In this document: piece by piece, positions 1 through 64,000 of the stretch
Layout: each line of letters starts with the position of its first letter
Numbering within the stretch: the first letter of the stretch is position 1
Source: an uncultured Bifidobacteriaceae bacterium
GTDB lineage: Bacteria; Bacteroidota; Bacteroidia; Cytophagales; UBA9547
Length of the DNA: 64,000 nt
Direction: 5' to 3'
Assembly (NCBI GenBank): GCA_964572965.1
Contig: CAZNHL010000009.1
Coordinates: 4,836 to 68,835, forward strand
The notes under the pieces: model-generated
Database searches by the model: none
The model's input: only the letters and a program-made list of their open reading frames with translations
What the model was told of the DNA's origin: nothing
Translations under genes and position numbers: made by a program

Positions 1-2
1 TT

Positions 3-2999
3 TCTGTACCACAAAACGAGAAAGGAGGCCGGCTTGAAACCGATAAATGGCATAATGTAAATATTGCTGTTGTGAATGCAGAAGGGAAACTCATAAACCG
101 TAAGGAAGTAGAAGTTACCTTATATAAAATGGATTGGCGCTGGTGGTGGGAAAACTCCTACGAAAATGTGGCCTATTATGTAAGTGACAATTACAAAGCT
201 GCGCTTAAGAAAGAAACACTGAGCCTTTCTAATGGTAAAGGTACCTGGAAAATGAAAATTGATTATCCGGCCTGGGGTCGCTACCTGGTACGTGTAACAG
301 ATCCTGTATCCGGACATTCAAGCGGTTCTATTGTTTATATAGACTGGCCGTCTACTTACAGCAGAGACAAGCGTGAAGGTTCAAACTGGGCAACCATGCT
401 TTCATTCACAACTGATAAACAAAAATACAATGTAGGCGACCAGGTTCACCTGACAATACCAAGCAGCGAAGGTGGCCGGGCCTTTATTTCATTAGAAAGC
501 GGCAGCAAGGTGGTTAAAACTTTCTGGGTTAAAACTACAGCAGGACAAACTGTTTATAGTTTTGAAGCAACAGCAGACCTATCACCGAACGTGTATGCGC
601 ACGTTACCCTGATCCAGCCACATAAAAACACCACCAACGATCTTCCGATCAGGATGTATGGTGTGATACCGTTTTTTGTGGAAGACCCTAACACCCATAT
701 TACACCCAAAATGACAATTCCGGATGTATTGAGACCGGATGAGGACTATACAATCAAAGTAAATGAGGAAAAAGGCAAAGCAATGACCTACACCATTGCC
801 ATTGTAGATGAAGGGCTGCTTGATCTGACAAAATTCAAAACTCCTGATCCTTGGAAAAGCTTCTATTCACGTGAAGCTTTGGGTGTAAAAACCTGGGATT
901 TATACGACTTTGTTTGTGGCGCCTATGGTGTTCAGCTAGAGCGCATACTTGCCATTGGTGGTGATGAGGAATTGAAAAACAAAGGAGGCATGAAAGCTTC
1001 CCGCTTTAAACCGGTAGTAAGTTACCTTGGCCCATTTACATTAAAGGCCGGAGCCAGCAATAATCACGTAGTACATATGCCAAATTATATAGGCTCTGTA
1101 AGGGCAATGATTGTTGCAGGAGAAGAAGGCGCTTATGGCGCTACTGAAAAAACAATCCCGGTAAAACAGTCGCTGATGGTACTGGGTACACTTCCTCGTG
1201 TGCTTGGGCCTCAGGAAAATGTTAAGCTGCCTGTCAACCTGTTTGCTACAGACAATACAGTTAAAAACGTTACTGTAACTGTCGAGACCAACAAATTGCT
1301 TTCTATTCAGGGCTCAGCCACTCAAAACCTGAGCTTCACCAAACAAGGCGAAAAAATGGCTTATTTCAATCTAAAAACAGAAAGTATCCTTGGTGTTGGT
1401 GAAGTACTTATCAAAGCTACTTCAGGCAAAACTGTTACTACCTACAAAGTTGAACTGGATATACGTAACCCAAGTCAGCAAATCATAGATGTAAAGGAGT
1501 TTGCTGTTCCTGCAGGAAAAACGATTAATGCGAGCATTAACCCATTAGGTATGGCAGGTACTAATCGTGCAACGTTGGAAGTTTCGAGTATTCCTGCTAT
1601 TAACCTGGAATCACGTCTGAACTACCTCATTACCTATCCGCATGGTTGTATAGAACAAACAACTTCATCTGTTTTCCCTCAGCTTTATCTTACCGGTATC
1701 CTTGACCTGAATGAATCATACAAAGCTGAAATTGAGAGAAATGTGAGAGCCGCGATTGAAAAGCTCCAGAGCTTCCAGACAGCCGACGGTGGTTTCTCTT
1801 ACTGGCCCGGCGAAATGGTTGCTGACGAATGGGGAAGCAGTTATGCCGGTCATTTCCTTGTAGAAGCATCAAACAAAGGCTATCCCGTACCTGTTACCAT
1901 ACTTAAGAAATGGCGTAAATTCCAGTCTAAACTGGCAAACGATTATTCTTATAACGATAAACATCAATACGAATATCTGATGCAGGCTTATCGTCTCTAC
2001 ACTCTGGCATTGGCTAAAGAACCGGAACTGGGCGCTATGAACCGTATGCGTGAACAAAGCAAAGTCTCTAACCTGGCACGCTGGCAATTAGCTGCTGCTT
2101 ACATTATGGCCGGGCAGACAGAAGTCGGAAGGGCAATTGCCAAGTCTTGTAGCTATGAGGTTGATAAATATCGTGAATTCGGCTATACCTACGGCTCTGA
2201 CGATCGCGATCAGGCAATGATTTTAGAAGTTCTGAACCTGTTGAATGACCAGGCAGAATCTTATAATATGCTCAAAACAGTAGCATCGGCACTCAGCAGC
2301 CAGGAATGGATGAGTACTCAGACTACTGCTTATTGCTTAATAGCTGTGAGTAAATACGCTGAAAAAAATAGCACAAAAGCTACAATGGAGTTTAGCTACG
2401 ACTGGAATAAGGCAGGCAATAAAACCATTGAATCACCAAAAAGTGTTACTCAGGCTAATCTGCCGCTGAAAGAAGGCGCAACTAATTCACTATCATTACA
2501 TAATACGGGTAATGCGGTATTGTTTGCCAGGGTGATTTCAAGAGGTAAACCAATGTTTGATACCCAACCGGCAGGTGCAAACGGCTTACAAATGGAGGTT
2601 ACTTACAAAGACAAACAAGGCAAAAATCTGGATGTTACAAATATTGCTCAGGGTACAGATTTTTATGCTGAAGTAACTGTGAGTAATAATGGATTGCGTG
2701 GCAACTACCAGGAGCTGATTTTGTCACAGATATTTGCTTCAGGATGGGAAATTTTGAACTCACGCATAAACGAAGGCCCGGACAATAATAATAAAGGTGC
2801 CCAATATCAGGATTACCGTGATGACAGGGTATATACTTATTTTGACCTGCGCCAAAACGAACGTAAAACATTCCGCATTAACCTCAATGCAACCTATGAA
2901 GGCAAGTTCTACATGCCGCTCGTGAATTGTGAAGCCATGTATGACAATACTGTCTTTGCACGTCAGCCGGGTTATTGGGTGAATGTGGTTAAAAAATAA
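3..2999 (+). CDS. Bacterial alpha-2-macroglobulin (YfhM/MG2 family), 5' end truncated by the window edge
   Basis: Frame is open from base 3, so the ORF-track start at 72 is internal. Thioester motif PHGCIEQ (CxEQ), A2M-type bait region GGDEEL...RFKP, and C-terminal RDDRV...Y.MP.V.CEAMYD signature. Confidence 0.95.
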   Translation, partial: SVPQNEKGGRLETDKWHNVNIAVVNAEGKLINRKEVEVTLYKMDWRWWWENSYENVAYYVSDNYKAALKKETLSLSNGKGTWKMKIDYPAWGRYLVRVTDPVSGHSSGSIVYIDWPSTYSRDKREGSNWATMLSFTTDKQKYNVGDQVHLTIPSSEGGRAFISLESGSKVVKTFWVKTTAGQTVYSFEATADLSPNVYAHVTLIQPHKNTTNDLPIRMYGVIPFFVEDPNTHITPKMTIPDVLRPDEDYTIKVNEEKGKAMTYTIAIVDEGLLDLTKFKTPDPWKSFYSREALGVKTWDLYDFVCGAYGVQLERILAIGGDEELKNKGGMKASRFKPVVSYLGPFTLKAGASNNHVVHMPNYIGSVRAMIVAGEEGAYGATEKTIPVKQSLMVLGTLPRVLGPQENVKLPVNLFATDNTVKNVTVTVETNKLLSIQGSATQNLSFTKQGEKMAYFNLKTESILGVGEVLIKATSGKTVTTYKVELDIRNPSQQIIDVKEFAVPAGKTINASINPLGMAGTNRATLEVSSIPAINLESRLNYLITYPHGCIEQTTSSVFPQLYLTGILDLNESYKAEIERNVRAAIEKLQSFQTADGGFSYWPGEMVADEWGSSYAGHFLVEASNKGYPVPVTILKKWRKFQSKLANDYSYNDKHQYEYLMQAYRLYTLALAKEPELGAMNRMREQSKVSNLARWQLAAAYIMAGQTEVGRAIAKSCSYEVDKYREFGYTYGSDDRDQAMILEVLNLLNDQAESYNMLKTVASALSSQEWMSTQTTAYCLIAVSKYAEKNSTKATMEFSYDWNKAGNKTIESPKSVTQANLPLKEGATNSLSLHNTGNAVLFARVISRGKPMFDTQPAGANGLQMEVTYKDKQGKNLDVTNIAQGTDFYAEVTVSNNGLRGNYQELILSQIFASGWEILNSRINEGPDNNNKGAQYQDYRDDRVYTYFDLRQNERKTFRINLNATYEGKFYMPLVNCEAMYDNTVFARQPGYWVNVVKK

Positions 3000-3004
3000 T
3001 ACTT

Positions 3005-3034
3005 ATTCCCGCAGCAAATGCTGCGGGAATTTTT
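3005..3034 (+). terminator. Rho-independent terminator
   Basis: ATTCCCGCAGCA-AA-TGCTGCGGGAAT perfect 12-bp stem followed by TTTT, just after the A2M stop. Confidence 0.8.
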
Positions 3035-3131
3035 ACTTCCTGCTAACTACTCTAATTTAGTAACCGATGATTTTATAGTTAATTATAAATTAGTTTTCCT
3101 AATTTGACATTCAAACCAATTTAACCTTATA

Positions 3132-3557
3132 ATGAATCAAAAACCTTCTAACGCATTTATTGGTGCATCATGGATTGCCCTTGCAGCCGGTGTCCTTTCT
3201 TACAATATCGGTTTGTGGAACGCTGCAATGCTCCTGAATGAAAAAGGCTACTACTTTACCGTATTAATGTATGGTCTTTTTGCCGCAGTTTCAGTACAGA
3301 AAACAGTAAGAGATAAAATGGAAGGAATTCCGGTAACGAACATTTACTACGGCATCAGTTGGGTTTCTGCTGTTCTTGCCATCCTTTTACTCATCGTAGG
3401 TTTGTGGAATGCAAATACACTTACATCAAGTGAAAAAGGTTTTTACGGGATGTCGTTTTTATTGAGCCTGTTTGCTGCCATTGCAGTACAGAAAAACACA
3501 CGTGACAGTCAGCCTGTCCCAACTAAAACACATCATTCGGAAAAAGAACCGGCATAA
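3132..3557 (+). CDS. yiaA: Inner membrane protein YiaA (YiaAB two-helix repeats)
   Basis: Duplicated motif GLWNA...EKG(Y/F)Y...LF(A/G)A(V/I)(S/A)VQK.(V/T)RD and four hydrophobic segments. Confidence 0.88.
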
Positions 3558-3573
3558 TCTTTTAATAATATCC

Positions 3574-3616
3574 AAAAGTGAGGGGTACTTTCTTAAAGAA
3601 AGTACCCCTCACTTTT
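3574..3616. terminator. Bidirectional terminator, 21-bp perfect inverted repeat
   Basis: AAAAGTGAGGGGTACTTTCTT-A-AAGAAAGTACCCCTCACTTTT between convergent ORFs, with A/T tails on both sides. Confidence 0.8.
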
Positions 3617-3649
3617 TGTATAAGTTTATTGGATCTATAAAATCAATTT

Positions 3650-3802
3650 TTACTTTTTCTTCACATCCATTTTTTTAACCAACTTCTCAATCTGCTCTAA
3701 AGATCTTGAAGCTTCCTGTTTGTCAAATGTATAATCCTTGATTTTAACTGGCTTTCCATCACTTCCCAATGATGTGATCCTTTTATTGGTGAATATAGCC
3801 AT
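3650..3802 (-). CDS. Small basic hypothetical protein (50 aa, MAIFTNKR...)
   Basis: Non-overlapping ORF ending next to the bidirectional terminator. Start chosen at internal ATG 3802. No recognisable family. Confidence 0.5.
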   Translation of the reverse strand: MAIFTNKRITSLGSDGKPVKIKDYTFDKQEASRSLEQIEKLVKKMDVKKK

Positions 3803-3969
3803 ATCAGTATTTTTTATATGATACATCAAATCTACAAAAGTGTTAAGCATTCTTCACAAATAAATACCTGATTTTCAAATAAATATCCTGTTTTTGTTTG
3901 AGTTAGACCGTTAAAGGCCTATCTTGATTAGATATACCTACCAATTTTTACTCCTAACCAATAACCACA

Positions 3970-4875
3970 ATGGCAGACAAAAAAGATTTAGATTTTACAT
4001 ACACCACTATCGATGAGATATTTCGCCTGAGCATGGGTGAAAGCAGTGATTACAGTGGTGCAAAGTATGATGGTGATTTTACTATGTCACTGGAAGCGGC
4101 ACAAAAGGCTAAACACAAATTTATTGCCGATAGTTTAAATATTAAAGGAGGCAGCAAGGTGCTGGATATGGCTTGTGGCTGGGCACCATTTACCAATTAT
4201 ATTGTGAATGAAAGAGGTGCAGAAAGTATTGGCCTCACATTGTCACAAGGACAAGCCAATGCCTGTAAAGCAAACGGTTTCAATGTAATCGTACAGGATT
4301 GCCGTACTGTTAAACCCGAACATTTCGGAACATTCGATGCTATTACCTGTATTGGTGGCTTGGAACATTTTGTTTCTGTGGAAGAATATAAAGCGGGCAA
4401 GCAAGAGCAGATTTACAGAGACTTCTTCAAAACATTGAACGACCTTTTGCCCGTTGGGGGCAGGTTTTACATGCAGACTATGGTTTTTAGCAAAAACATG
4501 GTTGATTATGAAACAATCAGCGTAGATGCTCCAAAAGACTCTGCAGCTTATATGTGTGCATTAATGGTAAAACAGTTTCCCGGCTCATGGTTACCGTACG
4601 GTCCGGAAATGGTGATCAAAAATGCCGAACCTCATTTTAAACTGATTTCCCAAAGCAGCGGAAGACTGGATTACATCGAAACGATCGGCCAGTGGCGTAA
4701 GAAATTCCGGAAGTTTAACCTGAAAAAATACTGGCTCTACCTCTCTCTCGTTCCCAAGTTCATTACAGATCGTGAATTCAGGCATCAGGTAGCCGTTTTT
4801 AAAGTAAGCCCTAACAGGGTTTGTTTTGAAAAAGAAATTATGGATCACTACAGATTGGTATTTGAGAAAGTATAA
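3970..4875 (+). CDS. SAM-dependent methyltransferase, cyclopropane-fatty-acid/mycolic-acid synthase (CMAS)-like
   Basis: DYSGAKY, SLEAAQ.AK, VLDMACGW (SAM motif I), FDAITCIGGLEH, L..GGRF.MQT and FPGSWLP match Cfa/CMAS motifs. Confidence 0.85.
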   Translation: MADKKDLDFTYTTIDEIFRLSMGESSDYSGAKYDGDFTMSLEAAQKAKHKFIADSLNIKGGSKVLDMACGWAPFTNYIVNERGAESIGLTLSQGQANACKANGFNVIVQDCRTVKPEHFGTFDAITCIGGLEHFVSVEEYKAGKQEQIYRDFFKTLNDLLPVGGRFYMQTMVFSKNMVDYETISVDAPKDSAAYMCALMVKQFPGSWLPYGPEMVIKNAEPHFKLISQSSGRLDYIETIGQWRKKFRKFNLKKYWLYLSLVPKFITDREFRHQVAVFKVSPNRVCFEKEIMDHYRLVFEKV

Positions 4876-4877
4876 AT

Positions 4878-4909
4878 AATAGAAAGGGGGCTTAAGCCCC
4901 CTTTCTATT
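4878..4909. terminator. Bidirectional terminator, 32-bp perfect palindrome
   Basis: AATAGAAAGGGGGCTTAAGCCCCCTTTCTATT between convergent genes, overlapping the mlaD stop. Confidence 0.8.
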
Positions 4910-5609
4910 TCTTCTCTTGTTCTTTTTTCTGTTTTTCCTGCTCTTCCTTTTCCATTTTTTTGTAACCGCCTTTTAACAGGAAAGACCTTTTTGCAGCTTC
5001 CATGTTCTGACTAAAGCCTTTAGTTCCCTGTTTAAGGTTTACTATAGTAGTACCGAGGTTATCAGCAAACACAGTATCCATAAACAATTTTCCTACAGTA
5101 CCTTTCCCCCTTCTAATATTATGAGTAATTACAGCAAGGTCTGTAGTAATTTTAGCTGCATTGTCGGTAGTAACCCGAAGCTGGCTCATCAACTGATCCA
5201 TACTCACCGGTGTTTCAGTAATAATCACATCTCTGTCCTCTATGATTTCAGAGCTGGAACCGGGCACAATGTTAATGGCTTTATTACCCATCAGGCCTTC
5301 AGAAGATATTAATGCCAGGGCATCTTTTTTAATAAATTTTTTGGTCTCCGAGTTGATCACCATATCCACCCTTACAGTAGAATCAGTTACTATTTCTATC
5401 TTATCAATAATACCAACACTGATTCCGAGAAAGCGGACGTTATCGCCAACCATCAGGCCACTGACATTTTTAAATATCCCCTGTAACCTGAAAGTATTAC
5501 TGAAAAGTTGCTGGTGACTGCCTACCATGTATATTCCCAGAACAAACAAAGCAACGGCTGTTGATACAAATACTCCTAAAGTGATTTTATTCTTATTGTC
5601 CTTTTTCAT
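4905..5609 (-). CDS. mlaD: MlaD/MCE family substrate-binding protein
   Basis: N-terminal TM helix, MCE motifs GL.VGD.VRF.GI.VG.I and ISSEGLMGNK, helical C-terminus. Third gene of an E-F-D operon. Confidence 0.9.
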   Translation of the reverse strand: MKKDNKNKITLGVFVSTAVALFVLGIYMVGSHQQLFSNTFRLQGIFKNVSGLMVGDNVRFLGISVGIIDKIEIVTDSTVRVDMVINSETKKFIKKDALALISSEGLMGNKAINIVPGSSSEIIEDRDVIITETPVSMDQLMSQLRVTTDNAAKITTDLAVITHNIRRGKGTVGKLFMDTVFADNLGTTIVNLKQGTKGFSQNMEAAKRSFLLKGGYKKMEKEEQEKQKKEQEKK

Positions 5610-5623
5610 AACTGTAAATTTTT

Positions 5624-6385
5624 TTATTCAAAAAATGAACGGATCCATTCGTCATCCGATTTTCTTACTTCTTCATAAGTACCTTCAGCAACTACAAGAC
5701 CTTCCTTCAAAACTATTACACGGTTTGCTGTAAGGCGCGCGCACTCAATATCATGTGTGATAATGATTGAGGTTGTTTTATACTTTTTTTGCAGATCGAG
5801 AATAAGCTTACTTATTTCCTTAGAAGTAATAGGATCAAGACCTGTCGTAGGTTCATCATAAAGCATGATTTCCGGTTTCAATATCATCGTTCTTGCCAGA
5901 CCGACTCTTTTTCTCATACCACCTGAAAGTTCCGAAGGCATTTTGTCGATTGCTTTTTCAAGCCCTACATTGTCAAGCGCTTCTACCACCAAAGCATCTA
6001 TTTTCGTTTGTTTTAAACCTGAATCCCTTAAAGGAAACTCCAGATTTTCACGCACAGACATCGAATCGTATAAGGCAGCACTCTGAAACAAAAAGCCGAC
6101 TTTTTTTCTCGCAAGATTAAGTTCTTTTTCTTTGAGTTCAGACATGTTTTTCCCTAAAAGAACGACTTCACCCTCGTCGGCTTTCAGGAGCCGGATCATA
6201 CATTTGATCAAAACCGATTTTCCTGTACCCGATTTTCCCAACACAACAAGGTTTTCTCCTCTGCGGATACGTAAGCTTACTCCTTTGAGTACATGATGGT
6301 CTCCAAAAGACTTTTTGAGACCTTTAATATCAACTACAAATTCTGCATTTGTAATATCATCTATATTTTCTGCCTTTTCTTTCAT
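5624..6385 (-). CDS. mlaF: MlaF-type ABC transporter ATP-binding protein
   Basis: Walker A GKSGTGKS, Q-loop FQSAALYDSM, signature LSGGMRKR, Walker B MLYDEPTTGLDP, H-loop ITHD. Confidence 0.92.
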   Translation of the reverse strand: MKEKAENIDDITNAEFVVDIKGLKKSFGDHHVLKGVSLRIRRGENLVVLGKSGTGKSVLIKCMIRLLKADEGEVVLLGKNMSELKEKELNLARKKVGFLFQSAALYDSMSVRENLEFPLRDSGLKQTKIDALVVEALDNVGLEKAIDKMPSELSGGMRKRVGLARTMILKPEIMLYDEPTTGLDPITSKEISKLILDLQKKYKTTSIIITHDIECARLTANRVIVLKEGLVVAEGTYEEVRKSDDEWIRSFFE

Positions 6386-6390
6386 AAGGC

Positions 6391-7191
6391 TTACATAAAA
6401 AAGCTTGTTACCTGAACGGCAATCATATCAATAATAAAAATGGCTAAGGAAGCTTCTACTACAGCCGAATTTGCTGCTTTTCCTACACCTGCAGTACCCT
6501 CATTTGATGTATAGCCTTTGAAACACGAAATCAGACCTATAGCCAGCCCGAAGAATATTGATTTACAGAACGCGGGAATAATATCAATAAAATGCAGGCT
6601 CGCGAATACTTGTCCGAAAAACAGCCTCATGCTCACCTCCGACTTTATATTGACCCCGACATAAGACCCTATAAAACCAATTGCATCTGAAAAAATCACC
6701 AGAAGCGGAATCATCAATGTTGTGGCTACTATACGAGTTACAACTACATAATTGAAGGGATTGATTCCTGAAGCCTCCATGGCATCTATCTGTTCTGTTA
6801 CTTTCATAGAAGATAGCTCTGCACCAATGCCCGACCCTGTTTTCCCCGCACAAATAACTGCCGTAATTACCGGTGCAATTTCACGTACAATTGAAATGGA
6901 AACCATGGCAGGCAACCAGGATTCTGCACCAAACTGTGCTAATGTGGGTTGAGACTGAAGCGTAAGCACAAGCCCCATGATAAATGCTGTAATTCCCACT
7001 AAAGGCAGCGATTTATAACCCAGCAGATAACACTGCTTTAAAAGCTCGTTCAACTCGTAAGGAGGCTGAACCAACTGGCTGAAAAAACGACCGGTAAACC
7101 TTGTCAGTAAAGTTATTTCTTCAAAAAAACGCCTGATGGCAGAGCTTTCTTCGAAAACTTCGTTCTCTTCAACTGAATTCTCTTTTTCCAT
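6391..7191 (-). CDS. mlaE: MlaE family ABC transporter permease
   Basis: VREIAPVITAVICAGK.GSGIGAELSSMKVTEQIDAME is the MlaE signature; C-terminal G.AGVGKA...AVV. Confidence 0.92.
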   Translation of the reverse strand: MEKENSVEENEVFEESSAIRRFFEEITLLTRFTGRFFSQLVQPPYELNELLKQCYLLGYKSLPLVGITAFIMGLVLTLQSQPTLAQFGAESWLPAMVSISIVREIAPVITAVICAGKTGSGIGAELSSMKVTEQIDAMEASGINPFNYVVVTRIVATTLMIPLLVIFSDAIGFIGSYVGVNIKSEVSMRLFFGQVFASLHFIDIIPAFCKSIFFGLAIGLISCFKGYTSNEGTAGVGKAANSAVVEASLAIFIIDMIAVQVTSFFM

Positions 7192-7388
7192 TTATGTAAT
7201 CAAAAAATGTTTAAAATTGCTTTGTCAGGATTCTAAACCGATCTTTTATTCTTTATTTACCTATTTTCCACGAGAAATCAAAATAAAGTCGGTTTTATAG
7301 ATGATAAGCCGCTGTTTTTAAATTAATCCAAATACTTTACAGGCATTATTTAAAATCATACCTTTTGAGAATAATTCAGTGTATTAAA

Positions 7389-8633
7389 ATGCCGCTACTT
7401 AATACAAAAGTTCAGATAGTCTTTTTTTTCATACTGCTTTCTGCTGCACTGCTTTTCAGGTCAGAAATTGAAAAAACACATTATTGTACTCCCGACTCAA
7501 AATATTATCTTGAAGTATCAGACAACATTTTAAAAGGACTTGGTCCTGTAGGTCCTCCTGTATTTGGATATGACAGCAGCGCAAAAGCTGTTGTCACTTT
7601 CCGGCAAAAAACACAATTCGGCAATCCGGATACCTACGATAAACAATACTTTGCCATCTGGCCATTAGGGTATCCTTTGGCAATTGTAGCTGTTGCTTCT
7701 GTTACTAACCTCTCTCCTCTCTGGGCTTCTAAAGTTTTAAATATTCTGTTACTTGCTGTCAGTTTTTACCTTTTATGGATATTACTGGATTCCCATGCAC
7801 TCTTGTCTGTTTTTTATTTTGGGAGTTATACTATGCTGGAAATCTGTTCTTACACTTGGTCAGAGAACTTATATCTTCCCTTGTTTCTGCTTTTTCTTCT
7901 TTCAATTAAAAAAATCCATAAGAGCAATAGCTTCTCGGTAAGGTGGATATTTCTATTCACTCTTTCTTTATCAGGAATGTGTCTTGCCAGATACGCCTCT
8001 GCCGTCTATTTTATTGTAGGAGGAATTATCCTGCTTTATTACTTCTATAAATCTGAAAAAAGTAAGTCCATTGCAATTGCTCTGGGTTTGTTTTTCAGTA
8101 GTCTGATTTTCATAAGTTACTTATATATAAACTATTTAAAAACCGGCTATATAACAGGCATGCAAAGAACCGATATCCAGGAATTAAGTTTCTGGCAGCT
8201 AGTTCAACTGTTCTGGCTAGGTATGTTTAACCAGTTACATATTATAAAACAGTTCAGGTTCAACGGCAATGCTGATTTTATACTATATCTCCTTTTAACA
8301 ATTATCCAGATTGCTGTGATATTTTTTATTATTTATCAGCTACGCAAAAAACAATATCAGTTGCGATTTGATACACTTGCCCGCTTACTGCTTTTAAACA
8401 GTTCTGTCTATTTAGTTTTTATTACTTACCTCACATTTAATTCTACCATAGACCCTTTCGATTATCGCACCCTGCTCCCTTTTACATTTCCACTAATAAT
8501 CGCTCTGCTTTTTACACTGGAAAAAGAACTCCGGAAAAAGCATCAAATGATGCTAATGCTGATTATTCAGGGGTTTTTCCTCTTTTCATTAATCATGAAT
8601 TTACCAAAACATTATTTGCTGAGCCTGCTTTAA
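7389..8633 (+). CDS. Polytopic membrane protein, possibly a GT-C-fold glycosyltransferase
   Basis: About 10 hydrophobic segments. First loop has PDSKYY, followed by WPLGYP, SENLY and LARY motifs, reminiscent of GT-C (PMT/ArnT-like) enzymes. Start set at ATG 7389; the ORF track uses TTG 7365. Confidence 0.6.
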   Translation: MPLLNTKVQIVFFFILLSAALLFRSEIEKTHYCTPDSKYYLEVSDNILKGLGPVGPPVFGYDSSAKAVVTFRQKTQFGNPDTYDKQYFAIWPLGYPLAIVAVASVTNLSPLWASKVLNILLLAVSFYLLWILLDSHALLSVFYFGSYTMLEICSYTWSENLYLPLFLLFLLSIKKIHKSNSFSVRWIFLFTLSLSGMCLARYASAVYFIVGGIILLYYFYKSEKSKSIAIALGLFFSSLIFISYLYINYLKTGYITGMQRTDIQELSFWQLVQLFWLGMFNQLHIIKQFRFNGNADFILYLLLTIIQIAVIFFIIYQLRKKQYQLRFDTLARLLLLNSSVYLVFITYLTFNSTIDPFDYRTLLPFTFPLIIALLFTLEKELRKKHQMMLMLIIQGFFLFSLIMNLPKHYLLSLL

Positions 8634-8669
8634 TGCAAATTTGAATTGGGTATATCTTACTTTCGTAGC

Positions 8670-11060
8670 ATGATCCGGAATTCCCTGCAAAAATTATTCG
8701 TACGTATCAGCCCAAAGCAAAAATGGAGTATCGCTGTTTTACTCGGATTTATTACCTGGTATACTTTTTTCCTGCTGCCTAAACCCCTATTCAAAGATCC
8801 AAACTGTACTATTCTTGAAGATAAAAACGGGCGGCTTTTAGCAGCTTCGATTGCCAAAGACGGCCAATGGCGTTTCCCGCTTATTGACACTGTTCCTCAA
8901 AAATTTGAAACCTGCCTTCTCTATTTTGAAGATCAGTACTTCTATAAACACCCCGGCGTAAACCCAGTTTCAATGGGTCGCGCATTGATTCAAAATGTCA
9001 GTCAAAGAAAAAAAATAAGTGGAGGAAGTACTATTACTATGCAGGTGGTCAGACTGGCAAGAAAAGGGCAGAGCAGAAATATTTATGAAAAATTAATTGA
9101 GACAATCTGGGCTACGAGAGTAGAACTGGCTTATTCTAAAAAAGATATTCTACGCCAATATTGTACATATGCACCTTTCGGCAGCAATGTGGTTGGCCTG
9201 GAAGCCGCATCATGGCGTTATTTCGGAAGAAAACCAGCCACACTTTCATGGGCCGAATCTGCTTTACTGGCAGTTCTGCCAAACTCTCCTTCATTAATTT
9301 ATCCGGGTAAAAACCAGGAAATACTTCTGAAAAAACGCAACAGGCTACTAAAAAAACTAAAGGACAATCAAATCATTGATGCACTAACCTATTCTCTTGC
9401 AGTAATCGAAAAAATACCCGGCAGCCCTCATTCTCTTCCGCAGTATGCTCCTCATTTACTTTCAAGAGCAAGAAGTGAGGGTTTCGAAGGACAAAGAATA
9501 GTTTCAACCCTCAATGTTCACCTGCAGCAACGGGCCGACGAGCTTATTAATCGTTACCATGAATTTTTAAAAGACAACGGAGTTTTTAATGCCTGTGCAA
9601 TTATTCTTGATATAAAAACAGGAAAGACCTTGGCATACATCGGCAACACACGGGTTAAAGAAAAAGAGCATGGTGGTTATGTAGACATCACAACAGCACA
9701 AAGAAGCTACGGGAGTTTATTAAAGCCTTTTCTTTACGCCTCGGCATTGGATGCCGGCCTGATAACTCCCCAAATGTTGTTAGCCGATTATCCGGTGATG
9801 ATTAATGGTTATAATCCACAAAATTTCTTCGGAACATTTGATGGCGCTGTACCTGCAAACTTTGCATTGTCCCGATCTCTCAATGTACCTTTTGTAAGGC
9901 TACTCCAGAATTACGGTAATGAAAAGTTTCTTTATAAAATTCAGAAAGCAGGTCTGGTATCTCTTAACAAATCTGCCCATCATTATGGCTTAAGTATTAT
10001 TCTTGGAGGCGGGGAATCCAACCTCTGGGAAATGACCGGGGCTTATGCTTCTATGGCACGCTGCCTGAATAACCGCTCGGAATGGATCGGAAATTATGAT
10101 TATAAAGACTTTCATCCTCCGGTATATATTGCTACTGATACTGCCAAAACATATACTCCTGATCTGAAAACCGAAGCAATTATCTCTTATGCTTCTTTAT
10201 GGACTACCATGAAAGCCTTGCTCGATGTTAAACGGCCCGGGCTTGAAACCAATTGGATGGAGTTTGGTTCTGCTAATCATATTTCATGGAAAACAGGTAC
10301 AAGTTTTGGATTCAGAGATGCCTGGTCTATCGGAGTTACCGGAAACTATGCAGTTGGTGTCTGGGTTGGTAATGCTGATGGTGAAGGCCGGGCCGGATTA
10401 ACCGGAGTGTCCACTGCTGCGCCAATCATGTTTGAGCTGTTTGGGCTTTTACCTAAAAGTTCCTGGTTTAAAGAACCTGTCGACGGCATGGCACAAATGA
10501 TTATTTGCAGACAAAGCGGAATGAGAGCAACATCACTCTGTCAGCCTGTTGATACCCTCCCTATTCCCAAAACTTGTTTAATTGCTCCCTCCTGCTCTTA
10601 CCATCAATTAATTCATCTTGATAAAAACCAATTACTACGTGTTACCGGCCAGTGTGAATCTGTAAATAATATGGACCATAAAAGCTGGTTTGTGCTGCCT
10701 GCTGTTATGGAATATTATTACAAAAAGAATAATCCGACTTATTTAAGCCTGCCTCCATACCGCTCAGACTGTGCCTTGACGGCAGAACAGCGGAATATGG
10801 ACTTCATTTATCCCAAAAACAACACAAAACTTTACATCCCGAAAGAGCTGGACGGCAACATTGGCAAAACTGTTTTTGAAGTGGCGCACAGAAAACCTCA
10901 AACAAAGGTTTACTGGCATTTAGACGATAGCTATATTGGTGTTACACAGCACTTTCACCAAATTCCGCTAAGCCCGGAAACAGGTAAACACCGCCTTTCT
11001 ATAGTAGATGAAAATGGTGAAGCTCAGCAGGTATTTTTTGAGATAATCAGTAATAATTAA
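8670..11060 (+). CDS. pbpC: Penicillin-binding protein 1C
   Basis: Transglycosylase motifs EDQYFY.HPGVN, GGSTITMQVVRL and RKLIE-like; transpeptidase SLLK (SxxK), SLN (SxN) and KTGT; C-terminal BiPBP-type domain (VYWHLDD.YIG.T). ATG 8670 follows a TACTTTCG -7-like element. Confidence 0.95.
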   Translation: MIRNSLQKLFVRISPKQKWSIAVLLGFITWYTFFLLPKPLFKDPNCTILEDKNGRLLAASIAKDGQWRFPLIDTVPQKFETCLLYFEDQYFYKHPGVNPVSMGRALIQNVSQRKKISGGSTITMQVVRLARKGQSRNIYEKLIETIWATRVELAYSKKDILRQYCTYAPFGSNVVGLEAASWRYFGRKPATLSWAESALLAVLPNSPSLIYPGKNQEILLKKRNRLLKKLKDNQIIDALTYSLAVIEKIPGSPHSLPQYAPHLLSRARSEGFEGQRIVSTLNVHLQQRADELINRYHEFLKDNGVFNACAIILDIKTGKTLAYIGNTRVKEKEHGGYVDITTAQRSYGSLLKPFLYASALDAGLITPQMLLADYPVMINGYNPQNFFGTFDGAVPANFALSRSLNVPFVRLLQNYGNEKFLYKIQKAGLVSLNKSAHHYGLSIILGGGESNLWEMTGAYASMARCLNNRSEWIGNYDYKDFHPPVYIATDTAKTYTPDLKTEAIISYASLWTTMKALLDVKRPGLETNWMEFGSANHISWKTGTSFGFRDAWSIGVTGNYAVGVWVGNADGEGRAGLTGVSTAAPIMFELFGLLPKSSWFKEPVDGMAQMIICRQSGMRATSLCQPVDTLPIPKTCLIAPSCSYHQLIHLDKNQLLRVTGQCESVNNMDHKSWFVLPAVMEYYYKKNNPTYLSLPPYRSDCALTAEQRNMDFIYPKNNTKLYIPKELDGNIGKTVFEVAHRKPQTKVYWHLDDSYIGVTQHFHQIPLSPETGKHRLSIVDENGEAQQVFFEIISNN

Positions 11061-11151
11061 ACTATTATGTCCTAAATATTACATCAACTTTACTAAAAGA
11101 CAAATATTTCTTATCATTGTTATAAAGCCTCTATAACAACCGTAAAAGCCC

Positions 11152-12477
11152 TTGGGAACCTATAAAGCCGATATCGTCCTTGTATATACTCCTGAATTAA
11201 CTCCAAGAATAAAGTATATTTTCGATTTAATTTTCCAGGATATTCTTAAAAAAGAGGTTGCATTAACAACCTCACCAGAAGACTTTCAGGATTTTCCGGG
11301 AGTCAAATTTTCATATGGGCAACAGCCTGTCAGCAACAACTTACACTTCCAGTCCTCTTTGCTTTTGTACGAAACCAATATTCGCCCGCAAGAAATCAGA
11401 GTAGTAGATTATCAGGGTACAAAATCATTTTTTGAGGTTTCAGGCGGAGAATTACCTTTCGATCCATTTTCCGCAGCTTTTTATCTTGTAACTAGATATG
11501 AAGAATACCTGCCAGGCCGAAGAGACAGACATAAAAGATTCAGAGCAGATGACAGTGTAGCTTTTAAAAAGCATTTTCTTTTAAAGCCAGTTGTAAACCA
11601 ATATGCCCTCCTTCTCAAAAATTTAATTCTCAGGGAATACCCCGAAACATATTTCCCTCATATTCCTTATACATTTACACCTACTTTAGATATTGATAAT
11701 GCTTATGCATTTAAGTATAAAGGTGCTTTAAGAGCCAGTATGGCTCTGGCCAAGCATTTCATTTTTTTCAATTTCGGAGAACTTAAAGCCAGAATCAAAG
11801 TTTATTCCGGACTTGAAAGTGACCCTTATGATTCTTATGACAAACAATTCAATTTACACGAACGCTATAAAGTAAAACCTATTTATTTCTTCTTATTAGG
11901 TAATTACAGTCAATATGACCGTAACCTGTCTCATAATAATGAAGCAATGGTTAACCTGATAAAACGTGTAAAAGAAAAAGCTGAAGTTGGTATTCATCCT
12001 TCATATGCTTCAAATAAATCTGTTTTTCAGTTAGGCATTGAAAAGGAAAGGCTTGAAGAAACAATTGGGGAAACTGTGACTAAGTCCAGGCAACATTACC
12101 TGATGCTCTCTTTTCCTGAGACTTATGAAAACCTGATCAAAATCGGGATTACTGATGATTACACAATGGGGTATGCCAGCCAGATCGGGTTTCGTGCAAG
12201 TATATGCTGTCCTTTCTTTTTTTACAATTTGGTTGAAGAAAAACAAACAACCTTACGCGTCCATCCATTCGTTGCAATGGACACGACCTTCAAACATTAC
12301 ATGAAGATACGTTCTTCTGAAATCTGTAAAACATTGAATCCAATATTTGAAGAAGTAAAAAAAATTGGCGGGAATGTCACTATTCTCTTTCATAATGAAT
12401 CAATTAGCGGAAAGAAGCGTCCTTGGAAACGTTGGACTGATATTTATGAAGAGGTATTAAGATTAGCTACACGTTAA
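11152..12477 (+). CDS. Polysaccharide deacetylase family protein with N-terminal extension
   Basis: PTLDIDNA (D-x-D), EVGIHPSY, SRQHYL, DDYTMGYA..GFRAS and ILFHNE are CE4/NodB-like motifs. Confidence 0.8.
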   Translation: MGTYKADIVLVYTPELTPRIKYIFDLIFQDILKKEVALTTSPEDFQDFPGVKFSYGQQPVSNNLHFQSSLLLYETNIRPQEIRVVDYQGTKSFFEVSGGELPFDPFSAAFYLVTRYEEYLPGRRDRHKRFRADDSVAFKKHFLLKPVVNQYALLLKNLILREYPETYFPHIPYTFTPTLDIDNAYAFKYKGALRASMALAKHFIFFNFGELKARIKVYSGLESDPYDSYDKQFNLHERYKVKPIYFFLLGNYSQYDRNLSHNNEAMVNLIKRVKEKAEVGIHPSYASNKSVFQLGIEKERLEETIGETVTKSRQHYLMLSFPETYENLIKIGITDDYTMGYASQIGFRASICCPFFFYNLVEEKQTTLRVHPFVAMDTTFKHYMKIRSSEICKTLNPIFEEVKKIGGNVTILFHNESISGKKRPWKRWTDIYEEVLRLATR

Positions 12478-12584
12478 TACCGGTCTGAAAATTTAACAAA
12501 AGAAAAAAGGATTATAAGCAACTTAACGGCGGTTAGCGTGGTTATTAATCATATATTGCGACTACTATTACTATCGTCTTTTAT

Positions 12585-13025
12585 ATGTTTGAGTTGCTGG
12601 CAAAATATTTCTCGATTATCCTCTCAAGTTCCCTAAAGTTCTTTTTGGGTCCTATTGCAGGGAGTGCATTTAACCTTTCATTTTGGGAAACGGCTATATG
12701 CACGGCGGTAGGTATGATGGCTTCAGTAATTCTCTTTGCCATTTTAGGCCACAAAATAAAGGTCTGGCAAGAAAAGAATTTTCCAAGAAAGAAAACCCTC
12801 TTCACTTCTAAAAACAGAAGAATCGTAAGCGTTTGGCAAAAATTCGGTTTAGCCGGAGTTGCATTTCTTACTCCTGTTTTACTTACTCCAATTGGCGGAA
12901 CAATTATTGCCACAGCCTTTGGCGAACACACCAGGCGTATTGTCCTTTTTATGCTTCCAAGTGCAATCGGATGGGCTATTGTAGCTACTGCACTAATAGA
13001 TGAAATTCAAGCTTTGATTCACTAA
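12585..13025 (+). CDS. Small membrane protein (small multidrug export-like)
   Basis: Four hydrophobic segments with W.KFGL.GVAFLTP.LLTPIGG motif. Confidence 0.7.
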   Translation: MFELLAKYFSIILSSSLKFFLGPIAGSAFNLSFWETAICTAVGMMASVILFAILGHKIKVWQEKNFPRKKTLFTSKNRRIVSVWQKFGLAGVAFLTPVLLTPIGGTIIATAFGEHTRRIVLFMLPSAIGWAIVATALIDEIQALIH

Positions 13026-14182
13026 ATCAGTTTTGCATGTACGTTAATCCATCTATTAGGCAACTCCCCGTTTGTTGCTGTTAAGTAATCTGAATAACTG
13101 CAAGGCACAACAGAGTTAACCGCATAACGGTGTTTTAGATCCGGATAAGGGACTTCCATCCACCATTTTTCAGAACGTGTACTTTTATAGAAAATAAGTT
13201 TATGGGGCTCTTGTTCCAAACTCACAGTGTACTTTGTGTAATGGTCACTTTCAAAATTGGTCTCATTATGACGGTTATAAAAACCCTCAACCAGATACCA
13301 CACCATCGTGGCAATTACCGAAGCTGTTTGCTCTCTGAAATCCAATTCAGGATTATACCCATAGAAACCTGCCGAAGTCAGTTTTTCGTTAATTCCTGCA
13401 TACCAGCAAACCTGGCAGGCCTCTTCGCCTGTTAAACCAAACGGAAGTGCTAAAGTATTGGCCGGCGCATCCTGCATTTTAATAGCAGAAATATCAAAGC
13501 TGAGCATGTCAGCCTGGCGGATAACCGGTTCAATTTCTTCCATGTTATCGCGAATCTGCCCTAATCGATAGTGTTCAAAATAGAATTTTTCAAGAACCGT
13601 TAACGCTTCCGGTTCATTCAGGTATGACTGATAAGCCAGGTTCGTAAAATTAAAAAGATAGTTAGGTTCATGAATTAACACCTGATGAACATGACGCAAA
13701 TGCATAGGAGCATCTTCCTTCGCATCCATATCTATAATAGCATCTACATTCAGGACATTGATCAGTTTTTCAAAAGACTCATAGGATAAATACTGTCCAT
13801 AAGCCATATCGTGGCTGCTTCCCAGTAAAATGGGAAAAGTCTTTTCTTTCATTAATACCTCACAAACTTCTTTCAGACGCAGGTAAGAATCTTCCAGTTT
13901 TACACCACAGCGTAAGTCACCCAAATCAACAATCTTATAACCCGATGATCCTTTCTTCAGCTTATACAGCTTTTCTCTGATGGCATCGGCAGCATTTGCC
14001 ACTCCTGTGTGGTTAGGCTGTCCACGATCTTCAACTAAGCCAATAATTGCAAAATCAGCCTCCTTCCAATCTGGAAATGATGCCTGATGTAAGCTGATAT
14101 GGTTTACCCATGCGTTTACGTCATTCGTAGCAGTAATTGTAAGTTCAGGGTTAATGGTGTCGAAAAAGATTTTCAGTTCCAT
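13022..14182 (-). CDS. Formimidoylglutamase/arginase (ureohydrolase) family protein
   Basis: IVDLGD, LGSSHDMAYGQY, NVDAIID, LSFDISAIK...PA and PFGLTGEE match ureohydrolase-fold motifs, with metal ligands partly degenerate. Confidence 0.8.
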   Translation of the reverse strand: MELKIFFDTINPELTITATNDVNAWVNHISLHQASFPDWKEADFAIIGLVEDRGQPNHTGVANAADAIREKLYKLKKGSSGYKIVDLGDLRCGVKLEDSYLRLKEVCEVLMKEKTFPILLGSSHDMAYGQYLSYESFEKLINVLNVDAIIDMDAKEDAPMHLRHVHQVLIHEPNYLFNFTNLAYQSYLNEPEALTVLEKFYFEHYRLGQIRDNMEEIEPVIRQADMLSFDISAIKMQDAPANTLALPFGLTGEEACQVCWYAGINEKLTSAGFYGYNPELDFREQTASVIATMVWYLVEGFYNRHNETNFESDHYTKYTVSLEQEPHKLIFYKSTRSEKWWMEVPYPDLKHRYAVNSVVPCSYSDYLTATNGELPNRWINVHAKLI

Positions 14183-14575
14183 GAGGAGGTCTAATGTAAT
14201 TGTAAGTTAAATATGAAAAAGAAGCTTCTGAAATCCTAAATTTTCGTAATAAACTACATTCACAAGTACAATCCCGGATAAAATTTAATTGATTATCGGT
14301 TTGGTTGAACCTTCTTTTGATAAACCTTACAGGTTTTAGCTATTGAGATTAGAATCTTTTAAACCCCTGCAGGTTTTACTAAGCGGATAGGCATAAAATT
14401 TATTACTTTTTTAAAAAAAATCAGGGAAAATGTGAAATTATATTTTGATTATGAGACAGTTACGAAAAAAGTTCTTTTTTTATCTCTTTTTTTCTCAAAA
14501 AGTGAAACATTAATCCGACGACCTCGTATAAGAGTGTAATTAAACCCTAAACTTTCCTATTTTTTGAACTTAGAT

Positions 14576-14602
14576 AAGGCCTGCGAGTAGTTCGCTGGCC
14601 TT
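14576..14602. terminator. GC-rich hairpin at the 3' end of the oxidoreductase gene
   Basis: AAGGCCTGCGA-GTAGT-TCGCTGGCCTT, one internal mismatch. Confidence 0.5.
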
Positions 14603-15251
14603 ATTTTTTTGCTATTTCTGATAATAAGTCATTTTCATACACACGATAGCCATTCTCTTGTTCTAAAGCAACCCTATGCATTGCCTTTGCCACGTCCTCC
14701 ACATGAATACCTTTATATTTTTCAGGAATTAAAAAATTAAGCGCATTATTAAAAACGATCCCAACACGTTCTCCTAATCTGTTCTCCGCCCTGTTCCCGA
14801 TCAACAAAGAAGGCCTGAAAACAGAAAGCCGTGGAAAATTAAGCCGAATCAAAGCATTCTCCATTTCCCCTTTGGTTCTATTATAGAAAATGGATGATTT
14901 AGCATTTGCGCCCATTGCTGAAATAACACCAAAATGGTTCACTCCTTTTTTCTTACAGGCCTCTGCCAGTCTTACCACATATTCATAATCAACCAGAACA
15001 AACGCTTCTTTCGAGCCGGCCTGCTTCATTGTAGTTCCTAAACAACAATAACAAACATCAACCTGCTCTGGTACCAACGGTAACAGGTCATGGTTAAAAT
15101 CAACCGTAATTTCTATAATTCGCGGGTTTTGAATTATAGATGTTGGTCTTCTTACTAAAAGATAAATTTCTGTAAAAGCCGGGTCACCCAAAAGCTCCTC
15201 CACTAAAGACTGTCCCACCAAACCGGTGGCTCCTGCAACTAATGCCCTCAT
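14601..15251 (-). CDS. NAD(P)-binding oxidoreductase, atypical SDR (YraR/HTATIP2-like)
   Basis: GATGLVG Rossmann motif, CCLGTT...AGS..AF..VD, SSIFYNRTKGEME and RPSLL.G.R. Confidence 0.88.
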   Translation of the reverse strand: MRALVAGATGLVGQSLVEELLGDPAFTEIYLLVRRPTSIIQNPRIIEITVDFNHDLLPLVPEQVDVCYCCLGTTMKQAGSKEAFVLVDYEYVVRLAEACKKKGVNHFGVISAMGANAKSSIFYNRTKGEMENALIRLNFPRLSVFRPSLLIGNRAENRLGERVGIVFNNALNFLIPEKYKGIHVEDVAKAMHRVALEQENGYRVYENDLLSEIAKK

Positions 15252-15297
15252 ATTTAAAAACTGCTTTTTATCTATATACGGGAAATCCCTAAAAAAT

Positions 15298-15324
15298 AAA
15301 CAGCCTCCAATGAGGAGGCTGTTT
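15298..15324 (-). terminator. Rho-independent terminator on the minus strand
   Basis: AAACAGCCTCC-AATGA-GGAGGCTGTTT perfect 11-bp stem; on the minus strand followed by ATTTTTT. Confidence 0.65.
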
Positions 15325-15513
15325 AACCGTTCTTTACCTGCATTAAGCAGTTCTAATCTAAAACCTATTATTAAAACTTTAAATGATTGGCATTTTCTTT
15401 GGGTCTAATTTGGTTACTTGTTGTGTTAACAAGCAAATACTGTGCCAAAATATTTTGCTTGTGCTAAAAAACTTTTTCCTCATCTTTGATGTTGCTGAAA
15501 AAACAAAAATACA

Positions 15514-15708
15514 ATGGCTGGATGCGGATATTTATGTCCTCAATGTGAAGGAAGAGGTTTTTTGGACGACACCAGTGAATGCAATTGGTGCAGCCCCGAA
15601 AAACCTAAGCAACAAACAAACTCACTACAAACCAAAGAAGAAGAATTGGAAGAATGGATTGCCAAAGTGCATGGTTCTAACTGCTGTAGTGATATAGGTA
15701 ATCACTAA
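15514..15708 (+). CDS. Small cysteine-rich putative zinc-binding protein (64 aa)
   Basis: CPQCEGRG, CNWC and C-terminal CC. Fits the intergenic gap and has an AT-rich translation initiation region. Confidence 0.7.
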   Translation: MAGCGYLCPQCEGRGFLDDTSECNWCSPEKPKQQTNSLQTKEEELEEWIAKVHGSNCCSDIGNH

Positions 15709-15715
15709 ACATTAC

Positions 15716-16330
15716 CTAGTAAAGCTTATCACAAATTTGAGAAAGCGCATCAGACAGCAATTCGCTTACCGGATTTTGTAATGCAACTTGCCTGACTGTT
15801 TCTTTGAGAAAAAGATTTTCTCCATTAACAAAAACCTTTCCTTGGGTAAAAGCTTCTCCTTTTTGGGAGAAAACAGATTTTCCGGTAGCAGCATCGGCAA
15901 TTTCTATATTGACAATCACTTTCAGTTCTATGTGCATTTTAGTAATGTCTACATAGTTAGTTGTACCGGAACTCATAATAGCAGTTGACCCTCCTTCCAT
16001 TAACTTTACAATAATCTTGACAAGGTTATGTCCGGGATTTGCCTGAAAAGCCTTTTTAAAAGATGTGCACATCGGATAACCCCACTGATCAAATTGTACT
16101 TTATTTTTCAGTTCATCTTTAGGCAACATATCAAGGCAGCCATAACTCCTCAATATACGATCGACCTGAAGATATGCACTATCCACCATACACTGGCGTT
16201 CAGGTGATGTAAAAGAGGTACTGATCAATAAATCGAAGTACGAGATAGCGAGGTCTTTTCTTGGTACATTCTGAGCTTGTGCAACATATAGACCTGATAC
16301 CAGAAATACGAGAAGAAGTAGTCTTTTCAT
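15716..16330 (-). CDS. Secreted hypothetical protein
   Basis: Signal peptide MKRLLLLVFLVSGLYVAQA. TATTTTTG -7 element lies 5 nt upstream of ATG 16330. Confidence 0.7.
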   Translation of the reverse strand: MKRLLLLVFLVSGLYVAQAQNVPRKDLAISYFDLLISTSFTSPERQCMVDSAYLQVDRILRSYGCLDMLPKDELKNKVQFDQWGYPMCTSFKKAFQANPGHNLVKIIVKLMEGGSTAIMSSGTTNYVDITKMHIELKVIVNIEIADAATGKSVFSQKGEAFTQGKVFVNGENLFLKETVRQVALQNPVSELLSDALSQICDKLY

Positions 16331-16354
16331 TTTACAAAAATAGAGGAACAAAAT

Positions 16355-16378
16355 AAAAAAAGGGCTTTCGCCCCTTTT
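16355..16378 (-). terminator. Rho-independent terminator
   Basis: Minus strand GGGC-GAAA-GCCC followed by a T run, right after the stop of the upstream minus-strand gene. Confidence 0.7.
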
Positions 16379-16382
16379 AAAA

Positions 16383-16838
16383 TTACTTGCCTTCTGCTTT
16401 TTGGATTGTTTCTTCTAAAAACAAAATGCTCCAGATGATGTTATCTTTATCTGCATAAAAAGTGATGTCATCCAAAGTATCTTTTACAGACTGAAGATAA
16501 GATGCTTTATTCTTAACCTCTTTATTTAAGTGTTCCGTATTTTGTGATGATTCCGGAATACCCATTTGCTTCAGGGTAGCGCCGGGTTTTGATTTCAGCG
16601 CGATGTAAGGAACAATTTCAGTAATAATAGAAACCCTTTCCATGTATATCTGAACCAGCTCAGTTTTACCTAAACCTTTTAATTCATCTACTGTATGCGT
16701 TTTCGTAAGTATTGCATTCGGACTTACATATGTATTGCCTGATGCACCTGCTACACCCTTATCTTTTTGTGCGAAAGCACTCATTGAAACGGCCGACAGA
16801 CCTATCAACATTGAAAATACTAATAAGTACTTTTTCAT
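16383..16838 (-). CDS. Secreted hypothetical protein
   Basis: Signal peptide MKKYLLVFSMLIGLSAVSMSAFA, helical mature region, own terminator. Confidence 0.75.
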   Translation of the reverse strand: MKKYLLVFSMLIGLSAVSMSAFAQKDKGVAGASGNTYVSPNAILTKTHTVDELKGLGKTELVQIYMERVSIITEIVPYIALKSKPGATLKQMGIPESSQNTEHLNKEVKNKASYLQSVKDTLDDITFYADKDNIIWSILFLEETIQKAEGK

Positions 16839-17013
16839 AATATACGTAATACAGTTTTTAAAAATTCTTTCCTTAAAACTAACGATAATCACAAAAAGAC
16901 AAAAATATTGTTAATAAATAAAGAATTTGCTTTAATATTTTCACTTATAGACCGTTACTAAAAAATGACAATTTATTCAAGTAAAAATGTCACCGCTTTT
17001 TATAAAAATGGTT

Positions 17014-17021
17014 TAACTTTG
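17014..17021 (+). promoter_or_regulatory. Bacteroidota sigmaA -7 element upstream of secA
   Basis: TAACTTTG matches the TAnnTTTG consensus, ~70 bp before the secA ATG. Confidence 0.55.
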
Positions 17022-17091
17022 ATATTCGAAATATTGTATTTTGTGGGCTGAGAAAAAAGCCTACCACAGTGATAAGCCAGAAGGAAAAATT

Positions 17092-20000
17092 ATGTTGGAT
17101 TTAATTACCAAAGGAATCGCCAAAATATTTGGCACCAAGTCTGAGCGTGACATCAAGGAGCTGATGCCTTATGTCGAGCACACAAATATCGAATTTGCTA
17201 AACTATTAAATATTAGTGACGAAGACTTACGTGGAAAATCTCAGGAGTTAAAAGTTGAGATTAAAGAGCGCCTCAGCAAAATTGACGAAGAGCTCTCAGA
17301 CCTTCACAAAAAGATTCAGGATGATGTCAATCTGAGTATCGACCAGAAAGAAGCCGTCTTTGCTAAAATAGATAAGCTGGAAAAAGACAGGGATAAGGAA
17401 TTAGAAAAAGTATTACTCGACATTCTTCCTCGTGCTTTCGCTATTGTAAAAGAAACTGCGCGCCGCTGGAAAGACATCGGCAAAATGGAAGTTGCAGTCG
17501 GCGACCATGACCGCAAAGTTGCTGCCCGTAGAAAAGGGGTGGAAATTGTTGGTGACAAGGCTATCTGGCATAACAGCTGGACAGCAGCCGGTGCAGATAT
17601 TACCTGGAACATGATGCACTATGATGTGCAGCTGATTGGCGGGGTTGTTTTGCATCAGGGTAAAATTGCCGAAATGGCAACCGGTGAAGGTAAAACACTG
17701 GTAGCAACACTTCCGGCATTCTTGAATGCGCTTGCAGGGCTTGGTGTACACATCGTTACGGTCAACGACTATCTTGCAAAACGTGATAGTGAGTGGATGG
17801 CTCCTTTATTTGAGTTCCACTTATTGAACGTTGACTGCATTGACAAGCACGAGCCAAACTCTGAAGAAAGACGTAACGCCTATCTGGCAGATATTACATA
17901 CGGTACCAATAACGAATTCGGCTTCGATTACCTCCGCGATAACATGGCAAGAGGCATTGATGATCTGGTACAACGTAAACACCATTTTGCAATGGTCGAT
18001 GAGGTCGATTCAGTATTGGTCGATGATGCACGTACCCCTTTGATTATTTCAGGCCCGGTTCCGCGCGGCGACAAGCACATGTTCCATGACCTGAAGCCTC
18101 GTGTTGTAAAACTGGTTGAAGAACAAAAGAAACTGGTAAATAACTTCCTTGTTGAAGCTAAAAAGAAAATAGGCGAAGACGATAAAGAAGAAGGTGGTCT
18201 GGCATTGTTCAGAGCACACCGTGGTTTGCCAAAAGCCAAGCCATTAATCAAGTTCCTTTCTGAACAAGGTAACAGAGCCATTCTTCAGAAAGTAGAAAAC
18301 CATCACCTTCAAGACAATCAAAAAGAAATGCCAAAGGCAGATGAGCCTTTGTTCTTTACGATTGACGAGAAAAACAACTCTATTGAACTGACCGATAAAG
18401 GCGCTGATCTGATTACAGGTGAAGGTGAAGATCCGTCATTGTTCGTTCTTCCGGATATTGGTTCGGAAATGGCTTTGATTGAAAACGACAAAACACTTTC
18501 TAAAGAAGAGAAATTAAGCCGTACAGAAAAATTGGTTGATGATTACAACCTGAAATCAGAAAGACTTCATACAATCAACCAGTTACTGAAAGCTTATACC
18601 CTTTTCGAAAAAGAAACAGAGTATATCATAGTAGAAGGAAAAGTAAAAATCGTTGATGAGCAGACTGGCCGTGTAATGGAGGGTCGTCGTTACTCTGACG
18701 GTTTGCACCAGGCTTTAGAAGCAAAAGAAAGTGTGAAAGTGGAAGACGCTACACAAACTTATGCTACCGTTACCCTTCAGAACTACTTCCGTATGTATCA
18801 CAAACTTTGTGGTATGACCGGTACTGCCGAAACAGAAGCGGGTGAGTTTATGGAAATCTACAAGCTCGACGTAGTTACTATTCCTACAAACAGAAGCATC
18901 AGCCGTAAAGATCATGAGGATAAGGTTTACAAAACCATCCGTGAGAAATTCAACGCCGTTGCAGAAGAGATTATTGAATTAAATAAAATAGGCCGTCCGG
19001 TACTTGTAGGTACAACTTCTGTAGAAATTTCTGAAGTATTGAGCCGTATGCTGAAAATGCGTGGCATCAAACACCAGGTATTGAACGCGAAATATCACCA
19101 GAAAGAAGCTGAAATTGTAGCTGCAGCAGGTCAGTCAGGAGCAGTAACTATTGCAACCAACATGGCTGGTCGTGGTACCGATATTAAACTAAGCCCTGAA
19201 GCAAAAGCTGCAGGTGGTCTGGCTATCGTAGGTACAGAGCGTCACGAATCCCGTCGTGTCGACAGACAGTTACGTGGACGTTCAGGCCGTCAGGGAGATC
19301 CGGGTTCTTCTCAATTCTTCGTTTCATTGGAAGATAGCTTAATGCGTCTTTTCGGATCAGAACGTATTATCAAGATCATGGACACCATGGGCTTGGAAGA
19401 AGGAGAAGTAATTCAGCACTCAATGATTACGAGATCTATTGAAAGAGCGCAGACTAAAGTTGAAGAAAACAACTTTGGTGTACGTAAGCGTTTGCTTGAA
19501 TATGATGACGTAATGAACTCTCAGCGTGAGGTAATTTACAGACGCCGTCGTAATGCACTTTATGGTGAACGTTTACCGTTGGATGTATTGAATATGCTTT
19601 ACTATACTTGTGATTCTATTGCAAGCGGCGCAGCATTCAACAAAGACCTGGAAGATTTCCGTCTGGAAGTTGTAAGCAAACTTGGCTATTATAGCAATCT
19701 TACTGAAGCTGATTTAGGCAGAAAACCTGAAGTATTGAGCGATTTGCTTTACAATGAGGCATTGAAGCAATACCAGCAACGCAAAAACCAATTGGCAGAA
19801 AACTCGATGCCGATTTTCAAGGATATTGAAAGAAACCGCGATAACGTTGAAAATGTGATTGTTCCTTTCACTGACGGACGTCATTTCATTCAGGCTACAG
19901 TAAACCTTAAAAAAGCACTGGAAAGCAATGGTCAGGAGTTGGGTAATGGTTTGGAAAAATACACTACCCTTTCATTTATCGATCAGGAATGGAAAGAGCA

Positions 20001-20460
20001 TCTGCGTGCAATGGACGACCTGAAACAGTCAGTACAGAATGCTGTTTATGAACAAAAAGATCCATTATTGATTTACAAAATGGAAGCTTTTAACTTGTTC
20101 AAAAACTTTATCGGTAAAGTAGATGGCGACATTACTAATTTCCTGATGCGTTCTGAGATTCCGGTACAACGTGCTGAAGATGTATCTGCAGCAAGTGCAC
20201 AACGTCCACGCGAAGTTTACAATGAAGAAAAAGATGAAGTACATTCTATTTTAGGAAACGGTTCTTCTTCTCAGCAACAAGAAGAGGATGACAGACCTAA
20301 ACTGACACCACTTCAGTCTGATAGAATTGCCGGCCGTAATGATCGTGTAACTGTTCAATACATGGATGGTACTATCAAACGTGATGTAAAATTCAAAACA
20401 GTAGAAGAAGATTTACGCACAAACCGCTGCATTTTGCTTAGCATTGATGCCGAAGCGTAA
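17092..20460 (+). CDS. secA: Preprotein translocase ATPase SecA
   Basis: IAEMATGEGKT (Walker A), VDEVDSVLVD, ATNMAGRGTDI and QLRGRSGRQGDPG. Start set at ATG 17092 (MLDLITK). Confidence 0.98.
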   Translation: MLDLITKGIAKIFGTKSERDIKELMPYVEHTNIEFAKLLNISDEDLRGKSQELKVEIKERLSKIDEELSDLHKKIQDDVNLSIDQKEAVFAKIDKLEKDRDKELEKVLLDILPRAFAIVKETARRWKDIGKMEVAVGDHDRKVAARRKGVEIVGDKAIWHNSWTAAGADITWNMMHYDVQLIGGVVLHQGKIAEMATGEGKTLVATLPAFLNALAGLGVHIVTVNDYLAKRDSEWMAPLFEFHLLNVDCIDKHEPNSEERRNAYLADITYGTNNEFGFDYLRDNMARGIDDLVQRKHHFAMVDEVDSVLVDDARTPLIISGPVPRGDKHMFHDLKPRVVKLVEEQKKLVNNFLVEAKKKIGEDDKEEGGLALFRAHRGLPKAKPLIKFLSEQGNRAILQKVENHHLQDNQKEMPKADEPLFFTIDEKNNSIELTDKGADLITGEGEDPSLFVLPDIGSEMALIENDKTLSKEEKLSRTEKLVDDYNLKSERLHTINQLLKAYTLFEKETEYIIVEGKVKIVDEQTGRVMEGRRYSDGLHQALEAKESVKVEDATQTYATVTLQNYFRMYHKLCGMTGTAETEAGEFMEIYKLDVVTIPTNRSISRKDHEDKVYKTIREKFNAVAEEIIELNKIGRPVLVGTTSVEISEVLSRMLKMRGIKHQVLNAKYHQKEAEIVAAAGQSGAVTIATNMAGRGTDIKLSPEAKAAGGLAIVGTERHESRRVDRQLRGRSGRQGDPGSSQFFVSLEDSLMRLFGSERIIKIMDTMGLEEGEVIQHSMITRSIERAQTKVEENNFGVRKRLLEYDDVMNSQREVIYRRRRNALYGERLPLDVLNMLYYTCDSIASGAAFNKDLEDFRLEVVSKLGYYSNLTEADLGRKPEVLSDLLYNEALKQYQQRKNQLAENSMPIFKDIERNRDNVENVIVPFTDGRHFIQATVNLKKALESNGQELGNGLEKYTTLSFIDQEWKEHLRAMDDLKQSVQNAVYEQKDPLLIYKMEAFNLFKNFIGKVDGDITNFLMRSEIPVQRAEDVSAASAQRPREVYNEEKDEVHSILGNGSSSQQQEEDDRPKLTPLQSDRIAGRNDRVTVQYMDGTIKRDVKFKTVEEDLRTNRCILLSIDAEA

Positions 20461-20485
20461 GATTTAAATCTATTACAAAATAAAC

Positions 20486-20520
20486 AAACAGGGATCCGCC
20501 AACAGGCTGATTCCTGTTTT
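20486..20520 (+). terminator. Probable terminator after secA
   Basis: AAACAGG-GATCCGCC-AACA-GGCTGATT-CCTGTTTT imperfect stem with T tail. Confidence 0.6.
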
Positions 20521-20555
20521 CTATATTCGGGCAGTCCCCTTAAAAATCAAAAGCA

Positions 20556-21083
20556 ATGAAAAAAAGCCTTCTTTTCCTTCTCTTCGGCCTTCTGACTTTG
20601 AGCATTGCTTTTGGTCAGAAAAAAGAAAAAGAGTTGCCTCCTTACAGCGAGGATTTGTCGGCTACACGACCACGTTACAATCCTGACGACACAAGGCCAA
20701 AGGATATTAAACCGGCCGGACAACAGCGCTATATTAAAGAAGTGCCTGCTGAAAATGAGAAGATGAAATCAATGTATTGCGTAAATGACACGCTTAGGCT
20801 TATTATTGACAGCTTAGCACAAAAAAACATAAAAATACTTTACACTCCGGGTTATCGAATTCAGGTATATAATGGAAACAATAAGGATGAAATCAGTAAG
20901 CTGAAAACCAAAATATATACGAAGCTACCTGATATTGACATTTATACTACATTCAGACAACCTGATTACAAAGTAAAGTTTGGCGACTTTAAAACAAAAA
21001 TAGAAGCATATCAGGCCATGGGTTCTTTGAAAGAAATTCCCGAAGCTATTATTGTACCTGATCAGGTCAATATCAATAAATAG
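20556..21083 (+). CDS. SPOR domain-containing secreted protein
   Basis: Signal peptide; C-terminal GYRIQVY.G...Y..F.QP.YKVKFGDF.TK.EA is the Bacteroidota SPOR pattern. Confidence 0.8.
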   Translation: MKKSLLFLLFGLLTLSIAFGQKKEKELPPYSEDLSATRPRYNPDDTRPKDIKPAGQQRYIKEVPAENEKMKSMYCVNDTLRLIIDSLAQKNIKILYTPGYRIQVYNGNNKDEISKLKTKIYTKLPDIDIYTTFRQPDYKVKFGDFKTKIEAYQAMGSLKEIPEAIIVPDQVNINK

Positions 21084-21120
21084 TTGTTGGTTGTTGGTTG
21101 TTGGTTGTTGGTTGTTGGTT
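21083..21120. repeat. Heptamer tandem repeat (GTTGTTG)x5.4
   Basis: Five exact copies plus GTT, starting at the G of the upstream TAG stop. Confidence 0.95.
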
Positions 21121-21181
21121 TAACAACATTATTTTAAAATACTTTATACTTGGTACATAGTACTAAGTACATTATAAAAAT

Positions 21182-22381
21182 ATGGGTTCATTAAAAAGTA
21201 AAATCAAAGACCTTGCTACAAAGCATGCAGCAGAAGTGATTGCAGACCGCCGTCATATTCATGCTAATCCAGAATTGTCTTTCAAGGAGTTTGAAACTGC
21301 TAAATATATTGCTGCTAAGCTGAAGTCTTTTGGTTTAGAGCCACAGGAAGGTGTTGCCGGAACAGGTGTGGTGGCTTTAATCAAAGGAAAAAATCCAGAA
21401 AGCAGAACTGTGGCGCTTCGCGCAGATATGGATGCCCTTCCAATTATTGAGGTCAACAACGTTCCTTATAAATCAAAAGTTGAAGGGGTGATGCATGCAT
21501 GCGGCCACGACGTGCATAGTTCTTCTTTACTTGGAACAGCGCGCATTTTAAGTCAGCTGAAAAATGATTTTGAGGGGACTGTTAAATTGATTTTCCAACC
21601 GGGGGAAGAATTGCTTCCGGGCGGTGCTTCTTTAATGATCAAAGAAAGAGTACTTGAAAACCCTAAACCAACCGGTATCCTCGGCCAACACGTGTTTCCA
21701 ATGCTGGAAGCAGGAAAAGTTGGCTTTAGAGAAGGAATGTACATGGCAAGTACTGACGAAATTTATGTAACAGTAAAAGGAAAAGGCGGCCATGGGGCAA
21801 TGCCTGATCAGAATATAGATCCGGTGGTCATTGCTGCTCACATCATAGTTGCACTGCAAACCATTGTAAGCCGTCATGCCAACCCCAAATTACCAACAGT
21901 ACTTTCATTTGGAAAAGTGAATGCCGAAGGTGCCACAAATGTCATTCCCGGGGAAGTAAAAATTGAAGGTACTTTCCGCACACTGAATGAAGAGTGGCGT
22001 AAACAGGCGCACCAAAAAATGAAAAAAATGGCTGAAGCCATTGCCGAAGGCATGGGTGGAAGCTGCGAATTTACGGTAATGAACGGTTACCCTTTCCTGA
22101 AAAACAATGCTGAACTGACCCGGAAAATGAGAATTGCGGCACAGGATTTTTTAGGAAAAGAAAATGTAGTTGAGCTTGATCTTTCCATGACAGCTGAAGA
22201 TTTTGCCTATTATACACAGGTAACCGATGCTTGTTTCTATCGCCTGGGCATAAGAAACGAAGCAAAAGGGATTACCTCTTCAGTACATACACCAACATTT
22301 GATATTGATGAAAGCGCTTTGGAACTCGGCTCGGGCTTAATGGCCTGGCTTGCAGTTTCTGAACTGGCCGGAAATAATTAA
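21182..22381 (+). CDS. M20D amidohydrolase (hippurate hydrolase/IAA-amino acid hydrolase-like)
   Basis: RRHIHANPELSF.E, ALRADMDALP, MHACGHD, FQPGEE, GGHGA.P and AEDFAYY. Confidence 0.93.
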   Translation: MGSLKSKIKDLATKHAAEVIADRRHIHANPELSFKEFETAKYIAAKLKSFGLEPQEGVAGTGVVALIKGKNPESRTVALRADMDALPIIEVNNVPYKSKVEGVMHACGHDVHSSSLLGTARILSQLKNDFEGTVKLIFQPGEELLPGGASLMIKERVLENPKPTGILGQHVFPMLEAGKVGFREGMYMASTDEIYVTVKGKGGHGAMPDQNIDPVVIAAHIIVALQTIVSRHANPKLPTVLSFGKVNAEGATNVIPGEVKIEGTFRTLNEEWRKQAHQKMKKMAEAIAEGMGGSCEFTVMNGYPFLKNNAELTRKMRIAAQDFLGKENVVELDLSMTAEDFAYYTQVTDACFYRLGIRNEAKGITSSVHTPTFDIDESALELGSGLMAWLAVSELAGNN

Positions 22382-22383
22382 TA

Positions 22384-24000
22384 ATGGCATTAGAAACACC
22401 TGATATCGCTGCATTAAAACCGACTCCTCAAAAGGACTGGAAGGATATTCTTATCAAAGGCACTTTTCTGCTTCTGACATTCTATCTTTTCTTTGTAGTT
22501 ATTGAGCTGATGGTTCAAGGCTTTAACCTGATGGGAAAAGACCTTGTTAGCGAGATTGTAGTGGTTACTTCCAACCCATTTGTAGCCATTTTCATCGGCT
22601 TACTTTCCTCTGCCATTATACAAAGTTCTTCAACCATTACCGCTGCTGTGGTAGCCATGGTAGCATCGGGAACCTTAACACTTGGCAATGCCACTTATGT
22701 AATTATAGGAGCGAATGTAGGAACTACACTCACAAGTATGATTGTGGCAATGACCCACATTTCTCAAAATAAAGAGTATAAAAGAGCTGTTGCGGCGGCG
22801 GCCTCTCACAATATTTTCAATATCATTTCTGTAGTATTATTCTTTCCTTTAGAATATTACTTTCACTTTCTTACAAAAATGGCTACTCAAGCCACTCAGT
22901 GGCTGCCGATAAGTGATTCTAACAGCAAGCTGGAAAAAATAAGCACAGAACTGCACCTTGTAAAACCTGCCGTGGATCTGATTGCCGGGCTACTTCAAAA
23001 TAATCCGTTTTTGATTGTACTGCTGTCACTTGTATTGCTTTTTGGAGCTATCCGTGGATTCACCATGTTGATTCAAAGGGTCTTTCTGGGAAATGCTCAA
23101 AAACAACTACGCGAAGTTATTTTCGGGAGCCCGTCACGCTCATTAATTTCAGGAATAGCTTTAACAGCATTGGTGAGATCGAGCTCATCAACAACAGCTC
23201 TGGTTGTACCAATGGTAGCAACCAGAAAAGTGTCTCTGAAAAGAGCTTTTGATTTTATTTTGGGAGCCAACCTTGGAACAACTATCACCGCAGTATTGGC
23301 AGCTTTTGACAAATCTGACGCAGCTGTAACAATTGCCCTGGTGCATGTGCTTTTCAATTTAATTGGAGTAGTACTCTTCTTCCCTTTTTCTTTTATTAAA
23401 AACATTCCAATAAATCTTGCTAAAAAGCTCGGAGCATTTTGTGCAGACAACAAAGTTTTTGGATTTATATATATTGGCGTCACCTTCTTCCTGATTCCTT
23501 TTATTCTTATTTCTGTGACTAATCACGAAAAAGAAATACAGCATATAATTTATCGCAGTTATGAAGACGGCACTCAGGTAAGTTCCATTTATACTTTGGT
23601 AGACTCCTTTGACCGTAATTCAGGAAAGGGACAGAAAAAAAAATACCCCTTTGAAGCCGGAAAAGCAATTGCCGTCACCGATGTTCCTCTTAATACAATT
23701 GACTATGTATATGAAGATGCCATTTATTCAGAAAATGGCAGAAACTACCTTTTAACACTTCCCGGTGCTTGTGACGGACCAGACAGCTCAAGAATATGTC
23801 TGGAAAAAGTGCTGAAAGAGATGAAAATCGATGGTGAGATATATAAGTCAATTTATGTATATCACATCACCAATCCGGATAGCACCATTACCGAAGCCTA
23901 TTTTTATCCTGCAGGAAGGCTATTTCTGAGAAAAGAACTTTTATTGACGAATGGCAAAAAAATTGTCATATTAGAGCTGGTAAAAATAAAAGATGAATAG
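22384..24000 (+). CDS. Na+/Pi cotransporter family protein (NptA-like) with soluble C-terminal extension
   Basis: Duplicated QSSS...(I)IGANVGTT and RSSSST...ILGANLGTT signatures of the SLC34/NptA family, then ~155 aa of non-membrane tail. Confidence 0.85.
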   Translation: MALETPDIAALKPTPQKDWKDILIKGTFLLLTFYLFFVVIELMVQGFNLMGKDLVSEIVVVTSNPFVAIFIGLLSSAIIQSSSTITAAVVAMVASGTLTLGNATYVIIGANVGTTLTSMIVAMTHISQNKEYKRAVAAAASHNIFNIISVVLFFPLEYYFHFLTKMATQATQWLPISDSNSKLEKISTELHLVKPAVDLIAGLLQNNPFLIVLLSLVLLFGAIRGFTMLIQRVFLGNAQKQLREVIFGSPSRSLISGIALTALVRSSSSTTALVVPMVATRKVSLKRAFDFILGANLGTTITAVLAAFDKSDAAVTIALVHVLFNLIGVVLFFPFSFIKNIPINLAKKLGAFCADNKVFGFIYIGVTFFLIPFILISVTNHEKEIQHIIYRSYEDGTQVSSIYTLVDSFDRNSGKGQKKKYPFEAGKAIAVTDVPLNTIDYVYEDAIYSENGRNYLLTLPGACDGPDSSRICLEKVLKEMKIDGEIYKSIYVYHITNPDSTITEAYFYPAGRLFLRKELLLTNGKKIVILELVKIKDE

Positions 24001-24826
24001 AATTCACCTCTTTATACTTCTGGCACTGGCAATTACGGTGTCTGCACAGGCTCAGAATAACAGTCCTGACGACGACAACGTGTACAAGGCTTATAATCCT
24101 ACAGAAATCGGCTCGGCATTTCAGGTATCCTATTTCTGGAAAAAACAGCATTTCATAACAGCTAATTTTGATCAGCGTTATACCACCGAAAGAGGTCTGG
24201 ACGGTTTCATGGAAAAGACTTTCCTTGACAGGCTTTACAGAATGCAATATTCTCTTTATGGAAATTATTGTCTGGACGGAAAACACTGGAACATTGGATT
24301 CAGCGAAATGTTATCGCAAAAAACGCAGGGTGTAAATGCTTTTAGTAGTCGCCTGCTTTTGACACATATCGGTAGTTTCCACAATATTGACTTTATCAAG
24401 CAGATTTCAGGGGCTTATATTAGTAATCCCGACGCAACCGGACCTTACTATTCTTATGAAGCCAATTATCCTGTTTATGACTTCACACTTTTTCTTTCAC
24501 TTGCCAAGCGTTTCAAAATCAAAGACAAAGATAAATTAAGAGTTTCTTTTGCATACGGACTCTCCTGCCGTGGTCCATGGAAAACAGAAGATTTTGATTA
24601 CTATAATGCCCGATTTATTGATCTGACCAAAATGAGGGTAGATATATCGTGGATGTTTACTGATTTAATTAATTTAAATTTGTTCGCAATACGAGAGTCC
24701 CGCTTCACAGAATCGGCCAATGCGAACACTAATGGCAAGTATAATGTAGTAACTCCGGTGTATGGTGCGGAACTAAGATTTTTTATTCGTCAGGAAAAAA
24801 TGCAACTTTTGAACTATATTTTCTAA
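23993..24826 (+). CDS. Secreted/outer-membrane hypothetical protein
   Basis: Signal peptide ending AQA, beta-strand-rich and aromatic-rich, C-terminal Phe. Overlaps the upstream stop by 8 bp. Confidence 0.72.
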   Translation: MNRIHLFILLALAITVSAQAQNNSPDDDNVYKAYNPTEIGSAFQVSYFWKKQHFITANFDQRYTTERGLDGFMEKTFLDRLYRMQYSLYGNYCLDGKHWNIGFSEMLSQKTQGVNAFSSRLLLTHIGSFHNIDFIKQISGAYISNPDATGPYYSYEANYPVYDFTLFLSLAKRFKIKDKDKLRVSFAYGLSCRGPWKTEDFDYYNARFIDLTKMRVDISWMFTDLINLNLFAIRESRFTESANANTNGKYNVVTPVYGAELRFFIRQEKMQLLNYIF

Positions 24827-24907
24827 CTTAGGGTTACGAACCAGACTCGAATTGTATTTAAGGGTAAAAAAATAGGAAAGTAAAGGTATTTATAAACTTA
24901 GAAAGGA

Positions 24908-25069
24908 ATGTTGAAAAGAATTGTTTTACCAATCGCAGTATTAGGAATAATACTAAGCTCGTTTGCCTGTTCGGAGCGCGTTAGTTATTCTAAGAAATGT
25001 AAGGATGACCACAAAAAGGTTAAAAAGCTGAAGAAAGGCAATGAGCATGTAGCTCCGGGTTTCAAATAA
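24908..25069 (+). CDS. Small basic lipoprotein (53 aa), absent from the ORF track
   Basis: MLKRIVLPIAVLGIILSSFACSERVSYSKKCKDDHKKVKKLKKGNEHVAPGFK*: basic n-region, hydrophobic h-region, Cys21, and a terminator 10 bp after the stop. Confidence 0.65.
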   Translation: MLKRIVLPIAVLGIILSSFACSERVSYSKKCKDDHKKVKKLKKGNEHVAPGFK

Positions 25070-25078
25070 GATCCCATA

Positions 25079-25108
25079 AAAAAAGTCCCGTTTAAACGGG
25101 ACTTTTTT
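25079..25108. terminator. Bidirectional terminator, 30-bp perfect palindrome
   Basis: AAAAAAGTCCCGTTTAAACGGGACTTTTTT between the small lipoprotein ORF and accD. Confidence 0.85.
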
Positions 25109-25111
25109 ATT

Positions 25112-25954
25112 TTATCTCAACATGCCGAGCAAGTCTGCCAGCTTTTGTTTTATTTCCTTTCTGTCTACGATAAAGTCAAGGAAGCCATGTTCCAATACAA
25201 ACTCTGCACTCTGGAAACCTTCGGGTAAATCTTTACCTATTGTTTCACGGATAACACGTGGTCCCGCAAAACCGATCAAAGCACCAGGTTCAGAGATATT
25301 GAAATCCCCAAGCATAGCATAAGAAGCAGTTACACCACCGGTTGTAGGATCAGTCAGCAACGAAATATAAGGAAGTCCTTCCTCAGCCAGCAAAGACAAT
25401 TTTGCAGAAGTCTTAGCCATTTGCATCAGAGAGTAACCCGCCTCCATCATACGTGCGCCACCTGATTTTGAAATCATGATAAAAGGTGCTTTCAATTCAC
25501 GAGCCTTATCAATCCCTCTTGCAATTTTCTCACCTACCACAGAACCCATAGACCCTCCGATAAAAGCAAAGTCCATACAGGAAATTACTACTGTTGATCC
25601 GTTCATCGGACCGTAAGCAGTACGAACAGCGTCAATCAAACCCGTTTTCTTTTGAGTTGCCTCAATACGCTCAGGGTATTTTTTTGTATCTACGAAATTT
25701 AACGGGTCACCGGAAGAAAGAAGACGGTCGATTTCAGTAAAAGTGTTGTCATCAAAAAACACTTCGAAATATTCAGCTGAACCGATACGCTCATGGTAAG
25801 AACAGGCTGTACAAGTATAAAGATTGGCTTTGTGTTCACGCGTATGCATTACCTTCTTACACTCCGGACACTGATACCAAAGGCCATCAGGCGTTTCTTT
25901 CTTAAGCTCTGTAGGTGTTACAATACCTTTTTCTTTTCTGGTAAACCAAGACAT
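25112..25954 (-). CDS. accD: Acetyl-CoA carboxylase carboxyltransferase beta subunit
   Basis: [11 protein letters not shown]...CTAC zinc finger, [39 protein letters not shown] and GFAGPRVI. Confidence 0.98.
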
Positions 25955-26206
25955 ATTATTTGGATATTTTGGATCAGTATCTTATTCAATTTCTGGCTGC
26001 AGTACTTTTTACCTTAACTCAATCCCGACTTTGTACGGCTGCAGGGGATACAAAATTATCTAAAATTTCGACAACAACAACGCATTTCCAAAAGCAAATA
26101 GCAGCTAGCCTGTTTATATTGCTTAAAAAGGCATTTTTCAGTAAAGTTGATCACCTGATGGTTACTTTTAACTTTCAACTTTGTAGTTGTTCTATAATAC
26201 CAGATT

Positions 26207-27592
26207 ATGGAAAATTGCTACAAGTTTATTTATAAGTTGGTTATAGGTAATATTTTACTTCTTAATACCTTTTGCTTTGGCCAGACACCATTGGGAATAC
26301 AAAGCTCTCAACAGTTAATTTGTGCCGGCAGCAACGTTACCTTATATGCCATAGGCAGTGGCTCTGCACGTTCCTGGTCACCCGGCGGGCAAACATCACA
26401 GACTATAACTGTAAGCCCATCTTTTACAACAACTTATACGCTGAATTCCGGTGGTAACACAACAACTTATACGGTCTATGTTTGTGACGATGCTGACTGC
26501 CAGGCAACAAGTTCTTTCTCCCCTCTCTTATTTAATACAGGCAATAATGGTTTGTCCGGTATTAAAACTATTGGCCAGGCCGATAATAACTGGCAAATAA
26601 GTACCAATGAAAACGGCCCTTTCACACCTGCCATCGTTTCAGACAATAGCGTGATTCCGGGCAATTATAGTAAAAGCAGCTGGCCTAACACTCAATGGAT
26701 TGGCCCCAATGCCAACCTGAGATCTTCCCGTGGTGATTACTATTTCAGGGTGCAGTTTATGCTTACTGAAGCAGAACTACAAGACCTGGTACTCAACATG
26801 CAGTTTATGGCAGACAATACTGTCATGGGTGTTTATGTAAACGGAATACTTGTCCCAAACAGTTCAACACCCGGACTGGCCAGTTATGGTTTTCAGATGC
26901 AAAATGCTTCCAGCGCAAAAATGGAAGGCAATTGGGTAGAAGGTTTGAATTCAATTCTGGTAAAAGTATATGACGAAGGTGGCTATACCGGCTTCCTTGG
27001 GCAACTGAATCCTATTCTTAAAATACCAACACAAAAAATCCCTGGTTGCGCTATTCCATTGCCGATTAGGTTTACCAGCTTTTCAGTAAAATCTTCAGAA
27101 ACTCAGGTATATTTTAAATGGAATGGAGAAGCAAAAGATGTAGCTTATTTTACCATTGAAGAATCGGGCTCTGGTGAGCATTTTACAAGCATCGGCACTG
27201 TAAGTGCAGGGAATAATAAAATTGGCAGCTGGACTTTCCATAGTAAGAAAGCTAACAATGCAATTACTTATTACCGTATTGTAGCACACGATATTGACGG
27301 AAGCCTTTCATTCAGTGATATCAGGACCATCAATAACGAAAACCTTGTTGTTACAATTTCACCTAACCCCGGTAGCGGAATATTCAATCTTAGCGGAAAA
27401 AGTTCAGGTATAGAGAGCAACACAATTACTATCACTAATTGCGAAGGAAAAGAAGTCATTAGGGAACACATAGCTCTTGAAGAGGAAAATTTCAATTTAA
27501 CTCTTGACTTAACACACCTTAATCCTGGTGTTTATTTTCTCCGTTACAGTTCTCTTGACGGACAGGTTGTAAAGAAACTGATCAAAGATTAA
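26207..27592 (+). CDS. T9SS type A sorting domain protein (Ig-like repeat + beta-sandwich/lectin-like domain)
   Basis: Signal peptide; ICAG..VTL...WSPGG.TS.TITVSP..TTTYT Ig-like repeat; LPI.F.SF motif; CTD ISPNPGSGIF...L..GVYFL....VVKKLIK. Confidence 0.85.
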   Translation: MENCYKFIYKLVIGNILLLNTFCFGQTPLGIQSSQQLICAGSNVTLYAIGSGSARSWSPGGQTSQTITVSPSFTTTYTLNSGGNTTTYTVYVCDDADCQATSSFSPLLFNTGNNGLSGIKTIGQADNNWQISTNENGPFTPAIVSDNSVIPGNYSKSSWPNTQWIGPNANLRSSRGDYYFRVQFMLTEAELQDLVLNMQFMADNTVMGVYVNGILVPNSSTPGLASYGFQMQNASSAKMEGNWVEGLNSILVKVYDEGGYTGFLGQLNPILKIPTQKIPGCAIPLPIRFTSFSVKSSETQVYFKWNGEAKDVAYFTIEESGSGEHFTSIGTVSAGNNKIGSWTFHSKKANNAITYYRIVAHDIDGSLSFSDIRTINNENLVVTISPNPGSGIFNLSGKSSGIESNTITITNCEGKEVIREHIALEEENFNLTLDLTHLNPGVYFLRYSSLDGQVVKKLIKD

Positions 27593-27763
27593 TACCATCA
27601 CTCGTTTACACACAAATAGTATTTAGGCTCTCTAACCTATTAAGAAAGAAAAACCATTCTCAAAACTCACTGCAATTAGCTAATTTCGTTTATTCTGCTT
27701 TCCTACAAACTCGGCGACATCAGAGGGAAGCTTGTGTGCTATAATATTTCTTAATCTCCACCC

Positions 27764-28771
27764 ATGCAGTTGAAACTGTGTTATTTATTCATTTTCTGTA
27801 GTTTTTGGTCCTGCAAACCAAATGATAAACAAACACAAACAGCCTTTTATTATTGGAGGCAGAACCTTGCTCTTTCAGCGCAGGAAAAAACAGTGCTGGA
27901 AAACTGCCGGACGCAACAACTGTACATCAGGTTATTTGATATTGTTTTTAATCCCAATAGCCGGTTGCCTCAGCCAATAGCGGATATTACCATTGCAGAC
28001 ACTTCCGGCATAACTAAGATGGACATCATACCCTGTGTATTTATTGTCAACAATGTCTTTCGCCATATGACACCCGTGCAGACAGACTCTCTGGCATCTG
28101 CCACTGTTAAAAGAATAAAAGCCCATTGTTCTAAATTTAAACCGATAAAGGAAATCCAGATTGACTGTGACTGGACCACGGGTACAAAAGAGCTCTACTT
28201 CCGGTTTTTGAATCAGGTAAAAACTTTTTCCGGGTTAAAAATAAGTGCTACAATACGCCTTCATCAGGTAAAATATATAAGCAAATCCGGTATTCCACCT
28301 GTCGATAAAGGTGTTCTGATGTGCTACAATATGAGTCCTCCGCAGGTTTTTGGTGAACTTAATTCTATTTTCGAAAAAAGGACTTTGGAAAGCTATACCC
28401 GCAACCTTTCAAATTATCCGCTGAAACTGGATATTGCCTTGCCAATATATTCCTGGGGAATACTCTTTCATAATAAGGAATTTAACGGTTTTATTAATAA
28501 TATTACCTCTGCAGGGATGGCCGGATATTCAAACCTGAAAGCAATAGGAAAAAACAATTACCTCTGTACTGAAAGCGGAACCGTTAAAAACAAGCGTGTT
28601 TACAAAGGAGATATTATCAGAATTGAAGATATTAGCAATGCAGAGCTCAATGATGCAAAAACCGAACTACTCAGGAAAACAAACAGTAGCACCGTTATAT
28701 ATTTCGATTTAAGTAAAAACAATATCAATAATCATGAAGAAGTTTTTAGTCCTGCTTACTCTTTTAGGTAA
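27764..28771 (+). CDS. Lipoprotein with GH18-like TIM-barrel signature (DUF3142-like)
   Basis: Lipobox-like FWSC; AFYYW, LYIRLFD, EIQIDCDWT, SATIRLHQ, VLMCYN and LDIALPIYSWG. Confidence 0.72.
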   Translation: MQLKLCYLFIFCSFWSCKPNDKQTQTAFYYWRQNLALSAQEKTVLENCRTQQLYIRLFDIVFNPNSRLPQPIADITIADTSGITKMDIIPCVFIVNNVFRHMTPVQTDSLASATVKRIKAHCSKFKPIKEIQIDCDWTTGTKELYFRFLNQVKTFSGLKISATIRLHQVKYISKSGIPPVDKGVLMCYNMSPPQVFGELNSIFEKRTLESYTRNLSNYPLKLDIALPIYSWGILFHNKEFNGFINNITSAGMAGYSNLKAIGKNNYLCTESGTVKNKRVYKGDIIRIEDISNAELNDAKTELLRKTNSSTVIYFDLSKNNINNHEEVFSPAYSFR

Positions 28772-31037
28772 TATTCTGCTAAGTGAAAACAAAACAATGG
28801 CCTGTGGCGGCAGTGATGATGACTGGTGGGGGAATGATCCATATATATTTTTAAGTAGTTTTGTTGCAGACACTACTTATATCCGCTATTTTGATGCTGC
28901 TCCTCACTGTGATGAATGTTCGGATCTCTTGCACAATGCCATCGTCAACGAATGGGCTGCGCAATTTCCCAAAGCCGAATGGACAGATATTGAAACAGCG
29001 CTTTTTGGTTTAAGTAAACAGGATTTGCAAAGTTTAAGCCAAGGCACAAATCCTGTTTCTGGCAACGGCTTCCTCGCTTTTCTTATCCAGAATCAACAGA
29101 CAGAAGTTATTGCCTATTTAAACTTCATTGCAGACGAAAATGCACTGACAGTAAAAGAATACAACTATTGGGAAGAAGAAATAGCTAAAAACAAAACGAC
29201 AGCATCAGCACTTCTTGCGATAGCAAAGGAAAAAGCTACAACACTTAGCCACAATCCTTTTCTTCAGCAAAAATATGTTTATCAGGTTGTAAGGCTTTTG
29301 TTTTACAATGAACAATACCCTGAAGTAGTCAGTTACTTCGAAGACAATATAAAAGCATCTACACCACCTTCCCTTACCTATTACAGATCTCTTGGCTATA
29401 AAGCCGGGGCTATCAGAAAAAACGGAGACTTGGTACAAGCCAAATACCTTTTCGCGACCATCTTTGATAAAAGTCCTGCCCTAAGACACATGGCTTACAA
29501 AAACTTCAAATACATTTATCTTGAAGAAAATGACTGGCCCCAATGCCTTGCTTATGCAAAAAACAACTCTGAACGCTCTTCTTTATGGATCGTCAAAAAT
29601 GTGTATGAAGATGTAGTAGACGTACGGGCATTACAAGAACTATATACCAATGATCCTGCATCCGGTCGACTGGAAATTGCTTTACTGAAACAGCTTAACA
29701 ATTTCCATAACAGCAATTACATAGCAGGTCTGAAAGCTACTGCCGAGCTCGATTCAACACTGCTGATAAAAAATCCATACATCTATAATGAAAGTGGTAT
29801 TGATAAATCGACCATCAAAGAAGATGGCTGGTTTACACGTTTATGGCGTTCTGTCAGTAATTTTTTCAGAAAGCTCTTTGGGAAAGCACCATTGAGAGAA
29901 AATCATGAAGGCGTGGACAAAGAGCCTGAAGTAACTTACAGGCAACATGCTTTTAAAGAAGAATGGCTGGGTGAAATCATTTCACTGCTGGAAAAAATCA
30001 ACAACGAAAAGAAAACTAAAAACCCGGAACTATACAAACTTGCACTTGGCTATACTTATATAGCCGATGGCGAATTTGATAAAGGTGAAAAAGAACTGAA
30101 AACAATTGCCGGAAGCACCAACAGCGACATGAAAGAGCTTGCAGAATACCTAACTCAATGGAGTACTCTTCTGAAAGCAGAAAAGATCAGTGATGAACTG
30201 GAGGAAAACCTGATTACTTATCTACAGGCAAATCCAAAACTTGATTCTCAGAGAAAGAACGAACTGGTGAAGGAGCTTGGCAGAAGATACCTGATAGAAA
30301 AACAATATGACAAAGCTTACCTGATATTCAATGGCTTTGGTCACAGACAGATTGATAATTACTATACATTAAGCATACTTGATGGTTTGCTGGAAAAGGT
30401 TGAAAAAGGCCAGAACAGTAAATTCAATGTACATTTCGGAACAATAAGAAAAGAAGATATCCTGAGAAACTATGCCTATAAGTTAGCTTTGATGGGGCGC
30501 TTTGAAGAGGCTTCCTCCAAGCAAAACAGCAACCTTGCTTTTGAGGAAGATGATGCGATTGTGACTTACAAGGATCTTTCAGCACTATTGAAAAAAAGGA
30601 ATGAGGAAAGCTATGCCAAACTGGCAAATTATCTTTCGACATCTTCTAGCTGGCCTTACAACCAAACTCCTTCTTACAATTACTATCCTTATTTCTATTA
30701 TGAAAGAACCTGCGAATATCCTTTTAATGTAAGCGGCATGGCTGAAACCATTGTCAACAGGGCTAACCTGTACATAAAACAAAAATACAGTACAGAATTG
30801 GCCGAAAGCTATTATAGAAAAGCATTTGAGCTCTCTAAAAATGACGAACGCAAAGCGGAAATCCTGTTTATGGCACAAACCGTAGCAATCAAAGATAAAT
30901 ATGCTTTCAAAGATGGAAAGACAGTAGACAAAGGCTATTACTATGCTGAAATGGAGAAGTTTAAGAACACTAAATTCTATCAGGAGGCATACAACTCATG
31001 TTCATTCCTGCAATACGGTAAAATTTTCTATTATTAA
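28734..31037 (+). CDS. Large alpha-helical TPR-like exported protein
   Basis: Signal peptide followed by ACG, repeated helical TPR-like segments (Y.LGY.AGA...A...FA.IF). Overlaps the upstream gene by 38 bp. Confidence 0.8.
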   Translation: MKKFLVLLTLLGNILLSENKTMACGGSDDDWWGNDPYIFLSSFVADTTYIRYFDAAPHCDECSDLLHNAIVNEWAAQFPKAEWTDIETALFGLSKQDLQSLSQGTNPVSGNGFLAFLIQNQQTEVIAYLNFIADENALTVKEYNYWEEEIAKNKTTASALLAIAKEKATTLSHNPFLQQKYVYQVVRLLFYNEQYPEVVSYFEDNIKASTPPSLTYYRSLGYKAGAIRKNGDLVQAKYLFATIFDKSPALRHMAYKNFKYIYLEENDWPQCLAYAKNNSERSSLWIVKNVYEDVVDVRALQELYTNDPASGRLEIALLKQLNNFHNSNYIAGLKATAELDSTLLIKNPYIYNESGIDKSTIKEDGWFTRLWRSVSNFFRKLFGKAPLRENHEGVDKEPEVTYRQHAFKEEWLGEIISLLEKINNEKKTKNPELYKLALGYTYIADGEFDKGEKELKTIAGSTNSDMKELAEYLTQWSTLLKAEKISDELEENLITYLQANPKLDSQRKNELVKELGRRYLIEKQYDKAYLIFNGFGHRQIDNYYTLSILDGLLEKVEKGQNSKFNVHFGTIRKEDILRNYAYKLALMGRFEEASSKQNSNLAFEEDDAIVTYKDLSALLKKRNEESYAKLANYLSTSSSWPYNQTPSYNYYPYFYYERTCEYPFNVSGMAETIVNRANLYIKQKYSTELAESYYRKAFELSKNDERKAEILFMAQTVAIKDKYAFKDGKTVDKGYYYAEMEKFKNTKFYQEAYNSCSFLQYGKIFYY

Positions 31038-31046
31038 TAGAAATAG

Positions 31047-31083
31047 TTCAACCTGTAAGGTTTTAAAAATCTTACAGGTTGAA
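31047..31083. repeat. REP-like inverted repeat / bidirectional terminator
   Basis: TTCAACCTGTAAG-GTTTTAAAAAT-CTTACAGGTTGAA, 13-bp perfect arms. Related half AAACCTTACAGGTTTT at ~14322. Confidence 0.72.
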
Positions 31084-31123
31084 AATAGCCGAACTACACT
31101 TAAGGTTTTCTTTTTTATGGTAA

Positions 31124-31642
31124 TTAGCGATTCATAAAATACTCTCTGAAAATAGCCATTTCCTGGAGTTCAATTTCTACATACTTCTCAAAGATTTTAT
31201 CTCCTACCTGTGTTCTCAAGGCTGAAATACCTACATCAATTAGTCTTAGGCCATGTTCAGTCAGGAGAATATTGTCAAAGGCCAAACCGCCAATATCAGA
31301 AGGTCGTTTTAAATCGCGATGGACAAAACCGGCCTTATGTAACTCTTTAAGCTCGTCCTCAAAAACGTCTAGCCAGAGAGCTCTTACTTCTAATTCATAA
31401 GCCCTGAAATCCATCGGTTTTATGCGCTCCATTACAAGCATCTCTGCCTGTATGTCTTCATTATAGTCCAAGCGAATAAAAGTTACAACTAATTGATTAA
31501 CTGTATTCGCAAACTTCATTTTATCCGCTTCTGATCCTATTTCAGAGCGAGTATCATCAGTAAAAAGCTTAGCCACTTCTTGGTCAGACAATACAATGAC
31601 AGTATTGTTCGCTCCGGCAGAAAGTTTACGAGGATATTTCAT
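31124..31642 (-). CDS. Minimal protein-kinase-like (Bud32/RIO/Kdo-like) protein, 172 aa
   Basis: Gly-loop remnant SAGANN, VAK lysine, LVMERI hinge, catalytic loop VHRDLK...DNILL, DFG-equivalent IDVG. Confidence 0.75.
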   Translation of the reverse strand: MKYPRKLSAGANNTVIVLSDQEVAKLFTDDTRSEIGSEADKMKFANTVNQLVVTFIRLDYNEDIQAEMLVMERIKPMDFRAYELEVRALWLDVFEDELKELHKAGFVHRDLKRPSDIGGLAFDNILLTEHGLRLIDVGISALRTQVGDKIFEKYVEIELQEMAIFREYFMNR

Positions 31643-31764
31643 GTTTATTAAAATCGAGTATCGAATAAAATTACAAAATCTATTGTAGTTATAAATAAAT
31701 TTCTCTGGCTCTGACGAAACCTAAATGCCAGGGTCTCATTTTTCCGTTTTTCACTAAAAAAACT

Positions 31765-31772
31765 TACTTTTG
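31765..31772 (+). promoter_or_regulatory. sigmaA -7 element upstream of glyQS
   Basis: TACTTTTG matches TAnnTTTG, 30 bp before ATG 31802. Confidence 0.55.
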
Positions 31773-31801
31773 TGGTTTAAGTAAAATTGGAAGCATTCTC
31801 A

Positions 31802-33280
31802 ATGGAAACCCAGGAAAAAACCCAAACAGACAATATCCTTAAAAAGGTAATTTCACATGCCAAAGAATATGGCTTTGTTTTCCCTTCTTCTGAAATATAT
31901 GACGGCTTGCAGGCTGTATATGACTATGGTCAATACGGTGTGGAGTTGAAAAATAATATTAAAACGGCTTGGTGGAAAACCATGACGATGGTTCATGATA
32001 ACATTGTCGGAATTGATGCGGCAATTTTCATGCACCCGCTTACATGGAAAGCTTCAGGCCACGTGGATGGTTTCAGCGATCCGATGATCGATAACAAAGA
32101 CAGCAAAAAGCGCTACCGTGCCGATGTACTGGTAGAAGACCGTGCTGCCGAATATGAAAAAGCCGGTGATGCTGCTAAAGCTGATGCTTTGGTAAAGAAA
32201 CTGGCTCGTTTGCTAGAAGCAAATGACCTTGACGGTGTGCGTGACCTGATCACAAATGAAGGTATTAAATGCCCTGTATCAGGTACAAGCAACTGGACGG
32301 ACGTTCGCCAGTTCAACCTGATGTTCTCTACGCAGGTTGGTGCTGTAGCTGAAGATTCTTCATTGATCTACCTTCGTCCGGAAACGGCTCAGGGTATTTT
32401 CGTAAACTTCCTGAACGTACAGAAATCAGGCCGTATGAAGGTTCCTTTCGGTATTGCTCAGATCGGTAAAGCTTTCCGTAACGAGATTGTTGCCCGCCAG
32501 TTTATCTTCCGTATGCGTGAGTTCGAACAAATGGAAATGCAATTCTTCGTTCGTCCGGGTTCTGAAATGGAATGGTACAAGCACTGGAAAGAAACCCGCA
32601 TGAAATTCCACGTAGCAATGGGCTTACCTGCTGCAAGTTTGAAATTCCATGACCACGAAAAGCTGGCACATTATGCCAATGCTGCTGTGGATATTGAATA
32701 CACATTCCCATTCGGTACTAAAGAGATTGAAGGTATCCACTCCCGTACTGACTTCGATCTGAAAAACCATACTGAACTTTCTGGTAAGAAGATGCAGTAT
32801 TTCGATGCTGAAATCAACCAGAACTATATTCCTTATGTAGTGGAAACGTCTGTTGGTGCTGACCGCCTATTCCTTGCGCATTTGTGCAATGCTTATACTG
32901 AAGAAGTAACAGGTGAAGGAGAAAACCAGAAAGAACGTACTTTGTTGAAATTGCACCCTGCTTTGGCTCCGGTAAAAGCAGCAATTTTCCCATTGACGAA
33001 AAAAGATGGTTTGCCTGATGTAGCAAAAGAAATCTTCGAAGATCTGAAGTTTGACTTCAATGTGATCTATGAAGAAAAAGATACTGTCGGTAAGCGTTAT
33101 ACTCGCCAGGATTTGATTGGTACACCGTTCTGTGTGGTAATTGACTACCAGACTCTGGAAGACAAAACAGTTACAATCCGCCACCGTGATACTACAGAGC
33201 AAGAGCGTGTAGCCATTGCTGACCTGAAAGGCATTATCGGCCAGGCGGTATCTATGAAGAGAATCTTCGAAAAAATATAA
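31802..33280 (+). CDS. glyQS: Glycine--tRNA ligase, homodimeric (alpha2) type
   Basis: SSEIYDGL.AVYDYG..GVELKNNIK, LRPETAQGIF.NF, GIAQIGKAFRNEI, FR.REFEQME, ETSVGADR and C-terminal anticodon-binding domain. Confidence 0.98.
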   Translation: METQEKTQTDNILKKVISHAKEYGFVFPSSEIYDGLQAVYDYGQYGVELKNNIKTAWWKTMTMVHDNIVGIDAAIFMHPLTWKASGHVDGFSDPMIDNKDSKKRYRADVLVEDRAAEYEKAGDAAKADALVKKLARLLEANDLDGVRDLITNEGIKCPVSGTSNWTDVRQFNLMFSTQVGAVAEDSSLIYLRPETAQGIFVNFLNVQKSGRMKVPFGIAQIGKAFRNEIVARQFIFRMREFEQMEMQFFVRPGSEMEWYKHWKETRMKFHVAMGLPAASLKFHDHEKLAHYANAAVDIEYTFPFGTKEIEGIHSRTDFDLKNHTELSGKKMQYFDAEINQNYIPYVVETSVGADRLFLAHLCNAYTEEVTGEGENQKERTLLKLHPALAPVKAAIFPLTKKDGLPDVAKEIFEDLKFDFNVIYEEKDTVGKRYTRQDLIGTPFCVVIDYQTLEDKTVTIRHRDTTEQERVAIADLKGIIGQAVSMKRIFEKI

Positions 33281-33296
33281 GTTTTAGAATACACAG

Positions 33297-33325
33297 AAAA
33301 GGCCGCCTTATTGACGGCCTTTTTT
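33297..33325 (+). terminator. Rho-independent terminator after glyQS
   Basis: AAAAGGCCG-CCTTATTGA-CGGCCTTTTTT. Confidence 0.75.
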
Positions 33326-33331
33326 GTTCAA

Positions 33332-33388
33332 TAACCACAGAGAACACAGAAAGTAAAGCATATTATTGAGTTAAAGCTTCTGTGGTTA
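33332..33388. repeat. CACAGA-type REP-like inverted repeat
   Basis: TAACCACAGA(GAACACAGA)...TCTGTGGTTA: 10-bp perfect arms with an internal CACAGA duplication. Confidence 0.6.
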
Positions 33389-33400
33389 AATAATTACTGG

Positions 33401-34648
33401 ATGAGAAAACATTCCTTTTTTTATTTGACAGCTCTTTTCTGCGGACTACTTTTTCTTTGTTCGTGTGAGGAAAACAATCCGGTCATCAGGAAAATACGTA
33501 AACCCAAAGCTGCCAATGACCCTATACAGGTTCCCTGCATAGAATCGCTGATTCCGGGTGCAGACCAAATGGAACTTACTGCCAGAGGAATTGATGCAGT
33601 AACTAAATCAGCAAAAATAGACAGCATTTTTAAGGTAAAAGCAGCCCGTTCCCATTTTAACGGAGCGGCATTGGTTGTCCAGAAAGGTGTTGTACTTTAC
33701 AGGAAAAGCTTCGGTATCAGATGCAAAGAAGGCCGCAAATCAGACAGCCTTACGATTGATGCAAAATTTCAACTGGCCTCGCTTTCCAAAACATTTACAG
33801 CAATTGCCACACTCAAGCTTATTCAGGAAGAAAAAATAAGCCTTAACGATACACTACAGAAATTCTTTCCGGAACTTCCTTATCCTGATATTACCGTACA
33901 AATGTTGCTGAGCCACCGCAGCGGATTACCTTATTATGCCTACGCTTTTGAAGACAGCGCCAGAAGGGTGAAGTATAATCCCAACAACGCCGAAATTATT
34001 AACTGGCTGGTGAGCTCACACCCAGCCCGCTATAATTATCCGAACCGCGGCTTCTCCTACAACAATACCAATTACATGCTGCTTGCCAGTATTATTGAGC
34101 AGGTCAGCGGCATGACTTACGATGCCTACATACGCCGGGAAATATGTGAACCACTGGGCATGAGGGACACCTGGGTTATTACTACACCAAACGACTCCAT
34201 CAATATCAACAGAACCTGCGGCCATGAGCGTTGGGGTAAAGTACCTTTCGACTATTTCGACAATGTAGTTGGCGACAAAGGGGTTTATTCTACCGTGGAC
34301 GATCTATACAAGTGGTACCTGGCTCTTAATTCTAATTGCCTGCTCAATTACGAAATGCTGCAAAAAGCATTCACACCTTACAGCAATGAGCATTACGGAT
34401 TAAAGAATTACGGACTTGGCTTCCGGATGATACTTGACAAAAAAACTAAAAAACCCAAATACATTTATCACAACGGCTGGTGGAAAGGCTATAATTCACT
34501 ATTCTGGTTTATTCCAGAAACACAAACAGTCATTATCATTCTCGGCAACGTGCGTAACCGAGTCGTTTACGATATCAAAAGCATTGTAAAAGTGCTGGAA
34601 AACGGCATGGAAGCAAGTGAAGATATGGAGGATGAGTTATCATACTAG
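33401..34648 (+). CDS. Serine hydrolase, class C beta-lactamase/PBP4 family lipoprotein
   Basis: Lipobox-like LCSC; FQLASLSK (SxxK), LLSHRSGL, FSYNNTNY (YxN) and HNG. Confidence 0.9.
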   Translation: MRKHSFFYLTALFCGLLFLCSCEENNPVIRKIRKPKAANDPIQVPCIESLIPGADQMELTARGIDAVTKSAKIDSIFKVKAARSHFNGAALVVQKGVVLYRKSFGIRCKEGRKSDSLTIDAKFQLASLSKTFTAIATLKLIQEEKISLNDTLQKFFPELPYPDITVQMLLSHRSGLPYYAYAFEDSARRVKYNPNNAEIINWLVSSHPARYNYPNRGFSYNNTNYMLLASIIEQVSGMTYDAYIRREICEPLGMRDTWVITTPNDSININRTCGHERWGKVPFDYFDNVVGDKGVYSTVDDLYKWYLALNSNCLLNYEMLQKAFTPYSNEHYGLKNYGLGFRMILDKKTKKPKYIYHNGWWKGYNSLFWFIPETQTVIIILGNVRNRVVYDIKSIVKVLENGMEASEDMEDELSY

Positions 34649-35490
34649 GACTGTGATTCTGTTGATTTATTTAACTTCTTTATTCCATTGTTCTCAACCA
34701 AAGATTTCATTTGAGATATAGCAACCCTGTTTAGTTGAACAAGTCTCTCTCCTTGCGAAAGGTTCTGTTGAATTAATAATGCATTGATGCTTTCCATATT
34801 GCTTAATACGACCAATTGCTCAAGAGTAGCGTCATCTCTCAGGTTTCCTTTTGCATCAGAATTGTTGTCTCGCCATTCTTTAGCTGTTAGTCCAAATAAA
34901 GCTACATTAAATAAATCTGCTTCGTTGGCATAAATTAACATTATCTGTTTATTGGTAATCTCCTTAGGAATCAGGTTTTCTTTAATTGCATCTGTATGTA
35001 TTCGATAATTAATCTTTGAAATCATTCTATGAAGATTCCATTCAAGTTGATTGCGACTACTTTCTTCTTCCTTAAGGCGCTGGAATTCTTTAATAATATA
35101 CAGCTTGAACTCTATTGAAATCCAGGAAGCAAACTCGAAAGCAATATCTTTATGAGCAAAAGTTCCACCATATCGTCCTGACTTAGAAATAATACCAACA
35201 GCATTAGTAGTCTCAATCCATTTTTTCGGAGTCATTGTAAAACTATTGAGCCCTGCTTGTTTTCTAAACCCGTCGAATTCGACGGGTTTAAAATCTGGAT
35301 TATTTAATTGCTCCCAAAAACCTAGCAATTCAATTGTATTTCTATTCCTTAGCCAGTTCTTAATAATATCATCTGTATGATCAGAATCTTTATGTCTCGC
35401 AATATCAGTCAAGGAAATATAATCCGAGTGATCTGCTTCAAAAATGCTGATCTCTGTACCTTTTACACTAATTGTCTTATTCTTCGCCAT
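34645..35490 (-). CDS. KilA-N domain DNA-binding protein
   Basis: DYISLTDIAR, IKNWLRNRNTIE.LG.WE and GRYGGT.AH.DIAFEFASWIS.EFKLY.IKEFQRLK. Start set at ATG 35490 (MAKNK). Confidence 0.9.
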   Translation of the reverse strand: MAKNKTISVKGTEISIFEADHSDYISLTDIARHKDSDHTDDIIKNWLRNRNTIELLGFWEQLNNPDFKPVEFDGFRKQAGLNSFTMTPKKWIETTNAVGIISKSGRYGGTFAHKDIAFEFASWISIEFKLYIIKEFQRLKEEESSRNQLEWNLHRMISKINYRIHTDAIKENLIPKEITNKQIMLIYANEADLFNVALFGLTAKEWRDNNSDAKGNLRDDATLEQLVVLSNMESINALLIQQNLSQGERLVQLNRVAISQMKSLVENNGIKKLNKSTESQS

Positions 35491-35630
35491 AATTAAAAAA
35501 TGCGTCATAAATAAAGACATGAATTTAAGAAAAGTACTCGTGGCTATTGGTTAAAATAGATCTCAAAAGTTACACATGTCAGCCTAAACTATAATTTGCA
35601 TAATCATAGCAATCACACAAATCAAAAGAA

Positions 35631-36893
35631 TCACAGTACTGACAATGTTATCTTATGCCATCCACCCTCATACACATAACTCAACTGTAAATCATCATTC
35701 TCACAAATCTGTTTCACAATAGCCAGTCCTAGTCCAAGTGATTCAGAAGCCTGATTTTCTTTTTTAAACCTTTCAAAAAACTGCTTCGGATCTGCTGTTG
35801 GCTCCTTACCCGAATTATGGACAGCAAAACTATTTCTGGTTATTTGCACGTGTAAACGTCCACCGTTAAAATTGTGCCTTATAGCATTGCTGAAAAGATT
35901 GTTGACCAGAATTTCTGTCAGTCCGGGATTCATTTTTACCAGAAAATCCTCTTCGATGTTTACTGATACTTCAATGGTTTTATGCTGGAGCATATCTTCA
36001 TATTCTTCCAGTTTGCGAATTGCCAATGCTGTAAATGAGATTTCCAGCTTATGGTTAAACTGGCGGTTTTCTATTTTTGATAACAAAGACAATGCCTGAT
36101 ACATTTTGGAAATACGCCCTGAAGCCTCATAAATTTCCTGTATCCGGTACATCTGCTGCTCAGAAAAACCTTCTGACTGGATCAACTCCTCTACTCTGCC
36201 ATTAATAAGCGCTAGCGGTGTCTGTATTTCATGAGCGGCATTTTCGGTAAATTCTTTCAAACCCCGATAATCGCGACGCATCTTTCGGGTCATCTTTTTG
36301 AGTTCCGTATTCAGCTCCTCAAATTCCTGAATATTATTTCCATTAAACTTAAGTTCATGCGTATCTGAAAGGTGGAATTCTTTGATACTTTTCAAAGTCC
36401 TGTAAAAAGGTTTCCAGAGATCGCGGGATATTTTTTCCTGTAAGAAAAACATAACGATAAGTGCTGTACCGAACAGGGCGACCATTGTCATAGTAATACC
36501 TGCAACAAGTTTGTCCGATTCCAGAATCGATTTCCTGATCCTCACTTTATAGATACCCGAACCTCTTTTTACATTGAACCCGATTTGCCTGAAACGAACT
36601 TCCTGACCCGAATATTTATTCAGCATAACAGTGTCTTTAAATTCGGTCAATCCCGGAACAAAGACAGAAGACCTCTGCAGACTGACCTTATCCTCCACAA
36701 AATTATAGCTATTGTTCCAGTTGTTGTGTCTGGCAAAAAAACGTTCAAAGTCCATCCGCTCCATTTGAAGGCGGTCATCCACTTCACTATGGATAAGTTT
36801 ATTTGTAACAAAATAGAAAGCTGCACCAATAATTATATAAGTAAGCAGCGAGAAAAAAAGATAAAACAAACTGGTGCGCGTAATCAGCTTCAT
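35631..36893 (-). CDS. Sensor histidine kinase (HisKA, QseC/CusS-like)
   Basis: Two TM helices, H-box ENAAHEIQTPLA, N-box NLFSNAIRH, F-box FFERF, G2 GLGLAIVKQI. Confidence 0.95.
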   Translation of the reverse strand: MKLITRTSLFYLFFSLLTYIIIGAAFYFVTNKLIHSEVDDRLQMERMDFERFFARHNNWNNSYNFVEDKVSLQRSSVFVPGLTEFKDTVMLNKYSGQEVRFRQIGFNVKRGSGIYKVRIRKSILESDKLVAGITMTMVALFGTALIVMFFLQEKISRDLWKPFYRTLKSIKEFHLSDTHELKFNGNNIQEFEELNTELKKMTRKMRRDYRGLKEFTENAAHEIQTPLALINGRVEELIQSEGFSEQQMYRIQEIYEASGRISKMYQALSLLSKIENRQFNHKLEISFTALAIRKLEEYEDMLQHKTIEVSVNIEEDFLVKMNPGLTEILVNNLFSNAIRHNFNGGRLHVQITRNSFAVHNSGKEPTADPKQFFERFKKENQASESLGLGLAIVKQICENDDLQLSYVYEGGWHKITLSVL

Positions 36894-37567
36894 TCCTTTC
36901 CGAATTTATAGCCGATCCCATAAATAGAATGCAGGTAATCTACAGCCCCTTTTTCAACCAATTTCCTCCGCAGGTTTTTGATGTGCGAATAAACAATATC
37001 CAGCGAATCGGCCGAGTCTGCCTGATCACCCCAGAGGTGCTCCGCAATAGCTACCTTTGTTAGTGCCACATTCACATTTGACAAAAAATATAATAGTAAG
37101 TCGTACTCTTTTTTAGATAAGGCCGTTTCATGGTCGTGTACAAATACTTTTCTGGAAAGCAAGCTCACCGTGAGTTCATTATAAACAATGTCATTACTTC
37201 CACCAAAGTTTCGCCTGCGCATCAAAGATTTTACACGCGCATTAAGTTCCGATAAATGAAAAGGTTTAGTCAGATAGTCGTCAGAACCAATCTCCAACCC
37301 ACGGATTTTATCATCAAGTGAATTACGGGCAGAAATGATAATAACCCCCGTAGCCGGTGTGATTTTCTTCAACGCTTCTACAATACCAAAGCCGGTACCA
37401 TCGGGCAGATTAATATCTACAATGAGGCAATCATAAGTATAAAGGTTGATTTTCTCCAAAGCCATTTCATAGCCGTCTGACGTTTCGCAGATAAATCCCT
37501 CTTTGGAAAGATAAGACGATATACTCTCCGAAAGCCCCCTCTCGTCTTCTACAACCAACAGTTTCAT
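36890..37567 (-). CDS. OmpR-family response regulator
   Basis: LLVVEDE, IVDINLPDG.G, ISAR, GSDDYLTKPF and C-terminal wHTH (HIKNLRRKL...I.SIYGIGYKF). Confidence 0.95.
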   Translation of the reverse strand: MKLLVVEDERGLSESISSYLSKEGFICETSDGYEMALEKINLYTYDCLIVDINLPDGTGFGIVEALKKITPATGVIIISARNSLDDKIRGLEIGSDDYLTKPFHLSELNARVKSLMRRRNFGGSNDIVYNELTVSLLSRKVFVHDHETALSKKEYDLLLYFLSNVNVALTKVAIAEHLWGDQADSADSLDIVYSHIKNLRRKLVEKGAVDYLHSIYGIGYKFGKE

Positions 37568-37737
37568 ATGTTAAAATTTAACTGATTTACAGAGAACTTA
37601 ACTTGGTGTAGGTATGAGGATGTTTTTCCTTTTTCGTCCAACAAATTTGCGGAGCGAAAGGCCTATAAGCCTTAGAATAGCAATTATCCCTAACTCACGA
37701 TAAATTATTTCTCTTCAAAAACTCTGCAACAGGGGTC

Positions 37738-37758
37738 TTTCCAGAATTTTTCCAGATT
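37738..37758 (+). promoter_or_regulatory. Candidate OmpR-type tandem binding site
   Basis: TTTCCAGA repeated at 37738 and 37749 (11-bp period), just upstream of a TAATCTTG -7-like element at 37766 in the divergent TCS/efflux promoter. Confidence 0.5.
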
Positions 37759-37826
37759 CGATTCTTAATCTTGTATAAATCTATGGATTTTATAGGAAAT
37801 ATAAAAGCCCATGAAAATTGAAAGAG

Positions 37827-39212
37827 ATGAAGAGATTGCTGCAAAAAATTACAATCGCCACAACACTGCTCGGTTCACTTGTTTTCAATGCCTTTGCGCA
37901 AGAATACACCCTTGACAAAGTACTCGAAACAGCCCGACTGAATTATCCTTTGTTGAAAGCTAAACAGGCAGACGCTGCCAGTGCCGGCAAACGGGTAAGT
38001 CTGTCAAGAACAGATTACCTTCCGGTGATTACCGCACAAGGACAATACACTTATTCCTCCAACAATAACCTAACCGGTTCTTTTGTTCCGGGCGAGGGCC
38101 TTGGACTGGGTACTACCGGACCTCCAAATACAGCTGACAATTACGATGGTGTTTTTGGCTCACTGGCAAGTGTTTCGGTTGACTGGCGAATTTTCAATTT
38201 CTGCAAAGTACGTGCAGGAGTAAATGTTGCACAGAGAAACAGAGACATCTCCCAGGCCGACTATGACAATGAGCTATTTCAACATCAGGTACGCGTTGCT
38301 GATGTTTTTCTTTCAGCACAATTGAGCAGGAAAATGGTAATTGCACAGGAGAATAATTTCAGCCGTGCTTCACACCTGAAAAGTATCGGGCGTGCCGGTA
38401 GTCTTTCTGGTATCAGACCATCTGTCGATAGTTTGTTGTCCAATGCAGAATATGCCAAAGCATCACTGGCTCTGGCAGAAAGTTACCGTAATGACAAAAT
38501 ACAAAGGCTGAAACTGGCAGAACTGATCGGCACTTCGGGTGAAATTTCTGTAGATACAAGTTTTTATCAGCAACCGCTACCATCAAGCATTGCAGCTGCT
38601 GCCACAGAGTTGAGTGCGCACCCTCGCCTACGCCTGCAAAAGTCGCAGCTTGAAGCTACCAACTCACGTATTTCAGTGGTCAAAAGAACCTATATGCCCA
38701 GCTTATCTCTCGTTGCTACCGGACTCGCCAGAGGCTCAGGTATGTCCCGTACCGATGGTTCATATAATTACGACTTTGCCGCAGGTACACAATTCGGCAT
38801 GTACAATTACCTGGCGGGTGTGGCACTTCGCTGGAACCTCACAGGCCTTGCCCGCCTCCGCTACGACTATGGTAGTGAAAAAGCCCAGGCCGATCGTTTT
38901 CAGTATTTGTATGAAGAACAAGAGCTGATCCTGAAACGACAGGTCAGTGAGTCGGAAGTACAGCTTCAACTGGCGCAGAAACAACTACAAGTAGCCCCGA
39001 TCCAGAGAGCCGCTGCCGAAAAGGCTTATGACCAGGCAGAGTCTCGCTACCAAAACGGCCTTACTGACATCCTGATCCTAAACCAGAGCTATTATGTACT
39101 CAACAGAGCAGAAGTCGACTATTACATAGCAGTGAATAACTTCTGGAAATCGCTCCTCATCAGAGCCGCCGCCAATGGAGATCTGGAGCTGTTTTTAAAA
39201 GAAATTAAATAG
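37827..39212 (+). CDS. TolC-family outer membrane efflux protein
   Basis: Signal peptide, duplicated OEP halves, Y..A..RY.NGL.DIL C-terminal motif. First gene of the efflux operon; alternative TTG start at 37818. Confidence 0.9.
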   Translation: MKRLLQKITIATTLLGSLVFNAFAQEYTLDKVLETARLNYPLLKAKQADAASAGKRVSLSRTDYLPVITAQGQYTYSSNNNLTGSFVPGEGLGLGTTGPPNTADNYDGVFGSLASVSVDWRIFNFCKVRAGVNVAQRNRDISQADYDNELFQHQVRVADVFLSAQLSRKMVIAQENNFSRASHLKSIGRAGSLSGIRPSVDSLLSNAEYAKASLALAESYRNDKIQRLKLAELIGTSGEISVDTSFYQQPLPSSIAAAATELSAHPRLRLQKSQLEATNSRISVVKRTYMPSLSLVATGLARGSGMSRTDGSYNYDFAAGTQFGMYNYLAGVALRWNLTGLARLRYDYGSEKAQADRFQYLYEEQELILKRQVSESEVQLQLAQKQLQVAPIQRAAAEKAYDQAESRYQNGLTDILILNQSYYVLNRAEVDYYIAVNNFWKSLLIRAAANGDLELFLKEIK

Positions 39213-39226
39213 TGCCATATGCCTGG

Positions 39227-39277
39227 TGCTTAACGCGAAACGCAACGAATAATACTCTAAGCGTTCCGCATTAAGCA
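39227..39277. repeat. Intergenic 17-bp-arm inverted repeat (REP-like)
   Basis: TGCTTAACGCGAAACGC...GCGTTCCGCATTAAGCA; the two mismatches become G-U wobbles on the minus strand. Confidence 0.62.
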
Positions 39278-39298
39278 TTCAGCCTTAAGCAAAAAACT

Positions 39299-42200
39299 AT
39301 GAACAAACTTATCAAAGGCGCTTTACGAAAGCCCATTACAGTGGTAGTAGCCATTATTGCCACGCTGTTTTTCTCAGTACTCACACTGTTCAGGATTCCT
39401 GTGGATATTTTCCCGAACCTGAACCTGCCGACTATTTATGTGATACAGCCTTATGGCGGTATGGCACCTGACCAGATGGATGGTTTCATTGCCACCCGTT
39501 ATCAGGATCACTTCCTGTATGTATCAGGGATCAAAGACATGGACATCAAATCCATTCAGGGTTTGACGGTGATGCGTCTGGAGTTTTATCCGGATGCAGA
39601 CATGGCACAGGCCGCGGGTGAAATTGCTATCAACATTGCCAGAGCCAAATCCTACATGCCTGAGGGGACCGTGCCACCGCAGGTAGTTCGCTTTGACGCC
39701 AGCTCTGTTCCCGTGGGACAGCTTGTGTTCGAAAGCAGCACCCGTTCACTAAACGAAATACAGGATTTTGCTGCTTCACGGGTAAGACCGATGTTCTCCA
39801 AAATAGCAGGCGTTTCTTCACCTCCACCATTCGGGGGGAACCAACGCTCGATCGTTATCAAGGTTGATCCAAACCTGATGAAGAGCTACAAGCTAAGCGC
39901 GGAAGAAGTGGTGAAAATGATTGCTGCAAACAACCAGCCTTCTCCGGCAGGCAACATCCGTATCGGCGACAAAACGCTGATGACTCCGGTAAACTCTCTT
40001 ATCAACAAACCGGAAGAGTTTTTGAATATCCCGGTAAAACTAGGCAATGGGCCAACTGTTTTTGTAAAAGACATTGCCACCGTAGAAGACGCTGCTGACG
40101 TTACTGTGAGCTATGCGCTGGTTAACGGTAAAAGAGCTGTTTATATTCCTGTAGTAAAAAAAGCAGATGCTTCTACTTTGGAGGCTGTAAGCAATATCAA
40201 AAATGCTTTGCCTAAACTTCAGGATGCTGTTCCTGAAGACGTGAAAATCAGCTTTGAATTTGACCAGTCAGCTTACGTAGTGCATGCGCTAAAAAGTCTG
40301 ATTACCGAAGGTGTATTAGGTGCATTGCTTACAGGTCTGGTTGTTTTTCTCTTCCTCCGCGACTGGCGTAGTGTGATCATTGTGGTAGTGACCATTCCGG
40401 TTTCTGTACTGTCTGCCGTGCTGATGTTGCACCTTTTCGGGCAAACCATTAACACCATGACTTTGAGCGGACTGGCATTGGCCATCGGTATTCTCGTCGA
40501 CGAGTCTACGGTAACCATAGAAAACATACATCGCCACCTGGAAATGCACAAAACCAAAGCTCAGGCCATTTGGGATGCCTGTAAGGAAATTGCTTTCCCA
40601 AAATTCCTGATCCTGCTTTCCATCCTGGCAGTATTTGCTCCTGCCTTTGTCATGGAAGGAATTCCAAGATCCATGTTCCTGCCTTTGTCGTTGTCAGTTG
40701 GTTTCGCCATGATTTCATCCTTCCTCTTGTCGCAGACTTTCGTTCCTGTGCTTTCAAACTGGCTGCTGAAAAACGAAGCTCACCATGAAGAGGAAGATGG
40801 TTTTTTCGGAAGGTTTAAAGAACGCTACAGACATATCCTTAAAAATCTTTTAGGTAAAAAAAGAAGAGTAGTCAGCATCTATCTGGTAAGCTCACTGTTA
40901 GTAGCTGGTTTGGCTTTCACTTTTCTCGGAACAGATATTTTACCGAAATCAAATACCAAGCAATTTCAGCTGCGTTTGCGTGCACCCGACGGAACGCGTA
41001 TTGAGCGTACAGAAGAATACACGCTAAAAGTGCTAGATCTGGTAAAAGAGCAGTCAGGTGGCAAGGTGGACATCACTTCCTCATATGTAGGAACTGTCCC
41101 CTCAAGTTATGGTACTTCCAGTATTTACGTTTTCAACCGCGGACCACATGAGGCAGTATTGCAGGTGGCATTATCACCAAAAGTTAAAGGAAACATGGAT
41201 GAGTTCCGTGAGCAGCTTCGCAAAAGAATTGCTTCTGCTTTGCCGGATGTTCAGGTTTCTTTCGAACCAATTGAGTTGGTTGAAAAAATCATGAGTCAGG
41301 GTTCTTCCACACCTATTGAAATTAGCGTAGCTGCTAAAGACATTCTTGAAGCCAATAGCCACGCTAAAAAAATTGTGAACAAACTTCAACAGGTCTCTTT
41401 CCTGAAAGATGTGCAGATAGCCCAGCCGATGGACTATCCTGTAATGGACGTGAATATTAACCGCGAGCGTGCCGGACAGTTGGGAATCACTTCCACACAA
41501 GTGGCTAAGTCATTAGTTGCGGCAACTTCATCGAGCCGTTTTGTGGAGAAAAATCTTTGGCTCGATAACAAGAAAGGCCAGGCCTATCAGGTACAGGTAC
41601 AGATTCCTGAACACCTGATGAACGATGCCGGTGACATCAGCAGTATTTCTGTGAAAAACGGTGAAGCATATCCGCTCCTGGCCGATGTAGCAACCGTACA
41701 CGAGAAAGTCGGCCCGGGCGAATACGACCGTTCAGGTTCAAACCGACTTGTAACTATTACTGCCAACATGTATCAAAAGGACCTGGGTACAGCCTACAAA
41801 GCTGTTCAAAAAGTGCTGAAAGATATGGGAGATCCACCTCGAGGTGTCATTGTGGAAACAAAAGGCCAGACCAAACTTCTCAACGATACCCTTAAAAGTT
41901 TGCAGACAGGTTTACTGGTAGCTATTGTTATCATCTTCCTGCTCTTCAGCGCCAACTTCCAGTCGTTCAAACTCGCAATCGTGATCCTTTCTACTGTTCC
42001 GGCAGTACTCGCCGGTTCACTTTCACTGCTCTGGCTGACGGGTGCCACACTCAATCTTCAATCTTACATGGGACTGATCATGTCTGTCGGTGTTTCTATT
42101 GCCAACTCCTTATTGCTGGTAACAAGCGCCGAAGAAGCCAGACTGGAAAACCACAATGCCAAAGTCTCTGCCATTGAAGCCGGGTTAACACGTATCCGCC

Positions 42201-42466
42201 CAATCATCATGACCAGTTTAGCCATGATAGCAGGTATGATCCCGATGGCACTTGGCTTGGGTGAAGGCGGCGAACAGGTGGCGCCTCTTGGACAGGCGGT
42301 AATCGGCGGGCTCGTAGCTTCTACTGTTTCAACCTTATTGATTTTACCTGTTGTATTCAACCTCGCGCAGCAAAAATCTGGAATCAAATCACCTTCACTT
42401 GACCCGGAAGACCCTCAAAGTATCTTTTACAACAAACAAGAAATTTACTCTTATGAAGAAGCTTAA
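39299..42466 (+). CDS. RND efflux permease (AcrB/CzcA/NolG superfamily)
   Basis: 1055 aa; DIFP..LP, TM4 GLALAIGILVDES, TM11 TRIRPIIMTSLAMIAGMIPMALG, LGQAVIGGL. Confidence 0.95.
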   Translation: MNKLIKGALRKPITVVVAIIATLFFSVLTLFRIPVDIFPNLNLPTIYVIQPYGGMAPDQMDGFIATRYQDHFLYVSGIKDMDIKSIQGLTVMRLEFYPDADMAQAAGEIAINIARAKSYMPEGTVPPQVVRFDASSVPVGQLVFESSTRSLNEIQDFAASRVRPMFSKIAGVSSPPPFGGNQRSIVIKVDPNLMKSYKLSAEEVVKMIAANNQPSPAGNIRIGDKTLMTPVNSLINKPEEFLNIPVKLGNGPTVFVKDIATVEDAADVTVSYALVNGKRAVYIPVVKKADASTLEAVSNIKNALPKLQDAVPEDVKISFEFDQSAYVVHALKSLITEGVLGALLTGLVVFLFLRDWRSVIIVVVTIPVSVLSAVLMLHLFGQTINTMTLSGLALAIGILVDESTVTIENIHRHLEMHKTKAQAIWDACKEIAFPKFLILLSILAVFAPAFVMEGIPRSMFLPLSLSVGFAMISSFLLSQTFVPVLSNWLLKNEAHHEEEDGFFGRFKERYRHILKNLLGKKRRVVSIYLVSSLLVAGLAFTFLGTDILPKSNTKQFQLRLRAPDGTRIERTEEYTLKVLDLVKEQSGGKVDITSSYVGTVPSSYGTSSIYVFNRGPHEAVLQVALSPKVKGNMDEFREQLRKRIASALPDVQVSFEPIELVEKIMSQGSSTPIEISVAAKDILEANSHAKKIVNKLQQVSFLKDVQIAQPMDYPVMDVNINRERAGQLGITSTQVAKSLVAATSSSRFVEKNLWLDNKKGQAYQVQVQIPEHLMNDAGDISSISVKNGEAYPLLADVATVHEKVGPGEYDRSGSNRLVTITANMYQKDLGTAYKAVQKVLKDMGDPPRGVIVETKGQTKLLNDTLKSLQTGLLVAIVIIFLLFSANFQSFKLAIVILSTVPAVLAGSLSLLWLTGATLNLQSYMGLIMSVGVSIANSLLLVTSAEEARLENHNAKVSAIEAGLTRIRPIIMTSLAMIAGMIPMALGLGEGGEQVAPLGQAVIGGLVASTVSTLLILPVVFNLAQQKSGIKSPSLDPEDPQSIFYNKQEIYSYEEA

Positions 42467-43577
42467 TTATACACTTTTCCTGCTTGGCGGTTTGGCACTG
42501 CTGAGCGGATGTTCTTCGGAAGAAGAACTGGAAAATTCTATTTCAAAACATTCATCACATATTGCAACAACCGAAGTACTGGGCCTGCGCCCGGCCAAGG
42601 AAGTCGTAATTCCGGGAGAGTTGAAGCCTTGGGACAAAGTGGATATTTTCCCAAAAACAAAAGGCTTTATTAAGTCGGTAAAAGCTGACCGTGGCGCCAT
42701 TGTGCAGGAAGGGCAAGTATTGGCAGTACTCGAATCACCGGAGACAGTGGCGGAGCTGAACCAATCGAAGGCACAATTGCAAGCTTTTCAGGGAACATTA
42801 CAGGAGCAAAAAGCCAAGTTCCACGCAAGCAAATCGACTTACCTTCGTCTGCTCAAAACGAGCCAGACAAATGGTGCCGTATCGGCCAGTGAACTGGAAC
42901 ACGCCCATGCACGCTATATTGCCGACAGCGCTATTGTACTCAGCGGCATTGAACATGTCAATAGCGCGCGTGAGTTCTACAATGCCAAAAAGCAGATCGT
43001 CGACTACCTGACCATCACTGCTCCTTTTGACGGTGTTATCATGGAAAGAAATATCAGTCCGGGCACACTGGTAGGCCCGGAGCTAAATGGACAAAAGCCG
43101 ATGTATGTGTTGGTGAATAGCTCCAAACTACGTTTGACCGTGGCCGTGCCTGAAGTGTATTCTGGTTCTATTTCTAAAAAAGCTGTAGCAAGTTTTACTG
43201 TCAACTCATTGCCTGACCAGCATTTCAAAGCCAACTACGCACGTAGTGCCGAAAACATCGACAATCACGTACGTGTGATGCTCACTGAATTTGATGTGCC
43301 CAATCAAAATTATCAACTTAAGGCGGGTATGTATGCCGAAGTGAAAATTCCCGTGCAACGCAAAGGTCACACACTGTTTGTTCCGACCAAATCCATAGTT
43401 ACTTCCAGCGAAAAAGTTTTCGTGATTAAAGTAAAAGACCATCAGGCTGAATGGGTAAACGTCCGTCGTGGCAATGTAGTTGACACCCTCACAGAAGTAT
43501 TCGGCAATATCAAAGAAGGTGACAGACTTGTACTCAAAGCTTCTGAGGAAATCAGGGACGGGCAGAAGGTGAAGTAG
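42453..43577 (+). CDS. RND periplasmic adaptor (membrane fusion protein), lipoprotein
   Basis: Start ATG 42453 (MKKLNYTLF...LLSGC lipobox); G.I..V.AD.G..V.EGQVLA, TITAPFDGVI and L.AGMYAEV. Confidence 0.93.
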   Translation: MKKLNYTLFLLGGLALLSGCSSEEELENSISKHSSHIATTEVLGLRPAKEVVIPGELKPWDKVDIFPKTKGFIKSVKADRGAIVQEGQVLAVLESPETVAELNQSKAQLQAFQGTLQEQKAKFHASKSTYLRLLKTSQTNGAVSASELEHAHARYIADSAIVLSGIEHVNSAREFYNAKKQIVDYLTITAPFDGVIMERNISPGTLVGPELNGQKPMYVLVNSSKLRLTVAVPEVYSGSISKKAVASFTVNSLPDQHFKANYARSAENIDNHVRVMLTEFDVPNQNYQLKAGMYAEVKIPVQRKGHTLFVPTKSIVTSSEKVFVIKVKDHQAEWVNVRRGNVVDTLTEVFGNIKEGDRLVLKASEEIRDGQKVK

Positions 43578-43652
43578 TTGTTCGGTGTTTGTTGATTGTT
43601 GTTAGTAAAAAACACTCCAAAGGTTTGAATCTTAGGACTGTTTCTATTTTTT

Positions 43653-43692
43653 CAAATATTGCGAGATTATTTACAAATCTTGCAATATTTAC
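43653..43692. repeat. Palindromic site A (copy 1 of a direct-repeat pair flanking Fic-1)
   Basis: C-AAATATTGCGAGATT-ATTTACA-AATCTTGCAATATTT-AC: 15-bp arms with one mismatch and a 7-bp spacer. The right arm overlaps the Fic-1 stop codon. Confidence 0.9.
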
Positions 43693-44987
43693 ACATTATA
43701 GCTTTGTAAAACATCATCAAAGTTTTTTGATCTGATGAAGTTCTGTTTGATTTTATTTACCTGAATAATCTCCAGGAAACCCAATTCAACCAGCAGCTTC
43801 AGATCAGCACGCGCCGTAAAATTTGAGATGCTGAAACGTTTCTCTATTTCTTTGCTATTTAAAACCCTGTCGGCATCGTCGTTTACAATTTTCAGAATCT
43901 GAGCCATTCTGTCATTTACATTCGGGATCTTCAAAAACTTAGCGGCTTGTACTACTTCCTTCTGCTTTCTACTCATATAGTCCTTAAGCGCCTCAAAAGC
44001 CATTTCCATGGTTTTGATGTGGTAGGTAATAAAGTAGCTCAAATCATTGTCATCAATTTCAGTATACAGATATGCCTTTTCATACTGATTCTTACTATTC
44101 TGAATGATTCGGGATATCGACAAATATTCCGTCAGCCAATATCCTTTTTTCAGCATATACCAATAAAACAGCGCACGTGCCGTACGTCCGTTTCCATCAG
44201 TGAAAGGGTGGATCCAACCAATCATAAAATGAATTATACAACCTTTTATAATCGGATGGATAAAGCTCTTCGAATCATTATTAAAGAAAATACACAGTTC
44301 TTCAATTAGCTTTTCCAGTTCATCTTTCGGAGGCGGAATATGGACAATATCTCCGTTACTATTGTTGGCTACAAAAATCTCGTCATTCTCCCTGAAGTTG
44401 CCTTCTTCATTGGCATTATCCAGCGTTTTATAAGCTATCAGTCTGTGGATTTCAAGTAAACCTTCCGGCGTCAGGTCATCATTTTTATGCTGAATAATAT
44501 GCTTCATGGTCACATAATTATTCATAATCATCTGCTCCGATTTCGTTCTCGGCTTTTGCTCTTTCTGTATCAGTTCCTTGGCCTTCTTTCGTGTGGTATT
44601 CGCCCCTTCCATCTGGCTGCTGCTGATGGCTTCTTCCATAATGGAGCTGATAATAAACTTTGTTTTATCGGTTTCCGCAATGCTGATATTGCTACCCAAA
44701 GTACCTCCGATATTCAGGTCAAACTGATGCAGGGCACGCTGCATAAAATCAGTAATCACATAAGTAAACTGATGCTTCCCAAACTGCAGATGGCTTGCAT
44801 TGAGCGTTCTGTGTAATTTAACAGCATTCCAAAACTGGCTGGCATCGTGTGGTTTCGATTTATATTTGATCTTATCCCAATACAAATATTCGTCCTGGAC
44901 ATTTTTCAATACACCTGTCACCTGCAAATCTACCATGAGATTAACAGTAGTGCTGTCTTGCTTTGCGGATGGGGCTTTTTCTAACAT
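43689..44987 (-). CDS. Fic family protein 1 (class II, C-terminal winged HTH)
   Basis: Catalytic HPFTDGNGRTAR, inhibitory SSQMEG, C-terminal wHTH (KEIEKRFSISNFTARADLKLLVELGFL). Confidence 0.95.
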   Translation of the reverse strand: MLEKAPSAKQDSTTVNLMVDLQVTGVLKNVQDEYLYWDKIKYKSKPHDASQFWNAVKLHRTLNASHLQFGKHQFTYVITDFMQRALHQFDLNIGGTLGSNISIAETDKTKFIISSIMEEAISSSQMEGANTTRKKAKELIQKEQKPRTKSEQMIMNNYVTMKHIIQHKNDDLTPEGLLEIHRLIAYKTLDNANEEGNFRENDEIFVANNSNGDIVHIPPPKDELEKLIEELCIFFNNDSKSFIHPIIKGCIIHFMIGWIHPFTDGNGRTARALFYWYMLKKGYWLTEYLSISRIIQNSKNQYEKAYLYTEIDDNDLSYFITYHIKTMEMAFEALKDYMSRKQKEVVQAAKFLKIPNVNDRMAQILKIVNDDADRVLNSKEIEKRFSISNFTARADLKLLVELGFLEIIQVNKIKQNFIRSKNFDDVLQSYNV

Positions 44988-45014
44988 CTGATAGATTCAA
45001 TAGATCAATCTAAA

Positions 45015-45054
45015 CAAATATTGCGAGATATTGATATAATCTCGCAATATTTAC
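45015..45054. repeat. Palindromic site B (copy 2)
   Basis: C-AAATATTGCGAGAT-ATTGATATA-ATCTCGCAATATTT-AC: 14-bp perfect arms, same 37-bp length and same flanking C/AC as site A, 28 bp upstream of the Fic-1 ATG. Confidence 0.9.
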
Positions 45055-45067
45055 TTGAATTAATAGA

Positions 45068-46183
45068 CTAAACCCTAACTAATCTCATTAATGGCTCAAA
45101 TGAATACAAAGCAGGTCTTCTTCCTGAAGCAGCTTCCTTTTGTTTCAGATAACCATTTTCTATAAGTTTTTTTACCACCGCAGCAGCTGTTGCAACCGGA
45201 ATTTTAGTGTTACTGATAAATCTGTTATTTCTGAAAACAGGGTTAGTAAATACAAAGTCCAAAACACCCACACTCCATTTTGATGAAAGCAATTCAGAAA
45301 ATTCAACTTTCATTTCTTCATACAAGCTCCTGATATTTTCAGCAATCTGCAGGTTTTGAACTGCCTGCTTTTCTACAGCAATAAGGAAAAAACGTATCCA
45401 TGCATTCCAATCATTGGTTCTTGAAACATCTCTCATAGCCTCAATGTATGCATCTTTATTTTCTTCAAAATAGCCGCTAATATAGAAGTGTGGTTGCGAT
45501 AATACACCCGATTTCCAAAGTAATAATGTGATAAGCATTCTTCCTATTCTTCCGTTGCCATCCTGAAAAGGGTGCAAAGCTTCAAATTCAAGATGCGCTA
45601 CTGCCGTGCGTATAATAGGTGGTTCACTACTACCTTCCATATAAGCAAAAAGTTTGTCAAGGCCATCGGGCAGCTGTTCAGCACTGATTGGTACAAACTG
45701 GATTTTTTTTGCAGAGCGGTCGGCAAGATAATTTTGCTCTTTTTTAAACTCCCCGGGCGACTTTGTTGCTCCACGTCCAAAATACAATAATTGCTGGTGC
45801 ATTTGTTTAATAAAACTCTGAGAGAAAGGATAACCATCATTCAAAGCCGACTGTGCACTTTTCAACGCTCTTTGATATAAAACCGTCTCTACTACATCAC
45901 TTCTTGTTCCTTGTGGTTCAGTCCCGTCATCGTCAGCTTCGTACTCCAGTATTTCATCCATAGTACTGATTGTACCTTCTATTCTGGAAGATAAAACCGC
46001 TTCCCTGTTTCTAAGTGGGGCTAGCAAAATTTCGCTGTTATGCAGGTTTTTGAGCATCTGGTCAAAACGTGCCAATGCATCAGTAGCACTCAGCAGTTCT
46101 TGTATAAAAAACTCATACCGAATACCTATAGGCGGAAATTTATCGTAATGATAATGTACAGCCTCATCCAAATTGAAGTTCAT
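45068..46183 (-). CDS. Fic family protein 2 (Fic/DOC N-terminal domain, class II, C-terminal wHTH)
   Basis: EAVLSSRIEG, HLEFEALHPFQDGNGRIGR, LYISGYFE-like segment and C-terminal HTH (VATAAAVVKKLIENGYL). Confidence 0.95.
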   Translation of the reverse strand: MNFNLDEAVHYHYDKFPPIGIRYEFFIQELLSATDALARFDQMLKNLHNSEILLAPLRNREAVLSSRIEGTISTMDEILEYEADDDGTEPQGTRSDVVETVLYQRALKSAQSALNDGYPFSQSFIKQMHQQLLYFGRGATKSPGEFKKEQNYLADRSAKKIQFVPISAEQLPDGLDKLFAYMEGSSEPPIIRTAVAHLEFEALHPFQDGNGRIGRMLITLLLWKSGVLSQPHFYISGYFEENKDAYIEAMRDVSRTNDWNAWIRFFLIAVEKQAVQNLQIAENIRSLYEEMKVEFSELLSSKWSVGVLDFVFTNPVFRNNRFISNTKIPVATAAAVVKKLIENGYLKQKEAASGRRPALYSFEPLMRLVRV

Positions 46184-46190
46184 ATACTAG

Positions 46191-46406
46191 TTTGTCTACA
46201 ATAAAATGCATTTTCTATCATACAAGATAGCTTATCGACGGAAATTATCAAATAACAATACACAAAAGGTTTTGTCTACAAAAAACAACACACAAAACGG
46301 TTTGCCTACAAAAAAAGGCAAAAAACAGATGACAAAATGATTTGTCTACATAAAACAGCACCCAGGAAGCTTTGCCTACAAAAAATGAACAAAAACGGAT
46401 GACAAA
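46191..46406. repeat. Phased TTTGYCTACA direct-repeat array with a 70-bp tandem duplication, upstream of Fic-2
   Basis: 10-mers at 46191, 46271, 46301, 46341 and 46371 (spacings 80, 30, 40, 30); 46261-46330 and 46331-46400 are diverged duplicates. Confidence 0.85.
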
Positions 46407-46454
46407 CAATATTTTGGTTGTTATCTCTTATATTTAAGTTTAAATGACAATCAC

Positions 46455-46730
46455 ATGACAACTCAAAAATTTGCCTGTCCGTGCTGTGGCTACAAGACAT
46501 TCACAGAAGAAGCCCACGGTACTTATGATATTTGTGAGGTTTGTTACTGGGAAGACGACCCTAACCAGTTCGCAGATCCCGACGATGAAGATGGTGCAAA
46601 CAGGGTTTCATTGAGACAAGCACAAAAGAACTTTGCCGAGTTTGGAGCCTGCGAAAAAGAAATGGTTGCCAACGTAAGAAAACCCCATGCCGATGAAATG
46701 AGGGATAAGGATTGGAAGCCATTGGTATAA
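46455..46730 (+). CDS. CPCC-family cysteine-rich protein
   Basis: FACPCCGYKT, YDICEVCYWEDD and GAN.VSL.QAQKNF form the Cys_rich_CPCC pattern. Confidence 0.85.
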   Translation: MTTQKFACPCCGYKTFTEEAHGTYDICEVCYWEDDPNQFADPDDEDGANRVSLRQAQKNFAEFGACEKEMVANVRKPHADEMRDKDWKPLV

Positions 46731-46761
46731 ATTCTGAGATTTACCTGTTTTTACAAGCCTT

Positions 46762-47436
46762 CTAAAAAATGGGCCTTATGAAGACAATCTGTATAATCAC
46801 CCATATCACAAGGCATATACCACCAAATATCATCATCTGTTTACCTAGCTCTCTGTCTCTCACAGAAAAAGCATTCACCAATTCTCCATTGGGCATTGTT
46901 TTCTTATGAGAAGACAGATGCCAGCCTATCATAAAGCCTAATATTCCTCCAAATAAAGAAGCAATATAGCCAGCGTATATCCAGGCTATTGGAAGTGTCT
47001 CTTGTTTTGACAAATCTGTTATTCTTTGCTTTCTGAGTAAGGCAACTAAGTCTCCATTTACTTCCTTGCCCCTTTCTTTCAATAGTTTTTGTGCAAGCAG
47101 AAAATCGAAGTGACCCCACTCATCGCGCTTCACAATTATTTCAAGTAACTCCTCATCAGTAAAATCAAATAGGTAATAGCTACGATCTATGTTTTCAAGT
47201 TGAGTCTTTGTGTTTTCCTGTAGCAACTGGTCAACCTTCAAAAAATCATCTTTCTGTAGTTTAACCCTGAATTCTCTCGACAATTCACTACTCCCAAAAG
47301 TATTGCCAAGCCCGATCGCTGTGGAATCTTCATCCAATAAATATTCTATATTATTTTCTTCGAGAAACGCCGTAAGCTCTGCCGCAGCCATGCGGTCATT
47401 GAATTTCTGAAAAGTAAGAAAGCGTTCTGTTGACAT
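46762..47436 (-). CDS. Membrane-anchored hypothetical protein with DUF2007-like N-terminal domain
   Basis: N-terminal F...AAAELT.FLE.NNI.Y and ..V.L...D...V.QLL resemble the putative signal-transducing (DUF2007) domain; two C-terminal TM helices. Confidence 0.65.
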   Translation of the reverse strand: MSTERFLTFQKFNDRMAAAELTAFLEENNIEYLLDEDSTAIGLGNTFGSSELSREFRVKLQKDDFLKVDQLLQENTKTQLENIDRSYYLFDFTDEELLEIIVKRDEWGHFDFLLAQKLLKERGKEVNGDLVALLRKQRITDLSKQETLPIAWIYAGYIASLFGGILGFMIGWHLSSHKKTMPNGELVNAFSVRDRELGKQMMIFGGICLVIWVIIQIVFIRPIF

Positions 47437-47465
47437 ATCGATTATACTTTAAAATCTCTTAACTA

Positions 47466-48923
47466 TTATTCACTTAACCAGCTCGATTTCTTAGCCAAAG
47501 TAACAACACCAATGTTGTACGCATAAATGGCCGCCGGAACAAAAGTGACATTTAAACCATCTATTGTTTTGTTACCCGGTTGATCTATTGTTGTCACCAC
47601 TGAAGCATTAAAGTTATTTGCTTTACAGAAATGAACCAAACTATTCAATTCATTCGGTTTATCGAAATAACGGTTAGTCCATTTTACTTCCACGCTCCAT
47701 TGCGGTTTGAAAAGCTTACTATCTACCAGTACAATATCAACTTCCCCTTCAGAGCGACCCATTTTCCAACGTGCATACTTCAGGTCCAGGTTTTCTCTGT
47801 GCATCCATTGTGAAAAAATTGCTGTTTCCACCATATTTCCGGTTTCCGGATCAGTTTCCTGAATCGGTGAAAATAAAGCTGTTCTCAGCGACGGATTAGT
47901 GAGATAGACTTTGAAACTGGTAATGCGTTTAAACTTTTTAGCATTGTCATCTATTTTGTGTATGACTTTGATTAAGAAAGCCGCTTCAAGATATTCCAGG
48001 TATTTTTTGATGATATCACCTTTAATACCACTATCCGTTGCCAGTTTTTCAAAAGAAAACTCATTACCGGTATTGTAAGCCAGGTAACTGAAAAAACTAT
48101 TGAGCTCCTGTACATCTTTAATTCCATACAGACTCGGCAAATCTCTCAGCAATACTTTATCCACAATATCGCTTTTTACATAACGTCCCATATCGCTTTG
48201 AATCTTTTCAGAGAAAACGACTTCCGGATAACCCCCGAAATTGAGATACTGAAAAAACTCTTTGTTAAATGCCTTATGATCGTGTGTAGTGAAAAACGGC
48301 ACTTCCTTGTTATTATAAACGATAGATTTTGACTGGACTAAGTGACTCAAACCTTTCAGGTGTATGTATTCATGAAAAGTAAGTGGAGGCAACATAAAAT
48401 CTGTGAACCGCCCTGCACCACTTTCAGAACTTTGCAAACGCAATGCCGCAGCTGCAGAACCGGAAACAATAAACTTAGTTTTAGGATACATATCTACCAA
48501 CACTTTAAGGTGACGCTCCCAGTCTTTCATGTATTGAATCTCATCAAAGAAAACAAAGCAGCCTTCCAGATTTTCCAGTTTTACAGCTTCCTTACCTAAC
48601 AAAAGAATCTCTTCCAAACCCAGGTGCATATAAATCGGATTATCGATTCCGATAAAGAAGATCTTCTGAGGTGGTACACCTTCAGTTATCAGCTCCTGAA
48701 TGGCATGAAACATCATCACAGTTTTGCCCACACGGCGCGGCCCCATCAACACGACCGCTCTTTTAACTTCTGTTTCTTTTACAAATGGATAAAACAAGTC
48801 AAAATAGAGACGTTTTGACATTTCGCGATAGACCTGCTGTACCTCGCCGGTTAGCCACCAGGGGTTTTCGTATTGCAAACGCTCTATCCGTTTGGCTGTT
48901 GGAATAACATGATTGAAATCCAT
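47466..48923 (-). CDS. AAA+ ATPase (AAA_14) with central wHTH and C-terminal DUF4143/PD-(D/E)XK-like domain
   Basis: Walker A GPRRVGKT, Walker B VFFDEIQ, VSGSA, YL.FGGYPE, G.MVET and EVDIV...SVEVKW. Confidence 0.9.
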   Translation of the reverse strand: MDFNHVIPTAKRIERLQYENPWWLTGEVQQVYREMSKRLYFDLFYPFVKETEVKRAVVLMGPRRVGKTVMMFHAIQELITEGVPPQKIFFIGIDNPIYMHLGLEEILLLGKEAVKLENLEGCFVFFDEIQYMKDWERHLKVLVDMYPKTKFIVSGSAAAALRLQSSESGAGRFTDFMLPPLTFHEYIHLKGLSHLVQSKSIVYNNKEVPFFTTHDHKAFNKEFFQYLNFGGYPEVVFSEKIQSDMGRYVKSDIVDKVLLRDLPSLYGIKDVQELNSFFSYLAYNTGNEFSFEKLATDSGIKGDIIKKYLEYLEAAFLIKVIHKIDDNAKKFKRITSFKVYLTNPSLRTALFSPIQETDPETGNMVETAIFSQWMHRENLDLKYARWKMGRSEGEVDIVLVDSKLFKPQWSVEVKWTNRYFDKPNELNSLVHFCKANNFNASVVTTIDQPGNKTIDGLNVTFVPAAIYAYNIGVVTLAKKSSWLSE

Positions 48924-48931
48924 AAATAAGT

Positions 48932-49034
48932 TTATTTATACATAAATGTAAAAATAAGCATGAAAAAAAAGTATTATTTTGACAAAAATGTAAAAATAAG
49001 GTTATTTTGGTGATATTTTCTGCTTATTTGTACA
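48932..49034. repeat. Operator-like half-sites TGTA(A/C/T)AAATAA upstream of the AAA ATPase
   Basis: Inverted copy 48932-48943, direct copies 48946 and 48988 (AAATGTAAAAATAAG twice, 42 bp apart), inverted copy 49024-49034. Confidence 0.65.
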
Positions 49035-49124
49035 ATAAAGTATATCACCAAGGCTTAATTTTCCAACTGTACTTTCAGGTAATTACTAGGCTTTTGATAA
49101 AACAATATCAACAGCTTGTTTTTA

Positions 49125-49182
49125 TAAAAAATGTCTAAAAAATGTCTAAAAAATGTCTAAAAAATCAGTGCTTAGACATTTT
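49125..49182. repeat. (TAAAAAATGTC)x3 tandem repeat plus an inverted copy inside the 3' end of the neighbouring gene
   Basis: Exact 11-mers at 49125, 49136 and 49147; TTAGACATTTT at 49172-49182 encodes KMSK on the minus strand. Confidence 0.85.
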
Positions 49183-50823
49183 CCATATCTTACCTTCGGG
49201 GTATATAAGACCCTTCATTCTAAGTTTTTGGAGATTGTTTTTTATTTTATTGCTTTTTTGAGCCGGATCTAATACATCTGGAAGTTTATCTAAAAGTACT
49301 TTTTCAAAATCTTCTCTTTTACCTTCCTTAAACTTTTTCAGATAATCCAGAATAATCTTCTGACAATACCCATCATCAATACCTCGCTGTTTTATATAAT
49401 CGGCCTTGTCACCGGTTACTCTGGCTACCGTAGCTGAAATATGAAAGTTTGGTTTTCTTCCTTCTATTAAGCTCTTTGCTTTTAGTTGATTAATTTCATC
49501 ATTATTTAAGCTTTTGGACTTGGAAACTTTATCCAGAGCGATAATATCTATCAAACTAAGGTCTGGTATAGCTGCTACTTTTCTGGCATAGTTAATATCC
49601 ACTACTTTACCTGTCACGGTTAACTTTACTGTATTGGGCGAAAATTCGTAATCGGGTAAAGGAAAAAATTTCTTGCGCTGAATATTAAACATCCTTTTAA
49701 TACCACTGCCAATAGCATCAATCATATTCAGATTAATCATTGCTTCTACTAAAAACGGATTGCGGTATGTAGGTTCTGGTGCATCGGAAATAACTACTTC
49801 CTCCACACTTGCCGGAATAAACTTTCCTGAGTTGATAAATACCAGTTTACCATCTTCATGTTCAACTACATTTATTTTACCCCCAAGTGTATAATCCTGA
49901 TGCGCAATACAGTTGTTTAAAGCTTCTCTTACTATATATGGATCATATTGATCTACTTCCTCAGGAAATAAACTACCGTCTGTAATATAGCGATACTTCA
50001 GGTTTCTGATTTTTTTATATACTTCTTCTGTATTTAATAATAACGGACAGGTAAAATGCTGGTAGTCTTTCTCTAGGTTATCGCTATCTCGAAGAATCCA
50101 TGAAACTTTTGCTGTAGAGGGGTTAATAAAGTGTTCTGATTCTGACTTGCCCAACAACAAAATAGCAGTGCGGGTAATTTTCCCTTTAATACACACTTTT
50201 GATTTATTCAGAAAAGTGATATCGTCCCATTGGTCAATTTCACTCACCAAATGGCTGTTTTTCTTTTTATATGACTCACGGGCTTTATGAATGGCTTCTG
50301 AAGACAAATCGTCAAATGTTGCATCGTCAATAATTGCGGCGCTCCAATCTTCTCCTTTTGTTTGTTCACGAATACGCTCTACTTCTTCAAGATTCAGGGC
50401 ATTCAACTCTTCACCGTCACGGCCATAATAATGTCCCTTCCAGGAAATGGGAATGCCTTTTGGTGCCGCAGGGATTTCAAATAATACAACTCTGCCGTTT
50501 GGTGTATTTGTCTCGTAAATTTCTATAAAAGTAATTCTGCCAGTGGTATGGTTTGCCAGCTCTGCCTTAAGACTGTCTAAATCATTATGATGAACTCTAA
50601 ATTGAGAGCCTACGATACTTTTGTCGCTATCCTTCACTCCAAAAACCAGCCAAGCCGAGCGTTTGCCTTTTAAATTAGCTTCATTACAAAGAGCAGAAAA
50701 ATACTTCCCTAGTTTATTAGAATCAAACTGATTATTCGCTTCTTTAAACTCCACCACTTCGTTTTCATACCCTTGCGAACAAAGTGATTGCAAAATGTCT
50801 TGTATTTCTGCCGGATTTCTCAT
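49165..50823 (-). CDS. Schlafen/AlbA_2 domain + HATPase_c_4 + wHTH protein (RecG-like C-terminal architecture)
   Basis: ENEVVEFKEA, YFSALCNEAN and WLVFGVKD (AlbA_2); VREALNNCIAHQDY, RNPFL and IDAIGSGIKRM (HATPase_c_4); C-terminal wHTH. Confidence 0.9.
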   Translation of the reverse strand: MRNPAEIQDILQSLCSQGYENEVVEFKEANNQFDSNKLGKYFSALCNEANLKGKRSAWLVFGVKDSDKSIVGSQFRVHHNDLDSLKAELANHTTGRITFIEIYETNTPNGRVVLFEIPAAPKGIPISWKGHYYGRDGEELNALNLEEVERIREQTKGEDWSAAIIDDATFDDLSSEAIHKARESYKKKNSHLVSEIDQWDDITFLNKSKVCIKGKITRTAILLLGKSESEHFINPSTAKVSWILRDSDNLEKDYQHFTCPLLLNTEEVYKKIRNLKYRYITDGSLFPEEVDQYDPYIVREALNNCIAHQDYTLGGKINVVEHEDGKLVFINSGKFIPASVEEVVISDAPEPTYRNPFLVEAMINLNMIDAIGSGIKRMFNIQRKKFFPLPDYEFSPNTVKLTVTGKVVDINYARKVAAIPDLSLIDIIALDKVSKSKSLNNDEINQLKAKSLIEGRKPNFHISATVARVTGDKADYIKQRGIDDGYCQKIILDYLKKFKEGKREDFEKVLLDKLPDVLDPAQKSNKIKNNLQKLRMKGLIYPEGKIWKMSKH

Positions 50824-50921
50824 GAGCCCATTGCTACTGTTTTTATTCTTACACCGTAGTTAAAGTTAAGCTTATTTATGGTTGCTGTATCTATCGTGTC
50901 AGGGTGTCAGGCATGATTTTA

Positions 50922-51251
50922 TTAATAGTTGTTACTCTGATCTCTATATTTTTCAACAAACTCATTCGCTTCTCCTAGGTTTTCTGGATATTTAGCATAG
51001 GACGAGTATACTTTACAGCCTCTAATTATTTCCATTTTTTCATAAACATGATCATAGTCGAAACCATTAGCTACTAAAAACCTAACTACTTCCCATTTCT
51101 GAGTTTCTGTTTTTTTAGGTGGTCGAAACCTGTGAGAAAGAAATACCATTGGCTTTCCACAATCAGGACAATTTGCAACTCGTCTATTATTGTAATCCGT
51201 TCCCTGACTAAACGATTTTCTACAGTCTAGGCAAACTACTTTATTACCCAT
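50922..51251 (-). CDS. Zinc-ribbon hypothetical protein (109 aa)
   Basis: VCLDCRKSF...CPDCGKPM..L.HRFRPPKK...KW. Confidence 0.72.
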   Translation of the reverse strand: MGNKVVCLDCRKSFSQGTDYNNRRVANCPDCGKPMVFLSHRFRPPKKTETQKWEVVRFLVANGFDYDHVYEKMEIIRGCKVYSSYAKYPENLGEANEFVEKYRDQSNNY

Positions 51252-51254
51252 GTT

Positions 51255-51467
51255 TTACTTCAACTTATTAGGATTCAATAACTCCCTTATATCCACATTT
51301 AAGACCTCTGCAATCTGAAGTAAAGTCTCCAATGATGGTTGAGAGTCATTGGTACACCAACGAGAAATTGTAGCAGTATTCTTTCCTAGCTTAGTTGCCA
51401 GCCACTTGTTTGTTCTTTCCTGTTCGGCCAGTACAACCTTTATTCTATTTATCGATGTCTTTGACAT
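51255..51467 (-). CDS. XRE-family HTH transcriptional regulator
   Basis: NRIKVVLAEQ.RTNKWLA.KLGK..ATISRWCTN.SQPSLETL..IA..L.V is the typical Bacteroidota Cro/XRE pattern. Start ATG 51467. Confidence 0.9.
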   Translation of the reverse strand: MSKTSINRIKVVLAEQERTNKWLATKLGKNTATISRWCTNDSQPSLETLLQIAEVLNVDIRELLNPNKLK

Positions 51468-51472
51468 AAAAA

Positions 51473-51703
51473 TCACTTTTCATTCTCAAAAAACCTACCT
51501 GTTGAAATTCCCAACCCTTCTGCCAAAAGCATAATAGTATTCAAGCTGGTATTGATTACCCCTGTTTCTATCCTCGCTATCTGACTAAGTGATATTCCCG
51601 TCCTGTGTGCTAACTCTTCCTGAGTAACACCTAGGGATTTACGGCATACTGCAAACTGTTTGCCGAATGCCTTTATCTTCTCTTTATTGACTGTTTTTCT
51701 CAC
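51473..51703 (-). CDS. XRE-family HTH transcriptional regulator
   Basis: FG......RK.LG.TQEELA.RTGIS.SQIARIE.G..N.SL.TI..LA..L; GTG start. Confidence 0.85.
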   Translation of the reverse strand: MRKTVNKEKIKAFGKQFAVCRKSLGVTQEELAHRTGISLSQIARIETGVINTSLNTIMLLAEGLGISTGRFFENEK

Positions 51704-51734
51704 AGGTCAAAGGTTAATAAAAAGTATCTATTCC

Positions 51735-51872
51735 TTAAACTTCAAACCTAAAAAGCAAATCAGGTTCTATGCCCATTCCTTTGCTTAGTGCATAAATAGT
51801 TGAAATTGTTGGGCTTCGTTCTCCTCTTTCCAGTCTGCTGATTTGTTTGGCATCTAATACTGTTACCTTCAA
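51735..51872 (-). pseudogene. 5'-truncated XRE HTH fragment, not in the ORF track
   Basis: Translates to LKVTVLDAKQISRLERGERSPTISTIYALSKGMGIEPDLLFRFEV*, the C-terminal half of an XRE domain. An in-frame TAG lies 9 codons upstream of this fragment. Confidence 0.7.
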
Positions 51873-51976
51873 ATACTTTGATAACCTGAAAGTAATCTAT
51901 TTCTCAAATACTACCAACTGGTAGTGGTCAAAGTGTTTCAGCTATAATATCTTTCCTCCATAGAAATTATTATACT

Positions 51977-52365
51977 ATGGAAAAACACAAACCAGCTATC
52001 AGCATTATGCTGGTGGAGCGTGACGAACTGGCCTTGCAGGTATTAGTATGGCTTTTTGAGAAAAGCGGCTATCTCGGCGAGCTGCTGTTGTTTACAGATC
52101 CGGACAAAGCTGCGGAATACCTCAACACACATAAGCTGCCTGACCTGATTATCGCTGACTTTTCCTGAACAAAATGGAGGAATTTAGCTTTCTGCTGCGG
52201 GCACAGGAACTCGCTGCTTCGTGGAACAAGCCAATGGCTATTGTTATTCTGGGAGATTTCGCTGGTGATATACGGGAAGTATCTACTGTAATTGCTGATA
52301 TCCATTTTGTGCTAAAACCGCTTACGCTTGATGTGGCTGAGAGGTGGATTGGGTTGCTACAGTAA
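51977..52365 (+). pseudogene. Stand-alone receiver (CheY-like) domain split by a 1-nt frameshift
   Basis: ORF 51977-52168 ends ...PDLIIADFS*. Adding one T to the T4 run at 52160-52163 gives DLIIADFFLNKMEEF... in frame with ORF 52174-52365, which ends FVLKPLT (conserved Lys-Pro). Confidence 0.75.
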
Positions 52366-52390
52366 GCGGCTTGCAAATCCTATGATCTGG

Positions 52391-52443
52391 CTTCGAGATT
52401 ATAAATCCCGAAGAGCAATTTTGCAGCAGCAGCTGCAAAATTG
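52391..52443. terminator. Two adjacent hairpins between the convergent receiver pseudogene and Fic-3
   Basis: CTTCGAGATT-ATA-AATCCCGAAG and the perfect CAATTTTGCAGC-AGCA-GCTGCAAAATTG. Confidence 0.62.
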
Positions 52444-52503
52444 AACTAGACTAGAGTTGTGTTACAAACATGTATCTCGTCAGTCCTCAAACTAGTTTGG
52501 TTT

Positions 52504-53577
52504 CTATCTTTTAGACAACAATTCAAACAAGCGTGTATTGATATAATAGTTTCCGGTTCCTAGTTTGGCTTTTTGCAAAAGGCCGTCTTCTGCCAGTTTG
52601 TTCAAATAGGAAGCTGCTGTTATTCTGGAAACTCCCAGATCATTCATCAGGAATTCTATTTTTGTATAAGGGTGTTTGAATAAATTATTCAACAAATCCT
52701 GGCTGTAAAACTTATAGTTTTCCCGTAACTCATACTTATAGGTTTGCATCAGTTTTTTTATCTGGCCGATAAGCTCAATCGTTTCTTTAGAAGTTTCTTC
52801 TATGCCTTTGATCATAAAGAGTAGCCATTCTTCCCAATTTTTCTTATCACGCACTTCTTGAAGCAGTCTGTAATAATCTGCTTTGTGTTTGATAATATAG
52901 CTACTCAAATAGAGGATCGGTAAGTTTTGCAGGTTTTCGAGGATAAGATAGAGAATATTCACAATCCGGCCAGTTCTGCCGTTTCCGTCATAAAATGGAT
53001 GAATACTTTCAAACTGATAATGGATAACAGCCATTTTAACGAGTGCGTCATATTCACTGAATTCCTTGTTATTGATAAAGGACTCCAGGTTGGCCATCAG
53101 ACTATCGATCTCATCATAACTTTGAGGAGGTGTATAAACAACTTCACCGGTTTGTGCATTTTTCAGGTTTGTGCCGGGCAGTTTTCTGAAGCCTGCTTTG
53201 TTTCGTTCCAATTCTTCCTGAATAATGAGAATGGTTTTATTGGTAATCAGCCCGCTTGCCGATGTCAGTTCAAAACCCTTCTTTAAGGCTGATATATAAT
53301 TCTGCACTTCTTTAGCATTTAATGAATTGAGTGCTTCAAAATTCAACTCTGACTTATACAGATCGTCATGTGTCGTAATGATATTTTCAATAGCTGAACT
53401 GTCTTTTGCTTCCTGTAAACCAAGGGTATTGATAAGAATATGCTGGTTCGGAATTGTAGAGGCTACTCCCTTCAATTCTGCCAAAGCAGCATGCGCAGCT
53501 GGCAGGCTCTTTAAAACCTTGATAGTCTCGAGATCATGCTTTACAGGTAACGGTTCTAATTTCCAGTTTGTCTCCAT
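52504..53577 (-). CDS. Fic family protein 3 (class II, C-terminal wHTH)
   Basis: QEAKDSSAIENI, HYQFESIHPFYDGNGRTGR and wHTH (LGVSRITAASYLNKLAEDGLL). True start ATG 53577 (METNW); the ORF-track extension reads through the repeat array. Confidence 0.95.
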   Translation of the reverse strand: METNWKLEPLPVKHDLETIKVLKSLPAAHAALAELKGVASTIPNQHILINTLGLQEAKDSSAIENIITTHDDLYKSELNFEALNSLNAKEVQNYISALKKGFELTSASGLITNKTILIIQEELERNKAGFRKLPGTNLKNAQTGEVVYTPPQSYDEIDSLMANLESFINNKEFSEYDALVKMAVIHYQFESIHPFYDGNGRTGRIVNILYLILENLQNLPILYLSSYIIKHKADYYRLLQEVRDKKNWEEWLLFMIKGIEETSKETIELIGQIKKLMQTYKYELRENYKFYSQDLLNNLFKHPYTKIEFLMNDLGVSRITAASYLNKLAEDGLLQKAKLGTGNYYINTRLFELLSKR

Positions 53578-53582
53578 AGTAC

Positions 53583-53736
53583 TATGTAAAGATTTTGCTG
53601 TTTTCTTTACATAGCAAAACCTATATGTAAAGAAAATCAATTTTTCTTTACATATGCAAAGTGTTATGTAAAGATTTTGCCGTTTTCTTTACATAGCAAA
53701 CCTCATATGTAAAGAAAAGTTAAAAATCTTTACAGA
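53583..53736. repeat. Four palindromic units TATGTAAAGA-N11-TCTTTACATA at an exact 41-bp period
   Basis: Left arms at 53583, 53624, 53665 and 53706; units 1+2 and 3+4 form an 82-bp duplication. The last right arm is TCTTTACAGA. Confidence 0.95.
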
Positions 53737-54093
53737 TACCTATCTCTCACTTTTTTATCAAAAACACTCACCTTAAAAATTCTATTTTCTACCGCTTCAA
53801 ATCAGTCTTTCACCGAAGTCCTGTTTCTACTGAAAAAATGCTGTTTTAAATTTTAAAAAAATTAAGAAGATGCATAATCAAAAGGCCGGAACTAATCCTA
53901 CTCAGAAGAAGCCAATCCGTAAAAAAAATGGTGTTGAACTAACGGCAAAGCGGGTAGTTAAAACGGGTACACACCTGCCCGTGATGCTGCAAGTCGGTGT
54001 TTTCGGGTTATTTTCTCCGCTAGGCTGGTAGTGCGTTGCTATTCTATGAAGTAATTTGTTAATTGGCTTATTCCGGTTATAAATTCTACATAG

Positions 54094-55158
54094 ATGAAAG
54101 GTGCATCTCTCACGGCTTTGGTGCTGGTGTTTGTTTTGGCTGTTCTTGGTTTAACAGTCGCTTTTACTTTTTTACACCCTTCAAAAAAGCTTTTCGGAAA
54201 AATAACCGTTGATGGCAGTAAAACTCTAGTGGTATCTGAGATTTCAGCATCCAGAAAATCCCGTTTCCTAAGTGTTGCCGATTCTTTGTTTTTCCGCTTC
54301 GATTCTCTGGCTAAAGTTTCAAAACCAATAATGGGTTATCGTTTTTGCATTGTGGGAAACTTTGACAGCGACCAGATTGCTGATACATTGGTTGAATGTT
54401 ATACTGATTCTTTGCTAAAAACGGAGGTAGCAAAATACGATGAAGTTTATGAATATGCAGATGTTTTGTACCGTGCCGGATACTACAATTACCAGTCATT
54501 TATGAAAGTAAAAGGTAAGTCAGACATTGCCCATTTACCGGGTGCTTTTCTTGGTTTTAGTTATGTGGAAAACTGTGGTGACCTGAACGGAGATCGGCGC
54601 GACGAGGTGTTTTGTGTCAAAAACCATGGTGGCTATTCAAATGTAACAACGGGGTATTTTTATACACTGACCGATACCGGCTGGGCTGAGCTAAACAGGA
54701 CGGGTGTTTGGTTATGGATGTTTCCGCCGACACCAGGTGCCGCTATGGTTAGTTCTATGTTTGGCGCTTTTGAGTTTGGTTATACTGGCTCAGACAGTAT
54801 GGATATAGCATTGGAAAAACAATTAAAGGAATTTCAGTATGTAGTGCGGAAGGGAAAATGTGCGGTGGAATTTGAATGTATGAGTTTCCTTGAAATGGAC
54901 GAAGCGCTGGATGAAGATGACTATTACAAAAAGCGGTTTAAGAAAACTAAAACAGGCAACGAAATATTCCTGACAGACCAATATTATAAAGCATTGTCCT
55001 ACCCTGCTTCTGTACTGAATATGACCGGTGACGATAAAGGAAATTATATTTTACCTATCAATGACGGAGCTTCGTCTTTGCTGGTAAGGGTAAATACCTG
55101 CTCACCCGAATCACCGTTCAGGTTAAGGAAGAGTTTTAATAAAGTTTGGCTGCAATAA
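54094..55158 (+). CDS. Membrane-anchored hypothetical protein with FG-GAP/DxDxDG-like loops
   Basis: N-terminal TM helix; GNFDSDQIADTL and GDLNGDRRDEV resemble Ca-binding beta-propeller loops. Confidence 0.62.
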   Translation: MKGASLTALVLVFVLAVLGLTVAFTFLHPSKKLFGKITVDGSKTLVVSEISASRKSRFLSVADSLFFRFDSLAKVSKPIMGYRFCIVGNFDSDQIADTLVECYTDSLLKTEVAKYDEVYEYADVLYRAGYYNYQSFMKVKGKSDIAHLPGAFLGFSYVENCGDLNGDRRDEVFCVKNHGGYSNVTTGYFYTLTDTGWAELNRTGVWLWMFPPTPGAAMVSSMFGAFEFGYTGSDSMDIALEKQLKEFQYVVRKGKCAVEFECMSFLEMDEALDEDDYYKKRFKKTKTGNEIFLTDQYYKALSYPASVLNMTGDDKGNYILPINDGASSLLVRVNTCSPESPFRLRKSFNKVWLQ

Positions 55159-55173
55159 CTCCGCGATAAACTA

Positions 55174-55902
55174 TCAGTTATAATGGAGCTCCATTGTCCT
55201 TCCTCTAGACATGTATTTGATTTTGTCGAGCCGGAACCCTAAGGCTAGTGCAAAAACATTGGCGCTGCTACTCGGATAATTGTCGATAGCTAAATTTCCG
55301 GCAAAGGTTGTGTTGCTACTTTTTACAAGGTTATCGGGATACAGAATGCACTTTATATAGCTGTTTCTTAATGTGTATTGTAAAAAGACTGATGTATGAA
55401 AAACATCTACTCTGTCTGAGAACCATTCTGATTTCTTGGTTTTAGAATCATCCTGCCAGATTTTCTCTTTGTAGTTCATAAAGATATTCAGCTCTGCTCC
55501 TCCTGAAAGGTATGATTGCCGGCTAAGTTTTCCGAGTTTAACAGCCAGAGGAATCACAAGTGCATAAATGCGCTTTTTTGTTTTTAGCTCCGTGCCTGCT
55601 GTGGCACCTGGTGCAAAATAAACCGGTCTGTCAATAAAACCAATATTGCGGACACCCAGCCCGGTATATAAACCAAAGGATTTTGAAAGGTTAAAATGAA
55701 ACTCATGCCCGGCATTAATCACAGGGGAAAATCTGATTTTATCGGTAATAGGTTCTCCATTCTGATATGTATTTGAACCTGAAAACAGCATTTCCAGATA
55801 AGAATACTGCTCGAATTTTTTCTGACTGGCGTTAGCTGCTGTCTGTGAAAACCCTGCTTTACAAATAAATAGTAAACAAACAATAATGCTGTATTTCTTC
55901 AT
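55174..55902 (-). CDS. Outer membrane beta-barrel (porin-like) protein
   Basis: Signal peptide; G.YTGLG.RNIG, alternating beta strands, IPLA.K.G, and C-terminal ALGFRL. Confidence 0.75.
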   Translation of the reverse strand: MKKYSIIVCLLFICKAGFSQTAANASQKKFEQYSYLEMLFSGSNTYQNGEPITDKIRFSPVINAGHEFHFNLSKSFGLYTGLGVRNIGFIDRPVYFAPGATAGTELKTKKRIYALVIPLAVKLGKLSRQSYLSGGAELNIFMNYKEKIWQDDSKTKKSEWFSDRVDVFHTSVFLQYTLRNSYIKCILYPDNLVKSSNTTFAGNLAIDNYPSSSANVFALALGFRLDKIKYMSRGRTMELHYN

Positions 55903-56105
55903 AAGTAGTTATTACCCGACATTTAACGAAGCCAAAAGGCTGAATATTATTGTATGAAATACACACCCTGTGAACCGAAAAATCAGCCCCCAACTTTAGT
56001 TATCCGTTTTTCTGTGGTAATTCGGACGGACAGTTTCGGCAAGCACAATTACCACGGCCATACATAAAATTTTTGAAATATGAGACGCGATAAATCGCGT
56101 CTCCT

Positions 56106-56543
56106 CTATATAGTTTTTCTTTTTGTGTATTTTTCGTAATCGGGCATTGCTATCTGATATTTTTCTTTGAAAAAAGGTGATGTAATAAGAAAGTCGGCTG
56201 TGGAGCGGCTGCATGCCAATGGTATATTCCAGACAGCTGCCAGTCTTAGTAATGCTTTAATATCCGGATCGTGCGGAAGGGCTTCCATCGGATCCCAGAA
56301 GAAAATGACGATATCTATCTTTCCTTCGGCGATCATGGCGCCAATTTGCTGATCGCCTCCAAGCGGCCCGCTCAGAAGTTTATTTACCGGAAAGTTCAGG
56401 GCTTTTTCGATCAGGCTGCCGGTGGTTCCTGTTGCGTGCAGTTCATGGTTAGTTAATGTTGATTCATTACGTATTGCCCAGTCAACCAGCTCCTGCTTTT
56501 TATTGTCATGCGCAATAAGCGCTACTCTTTTTCTTTCTCTCAT
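56106..56543 (-). CDS. mgsA: Methylglyoxal synthase
   Basis: [26 protein letters not shown] and FFWDP....[17 protein letters not shown]. Confidence 0.97.
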
Positions 56544-56698
56544 CTGAAATTGATAATGGATTCACAACAGTGTTGTGTCAAAATAAACACTATTTTTAGA
56601 GAAATGGCATTTGTGTGTCTGTTATTTTTAAGCCTGCCAGCCAAATTTAGAATATTAACCCTACGATTCTTACGGAAGCTCTAATCTGACATGTGTAT

Positions 56699-56733
56699 AA
56701 AAGGCCCCGCAAAAAATATTTACGAGGCCCTTT
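56699..56733 (-). terminator. Probable terminator after the alkene reductase
   Basis: Imperfect AAAAGGCCCCG...CGAGGCCCTTT stem; T run on the minus strand. Confidence 0.5.
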
Positions 56734-56750
56734 GGGTTTATCCACATTAC

Positions 56751-57830
56751 TTATTGATAAGTCGGATAGTCGGTATACCCTTCAGCACCAGTCGTATAGA
56801 AAAGATCCATTTTCAAATCCTTGCTTAGGGGCCAGTTGTTTTCAAAACGTGCCGGCAAATCGGGATTGTTGATAAACGGTTTCCCGAATGCTACAAGGTC
56901 TCCTTTTGATGCTGCTAAATCTACTTCTGCAGTTTCTTTATTGTAGCCTCCACTCAAAATATAAAGCCCTTTGAATTTTGTACGGATCAGGGATTTCACC
57001 TTAGGAGATACTGCTGGTGCACCCATAGCAGAATGATCAACCACATGTACATAGACGATACCTATTTTATTCAGCTCTTCGGCCAGATAAGCGTAGGTTT
57101 CATCTACCTGATTATATGGCGGCATGTCGCTGGCAATTCCATAAGGAGAAACACGGATTCCAACTTTGTCTTTTCCGATTGCTGCAGCTGTTTCAGTAAC
57201 TACTTCTAAAACAAAACGGGCCCTGTTTTCAATACTTCCTCCATAGTTGTCAGTCCGGACATTGGTTACCGGATTCAGGAATTGCTCCAGTAAATAGCCG
57301 TTTGCGCTATGTAATTCTACTCCGTCAAAACCTGCTGCAACAGCATTCTTTGCTGCCTTTACAAATTCAGCTTTCGTCTTTTCAATGTCCTCGGCTGTCA
57401 TTGCTTTAGGAACAGGATATGGTTTCATCCCATCTTTATCGGTATGTATTTCTCCAGCTGCTTTTACAGCCGATGGTGCCAGTACTTCTGCACCTTCCGG
57501 GAGGTTAAGTGGGTGTCCGATTCTACCTGTATGCATGAGCTGTACAAAAATACGAGAGCTTTGAGCATGTACTGCTTCTGTTATTTTTTTCCAGCCATTT
57601 ATCTGTTCTTCTGAAAATATACCAGGGATACGTGCATAGCCCAAGCCGTTTGGTGATGGCGATGTCCCCTCTGTAATAATTAAACCGGCGCCGGACCGCT
57701 GGCCATAATAGATAGCTCCAAGTTCGCCCGGAATGTTACCGATGCTTCTTGAGCGGGTCAGTGGTGACATGACTATTCTGTTTTTCAGAGTAATGTTACC
57801 CAGTTGTGCATGTGAAAAAAGTATGGACAT
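56751..57830 (-). CDS. Alkene reductase, Old Yellow Enzyme family (NemA-like)
   Basis: LKNRIVMSPLTRSR, GLIITEGT, QLMHTGR, GFDGVELHSANGYLLEQFL, RTDNYGGSIENRARF and VAFGKPFINNPDL. Confidence 0.93.
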   Translation of the reverse strand: MSILFSHAQLGNITLKNRIVMSPLTRSRSIGNIPGELGAIYYGQRSGAGLIITEGTSPSPNGLGYARIPGIFSEEQINGWKKITEAVHAQSSRIFVQLMHTGRIGHPLNLPEGAEVLAPSAVKAAGEIHTDKDGMKPYPVPKAMTAEDIEKTKAEFVKAAKNAVAAGFDGVELHSANGYLLEQFLNPVTNVRTDNYGGSIENRARFVLEVVTETAAAIGKDKVGIRVSPYGIASDMPPYNQVDETYAYLAEELNKIGIVYVHVVDHSAMGAPAVSPKVKSLIRTKFKGLYILSGGYNKETAEVDLAASKGDLVAFGKPFINNPDLPARFENNWPLSKDLKMDLFYTTGAEGYTDYPTYQ

Positions 57831-58029
57831 ATGATTTTGGTTTTAATTTCGCTGTATAGAAGATACATGTTTTCACAACAAATTTCCAGTTGCCGGAATA
57901 TTAAAATTTCATCGCTGATCTGGTCTATTCCACAGGTTTAATACCACCGGAAAGGTATAATCTCACTCGCGGAATAATGTTGCTTCGGAATAGGACTCTA
58001 TGTCTAAAACAATTGTTTTGAAAAGAAAC

Positions 58030-58066
58030 AAAAAGGGGAAGTTCTTTTATCGGAACCTCCCTTTTT
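58030..58066 (-). terminator. Probable terminator after glycogen synthase
   Basis: AAAAAGGGGAAGTTC...GAACCTCCCTTTTT imperfect stem with T tails. Confidence 0.6.
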
Positions 58067-58087
58067 CTGAATATTAAAAAAAACAGT

Positions 58088-59905
58088 CTAACTGAATTTG
58101 CGTTCAATTGCAAGTTCATGGGCTTTGTCATAATATTCCCTCAGATTTGACCAGTCAAAATGTTCTGAAGAACTTTCAACCCTGTTTCTCTGATTGATAC
58201 GCTCTCTGCGCGACTGCACAATAAAATCAAAAAGAATATTTGCCAGCTGCTGTGAAGATTCCTCGTAACTACGGTGATAACGGTTCACAACATAAATTCC
58301 TTTTTCTTCCGGATTTTCTACTTTTTTGATTACATAATCACCAAAACCTGAAAGGTCACTTGTTACTGAAGGCACACCACTGGCCATTGCTTCCAAAGGT
58401 GTATATCCCCATGGCTCATAATAACTTGGAAAAATTCCCAAATGGCAACCACGCACAAACTGTCCATATTCCATACCGAATAGTGGATTGGTTGGTGAAA
58501 TGAAATCTGGGTGATAAACAATTTTCACTTTATCATGTGCATTGTTTACCAGATTTGCAGTACGCAAGAAGCCCAATACTTCGTCATGGTCTGAATGCAC
58601 TAATGTATGGGTTGCAACTTTTGGAAGGTTCCATGTTTTCCAGGACTGCAACGTACGGCGTAAACGCAAACGCCAGTAATCATCTACAAAAAGATTGAGA
58701 TCAGGTAAGGTTTGTGCATGGCTTGATGCCGCAGCTTTGAAGAGCTTCTCTCCTACCTGTTTTTCAATGTTGTCACAAGTGGCACGAATTTCTTCCATTA
58801 CCGCACGTGATTGTAATACTTCAGGATCAATAGAGTGATATGGTTGTTTTGTAACGATAAACATTACCACATTCATGTCAATGTTATTCACCTGCAACAT
58901 GTGGTTTAATCGCGCCAGAGATTCCAGCGTCATATCAAAACCTTTATTTCTGTATTCGAAACGGCCTGAGGTAAAAAAGTATAATGTTTTATCCAGATCA
59001 AAAGAATAGCTCTGGAAGAAGTGTCCCATTACAAATTCATGGATCTGATCTTTGTACTCTTTATGCAATACCTGATGTTCATGCATTGCAGTGAAACGCT
59101 CGATGTTTAAACCGTTTGGTAAAATGAGATCAGGTTTTCTGCCGAGCAAAGCTTCGCACTCATGACCGGTTACTTCACTTACTGTTGTAAATACTTCAGA
59201 ACCATGTGCCGCTGCTCTTTCAATTCTTACAGCAGTTTCAATATTGAAATGGCGGGCTTCGTTGAGCCAGTAATAATTATATAAATTGTCATAGAAGTTT
59301 CCATCGTTCATTGCCAGGTACCTTCCCAGCAAGGTGGCATGGGTTGTAAAGACCGTAGACACGGGTACACCTTCATATCTGAGCTCAGGTATAGCTGTGC
59401 CTACCATCCACTCGTGGAAGTGAGCTACGAGCTTCTTTTCAGATTTTTCTTCTTCATTAATGTCTGCAACGATTCTGATAAATTCTTTTACGAGATAACC
59501 GAAAGCAATTACCTGTGTCTGCAATTCGTCAGCATGTTCGCATGGAATATCATGACGGTCCCACAGGTTGAACTTGATTTCGCCCATTTTCCAGTAAACA
59601 CTGAAAGGATTGATCAGTACAACTAATGGACGACCGGATACAAGCCAGTTACCAAACTGCACTTCTATTCCCATTTCGCGCATACGCAAAACAGCTTTTC
59701 CGTAAGTGCATGAATAATCGTTGATAGGTTCAAACTCAGCAGCTGCCTTACTCTGAAAGTATGGGCCGATCAGGCAATAGTTGCCGTCCCACTTCTTTTT
59801 CATTGAAGGAGCTTTTGAGCGTATCACGGTATAAATACCTCCAACCTGGTTACAAACTTCCCAGGCAACCTCCATCAACATGCTTTCTTGAATTTGATCG
59901 TTCAT
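58088..59905 (-). CDS. Glycogen synthase, GT3 (eukaryote-like) family
   Basis: EVAWEVCNQVGGIYTVIRSK, HFHEW, FTTHATLLGR, SGRFEY.NKG and GIFPSYYEPWGYTPLE (E-X7-E). Confidence 0.93.
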   Translation of the reverse strand: MNDQIQESMLMEVAWEVCNQVGGIYTVIRSKAPSMKKKWDGNYCLIGPYFQSKAAAEFEPINDYSCTYGKAVLRMREMGIEVQFGNWLVSGRPLVVLINPFSVYWKMGEIKFNLWDRHDIPCEHADELQTQVIAFGYLVKEFIRIVADINEEEKSEKKLVAHFHEWMVGTAIPELRYEGVPVSTVFTTHATLLGRYLAMNDGNFYDNLYNYYWLNEARHFNIETAVRIERAAAHGSEVFTTVSEVTGHECEALLGRKPDLILPNGLNIERFTAMHEHQVLHKEYKDQIHEFVMGHFFQSYSFDLDKTLYFFTSGRFEYRNKGFDMTLESLARLNHMLQVNNIDMNVVMFIVTKQPYHSIDPEVLQSRAVMEEIRATCDNIEKQVGEKLFKAAASSHAQTLPDLNLFVDDYWRLRLRRTLQSWKTWNLPKVATHTLVHSDHDEVLGFLRTANLVNNAHDKVKIVYHPDFISPTNPLFGMEYGQFVRGCHLGIFPSYYEPWGYTPLEAMASGVPSVTSDLSGFGDYVIKKVENPEEKGIYVVNRYHRSYEESSQQLANILFDFIVQSRRERINQRNRVESSSEHFDWSNLREYYDKAHELAIERKFS

Positions 59906-60141
59906 GAAAAAATCAATCTATAATTAGCCAACAATACTTAAACTTATGCCCTTATACGGTAAAAATGCCGAAGGTTTCTCTGAATTCCGCTTTTTAGTAA
60001 CAGAAAAGAGAAGCTAAATTAATTAATTTTAAATGACTATCCGCTTCTCTGAACCCTTCTTAAATTTTTCCGCAGAATTTCGCAGATTAAGGTTTAGAAT
60101 TCCATGCTAAATGGATCAGGTAAGGACAATGAAACGGATAC

Positions 60142-61968
60142 TCAATTAATTTTATCACCTCTCAATAATCTGAAGCGTTTTCTTGCTTCAACTGTATAGA
60201 TACTGGAAGGATAATTTTTTAGGAAGTTCTGATAAAGTTCCAGTGCTTTTTCTTTATTCTTCAGATTGACTTCTGCAATAAATGCCTGGTTATAGGCAGC
60301 TTCATCTGCTGTTACAGCTTGTGGATAACTACTTATCAACACCCCAAGCTTCTCATAGGCCTTATCAAAATTCCCTGATTTTCTGTAAATATCAGCAGTA
60401 GTAAGCAATATTTGAGGCATAATGATTTTGTTGCTTCTATAACGCACCTCCATCAGCTGTAACTTTTCGAGCGCTTCTGTTTGCTTATTCCGGAAAACGA
60501 GCAACTCCACTTCGGCATAATTTCTTAACGGCATTCCTGTACTATCAGCGGCAAGGTTATCCTGTATCAGCAAACTTAGTTCAATAGCATCGTTTGAAAT
60601 TTCTCTTGAAGTGGCCAGTTTCAAAACATCAAGCTGGTCTTGCGCCAGCTGAAATTCGTTCTGATAAAAATGTAATTTGGCATCTTTAAATTTAGCCTCA
60701 TGGCCTATGGTTGTTTCTACCTGGGTACGCTCCACCTGCATGTATAACAATGTGGACTCCCAAGGTTCATTTTTCAGTATATACAAATCGGCCAGGTTGA
60801 TTTTTGACTTATCCACAAGGTTCTGATCAAAACGTCCTTGTTTGATTACCTGATTCAACAACACTTCTGCTGTATCAAGTTTTTCCAAATAGAAACCATA
60901 AATTAATGCCTGCGATCTTTTTGCTTCCAGACAGTTGCCACTATTTCCTTCCTGACTGCACACAGATTCATAATCTCTGATAAGTTCACGCAGTTTCAGG
61001 TTATCCACAGGGATAGTATTTTTAACCATCTCTTCCTTGGCGTTAATCATTAAGCGCTTTGCATAAACGTTCTTGTACTCTTTTGCTACGTAATCATAAC
61101 AAAGCACTGCGTTTTCATAGTCCTTATTTTCCAAAGCAATTCTACCGAGATCCAATACTTCCTGTCCCTGCAGCTTAAATCTTTTATCAATTGCTTTTGA
61201 CTGTGTAAATGCACCGAAAAAATCTTTTTCCTGAACATATGCCCAAACCAGTAATTGGCCGTAAGATATATTATCAGGTTCTGCCTGAAGTTTTCTAAGA
61301 ATTACTTTTCTGAGCTTTGTAAGATCTTCCGGCGATTCAGCCAAATTTTGCAATTCACTTTTTACACGATCAATAGAGTTTCCATTGTCAATTGTATTCA
61401 GCAATTCATCAAGCATACTTTCGGTATTGCCTTCGAACTTATAAATGGCTGCTAATTGTGCTGCATAAGCTGCTCTGATTCCCTGCTTTTTCCTGGCCTC
61501 AATAAATAGTTGTTTAGCTATTGTAGATTTGTCGTTTTTCAAAAGGTAGTCTCCCAAATTTTCTGTAGCCTGTTGAGTTGATGAATTTTCTTTAATAACC
61601 TTTTCAATTATTTTTTGCGACTCCTCTGTTTTATCTTGTTTTTGGTAAAGATCTGCAAGGTCTATCTTATATGATGCCTCTTGTGGATAAGTCTTGACTG
61701 CCCTTTTAATTAATTTTTCGGCACCTGTTAGATCCTTTAGGGCAAATTCTGTTTTTAAGTAATTTGAATAAAAGCTTTGTAATGGCTGTTTTCCTTTTTT
61801 AGCTAATTGTTCATAAACTGCTTTTGCTTTATCAAACTCTTTGTTTTGGAAGTATTCATCACCGAGCGCAAGCTCGGAATTTTTTTGAGCAAATACGGTT
61901 ACTGAAAGCAAACATAAAAAAATCAATCCGCGTAGCGGGGGAAAATTTTTGAAAAAGATGATTCTCAT
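60142..61968 (-). CDS. Tetratricopeptide repeat protein (exported)
   Basis: Signal peptide, repeated TPR helices, C-terminal A...YQ..L..YP.SIYT.EARKRFR.LRGD. Confidence 0.85.
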   Translation of the reverse strand: MRIIFFKNFPPLRGLIFLCLLSVTVFAQKNSELALGDEYFQNKEFDKAKAVYEQLAKKGKQPLQSFYSNYLKTEFALKDLTGAEKLIKRAVKTYPQEASYKIDLADLYQKQDKTEESQKIIEKVIKENSSTQQATENLGDYLLKNDKSTIAKQLFIEARKKQGIRAAYAAQLAAIYKFEGNTESMLDELLNTIDNGNSIDRVKSELQNLAESPEDLTKLRKVILRKLQAEPDNISYGQLLVWAYVQEKDFFGAFTQSKAIDKRFKLQGQEVLDLGRIALENKDYENAVLCYDYVAKEYKNVYAKRLMINAKEEMVKNTIPVDNLKLRELIRDYESVCSQEGNSGNCLEAKRSQALIYGFYLEKLDTAEVLLNQVIKQGRFDQNLVDKSKINLADLYILKNEPWESTLLYMQVERTQVETTIGHEAKFKDAKLHFYQNEFQLAQDQLDVLKLATSREISNDAIELSLLIQDNLAADSTGMPLRNYAEVELLVFRNKQTEALEKLQLMEVRYRSNKIIMPQILLTTADIYRKSGNFDKAYEKLGVLISSYPQAVTADEAAYNQAFIAEVNLKNKEKALELYQNFLKNYPSSIYTVEARKRFRLLRGDKIN

Positions 61969-61997
61969 AGTGACGCTTCTTTTGAGGAGGAATGAGC

Positions 61998-62385
61998 TAA
62001 TAATATATATTTAATTAAATAATTAATATTATAATGTATTATGCTGTGGATACGTGGAGAACTTTTAAAATCTCCTGTTGCTTCTTAATTATGTTTATAA
62101 AGTACTGTTGATAAGTATTTATGAACGTGTTATACACAACTAAGTTATTGATTATGAGTAGTCATTTTTTTAATCCACACAAGTTAACAATTGTTTAACA
62201 AATTGGTGTGAATTCTGATTTTGTGGATTAAATGTCTTTCTGGTTGAATAACTATTAGGCTTTTCCACACCATTATTTAGCCCTTAGTTACCAACAATCA
62301 GAACCAGTTTTTATCCACATTTATCCACTTATTTATATGCCTTTATTAAGCTTAAAAGGCACCATTGTTTATATGTTGATAAGTT
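61998..62385. other. Candidate chromosomal replication origin (oriC)
   Basis: Pure A/T run 61998-62035. Exact TTWTNCACA boxes at 62130, 62261 and 62311. One-mismatch boxes at 62045, 62106, 62171, 62222, 62321 and 62374, in both orientations. No ORF in the interval. Confidence 0.72.
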
Positions 62386-62387
62386 AA

Positions 62388-64000
62388 TTAGAAAGAAAAA
62401 ACTGCATCTCTCACTTCCCAGTTCTGTTTTAACGTAATTTTCTGTTCCATATAGATGATTTCTTCCGGTAAGTATCTAGTCCGGTAATTACCATTATCGA
62501 ATTTTTTGTTTTTATTAATATCTATAATTGCTCTTAATTGATATTCACCAGGTTTTAACTGAGGGAATAAAATTGTCTTTTCTGTTGTATAGACTGTATT
62601 GATTACCTCGCCTGTTGAATTAAGTAATTCAATGAAGTAGTCTTTTTTAGAGGTCTTTATCTTCACTTCAAGTAAGGCTACATCTTCTTCTTTTGATACT
62701 TTGAAAGTACTTAATACAGCGGTAGTGCTGTCTCCCTGAGATGATATTAAGAAACCTTCAGGAAGTTTTACTATAACAGAATCTGTTGCTGTTGTGAGAG
62801 GTATTTTTACAACAGTCCTGAACTGATTAAATTTAAGATCTGATTCCTTTAATAGCATTACCTTGTTATCAAGTTTAATATAGGTAGTATCGCTCAAGTT
62901 AACTTTTGCTATTGGTTTTTCCACTACAATTTCGAGTTCTCCCGGAATGATGATAGCATCACCTGAAGAAGGCTTCACAGATTTTAAGTAAACTACTTTT
63001 TTCTTTATCTCTTTATTTTTCTCTTTTTTACCTTCATCCTCTAGTTTAAAAAGAATGTTTTTGGTTGTTTTTAACTGAGCTCCTATGGAATCTATAGCTA
63101 CAATAATCAATGGAATACTGTCTGTATAAGTTTTAGTGATATCACTGTATATTGTAACCTTTTTCTTTTCTTTATCTATAGTATAATATACTGCATCTTT
63201 TGCTTTTATTAAGATACTGTCAATTCCTTTATTGAAGCCGATTTCACAATTCCGGTTTTTGTAGTTGATACTATTTATCGCTAGAGTATCATCATTTTGT
63301 TTAACCAGACCTAGTGTTATATGTTTTGTTGAATCAGAATTGATAGGCAAGGTTTTATCAAGAAAGCCTATTTTTTCAGATCTGCTGTTGAATTCGAAGT
63401 TCTTGTTTTTATCTTCAAAGGCATATAATTCATAATTATTGCTATGAATATTCTGTATCAGGAATTCTCCACTTTCATCAGTATATGTATAATAATAGGG
63501 TTTATGCTTTTTAATATTTAAAGTATCTGATTTTTTCCAAAGGCCGACAAGGACACCTTTTACTGCTTTTGATGTATATTGATCTTTTACTTTACCATGA
63601 AGCTGTAAAGAATCTATTATAGGTCCGGTAGAAAATACAACCTGAAGGTTTTTAGGACTGTTACCTTCTGTTATGTCTTTAATGCCATTATTCATCCTCA
63701 CAATGTAGGTTGTGTTTGGCTTAAGACTGTCTTTGAACCCTATTGTTACATTATAACCGGTTGTTTTGATATCAAGGTTTTTGCCATAATAGGGTGAAAT
63801 TTGTATTTCATCTCTCAGTTTACTTGTTTCTACCTTTTCACTAAACCTCAGGTATATTTTGTTACCTTTAAAATTGGTAGTTTGATTTTTTGGAGATATA
63901 CTTTTTACCGTTGGATTTAACGTGTCTTTTGGACCTCCTTCCAATGGAGTTATATTAGCACAAGAAGTTAGTAACCTGCTTAGTGTTATGAATACAATGA
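62388..64000 (-). CDS. Ig-like (Big_5) domain lipoprotein, 5' end beyond the window edge
   Basis: Frame stays open to the window end (...LLTSCANITPLEGGPKD, lipobox LTSC), so the ORF-track start at 63944 is internal. Big_5 N-terminus (F.E.V, NTTY.V...GIKDITEGN) and C-terminal L.PGEY.LRAI.D.N.N..FD.GN. Confidence 0.8.
   Translation of the reverse strand, partial: IVFITLSRLLTSCANITPLEGGPKDTLNPTVKSISPKNQTTNFKGNKIYLRFSEKVETSKLRDEIQISPYYGKNLDIKTTGYNVTIGFKDSLKPNTTYIVRMNNGIKDITEGNSPKNLQVVFSTGPIIDSLQLHGKVKDQYTSKAVKGVLVGLWKKSDTLNIKKHKPYYYTYTDESGEFLIQNIHSNNYELYAFEDKNKNFEFNSRSEKIGFLDKTLPINSDSTKHITLGLVKQNDDTLAINSINYKNRNCEIGFNKGIDSILIKAKDAVYYTIDKEKKKVTIYSDITKTYTDSIPLIIVAIDSIGAQLKTTKNILFKLEDEGKKEKNKEIKKKVVYLKSVKPSSGDAIIIPGELEIVVEKPIAKVNLSDTTYIKLDNKVMLLKESDLKFNQFRTVVKIPLTTATDSVIVKLPEGFLISSQGDSTTAVLSTFKVSKEEDVALLEVKIKTSKKDYFIELLNSTGEVINTVYTTEKTILFPQLKPGEYQLRAIIDINKNKKFDNGNYRTRYLPEEIIYMEQKITLKQNWEVRDAVFSF

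Follow-up and report, generated by a model that had tools for sequence, protein, structure and literature searches.

Four phased palindromes as a probable self-operator array of a SoFic-family Fic gene

Immediately ahead of the start codon of a gene for a Fic protein, here termed Fic-3, four palindromes follow one another at strictly regular distances. Which protein would recognise such an array, and what would its occupancy do to the adjacent gene? We pursued this question in a window of 64,000 nucleotides, the whole stretch of DNA that was analysed, which stems from a 4.45-Mb genome belonging to the Bacteroidota, as it encodes SusD-like proteins.

The array and the protein encoded beside it

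A motif search found four units of the form TATGTAAAGA-N11-TCTTTACATA at positions 53583-53736, with 1 mismatch in 80 arm bases. Exact TATGTAAAGA half-sites lie at 53583 (+), 53604 (-), 53624 (+), 53645 (-), 53665 (+), 53686 (-) and 53706 (+), while the eighth half-site at 53727 (-) carries the single mismatch and reads TCTGTAAAGA; the orientation of the half-sites hence alternates along the array. Each unit measures 31 bp (10-N11-10), the linkers have 10 bp and the start-to-start distance is exactly 41 bp. The only long open reading frame abutting the array is that of Fic-3 on the minus strand, the ATG of which occupies positions 53577-53575. Between this codon and the nearest arm lie 5 bp, and the array spans -6 to -159 relative to the ATG. 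The original prediction had described four palindromes with an exact 41-bp period before the Fic-3 start codon, and both the sequence and the motif search agree with this description.

The units, given here without strand, differ mainly in their spacers. Unit 1, nearest to the Fic-3 ATG (53583..53613), reads TATGTAAAGA-ttttgctgttt-TCTTTACATA and unit 2 (53624..53654) reads TATGTAAAGA-aaatcaatttt-TCTTTACATA. Unit 3 (53665..53695), TATGTAAAGA-ttttgccgttt-TCTTTACATA, is a duplicate of unit 1 with one different spacer base, and the most distal unit 4 (53706..53736), TATGTAAAGA-aaagttaaaaa-TCTTTACAGA, contains the one arm mismatch. Tandem Repeats Finder reported periods of 41 and 82 bp, the latter with 87% matches, and a tandem duplication of 82 bp has probably turned an array of two units into the present one of four. 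A comparison of the two 82-bp copies revealed 1 difference in 40 arm positions as opposed to 11 in 32 positions outside the arms (Fisher p = 3.5e-4), which bears out the earlier claim that the arms are conserved while the spacers drift. The claim of two alternating spacer types survives in part: the A-type spacers differ in 1 of 11 bases, but there is little resemblance between AAATCAATTTT and AAAGTTAAAAA, the B-type spacers. Of the 18 exact half-sites in the 4.45-Mb genome, 7 fall into the 154-bp array, where 0.0004 are expected, and the full palindrome occurs at this locus only; relaxed criteria retrieved from the rest of the genome just 20 isolated matches with 3-4 mismatches each. The array is thus far beyond chance and statistically robust.

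The Fic-3 gene (52504..53577, minus strand) codes for 357 amino acids with Fic_N, Fic and SoFic-like_C domains. These domains, together with its motifs, identify Fic-3 as a class II Fic AMP-transferase of the SoFic family that carries a winged helix at its C-terminus. A catalytic motif of the HPFx[D/E]GN[G/K]R type is present as HPFYDGNGRTGR (Pfam Fic, E = 1.6e-16), and the class II inhibitory motif (S/T)xxxE(G/N) appears as SSAIEN in the Fic_N domain (E = 2.8e-28), aligned with the region of the same motif (S-[RE]-IEN) in SoFic and EcSofic. The C-terminal segment (52507..52752, minus strand) matches PF21248 over residues 276-350 (E = 1e-19) and HTH_36 over residues 302-334; the predicted recognition helix SRITAASYLNKL, residues 317-328, is encoded by the codons at 52594..52629 on the minus strand. 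Over nearly its entire length, Fic-3 is matched by the PADLOC SoFic model (residues 7-355, E = 2.7e-117) and by the sequences of the SoFic and EcSofic crystal structures (residues 8-356, E about 1e-79).

The surroundings of Fic-3 are a defence island: within 10 kb, we found two more SoFic-like genes, an AAA_14/DUF4143 gene, a Schlafen/HATPase gene and two XRE-type HTH genes (51255-51703, 0.8-1.2 kb away), and the other neighbouring genes encode proteins of unknown function. Among the window neighbours checked, no integrase, transposase, recombinase or replication/Rep gene adjoins the array. The array motif is absent upstream of the other Fic paralogues of this genome; the Fic-2 paralogue has its own, different repeat, and no obvious repeat was found upstream of the C44 Fic paralogue.

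Palindromes and Fic genes in other genomes

If the palindromes belong to the Fic gene, they should accompany it elsewhere, and we examined this relation from both sides. Starting from the gene, a metagenome scan with the Fic-3 protein yielded 80 homologues of 73-81% identity, which were picked blind to the DNA motif. Among the 77 homologues with at least 200 bp of upstream sequence, 76 carry one to three units of the pattern TATGTAAAGA-N10-12-TCTTTACATA upstream, compared to a background of 1 unit per 235 kb in the rest of the metagenomic loci, while none of 68 homologues has a unit within 250 bp past the stop codon. Successive units start 41 bp apart in 51 cases and 42 bp apart in 12, and the ATG directly follows the last arm in 47 of the metagenomic loci. 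Both the 41-bp register and the direct contact of the array with the start codon recur in the metagenomic homologues and are hence properties of the family. In two sets of intervals between units from other genomes, 48 of 58 and 49 of 52 linkers measure 10 bp; since linker and 41-bp period are kept there, they do not simply result from the 82-bp duplication at this locus. This retention over about 110 inter-unit intervals also lends indirect support to the original idea of an oligomeric, phased binder. Relatives have 1 to 5 units per locus, and the four units found here are at the upper end of this range, which is explained by the 82-bp duplication.

Starting from the motif, the exact palindrome was scanned against one genome per species from approximately 185,000 species. 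The 103 matching stretches are mostly from Bacteroidota (Algoriphagus, Hymenobacter, Mucilaginibacter, Saprospiraceae and Bacteroidales), with few in Campylobacterota, Peribacteria and others. A composition-based estimate attributes about 2-25 of the 103 to chance, a range into which the Firmicutes and archaeal matches without a Fic gene fit. A Fic homologue starts beside the palindrome at 46 loci and ends beside it at 13; at 17 loci the palindrome lies near the edge of the fetched block (at least 2 of them are really 5' cases), at 26 loci no Fic gene is in view, and the remaining stretch holds no scorable palindrome. When genera are compared across the 46 loci, they have no gene family in common but Fic, and no conserved partner such as an antitoxin, another HTH gene or a recombinase was found beside the arrays beyond synteny within Algoriphagus. 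About 25 sites that are not attributed to chance have no Fic gene inside the visible 8 kb. Of 30 genomes with such orphan sites, 21 are without a close Fic-3 homologue and only 2 have one elsewhere. Two orphan sites in Algoriphagus have a fragment of a Fic C-terminus right beside the palindrome and are hence deletion relics; the remaining orphan sites may be relics, too.

The arms of the SoFic clades were found to track the predicted recognition helix. In the Fic-3 clade, the helix SR[IVLP]TA..YL goes with arms TATGTAAAGA. Helix SRQTASKYL is accompanied by CGTGTTAAGA or CATGTTAACA (loci L008 and L011), TRLTAAKYL by CATGTATAAA (L013), RKTASN by CGTGTAC[AC]AA (L014) and ENTAR.YL by AAACATTAAA at six loci, one of which, L027, has five units with a 71-bp period. 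The N11 geometry is kept in every one of these clades. Judged from the sequences compared, the consensus half-site of the family is YRTGTWNARA, to which an A-tract is attached. This A-tract comes after the left arm in about 80% of 81 N11 units taken from other genomes, and it would suit a wing contacting the minor groove.

Promoter and predicted mode of binding

Promoters of Bacteroidota are composed of a -7 box TAnnTTTG and a -33 box TTG, and we take the TAnnTTTG and the upstream TTG in the arrays of the relatives to be these two boxes. In the Fic-3 clade, TTTG opens the proximal unit at 46 of 46 non-redundant loci compared to 4 of 45 distal units. The exact TAnnTTTG, formed by the end of the linker and the start of the proximal unit, is present at 30 of these 46 loci, and at 36 of 46 a TTG is located 18-21 nt upstream, within the spacer of the second unit. 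With boxes in the proximal unit and in the second spacer, the core promoter of the relatives is built into units 2 and 1. Transcription of their genes is predicted to start inside unit 1 and to yield a short, A-rich leader consisting of spacer and right arm.

The window itself deviates from this layout, as all four units open with TATG, unlike the proximal TTTG of the relatives. A scan for -33 and -7 boxes gave only the -7-like boxes TAGGTTTT and GAGGTTTG, each with one mismatch and both in linkers. The linker between units 1 and 2 (53614..53623, minus strand), which reads TAGGTTTTGC on the Fic strand and is one mismatch away from TAnnTTTG, is a candidate -7 element of the Fic-3 promoter. Unit 2 has the spacer aaaaTTGattt on the Fic strand, the TTG of which (53640-53638) takes the position of the relatives' -33 box. 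On the same strand, the linker between units 2 and 3 (53655..53664, minus strand) reads ACACTTTGCA, and that between units 3 and 4 (53696..53705, minus strand) reads TGAGGTTTGC and includes GAGGTTTG, also one mismatch from TAnnTTTG; the latter may be a promoter element duplicated together with the 82-bp segment. Since canonical boxes are out of the family position here, the transcription start of Fic-3 is uncertain. A scan of the array for sigma-70 promoters and terminators returned nothing, as expected for Bacteroidota.

Is there a precedent for a Fic enzyme that occupies its own promoter? CccR of Yersinia pseudotuberculosis, a Fic enzyme that carries a C-terminal HTH, forms a dimer with DNA-binding helices about 70 Å apart, produces a footprint on AGATAATCAT-N26-ATGATAATCT in its own promoter and represses this promoter, and mutation of the palindrome or of the dimer interface abolishes binding and repression (PMC9755527). 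It shares with Fic-3 the membership in the class II Fic proteins, the C-terminal HTH and, upstream of its gene, an inverted repeat whose arms measure 10 bp. However, the single palindrome of CccR has a 26-bp spacer, whereas the four units of Fic-3 follow in tandem, with spacers of 11 bp and fixed linkers of 10 bp; CccR is an effector that is secreted by a T6SS and targets FtsZ, whereas Fic-3 belongs to the SoFic defence family. Binding to the own promoter is experimental for CccR, while for Fic-3 the binding, repression and cooperativity at the array are inferred.

SoFic of Shewanella oneidensis is closer. It is a full-length homologue of Fic-3 (E about 3e-79; PDB 3EQX, 9TC4) with the same three-domain layout. 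DNA of its own promoter co-elutes with the dimer but not with the monomeric L31D mutant, and AMPylation of EF-Tu by SoFic also needs the dimer (10.64898/2026.07.09.737422). Binding was mapped to 100-bp fragments only, of which F1 was bound best, and no operator was defined (10.64898/2026.07.09.737422). The sequence of F1 has half-sites of the CATGTCGAT type instead of an N11 pair. In the 300-bp promoter fragment (Table S2 in 10.64898/2026.07.09.737422), we found CGTGTATAGA-N11-TCTATACACG, a 10-bp linker and TTTGTATAGA-N11-TCTATACATG, that is, the same 10-N11-10, 41-bp design as in the Fic-3 array. This N11 pair, which the authors did not point out, is situated about 190-260 bp upstream, and the F3/F2 boundary cuts its second unit. 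The SoFic helix KRQTASVYL goes with arms CGTGTATAGA, whereas the Fic-3 helix SRITAASYL goes with TATGTAAAGA.

The best match of Fic-3 among solved structures is EcSofic (9VJC, E = 2.4e-79), likewise a dimeric Fic toxin from a defence island. Its toxicity needs the dimer and contact between C-terminal and catalytic domain, and a 47-aa antitoxin, AS1, is encoded downstream; the EcSofic-AS1 paper does not address DNA binding (PMC12249575). No equivalent of AS1 was identified downstream of Fic-3 (51704-52503), where we found only unassigned small open reading frames and a response-regulator fragment. Operators with several adjacent palindromes and cooperative occupancy are familiar from Phd/Doc and other type II toxin-antitoxin systems, in which the Fido-fold toxin helps to repress the operon. 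In Phd/Doc, the DNA-binding module is a separate antitoxin and the toxin acts as co-repressor, whereas the Fic-3 toxin carries its own winged helix and the arrays have up to 4-5 strictly phased units.

Taken together, we suggest, with a probability of roughly 0.8, that the four palindromes are the operator region of the adjacent Fic-3 gene. Operators for the adjacent Fic protein had already been proposed in the original prediction, and the proposal is now backed by the SoFic-family winged helix, the upstream palindromes of the homologues, the covariation of arms and helix and the precedents of CccR and SoFic. Fic-3 would form a homodimer via its N-terminal helix, and each C-terminal winged helix would read one 10-bp half-site. 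Half-site centres that are 21 bp apart would be separated by about 71 Å or two helical turns, so that no DNA bending would be needed, and this distance fits the approximately 70 Å between the DNA-binding helices of the CccR dimer (PMC9755527). Up to four dimers would assemble in the 41-bp register with fixed 10-bp linkers, probably in a cooperative manner. With 10.5 bp per helical turn, each dimer would be turned by about -34 degrees relative to the preceding one, and the earlier statement that all eight half-sites lie on one face of the helix is accordingly an approximation. Bound dimers would occupy promoter and transcription start as well as the short leader that extends to the ATG. By doing so, Fic-3 would repress its own synthesis and keep its level low until a disturbance occurs, e.g. 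phage infection; that repression of fic-3 is the net effect of array occupancy appears probable, if somewhat less so than the operator function itself.

Arrays behind the gene and alternative explanations

A different arrangement is seen in sister clades. At the 13 loci in which the gene ends beside the palindrome, a Fic gene with the helix SRPTA[TS] ends within or beside the first arm. At L008, two and a half units begin 3 bp past the stop codon and are followed by an intrinsic terminator, with none upstream; units are located downstream of the Fic gene at L012, L016 and L017, and at both ends of it at L014. Arrays directly past a stop codon cannot be simple promoter operators. No second Fic gene was found behind the 3' arrays, the downstream genes are mutually unrelated, and no conserved small open reading frame after these arrays is evident. 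The 3' arrays thus bear on the question whether DNA binding does more than repress transcription.

Could the array then act on the enzyme, instead of or besides transcription? It might be a platform for docking or sequestration, at which cognate sites capture newly made Fic dimers and hold the winged helix in a state that modulates AMPylation, until release, for instance on phage infection, switches the toxin on or off. The matching arrays at either end of Fic genes, including the 3' UTR of L008 before its terminator, speak for such a role and suggest that proximity to the gene outweighs overlap with the promoter. Furthermore, the linker length is strictly conserved, dimerisation is needed for DNA binding as well as for AMPylation or toxicity (10.64898/2026.07.09.737422; PMC12249575), and the toxicity of EcSofic depends critically on an interaction of its C-terminal domain with the AMPylase domain, while ATP binding moves the C-terminal domain (PMC12249575). 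On the other hand, arrays of the Fic-3 clade are always upstream (0 of 68 downstream) and contain promoter boxes, for which plain autorepression suffices. In addition, 1-5 dimer sites per chromosome would sequester very little protein, and CccR's regulatory activity and its toxic one are reported to be independent (PMC9755527). We therefore regard this role, which takes up the more speculative idea of the original prediction that DNA-templated oligomerisation controls Fic activity, as unlikely, and the same holds for its extended form, in which phased 5' or 3' arrays would nucleate a multi-dimer Fic assembly that gates the enzyme, with autorepression as one output. If this were true, occupancy of the winged helix by DNA would set whether the dimer AMPylates EF-Tu, and the array would be a DNA 'antitoxin' or sensor whose disturbance by phages triggers abortive infection.

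It is also conceivable that the palindromes act as RNA hairpins in the leader of the Fic mRNA, or in the 3' UTR elsewhere, and control translation or stability or give rise to small RNAs. The minus-strand transcript of the array folds at -52.8 kcal/mol (z = -8.4), a hairpin of unit 1, which ends 5 nt ahead of the AUG, would occlude initiation, and the units of L008 are transcribed, as they are placed between stop codon and intrinsic terminator. Any palindrome folds, however, and the z-score is hence uninformative. In the 81 N11 units of other genomes, departures from the consensus affect a single arm in 65 cases, compared to 8 that preserve pairing, and lack compensation, and the arm sequence itself is conserved across phyla beyond its pairing. 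As the -7 box of the relatives extends into the left arm of their proximal unit, only the right arm is part of the predicted mRNA, and the 10-bp linker and the 21-bp phasing of half-sites are properties of a DNA helix. The evidence thus favours recognition of double-stranded DNA by a protein, and a function as RNA hairpin seems very improbable to us. In Rfam, the array obtained only three matches to miRNA models, with 25-26 bits against gathering scores of 57-100; as all of them stay below these scores, a known RNA family was dismissed.

The array could finally belong to something other than Fic-3: it might be bound by an XRE-type HTH protein or a host regulator, serve as a site of recombination or of a mobile element, or consist of repeat relics unrelated to Fic-3. 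The two XRE genes at 51255-51703 could in principle provide a binder, orphan arrays without a Fic gene do exist, and arrays abut coding ends on either side in a cassette-like manner. Extended arms around a short asymmetric core (13-5-13) presumably also resemble, if loosely, the core sites of tyrosine recombinases. Nevertheless, no gene but Fic is common to the loci, the arms track the Fic recognition helix, an integrase, transposase or replication gene is missing beside the array here, and tandem sites at 41 bp are not a known layout for recombination. Iterons and recombinase core sites were likewise discarded as candidates, as there is no adjacent Rep or recombinase gene and none of the neighbouring genes is conserved across the loci. 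REP and BIME elements share with the array the tandem, imperfect palindromes of about 30 bp, the short linkers and the intergenic position, but they are dispersed in tens to hundreds of copies and not tied to one gene family, whereas the Fic motif is confined to a single locus per genome and tied to Fic genes. A dispersed repeat of the REP, BIME or MITE kind was rejected, since the 4.45-Mb genome has the palindrome at one locus only. We consider this last group of explanations barely conceivable.

Operation as a self-operator thus is the reading we prefer, and the array belongs to a kind already described, the self-operators of Fic-HTH proteins. New here are the defined operator model, the layout with the promoter inside the array, the pairings of helix and half-site and the 3' variant. 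SoFic is a widespread single-gene anti-phage system, for which experiments so far located binding somewhere in its promoter. The model proposed here would specify the operator at the level of nucleotides, with the half-site YRTGTWNARA, the geometry 10-N11-10, 10-bp linkers, 1-5 units and embedded promoter boxes, and it re-reads the published SoFic promoter fragment. It further provides a natural series of pairs of recognition helix and half-site, with which short oligonucleotides could be used to test binding, cooperativity and autoregulation in this family of defence proteins.

Palindromes at the SoFic promoter and at the 3' ends of Fic genes

The promoter of SoFic, the Fic homologue of Shewanella oneidensis, is printed as a 300-bp fragment in Table S2 of bioRxiv 10.64898/2026.07.09.737422. 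In this fragment, we found two 10-N11-10 units with CGTGTATAGA / TTTGTATAGA arms and a 10-bp linker, located upstream of the ATG at a distance of approximately 190-260 bp. The F3/F2 boundary used in the same study cuts through the second unit. Fragment F1 contains CATGTCGAT-type half-sites with short spacers.

In other SoFic clades, 10-N11-10 arrays with a 41-bp period were observed directly 3' of the Fic stop codon (L008 (G012:C2), L012, L014, L016 and L017; further L033, L037, L048, L065, L067, L082, L096, L109, L117 and L128). At L082, L096 and L128, the stop codon TAA of the Fic gene is the TAA within the ATGTAA of the arm. At L008, an intrinsic terminator follows the array, and at L014 and L109 units flank the Fic gene at both ends. 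At L139 (G102:C50) and L137 (G092:C13), SoFic-like genes with 3' arrays are insertions within groups of type I restriction-modification genes (hsdM, hsdS), and internal stop codons are present in several of these Fic genes.

Variant geometries and orphan palindromes

A short palindrome variant with a 1-nt spacer, TATGTAAAGC-n-GCTTTACATA, occurs at L060, L074, L075, L078, L083, L087, L089, L098, L127, L129 and L130, most of which are Algoriphagus loci, and also at L039 and L110. It forms the distal end of the array where the array adjoins a Fic gene and is shorter than the normal unit by exactly one helical turn. A different period is found at L027 (G004:C25), where five AAACATTAAA-N11-TTTAATGTTA units with an exact 71-bp period are located upstream of a distant SoFic-like gene (37% identity; recognition helix ENTARKYL).

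Two Algoriphagus loci harbour orphan palindromes (L061, 5988-6098; L083, 2247-2336) flanked by a gene for an amidohydrolase on one side and a gene for a LytTR membrane protein on the other, a syntenic slot which in sister species is occupied by Fic and its array. Since a fragment of the Fic C-terminus is retained beside the palindrome, the gene remnants point to the orphans being deletion relics.

Surroundings of Fic-3 and differences between arrays

Downstream of Fic-3 (52504-53577, minus strand), a truncated response-regulator receiver fragment (51977-52168, plus strand) lies within the 0.8-kb gap, and two adjacent XRE-family HTH genes of 73 and 76 aa follow at 51255-51703 (minus strand). 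An antitoxin resembling AS1, the 47-aa protein described downstream of EcSofic, was not recognised in this downstream region.

At L033 (= L140; 1274-1520), an array of six units, each with internal symmetry, is located 3' of the Fic gene and is followed by a type IIG restriction-modification-like gene. Its arms shift stepwise from CATGTCGAAA via CGTGTCGAAA, CGTGTTAAGA and TATGTAAAGA to TATGTATAAA, the latter in two units. This looks like either a record of operator diversification or a set of sites for several paralogues.

The second SoFic-like gene of the window, Fic-2 (45068-46183, minus strand), has an upstream region (46191-46425) filled by a repeat array unlike that of Fic-3, with TTTGTAG(G/A)CAAA-type motifs, one per approximately 30-40 bp. 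Each Fic paralogue seems to have a private motif.

Follow-up and report, generated by a model that had tools for sequence, protein, structure and literature searches.

A predicted DnaA-dependent chromosomal origin near mnmG and away from dnaA in an uncultured Cytophagaceae bacterium

The intergenic gap at positions 61969–62387 is very probably the single DnaA-dependent chromosomal origin of replication (predicted oriC) of this Cytophagaceae bacterium, as judged from sequence features and their conservation. Positions are those of the window, the whole 64,000 nt stretch of DNA that was analysed, which corresponds to C9:4836-68835 of a draft assembly of 168 contigs (4.45 Mb, ~39 % GC). Protein matches place the genome in the Cytophagaceae (Cytophagales, Bacteroidota). 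A dominant cluster of DnaA boxes, an adjacent A/T-rich element, a strand skew switch and a conserved place near an indicator gene, the features by which an oriC is recognized, are all present at the gap. An earlier note on this DNA had proposed a probable origin here, and that reading is supported by the box cluster, the A/T run, the skew switch of contig C9, synteny and the complete chromosome of a relative, G041.

The gap is 419 bp long with 28 % GC and lies between two genes on the minus strand. To its left is a TPR gene of 608 aa (60142–61968, minus strand; Pfam TPR_14, TPR_16, TPR_6 and YfiO), and to its right an Ig-like gene (62388–64000 within the window, minus strand; Pfam Big_5) that runs past the window end and stops at position 64022. 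No open reading frame of at least 50 aa is present within 61969–62387, and an Rfam scan of the same interval matched no RNA family. The gene-free gap of ~420 bp between TPR and Ig-like genes that the earlier note described is thereby borne out. Past the window, contig C9 continues with a SAM methyltransferase gene (Methyltransf_23), then mnmG/gidA (C9 69756-71621; GIDA profile, 548 bits), then ybeY and others. The gap is located 2.5 kb from mnmG/gidA, on the downstream side of that gene; gidA is a standard oriC indicator gene in Ori-Finder (PMC10225481 Table S2). On the right-hand side of the gap, contig C9 has 13.5 kb of sequence, coded throughout by the minus strand and head-on to a rightward fork.

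DnaA boxes were defined as 9-mers with no more than one mismatch to TTATCCACA, and the whole 4.45 Mb genome was scanned. Nine such boxes are found in the gap, spanning 62045–62382, making this the densest cluster in the genome (nine per 400 bp, as against four or fewer elsewhere and a genome-wide background of 0.29 per kb). When the window was shuffled 100 times, the observed count was not reached once. Three of the gap sites, at 62130, 62261 and 62311, match TTWTNCACA exactly, so that both counts given in the earlier note, nine box-like 9-mers and three exact TTWTNCACA, are confirmed, as is its 38 bp pure A/T stretch. The latter occupies 61998–62035 and is the candidate DNA unwinding element; no other pure A/T run of the genome is as long, and 30 nt is reached by only two runs. 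Perfect TTATCCACA boxes are concentrated in the same region: there are 35 genome-wide, of which 7 lie at 48157–62319, within 14.2 kb of the gap, and 5 lie within 2 kb of it (60320–62319).

Next to the unwinding element, on the minus strand, are two abutting tandem boxes (62045–62061): TTCTCCACG at 62061–62053, with two mismatches, and GTATCCACA at 62053–62045, with one. The proximal box is 9 nt from the A/T run, and the interval between them holds the spacer GCA and then a TAATA motif that starts a TAA/ATA triplet tract (62037–62044, minus strand). Read along the minus strand, this end of the gap is thus composed of the tandem boxes, GCA, TAATA, the 38 nt A/T run, a further 30 nt and the start of the TPR gene. 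The remaining boxes are TTATCAACA at 62106–62114 (minus strand), TTATACACA at 62130–62138 (plus), TAATCCACA at 62171–62179 (plus) and again at 62222–62230 (minus), TTTTCCACA at 62261–62269 (plus), a plus-strand tandem pair 1 nt apart at 62311–62329, made up of a perfect TTATCCACA and TTATCCACT, and a second TTATCAACA at 62374–62382 (minus), 6 nt from the stop codon of the Ig-like gene. In minus-strand order from the Ig-like to the TPR gene, the boxes are mostly of the same orientation and then mixed, the 62311–62329 pair included.

Boxes also occur in smaller numbers outside of the gap. A group of three, one of them perfect (56738), is located at 56692–56875 just downstream of an OYE-family gene, and a lone perfect box at 48157 lies inside a PDC-S01 gene; both add to the perfect-box enrichment near the origin. 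The second-best cluster of the genome, C1:171995-172175, has four boxes, one of them perfect, in a 680 bp divergent intergenic region with a gltX-like gene adjoining. Contig C1 is without a skew switch, and this cluster may be a promoter regulated by DnaA or a titration site.

Whole long contigs of this genome have a uniform skew of either ~+0.1 or ~−0.1, indicative of strong replication skew. Plain GC skew, calculated for the window and for contig C9, shows no switch at the gap; it is uninformative here because the genes on both sides of the gap are all on the minus strand. Third-codon-position (GC3) skew was therefore used instead, with every long contig of strong skew serving for its calibration. 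Measured along the leading strand, leading-strand genes give +0.152 and lagging-strand genes +0.161; GC3 skew thus reports the direction of replication and not the strand of the gene. Pooled plus-strand GC3 skew is −0.135 for C9 1-56000, +0.011 for C9 56000-66803 and +0.083 for the part right of the gap. The immediate neighbours of the gap score −0.171 (TPR gene) and +0.192 (Ig-like gene). The change in third-position composition that had been noticed by eye is therefore real. A negative-to-positive switch within C9 is 22–26 log-likelihood units better than no switch. Among contigs of at least 10 kb it is the only strong origin-type switch (gain 25.7), the next being a gain of 13.5 on a contig of six genes. 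The earlier note had held that a skew minimum elsewhere would speak against an origin at this site; the gap lies within the switch interval of C9, the only contig with a strong switch of this type.

Within this interval the change-point optimum is at ~54.1 kb of the window, before the gene starting at 54094 and 8 kb to the left of the gap, with the gap 3.5 log-likelihood units below the optimum. The displacement arises because the genes at 52.5–59.9 kb are slightly positive in skew. Switches of the opposite, terminus type (positive to negative) were also seen; the best supported is on C35 at ~30.6 kb (gain 22.5), followed by one on C38 (13.5), and the C35 site is a candidate replication terminus.

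The six genes at 52504–59905 encode a SoFic protein, two unknown proteins, an MGS-like protein, an OYE-family oxidoreductase and a glycogen synthase. Five were scored, the MGS-like ORF being too short, and their GC3 skews, from ~0 to +0.13, do not have the sign expected of the left replichore. With the glycogen synthase as a synteny anchor, no box cluster was found within 10 kb of it in 80 relatives; neither this gene nor the 7 kb stretch that contains it shares an ancestral linkage with the gap. G011, the closest of the relatives that were examined, has its glycogen synthase gene 132 kb away from the gap, with the relative orientation of the two reversed. Together, the skews and gene positions suggest that DNA next to the origin was recently inverted or translocated.

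Overlapping this stretch is a defence-type island at 43689–53640. It encodes three Fic proteins of the SoFic family, two of which are full-length (E values of 1e-110 and 3e-117), as well as a PDC-S01 AAA_14/DUF4143 ATPase and a Schlafen AlbA_2 protein with a weak match to a pAgo model. By coordinates, the proposal that a candidate defence island sits 8–19 kb from the origin holds (SoFic and PDC-S01 at 43.7–53.6 kb). Whether such an island would gain from the gene dosage of an origin-near position is a matter for speculation.

The arrangement around the gap is conserved in relatives. Within the family, an Ig-like gene and a gap with 2–8 boxes follow mnmG in all 15 genomes with enough sequence, and a TPR-type gene of ~600–650 aa comes next after the gap in most, not all, of them. 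For the order-level comparison, MnmG was used as the anchor in named genomes. The order mnmG, a gene of ~294 aa, a gene of ~550 aa, a gap with 5–13 boxes and a gene of ~600 aa is shared by Roseivirga, Cyclobacteriaceae, Lunatimonas, a Flammeovirgaceae MAG, Reichenbachiella, Runella (13 boxes), Aquirufa (9 boxes) and Emticicia, and in these named genomes the box cluster is located ~2.5 kb past the mnmG stop codon, as on C9. In total, the succession mnmG, methyltransferase gene, Ig-like gene, box-rich gap and TPR gene is represented by about 15 genomes of the family and by 13 other loci, 12 from other Cytophagales and 1 from a Chryseobacterium.

Outside of the boxes, little of the gap is alignable. 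A DNA-level search of 40 relatives with the gap gave one appreciable match (G007 C435 8610-8725; 68 % over ~100 nt), which falls within the syntenic gap of that genome, and the gap DNA was otherwise not alignable beyond the boxes in these 40 relatives. A locus search with the Ig-like protein returned only three loci, at ~30 % identity. The best-conserved part of the gap is TTATCnACA directly followed by TATCCACA (17 nt), a spacer of 3–4 nt, TAATA(ATAATAG...) and A/T-rich DNA. A loose form of this pattern (tandem boxes, spacer and TAATA-type triplets) was matched in the gaps of 20 of 29 relatives. The conserved unwinding module adjoins the TPR-gene end of the gap, and in 12 of the 13 Cytophagales gaps examined the most A/T-rich 40-mer is found at this end, just downstream of a same-oriented DnaA box.

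Skew in the relatives points to the same place. In the complete Roseivirga chromosome G041 (3.04 Mb), the arc from 2.3 Mb through 0 to 458 kb has negative GC3 skew and that from 459 kb to 2.0 Mb has positive GC3 skew. At the level of single genes the skew flips exactly at the syntenic gap (boxes 458552-458913), the flanking genes being −0.154 (TPR-like) and +0.333 (Ig-like). The dnaA gene of this chromosome, at 920.6 kb, is 462 kb from the gap and inside uniformly positive skew. Aquirufa has values of −0.271 and +0.188 across its gap. Skew is weak in G003, a member of the same family, and a broad negative-to-positive transition at 221–291 kb includes its gap at 271.4 kb; this is consistent with an origin at the gap, imprecisely placed. 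The minus-strand orientation of genes to the right of the gap is also kept in relatives whose skew switches there.

The assembly contains two full-scoring dnaA genes (525 and 509 bits), located at C132:4505-5860 and C4:89533-90948, with an identity of only 56 % to each other. In each of the 20 other family genomes with a dnaA match, a single dnaA is present. The C4 copy is 58–63 % identical to the DnaA orthologues of the family and the C132 copy 50–57 %. The latter gene is cut by the end of its 5.9 kb contig, on which the other genes (IlvE-like and a 5′-nucleotidase pair) are ordinary and single-copy; this copy may be a genuine second initiator paralogue, or else its contig is mis-binned. Neither copy is on contig C9 and no box cluster was found near either one, in agreement with the claim that this origin is not flanked by dnaA. 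Additionally, mnmG and dnaA are on different contigs in every family genome examined.

The TPR gene itself carries four perfect boxes, at 60320 (minus), 60809 (plus), 61001 (plus) and 61682 (minus), all at synonymous sites. They encode both YPQ motifs of the protein (T-TAT-CCA-CA) and both VD[KN] motifs (T-GTG-GAT-AA). Of the 89 YPQ motifs in the whole genome only 5 are written as a perfect box, and of the 494 VD[KN] motifs only 11. Against the four observed, 0.19 are expected (Poisson P ~5e-5) from an analytic calculation in which the protein sequence is fixed and the codon usage is that of the genome. The five genes neighbouring the TPR gene have no perfect boxes. TPR orthologues from some other genera show a similar excess, with 3 observed and 0.15 expected in G005 and 2 observed and 0.28 expected in G007, and some of the orthologue boxes share homologous alignment columns (137, 371 and 598-601). 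These counts suggest that DnaA sites have been selected for at synonymous codon positions in a gene next to the origin; this is a new point, albeit a minor one. A more tentative reading, and on balance a doubtful one, is that the DnaA-binding domain of the origin reaches ~1.7 kb into the TPR gene, where the boxes could constitute a selected, coding-embedded DnaA reservoir or could couple transcription of the flanking gene to initiation, as a characteristic of Cytophagaceae origins.

Three other readings of the locus can be set against an origin at the gap. That initiation takes place ~6–12 kb further left (window ~50–56 kb), with the cluster at 62 kb as an accessory DnaA-binding site, is very improbable. 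It would account for the GC3 change-point before the gene at 54094, which fits better than the gap by the 3.5 log-likelihood units given above, and could draw upon the three boxes at 56692–56875, one of them perfect, and the perfect box at 48157. However, no cluster of more than three boxes and no long A/T run is found in that stretch, which is variable DNA made up of SoFic defence genes and of genes unlinked to the gap in relatives. Furthermore, the switch in relatives is exactly at the syntenic gap, and the TPR and Ig-like flanks are opposite in skew sign.

A regulatory role for the gap, as a datA- or DARS-like titration or reactivation locus or as a DnaA-controlled promoter of the TPR gene, with the real origin lost in an assembly gap, is equally hard to sustain and is given very little weight. 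In a draft of 168 contigs an origin could in principle be missing, the four-box cluster at C1:171995 shows that DnaA sites exist outside of the origin, and, since just 30 nt separate the A/T run from the start codon of the TPR gene, the promoter of that gene must overlap the gap region. Such a locus would nevertheless not be expected to coincide with the only strong origin-type switch and the longest A/T run of the genome, nor would its counterpart in G041 be expected exactly at the skew switch, and the conserved succession of tandem boxes, spacer, triplets and A/T-rich DNA is the architecture of an origin. Some box-like matches are to be expected in a gap of 28 % GC when the box consensus is itself A/T-rich, yet an A/T-rich intergenic region with fortuitous 9-mers is effectively refuted by the box count, which was reached neither in the shuffles nor anywhere else in the genome, and by the retention of the cluster in its syntenic position, at both family and order level, in DNA that is otherwise unalignable.

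If the gap is the origin, initiation would be expected to proceed as follows. DnaA, encoded on another contig, would bind the box array, and the abutting boxes at 62045–62061 would anchor a DnaA-ATP oligomer. The oligomer could then extend over the spacer and the TAATA/ATA triplets into the 38 nt A/T run and melt it, upon which the replicative helicase would load and two forks would depart in opposite directions. The boxes of mixed orientation, together with the four perfect boxes of the TPR gene, probably raise local DnaA occupancy.

The predicted origin and the candidate terminus on C35 are thus placed in the fragmented genome of an uncultured Cytophagaceae lineage, which aids scaffolding, coverage-based estimates of growth rate and replichore-aware analyses. 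For the Cytophagales, the comparisons point to a simple rule, namely that the origin lies between the Ig-like and TPR genes, 2.5 kb downstream of mnmG, and is no neighbour of dnaA; genome coordinates based on dnaA would consequently misplace it. The 17 nt tandem box with its TAATA module may serve as a practical signature for origin finding and for the design of oriC shuttle plasmids. Current ideas on the initiation of bacterial replication are unchanged by these results.

Within the order, the oriC of Cytophaga hutchinsonii has reportedly been validated with oriC plasmids (Xu et al. 2012), and to our knowledge it is the only Cytophagales origin confirmed by autonomous replication. Predicted origins are catalogued in DoriC (PMC3531139), and, according to DoriC 5.0, an oriC-plasmid experiment with C. 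hutchinsonii ATCC 33406 agreed with the prediction from boxes and skew (DoriC 5.0, PMC3531139). The likeness to the present gap is in the kind of evidence (DnaA boxes and skew). The two genomes differ, in that 12 published primers, including those for 16S, fail here even with up to four mismatches allowed.

The end of the gap next to the TPR gene can also be compared with the basal unwinding system (BUS), which is defined by at least three 3′-NAN-5′ trios that have one or two DnaA boxes no more than 16 bp away and are followed by A/T-rich DNA (PMC8287927), and which is described for the oriC of Bacillus subtilis and for predicted origins across phyla (PMC8287927, PMC10721633). The BUS has a short GC spacer between tandem boxes and trios, and the gap resembles it in its tandem boxes, spacer of 3–4 nt, triplet-periodic tract and A/T-rich DNA. 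On the complementary strand there are six consecutive 3′-NAN-5′ triplets starting 9 nt from the proximal box, a pattern that arises easily by chance in DNA of more than 90 % A/T and that by itself is weak evidence for a BUS. In contrast to the BUS, the triplets are of the TAA/TAT type and not of the 3′-GAT-5′ consensus, and the two boxes abut in an 8 nt register.

An origin that lies close to gidA and at a distance from dnaA is a classical arrangement, best known from E. coli. Like the E. coli oriC, the gap is away from dnaA, is linked to mnmG/gidA and has boxes in both orientations. In E. coli the unwinding element follows R1 as 5′-TTATCCACA-3′, and TTATT-type single-strand contacts are known at this origin. 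Here too the unwinding element is at one end of the gap with the proximal box oriented as R1, and on the strand reading TGTGGATA a TTATTA beside the proximal box resembles the TTATT-type contacts. The marks of the enterobacterial type, multiple GATC sites and direct flanking by gidA and mioC, are absent. No GATC occurs within 61969–62387, so control of the Dam/SeqA type is not indicated, and no 13-mer repeats were seen in the gap. Whereas the E. coli order is gidA/mnmG, oriC, mioC, the flanks here are the TPR and Ig-like genes, and mnmG is 2.5 kb off behind two genes and transcribed towards the origin, not away from it. The datA and DARS loci of E. coli are likewise DnaA-box clusters away from dnaA; they differ from the gap in being without an unwinding element and off the skew switch, whereas the gap has a candidate element of this kind and coincides with the switch. 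An origin near mnmG and away from dnaA is a known kind of element, and the predicted oriC at 61969–62387 is an ordinary member of it.
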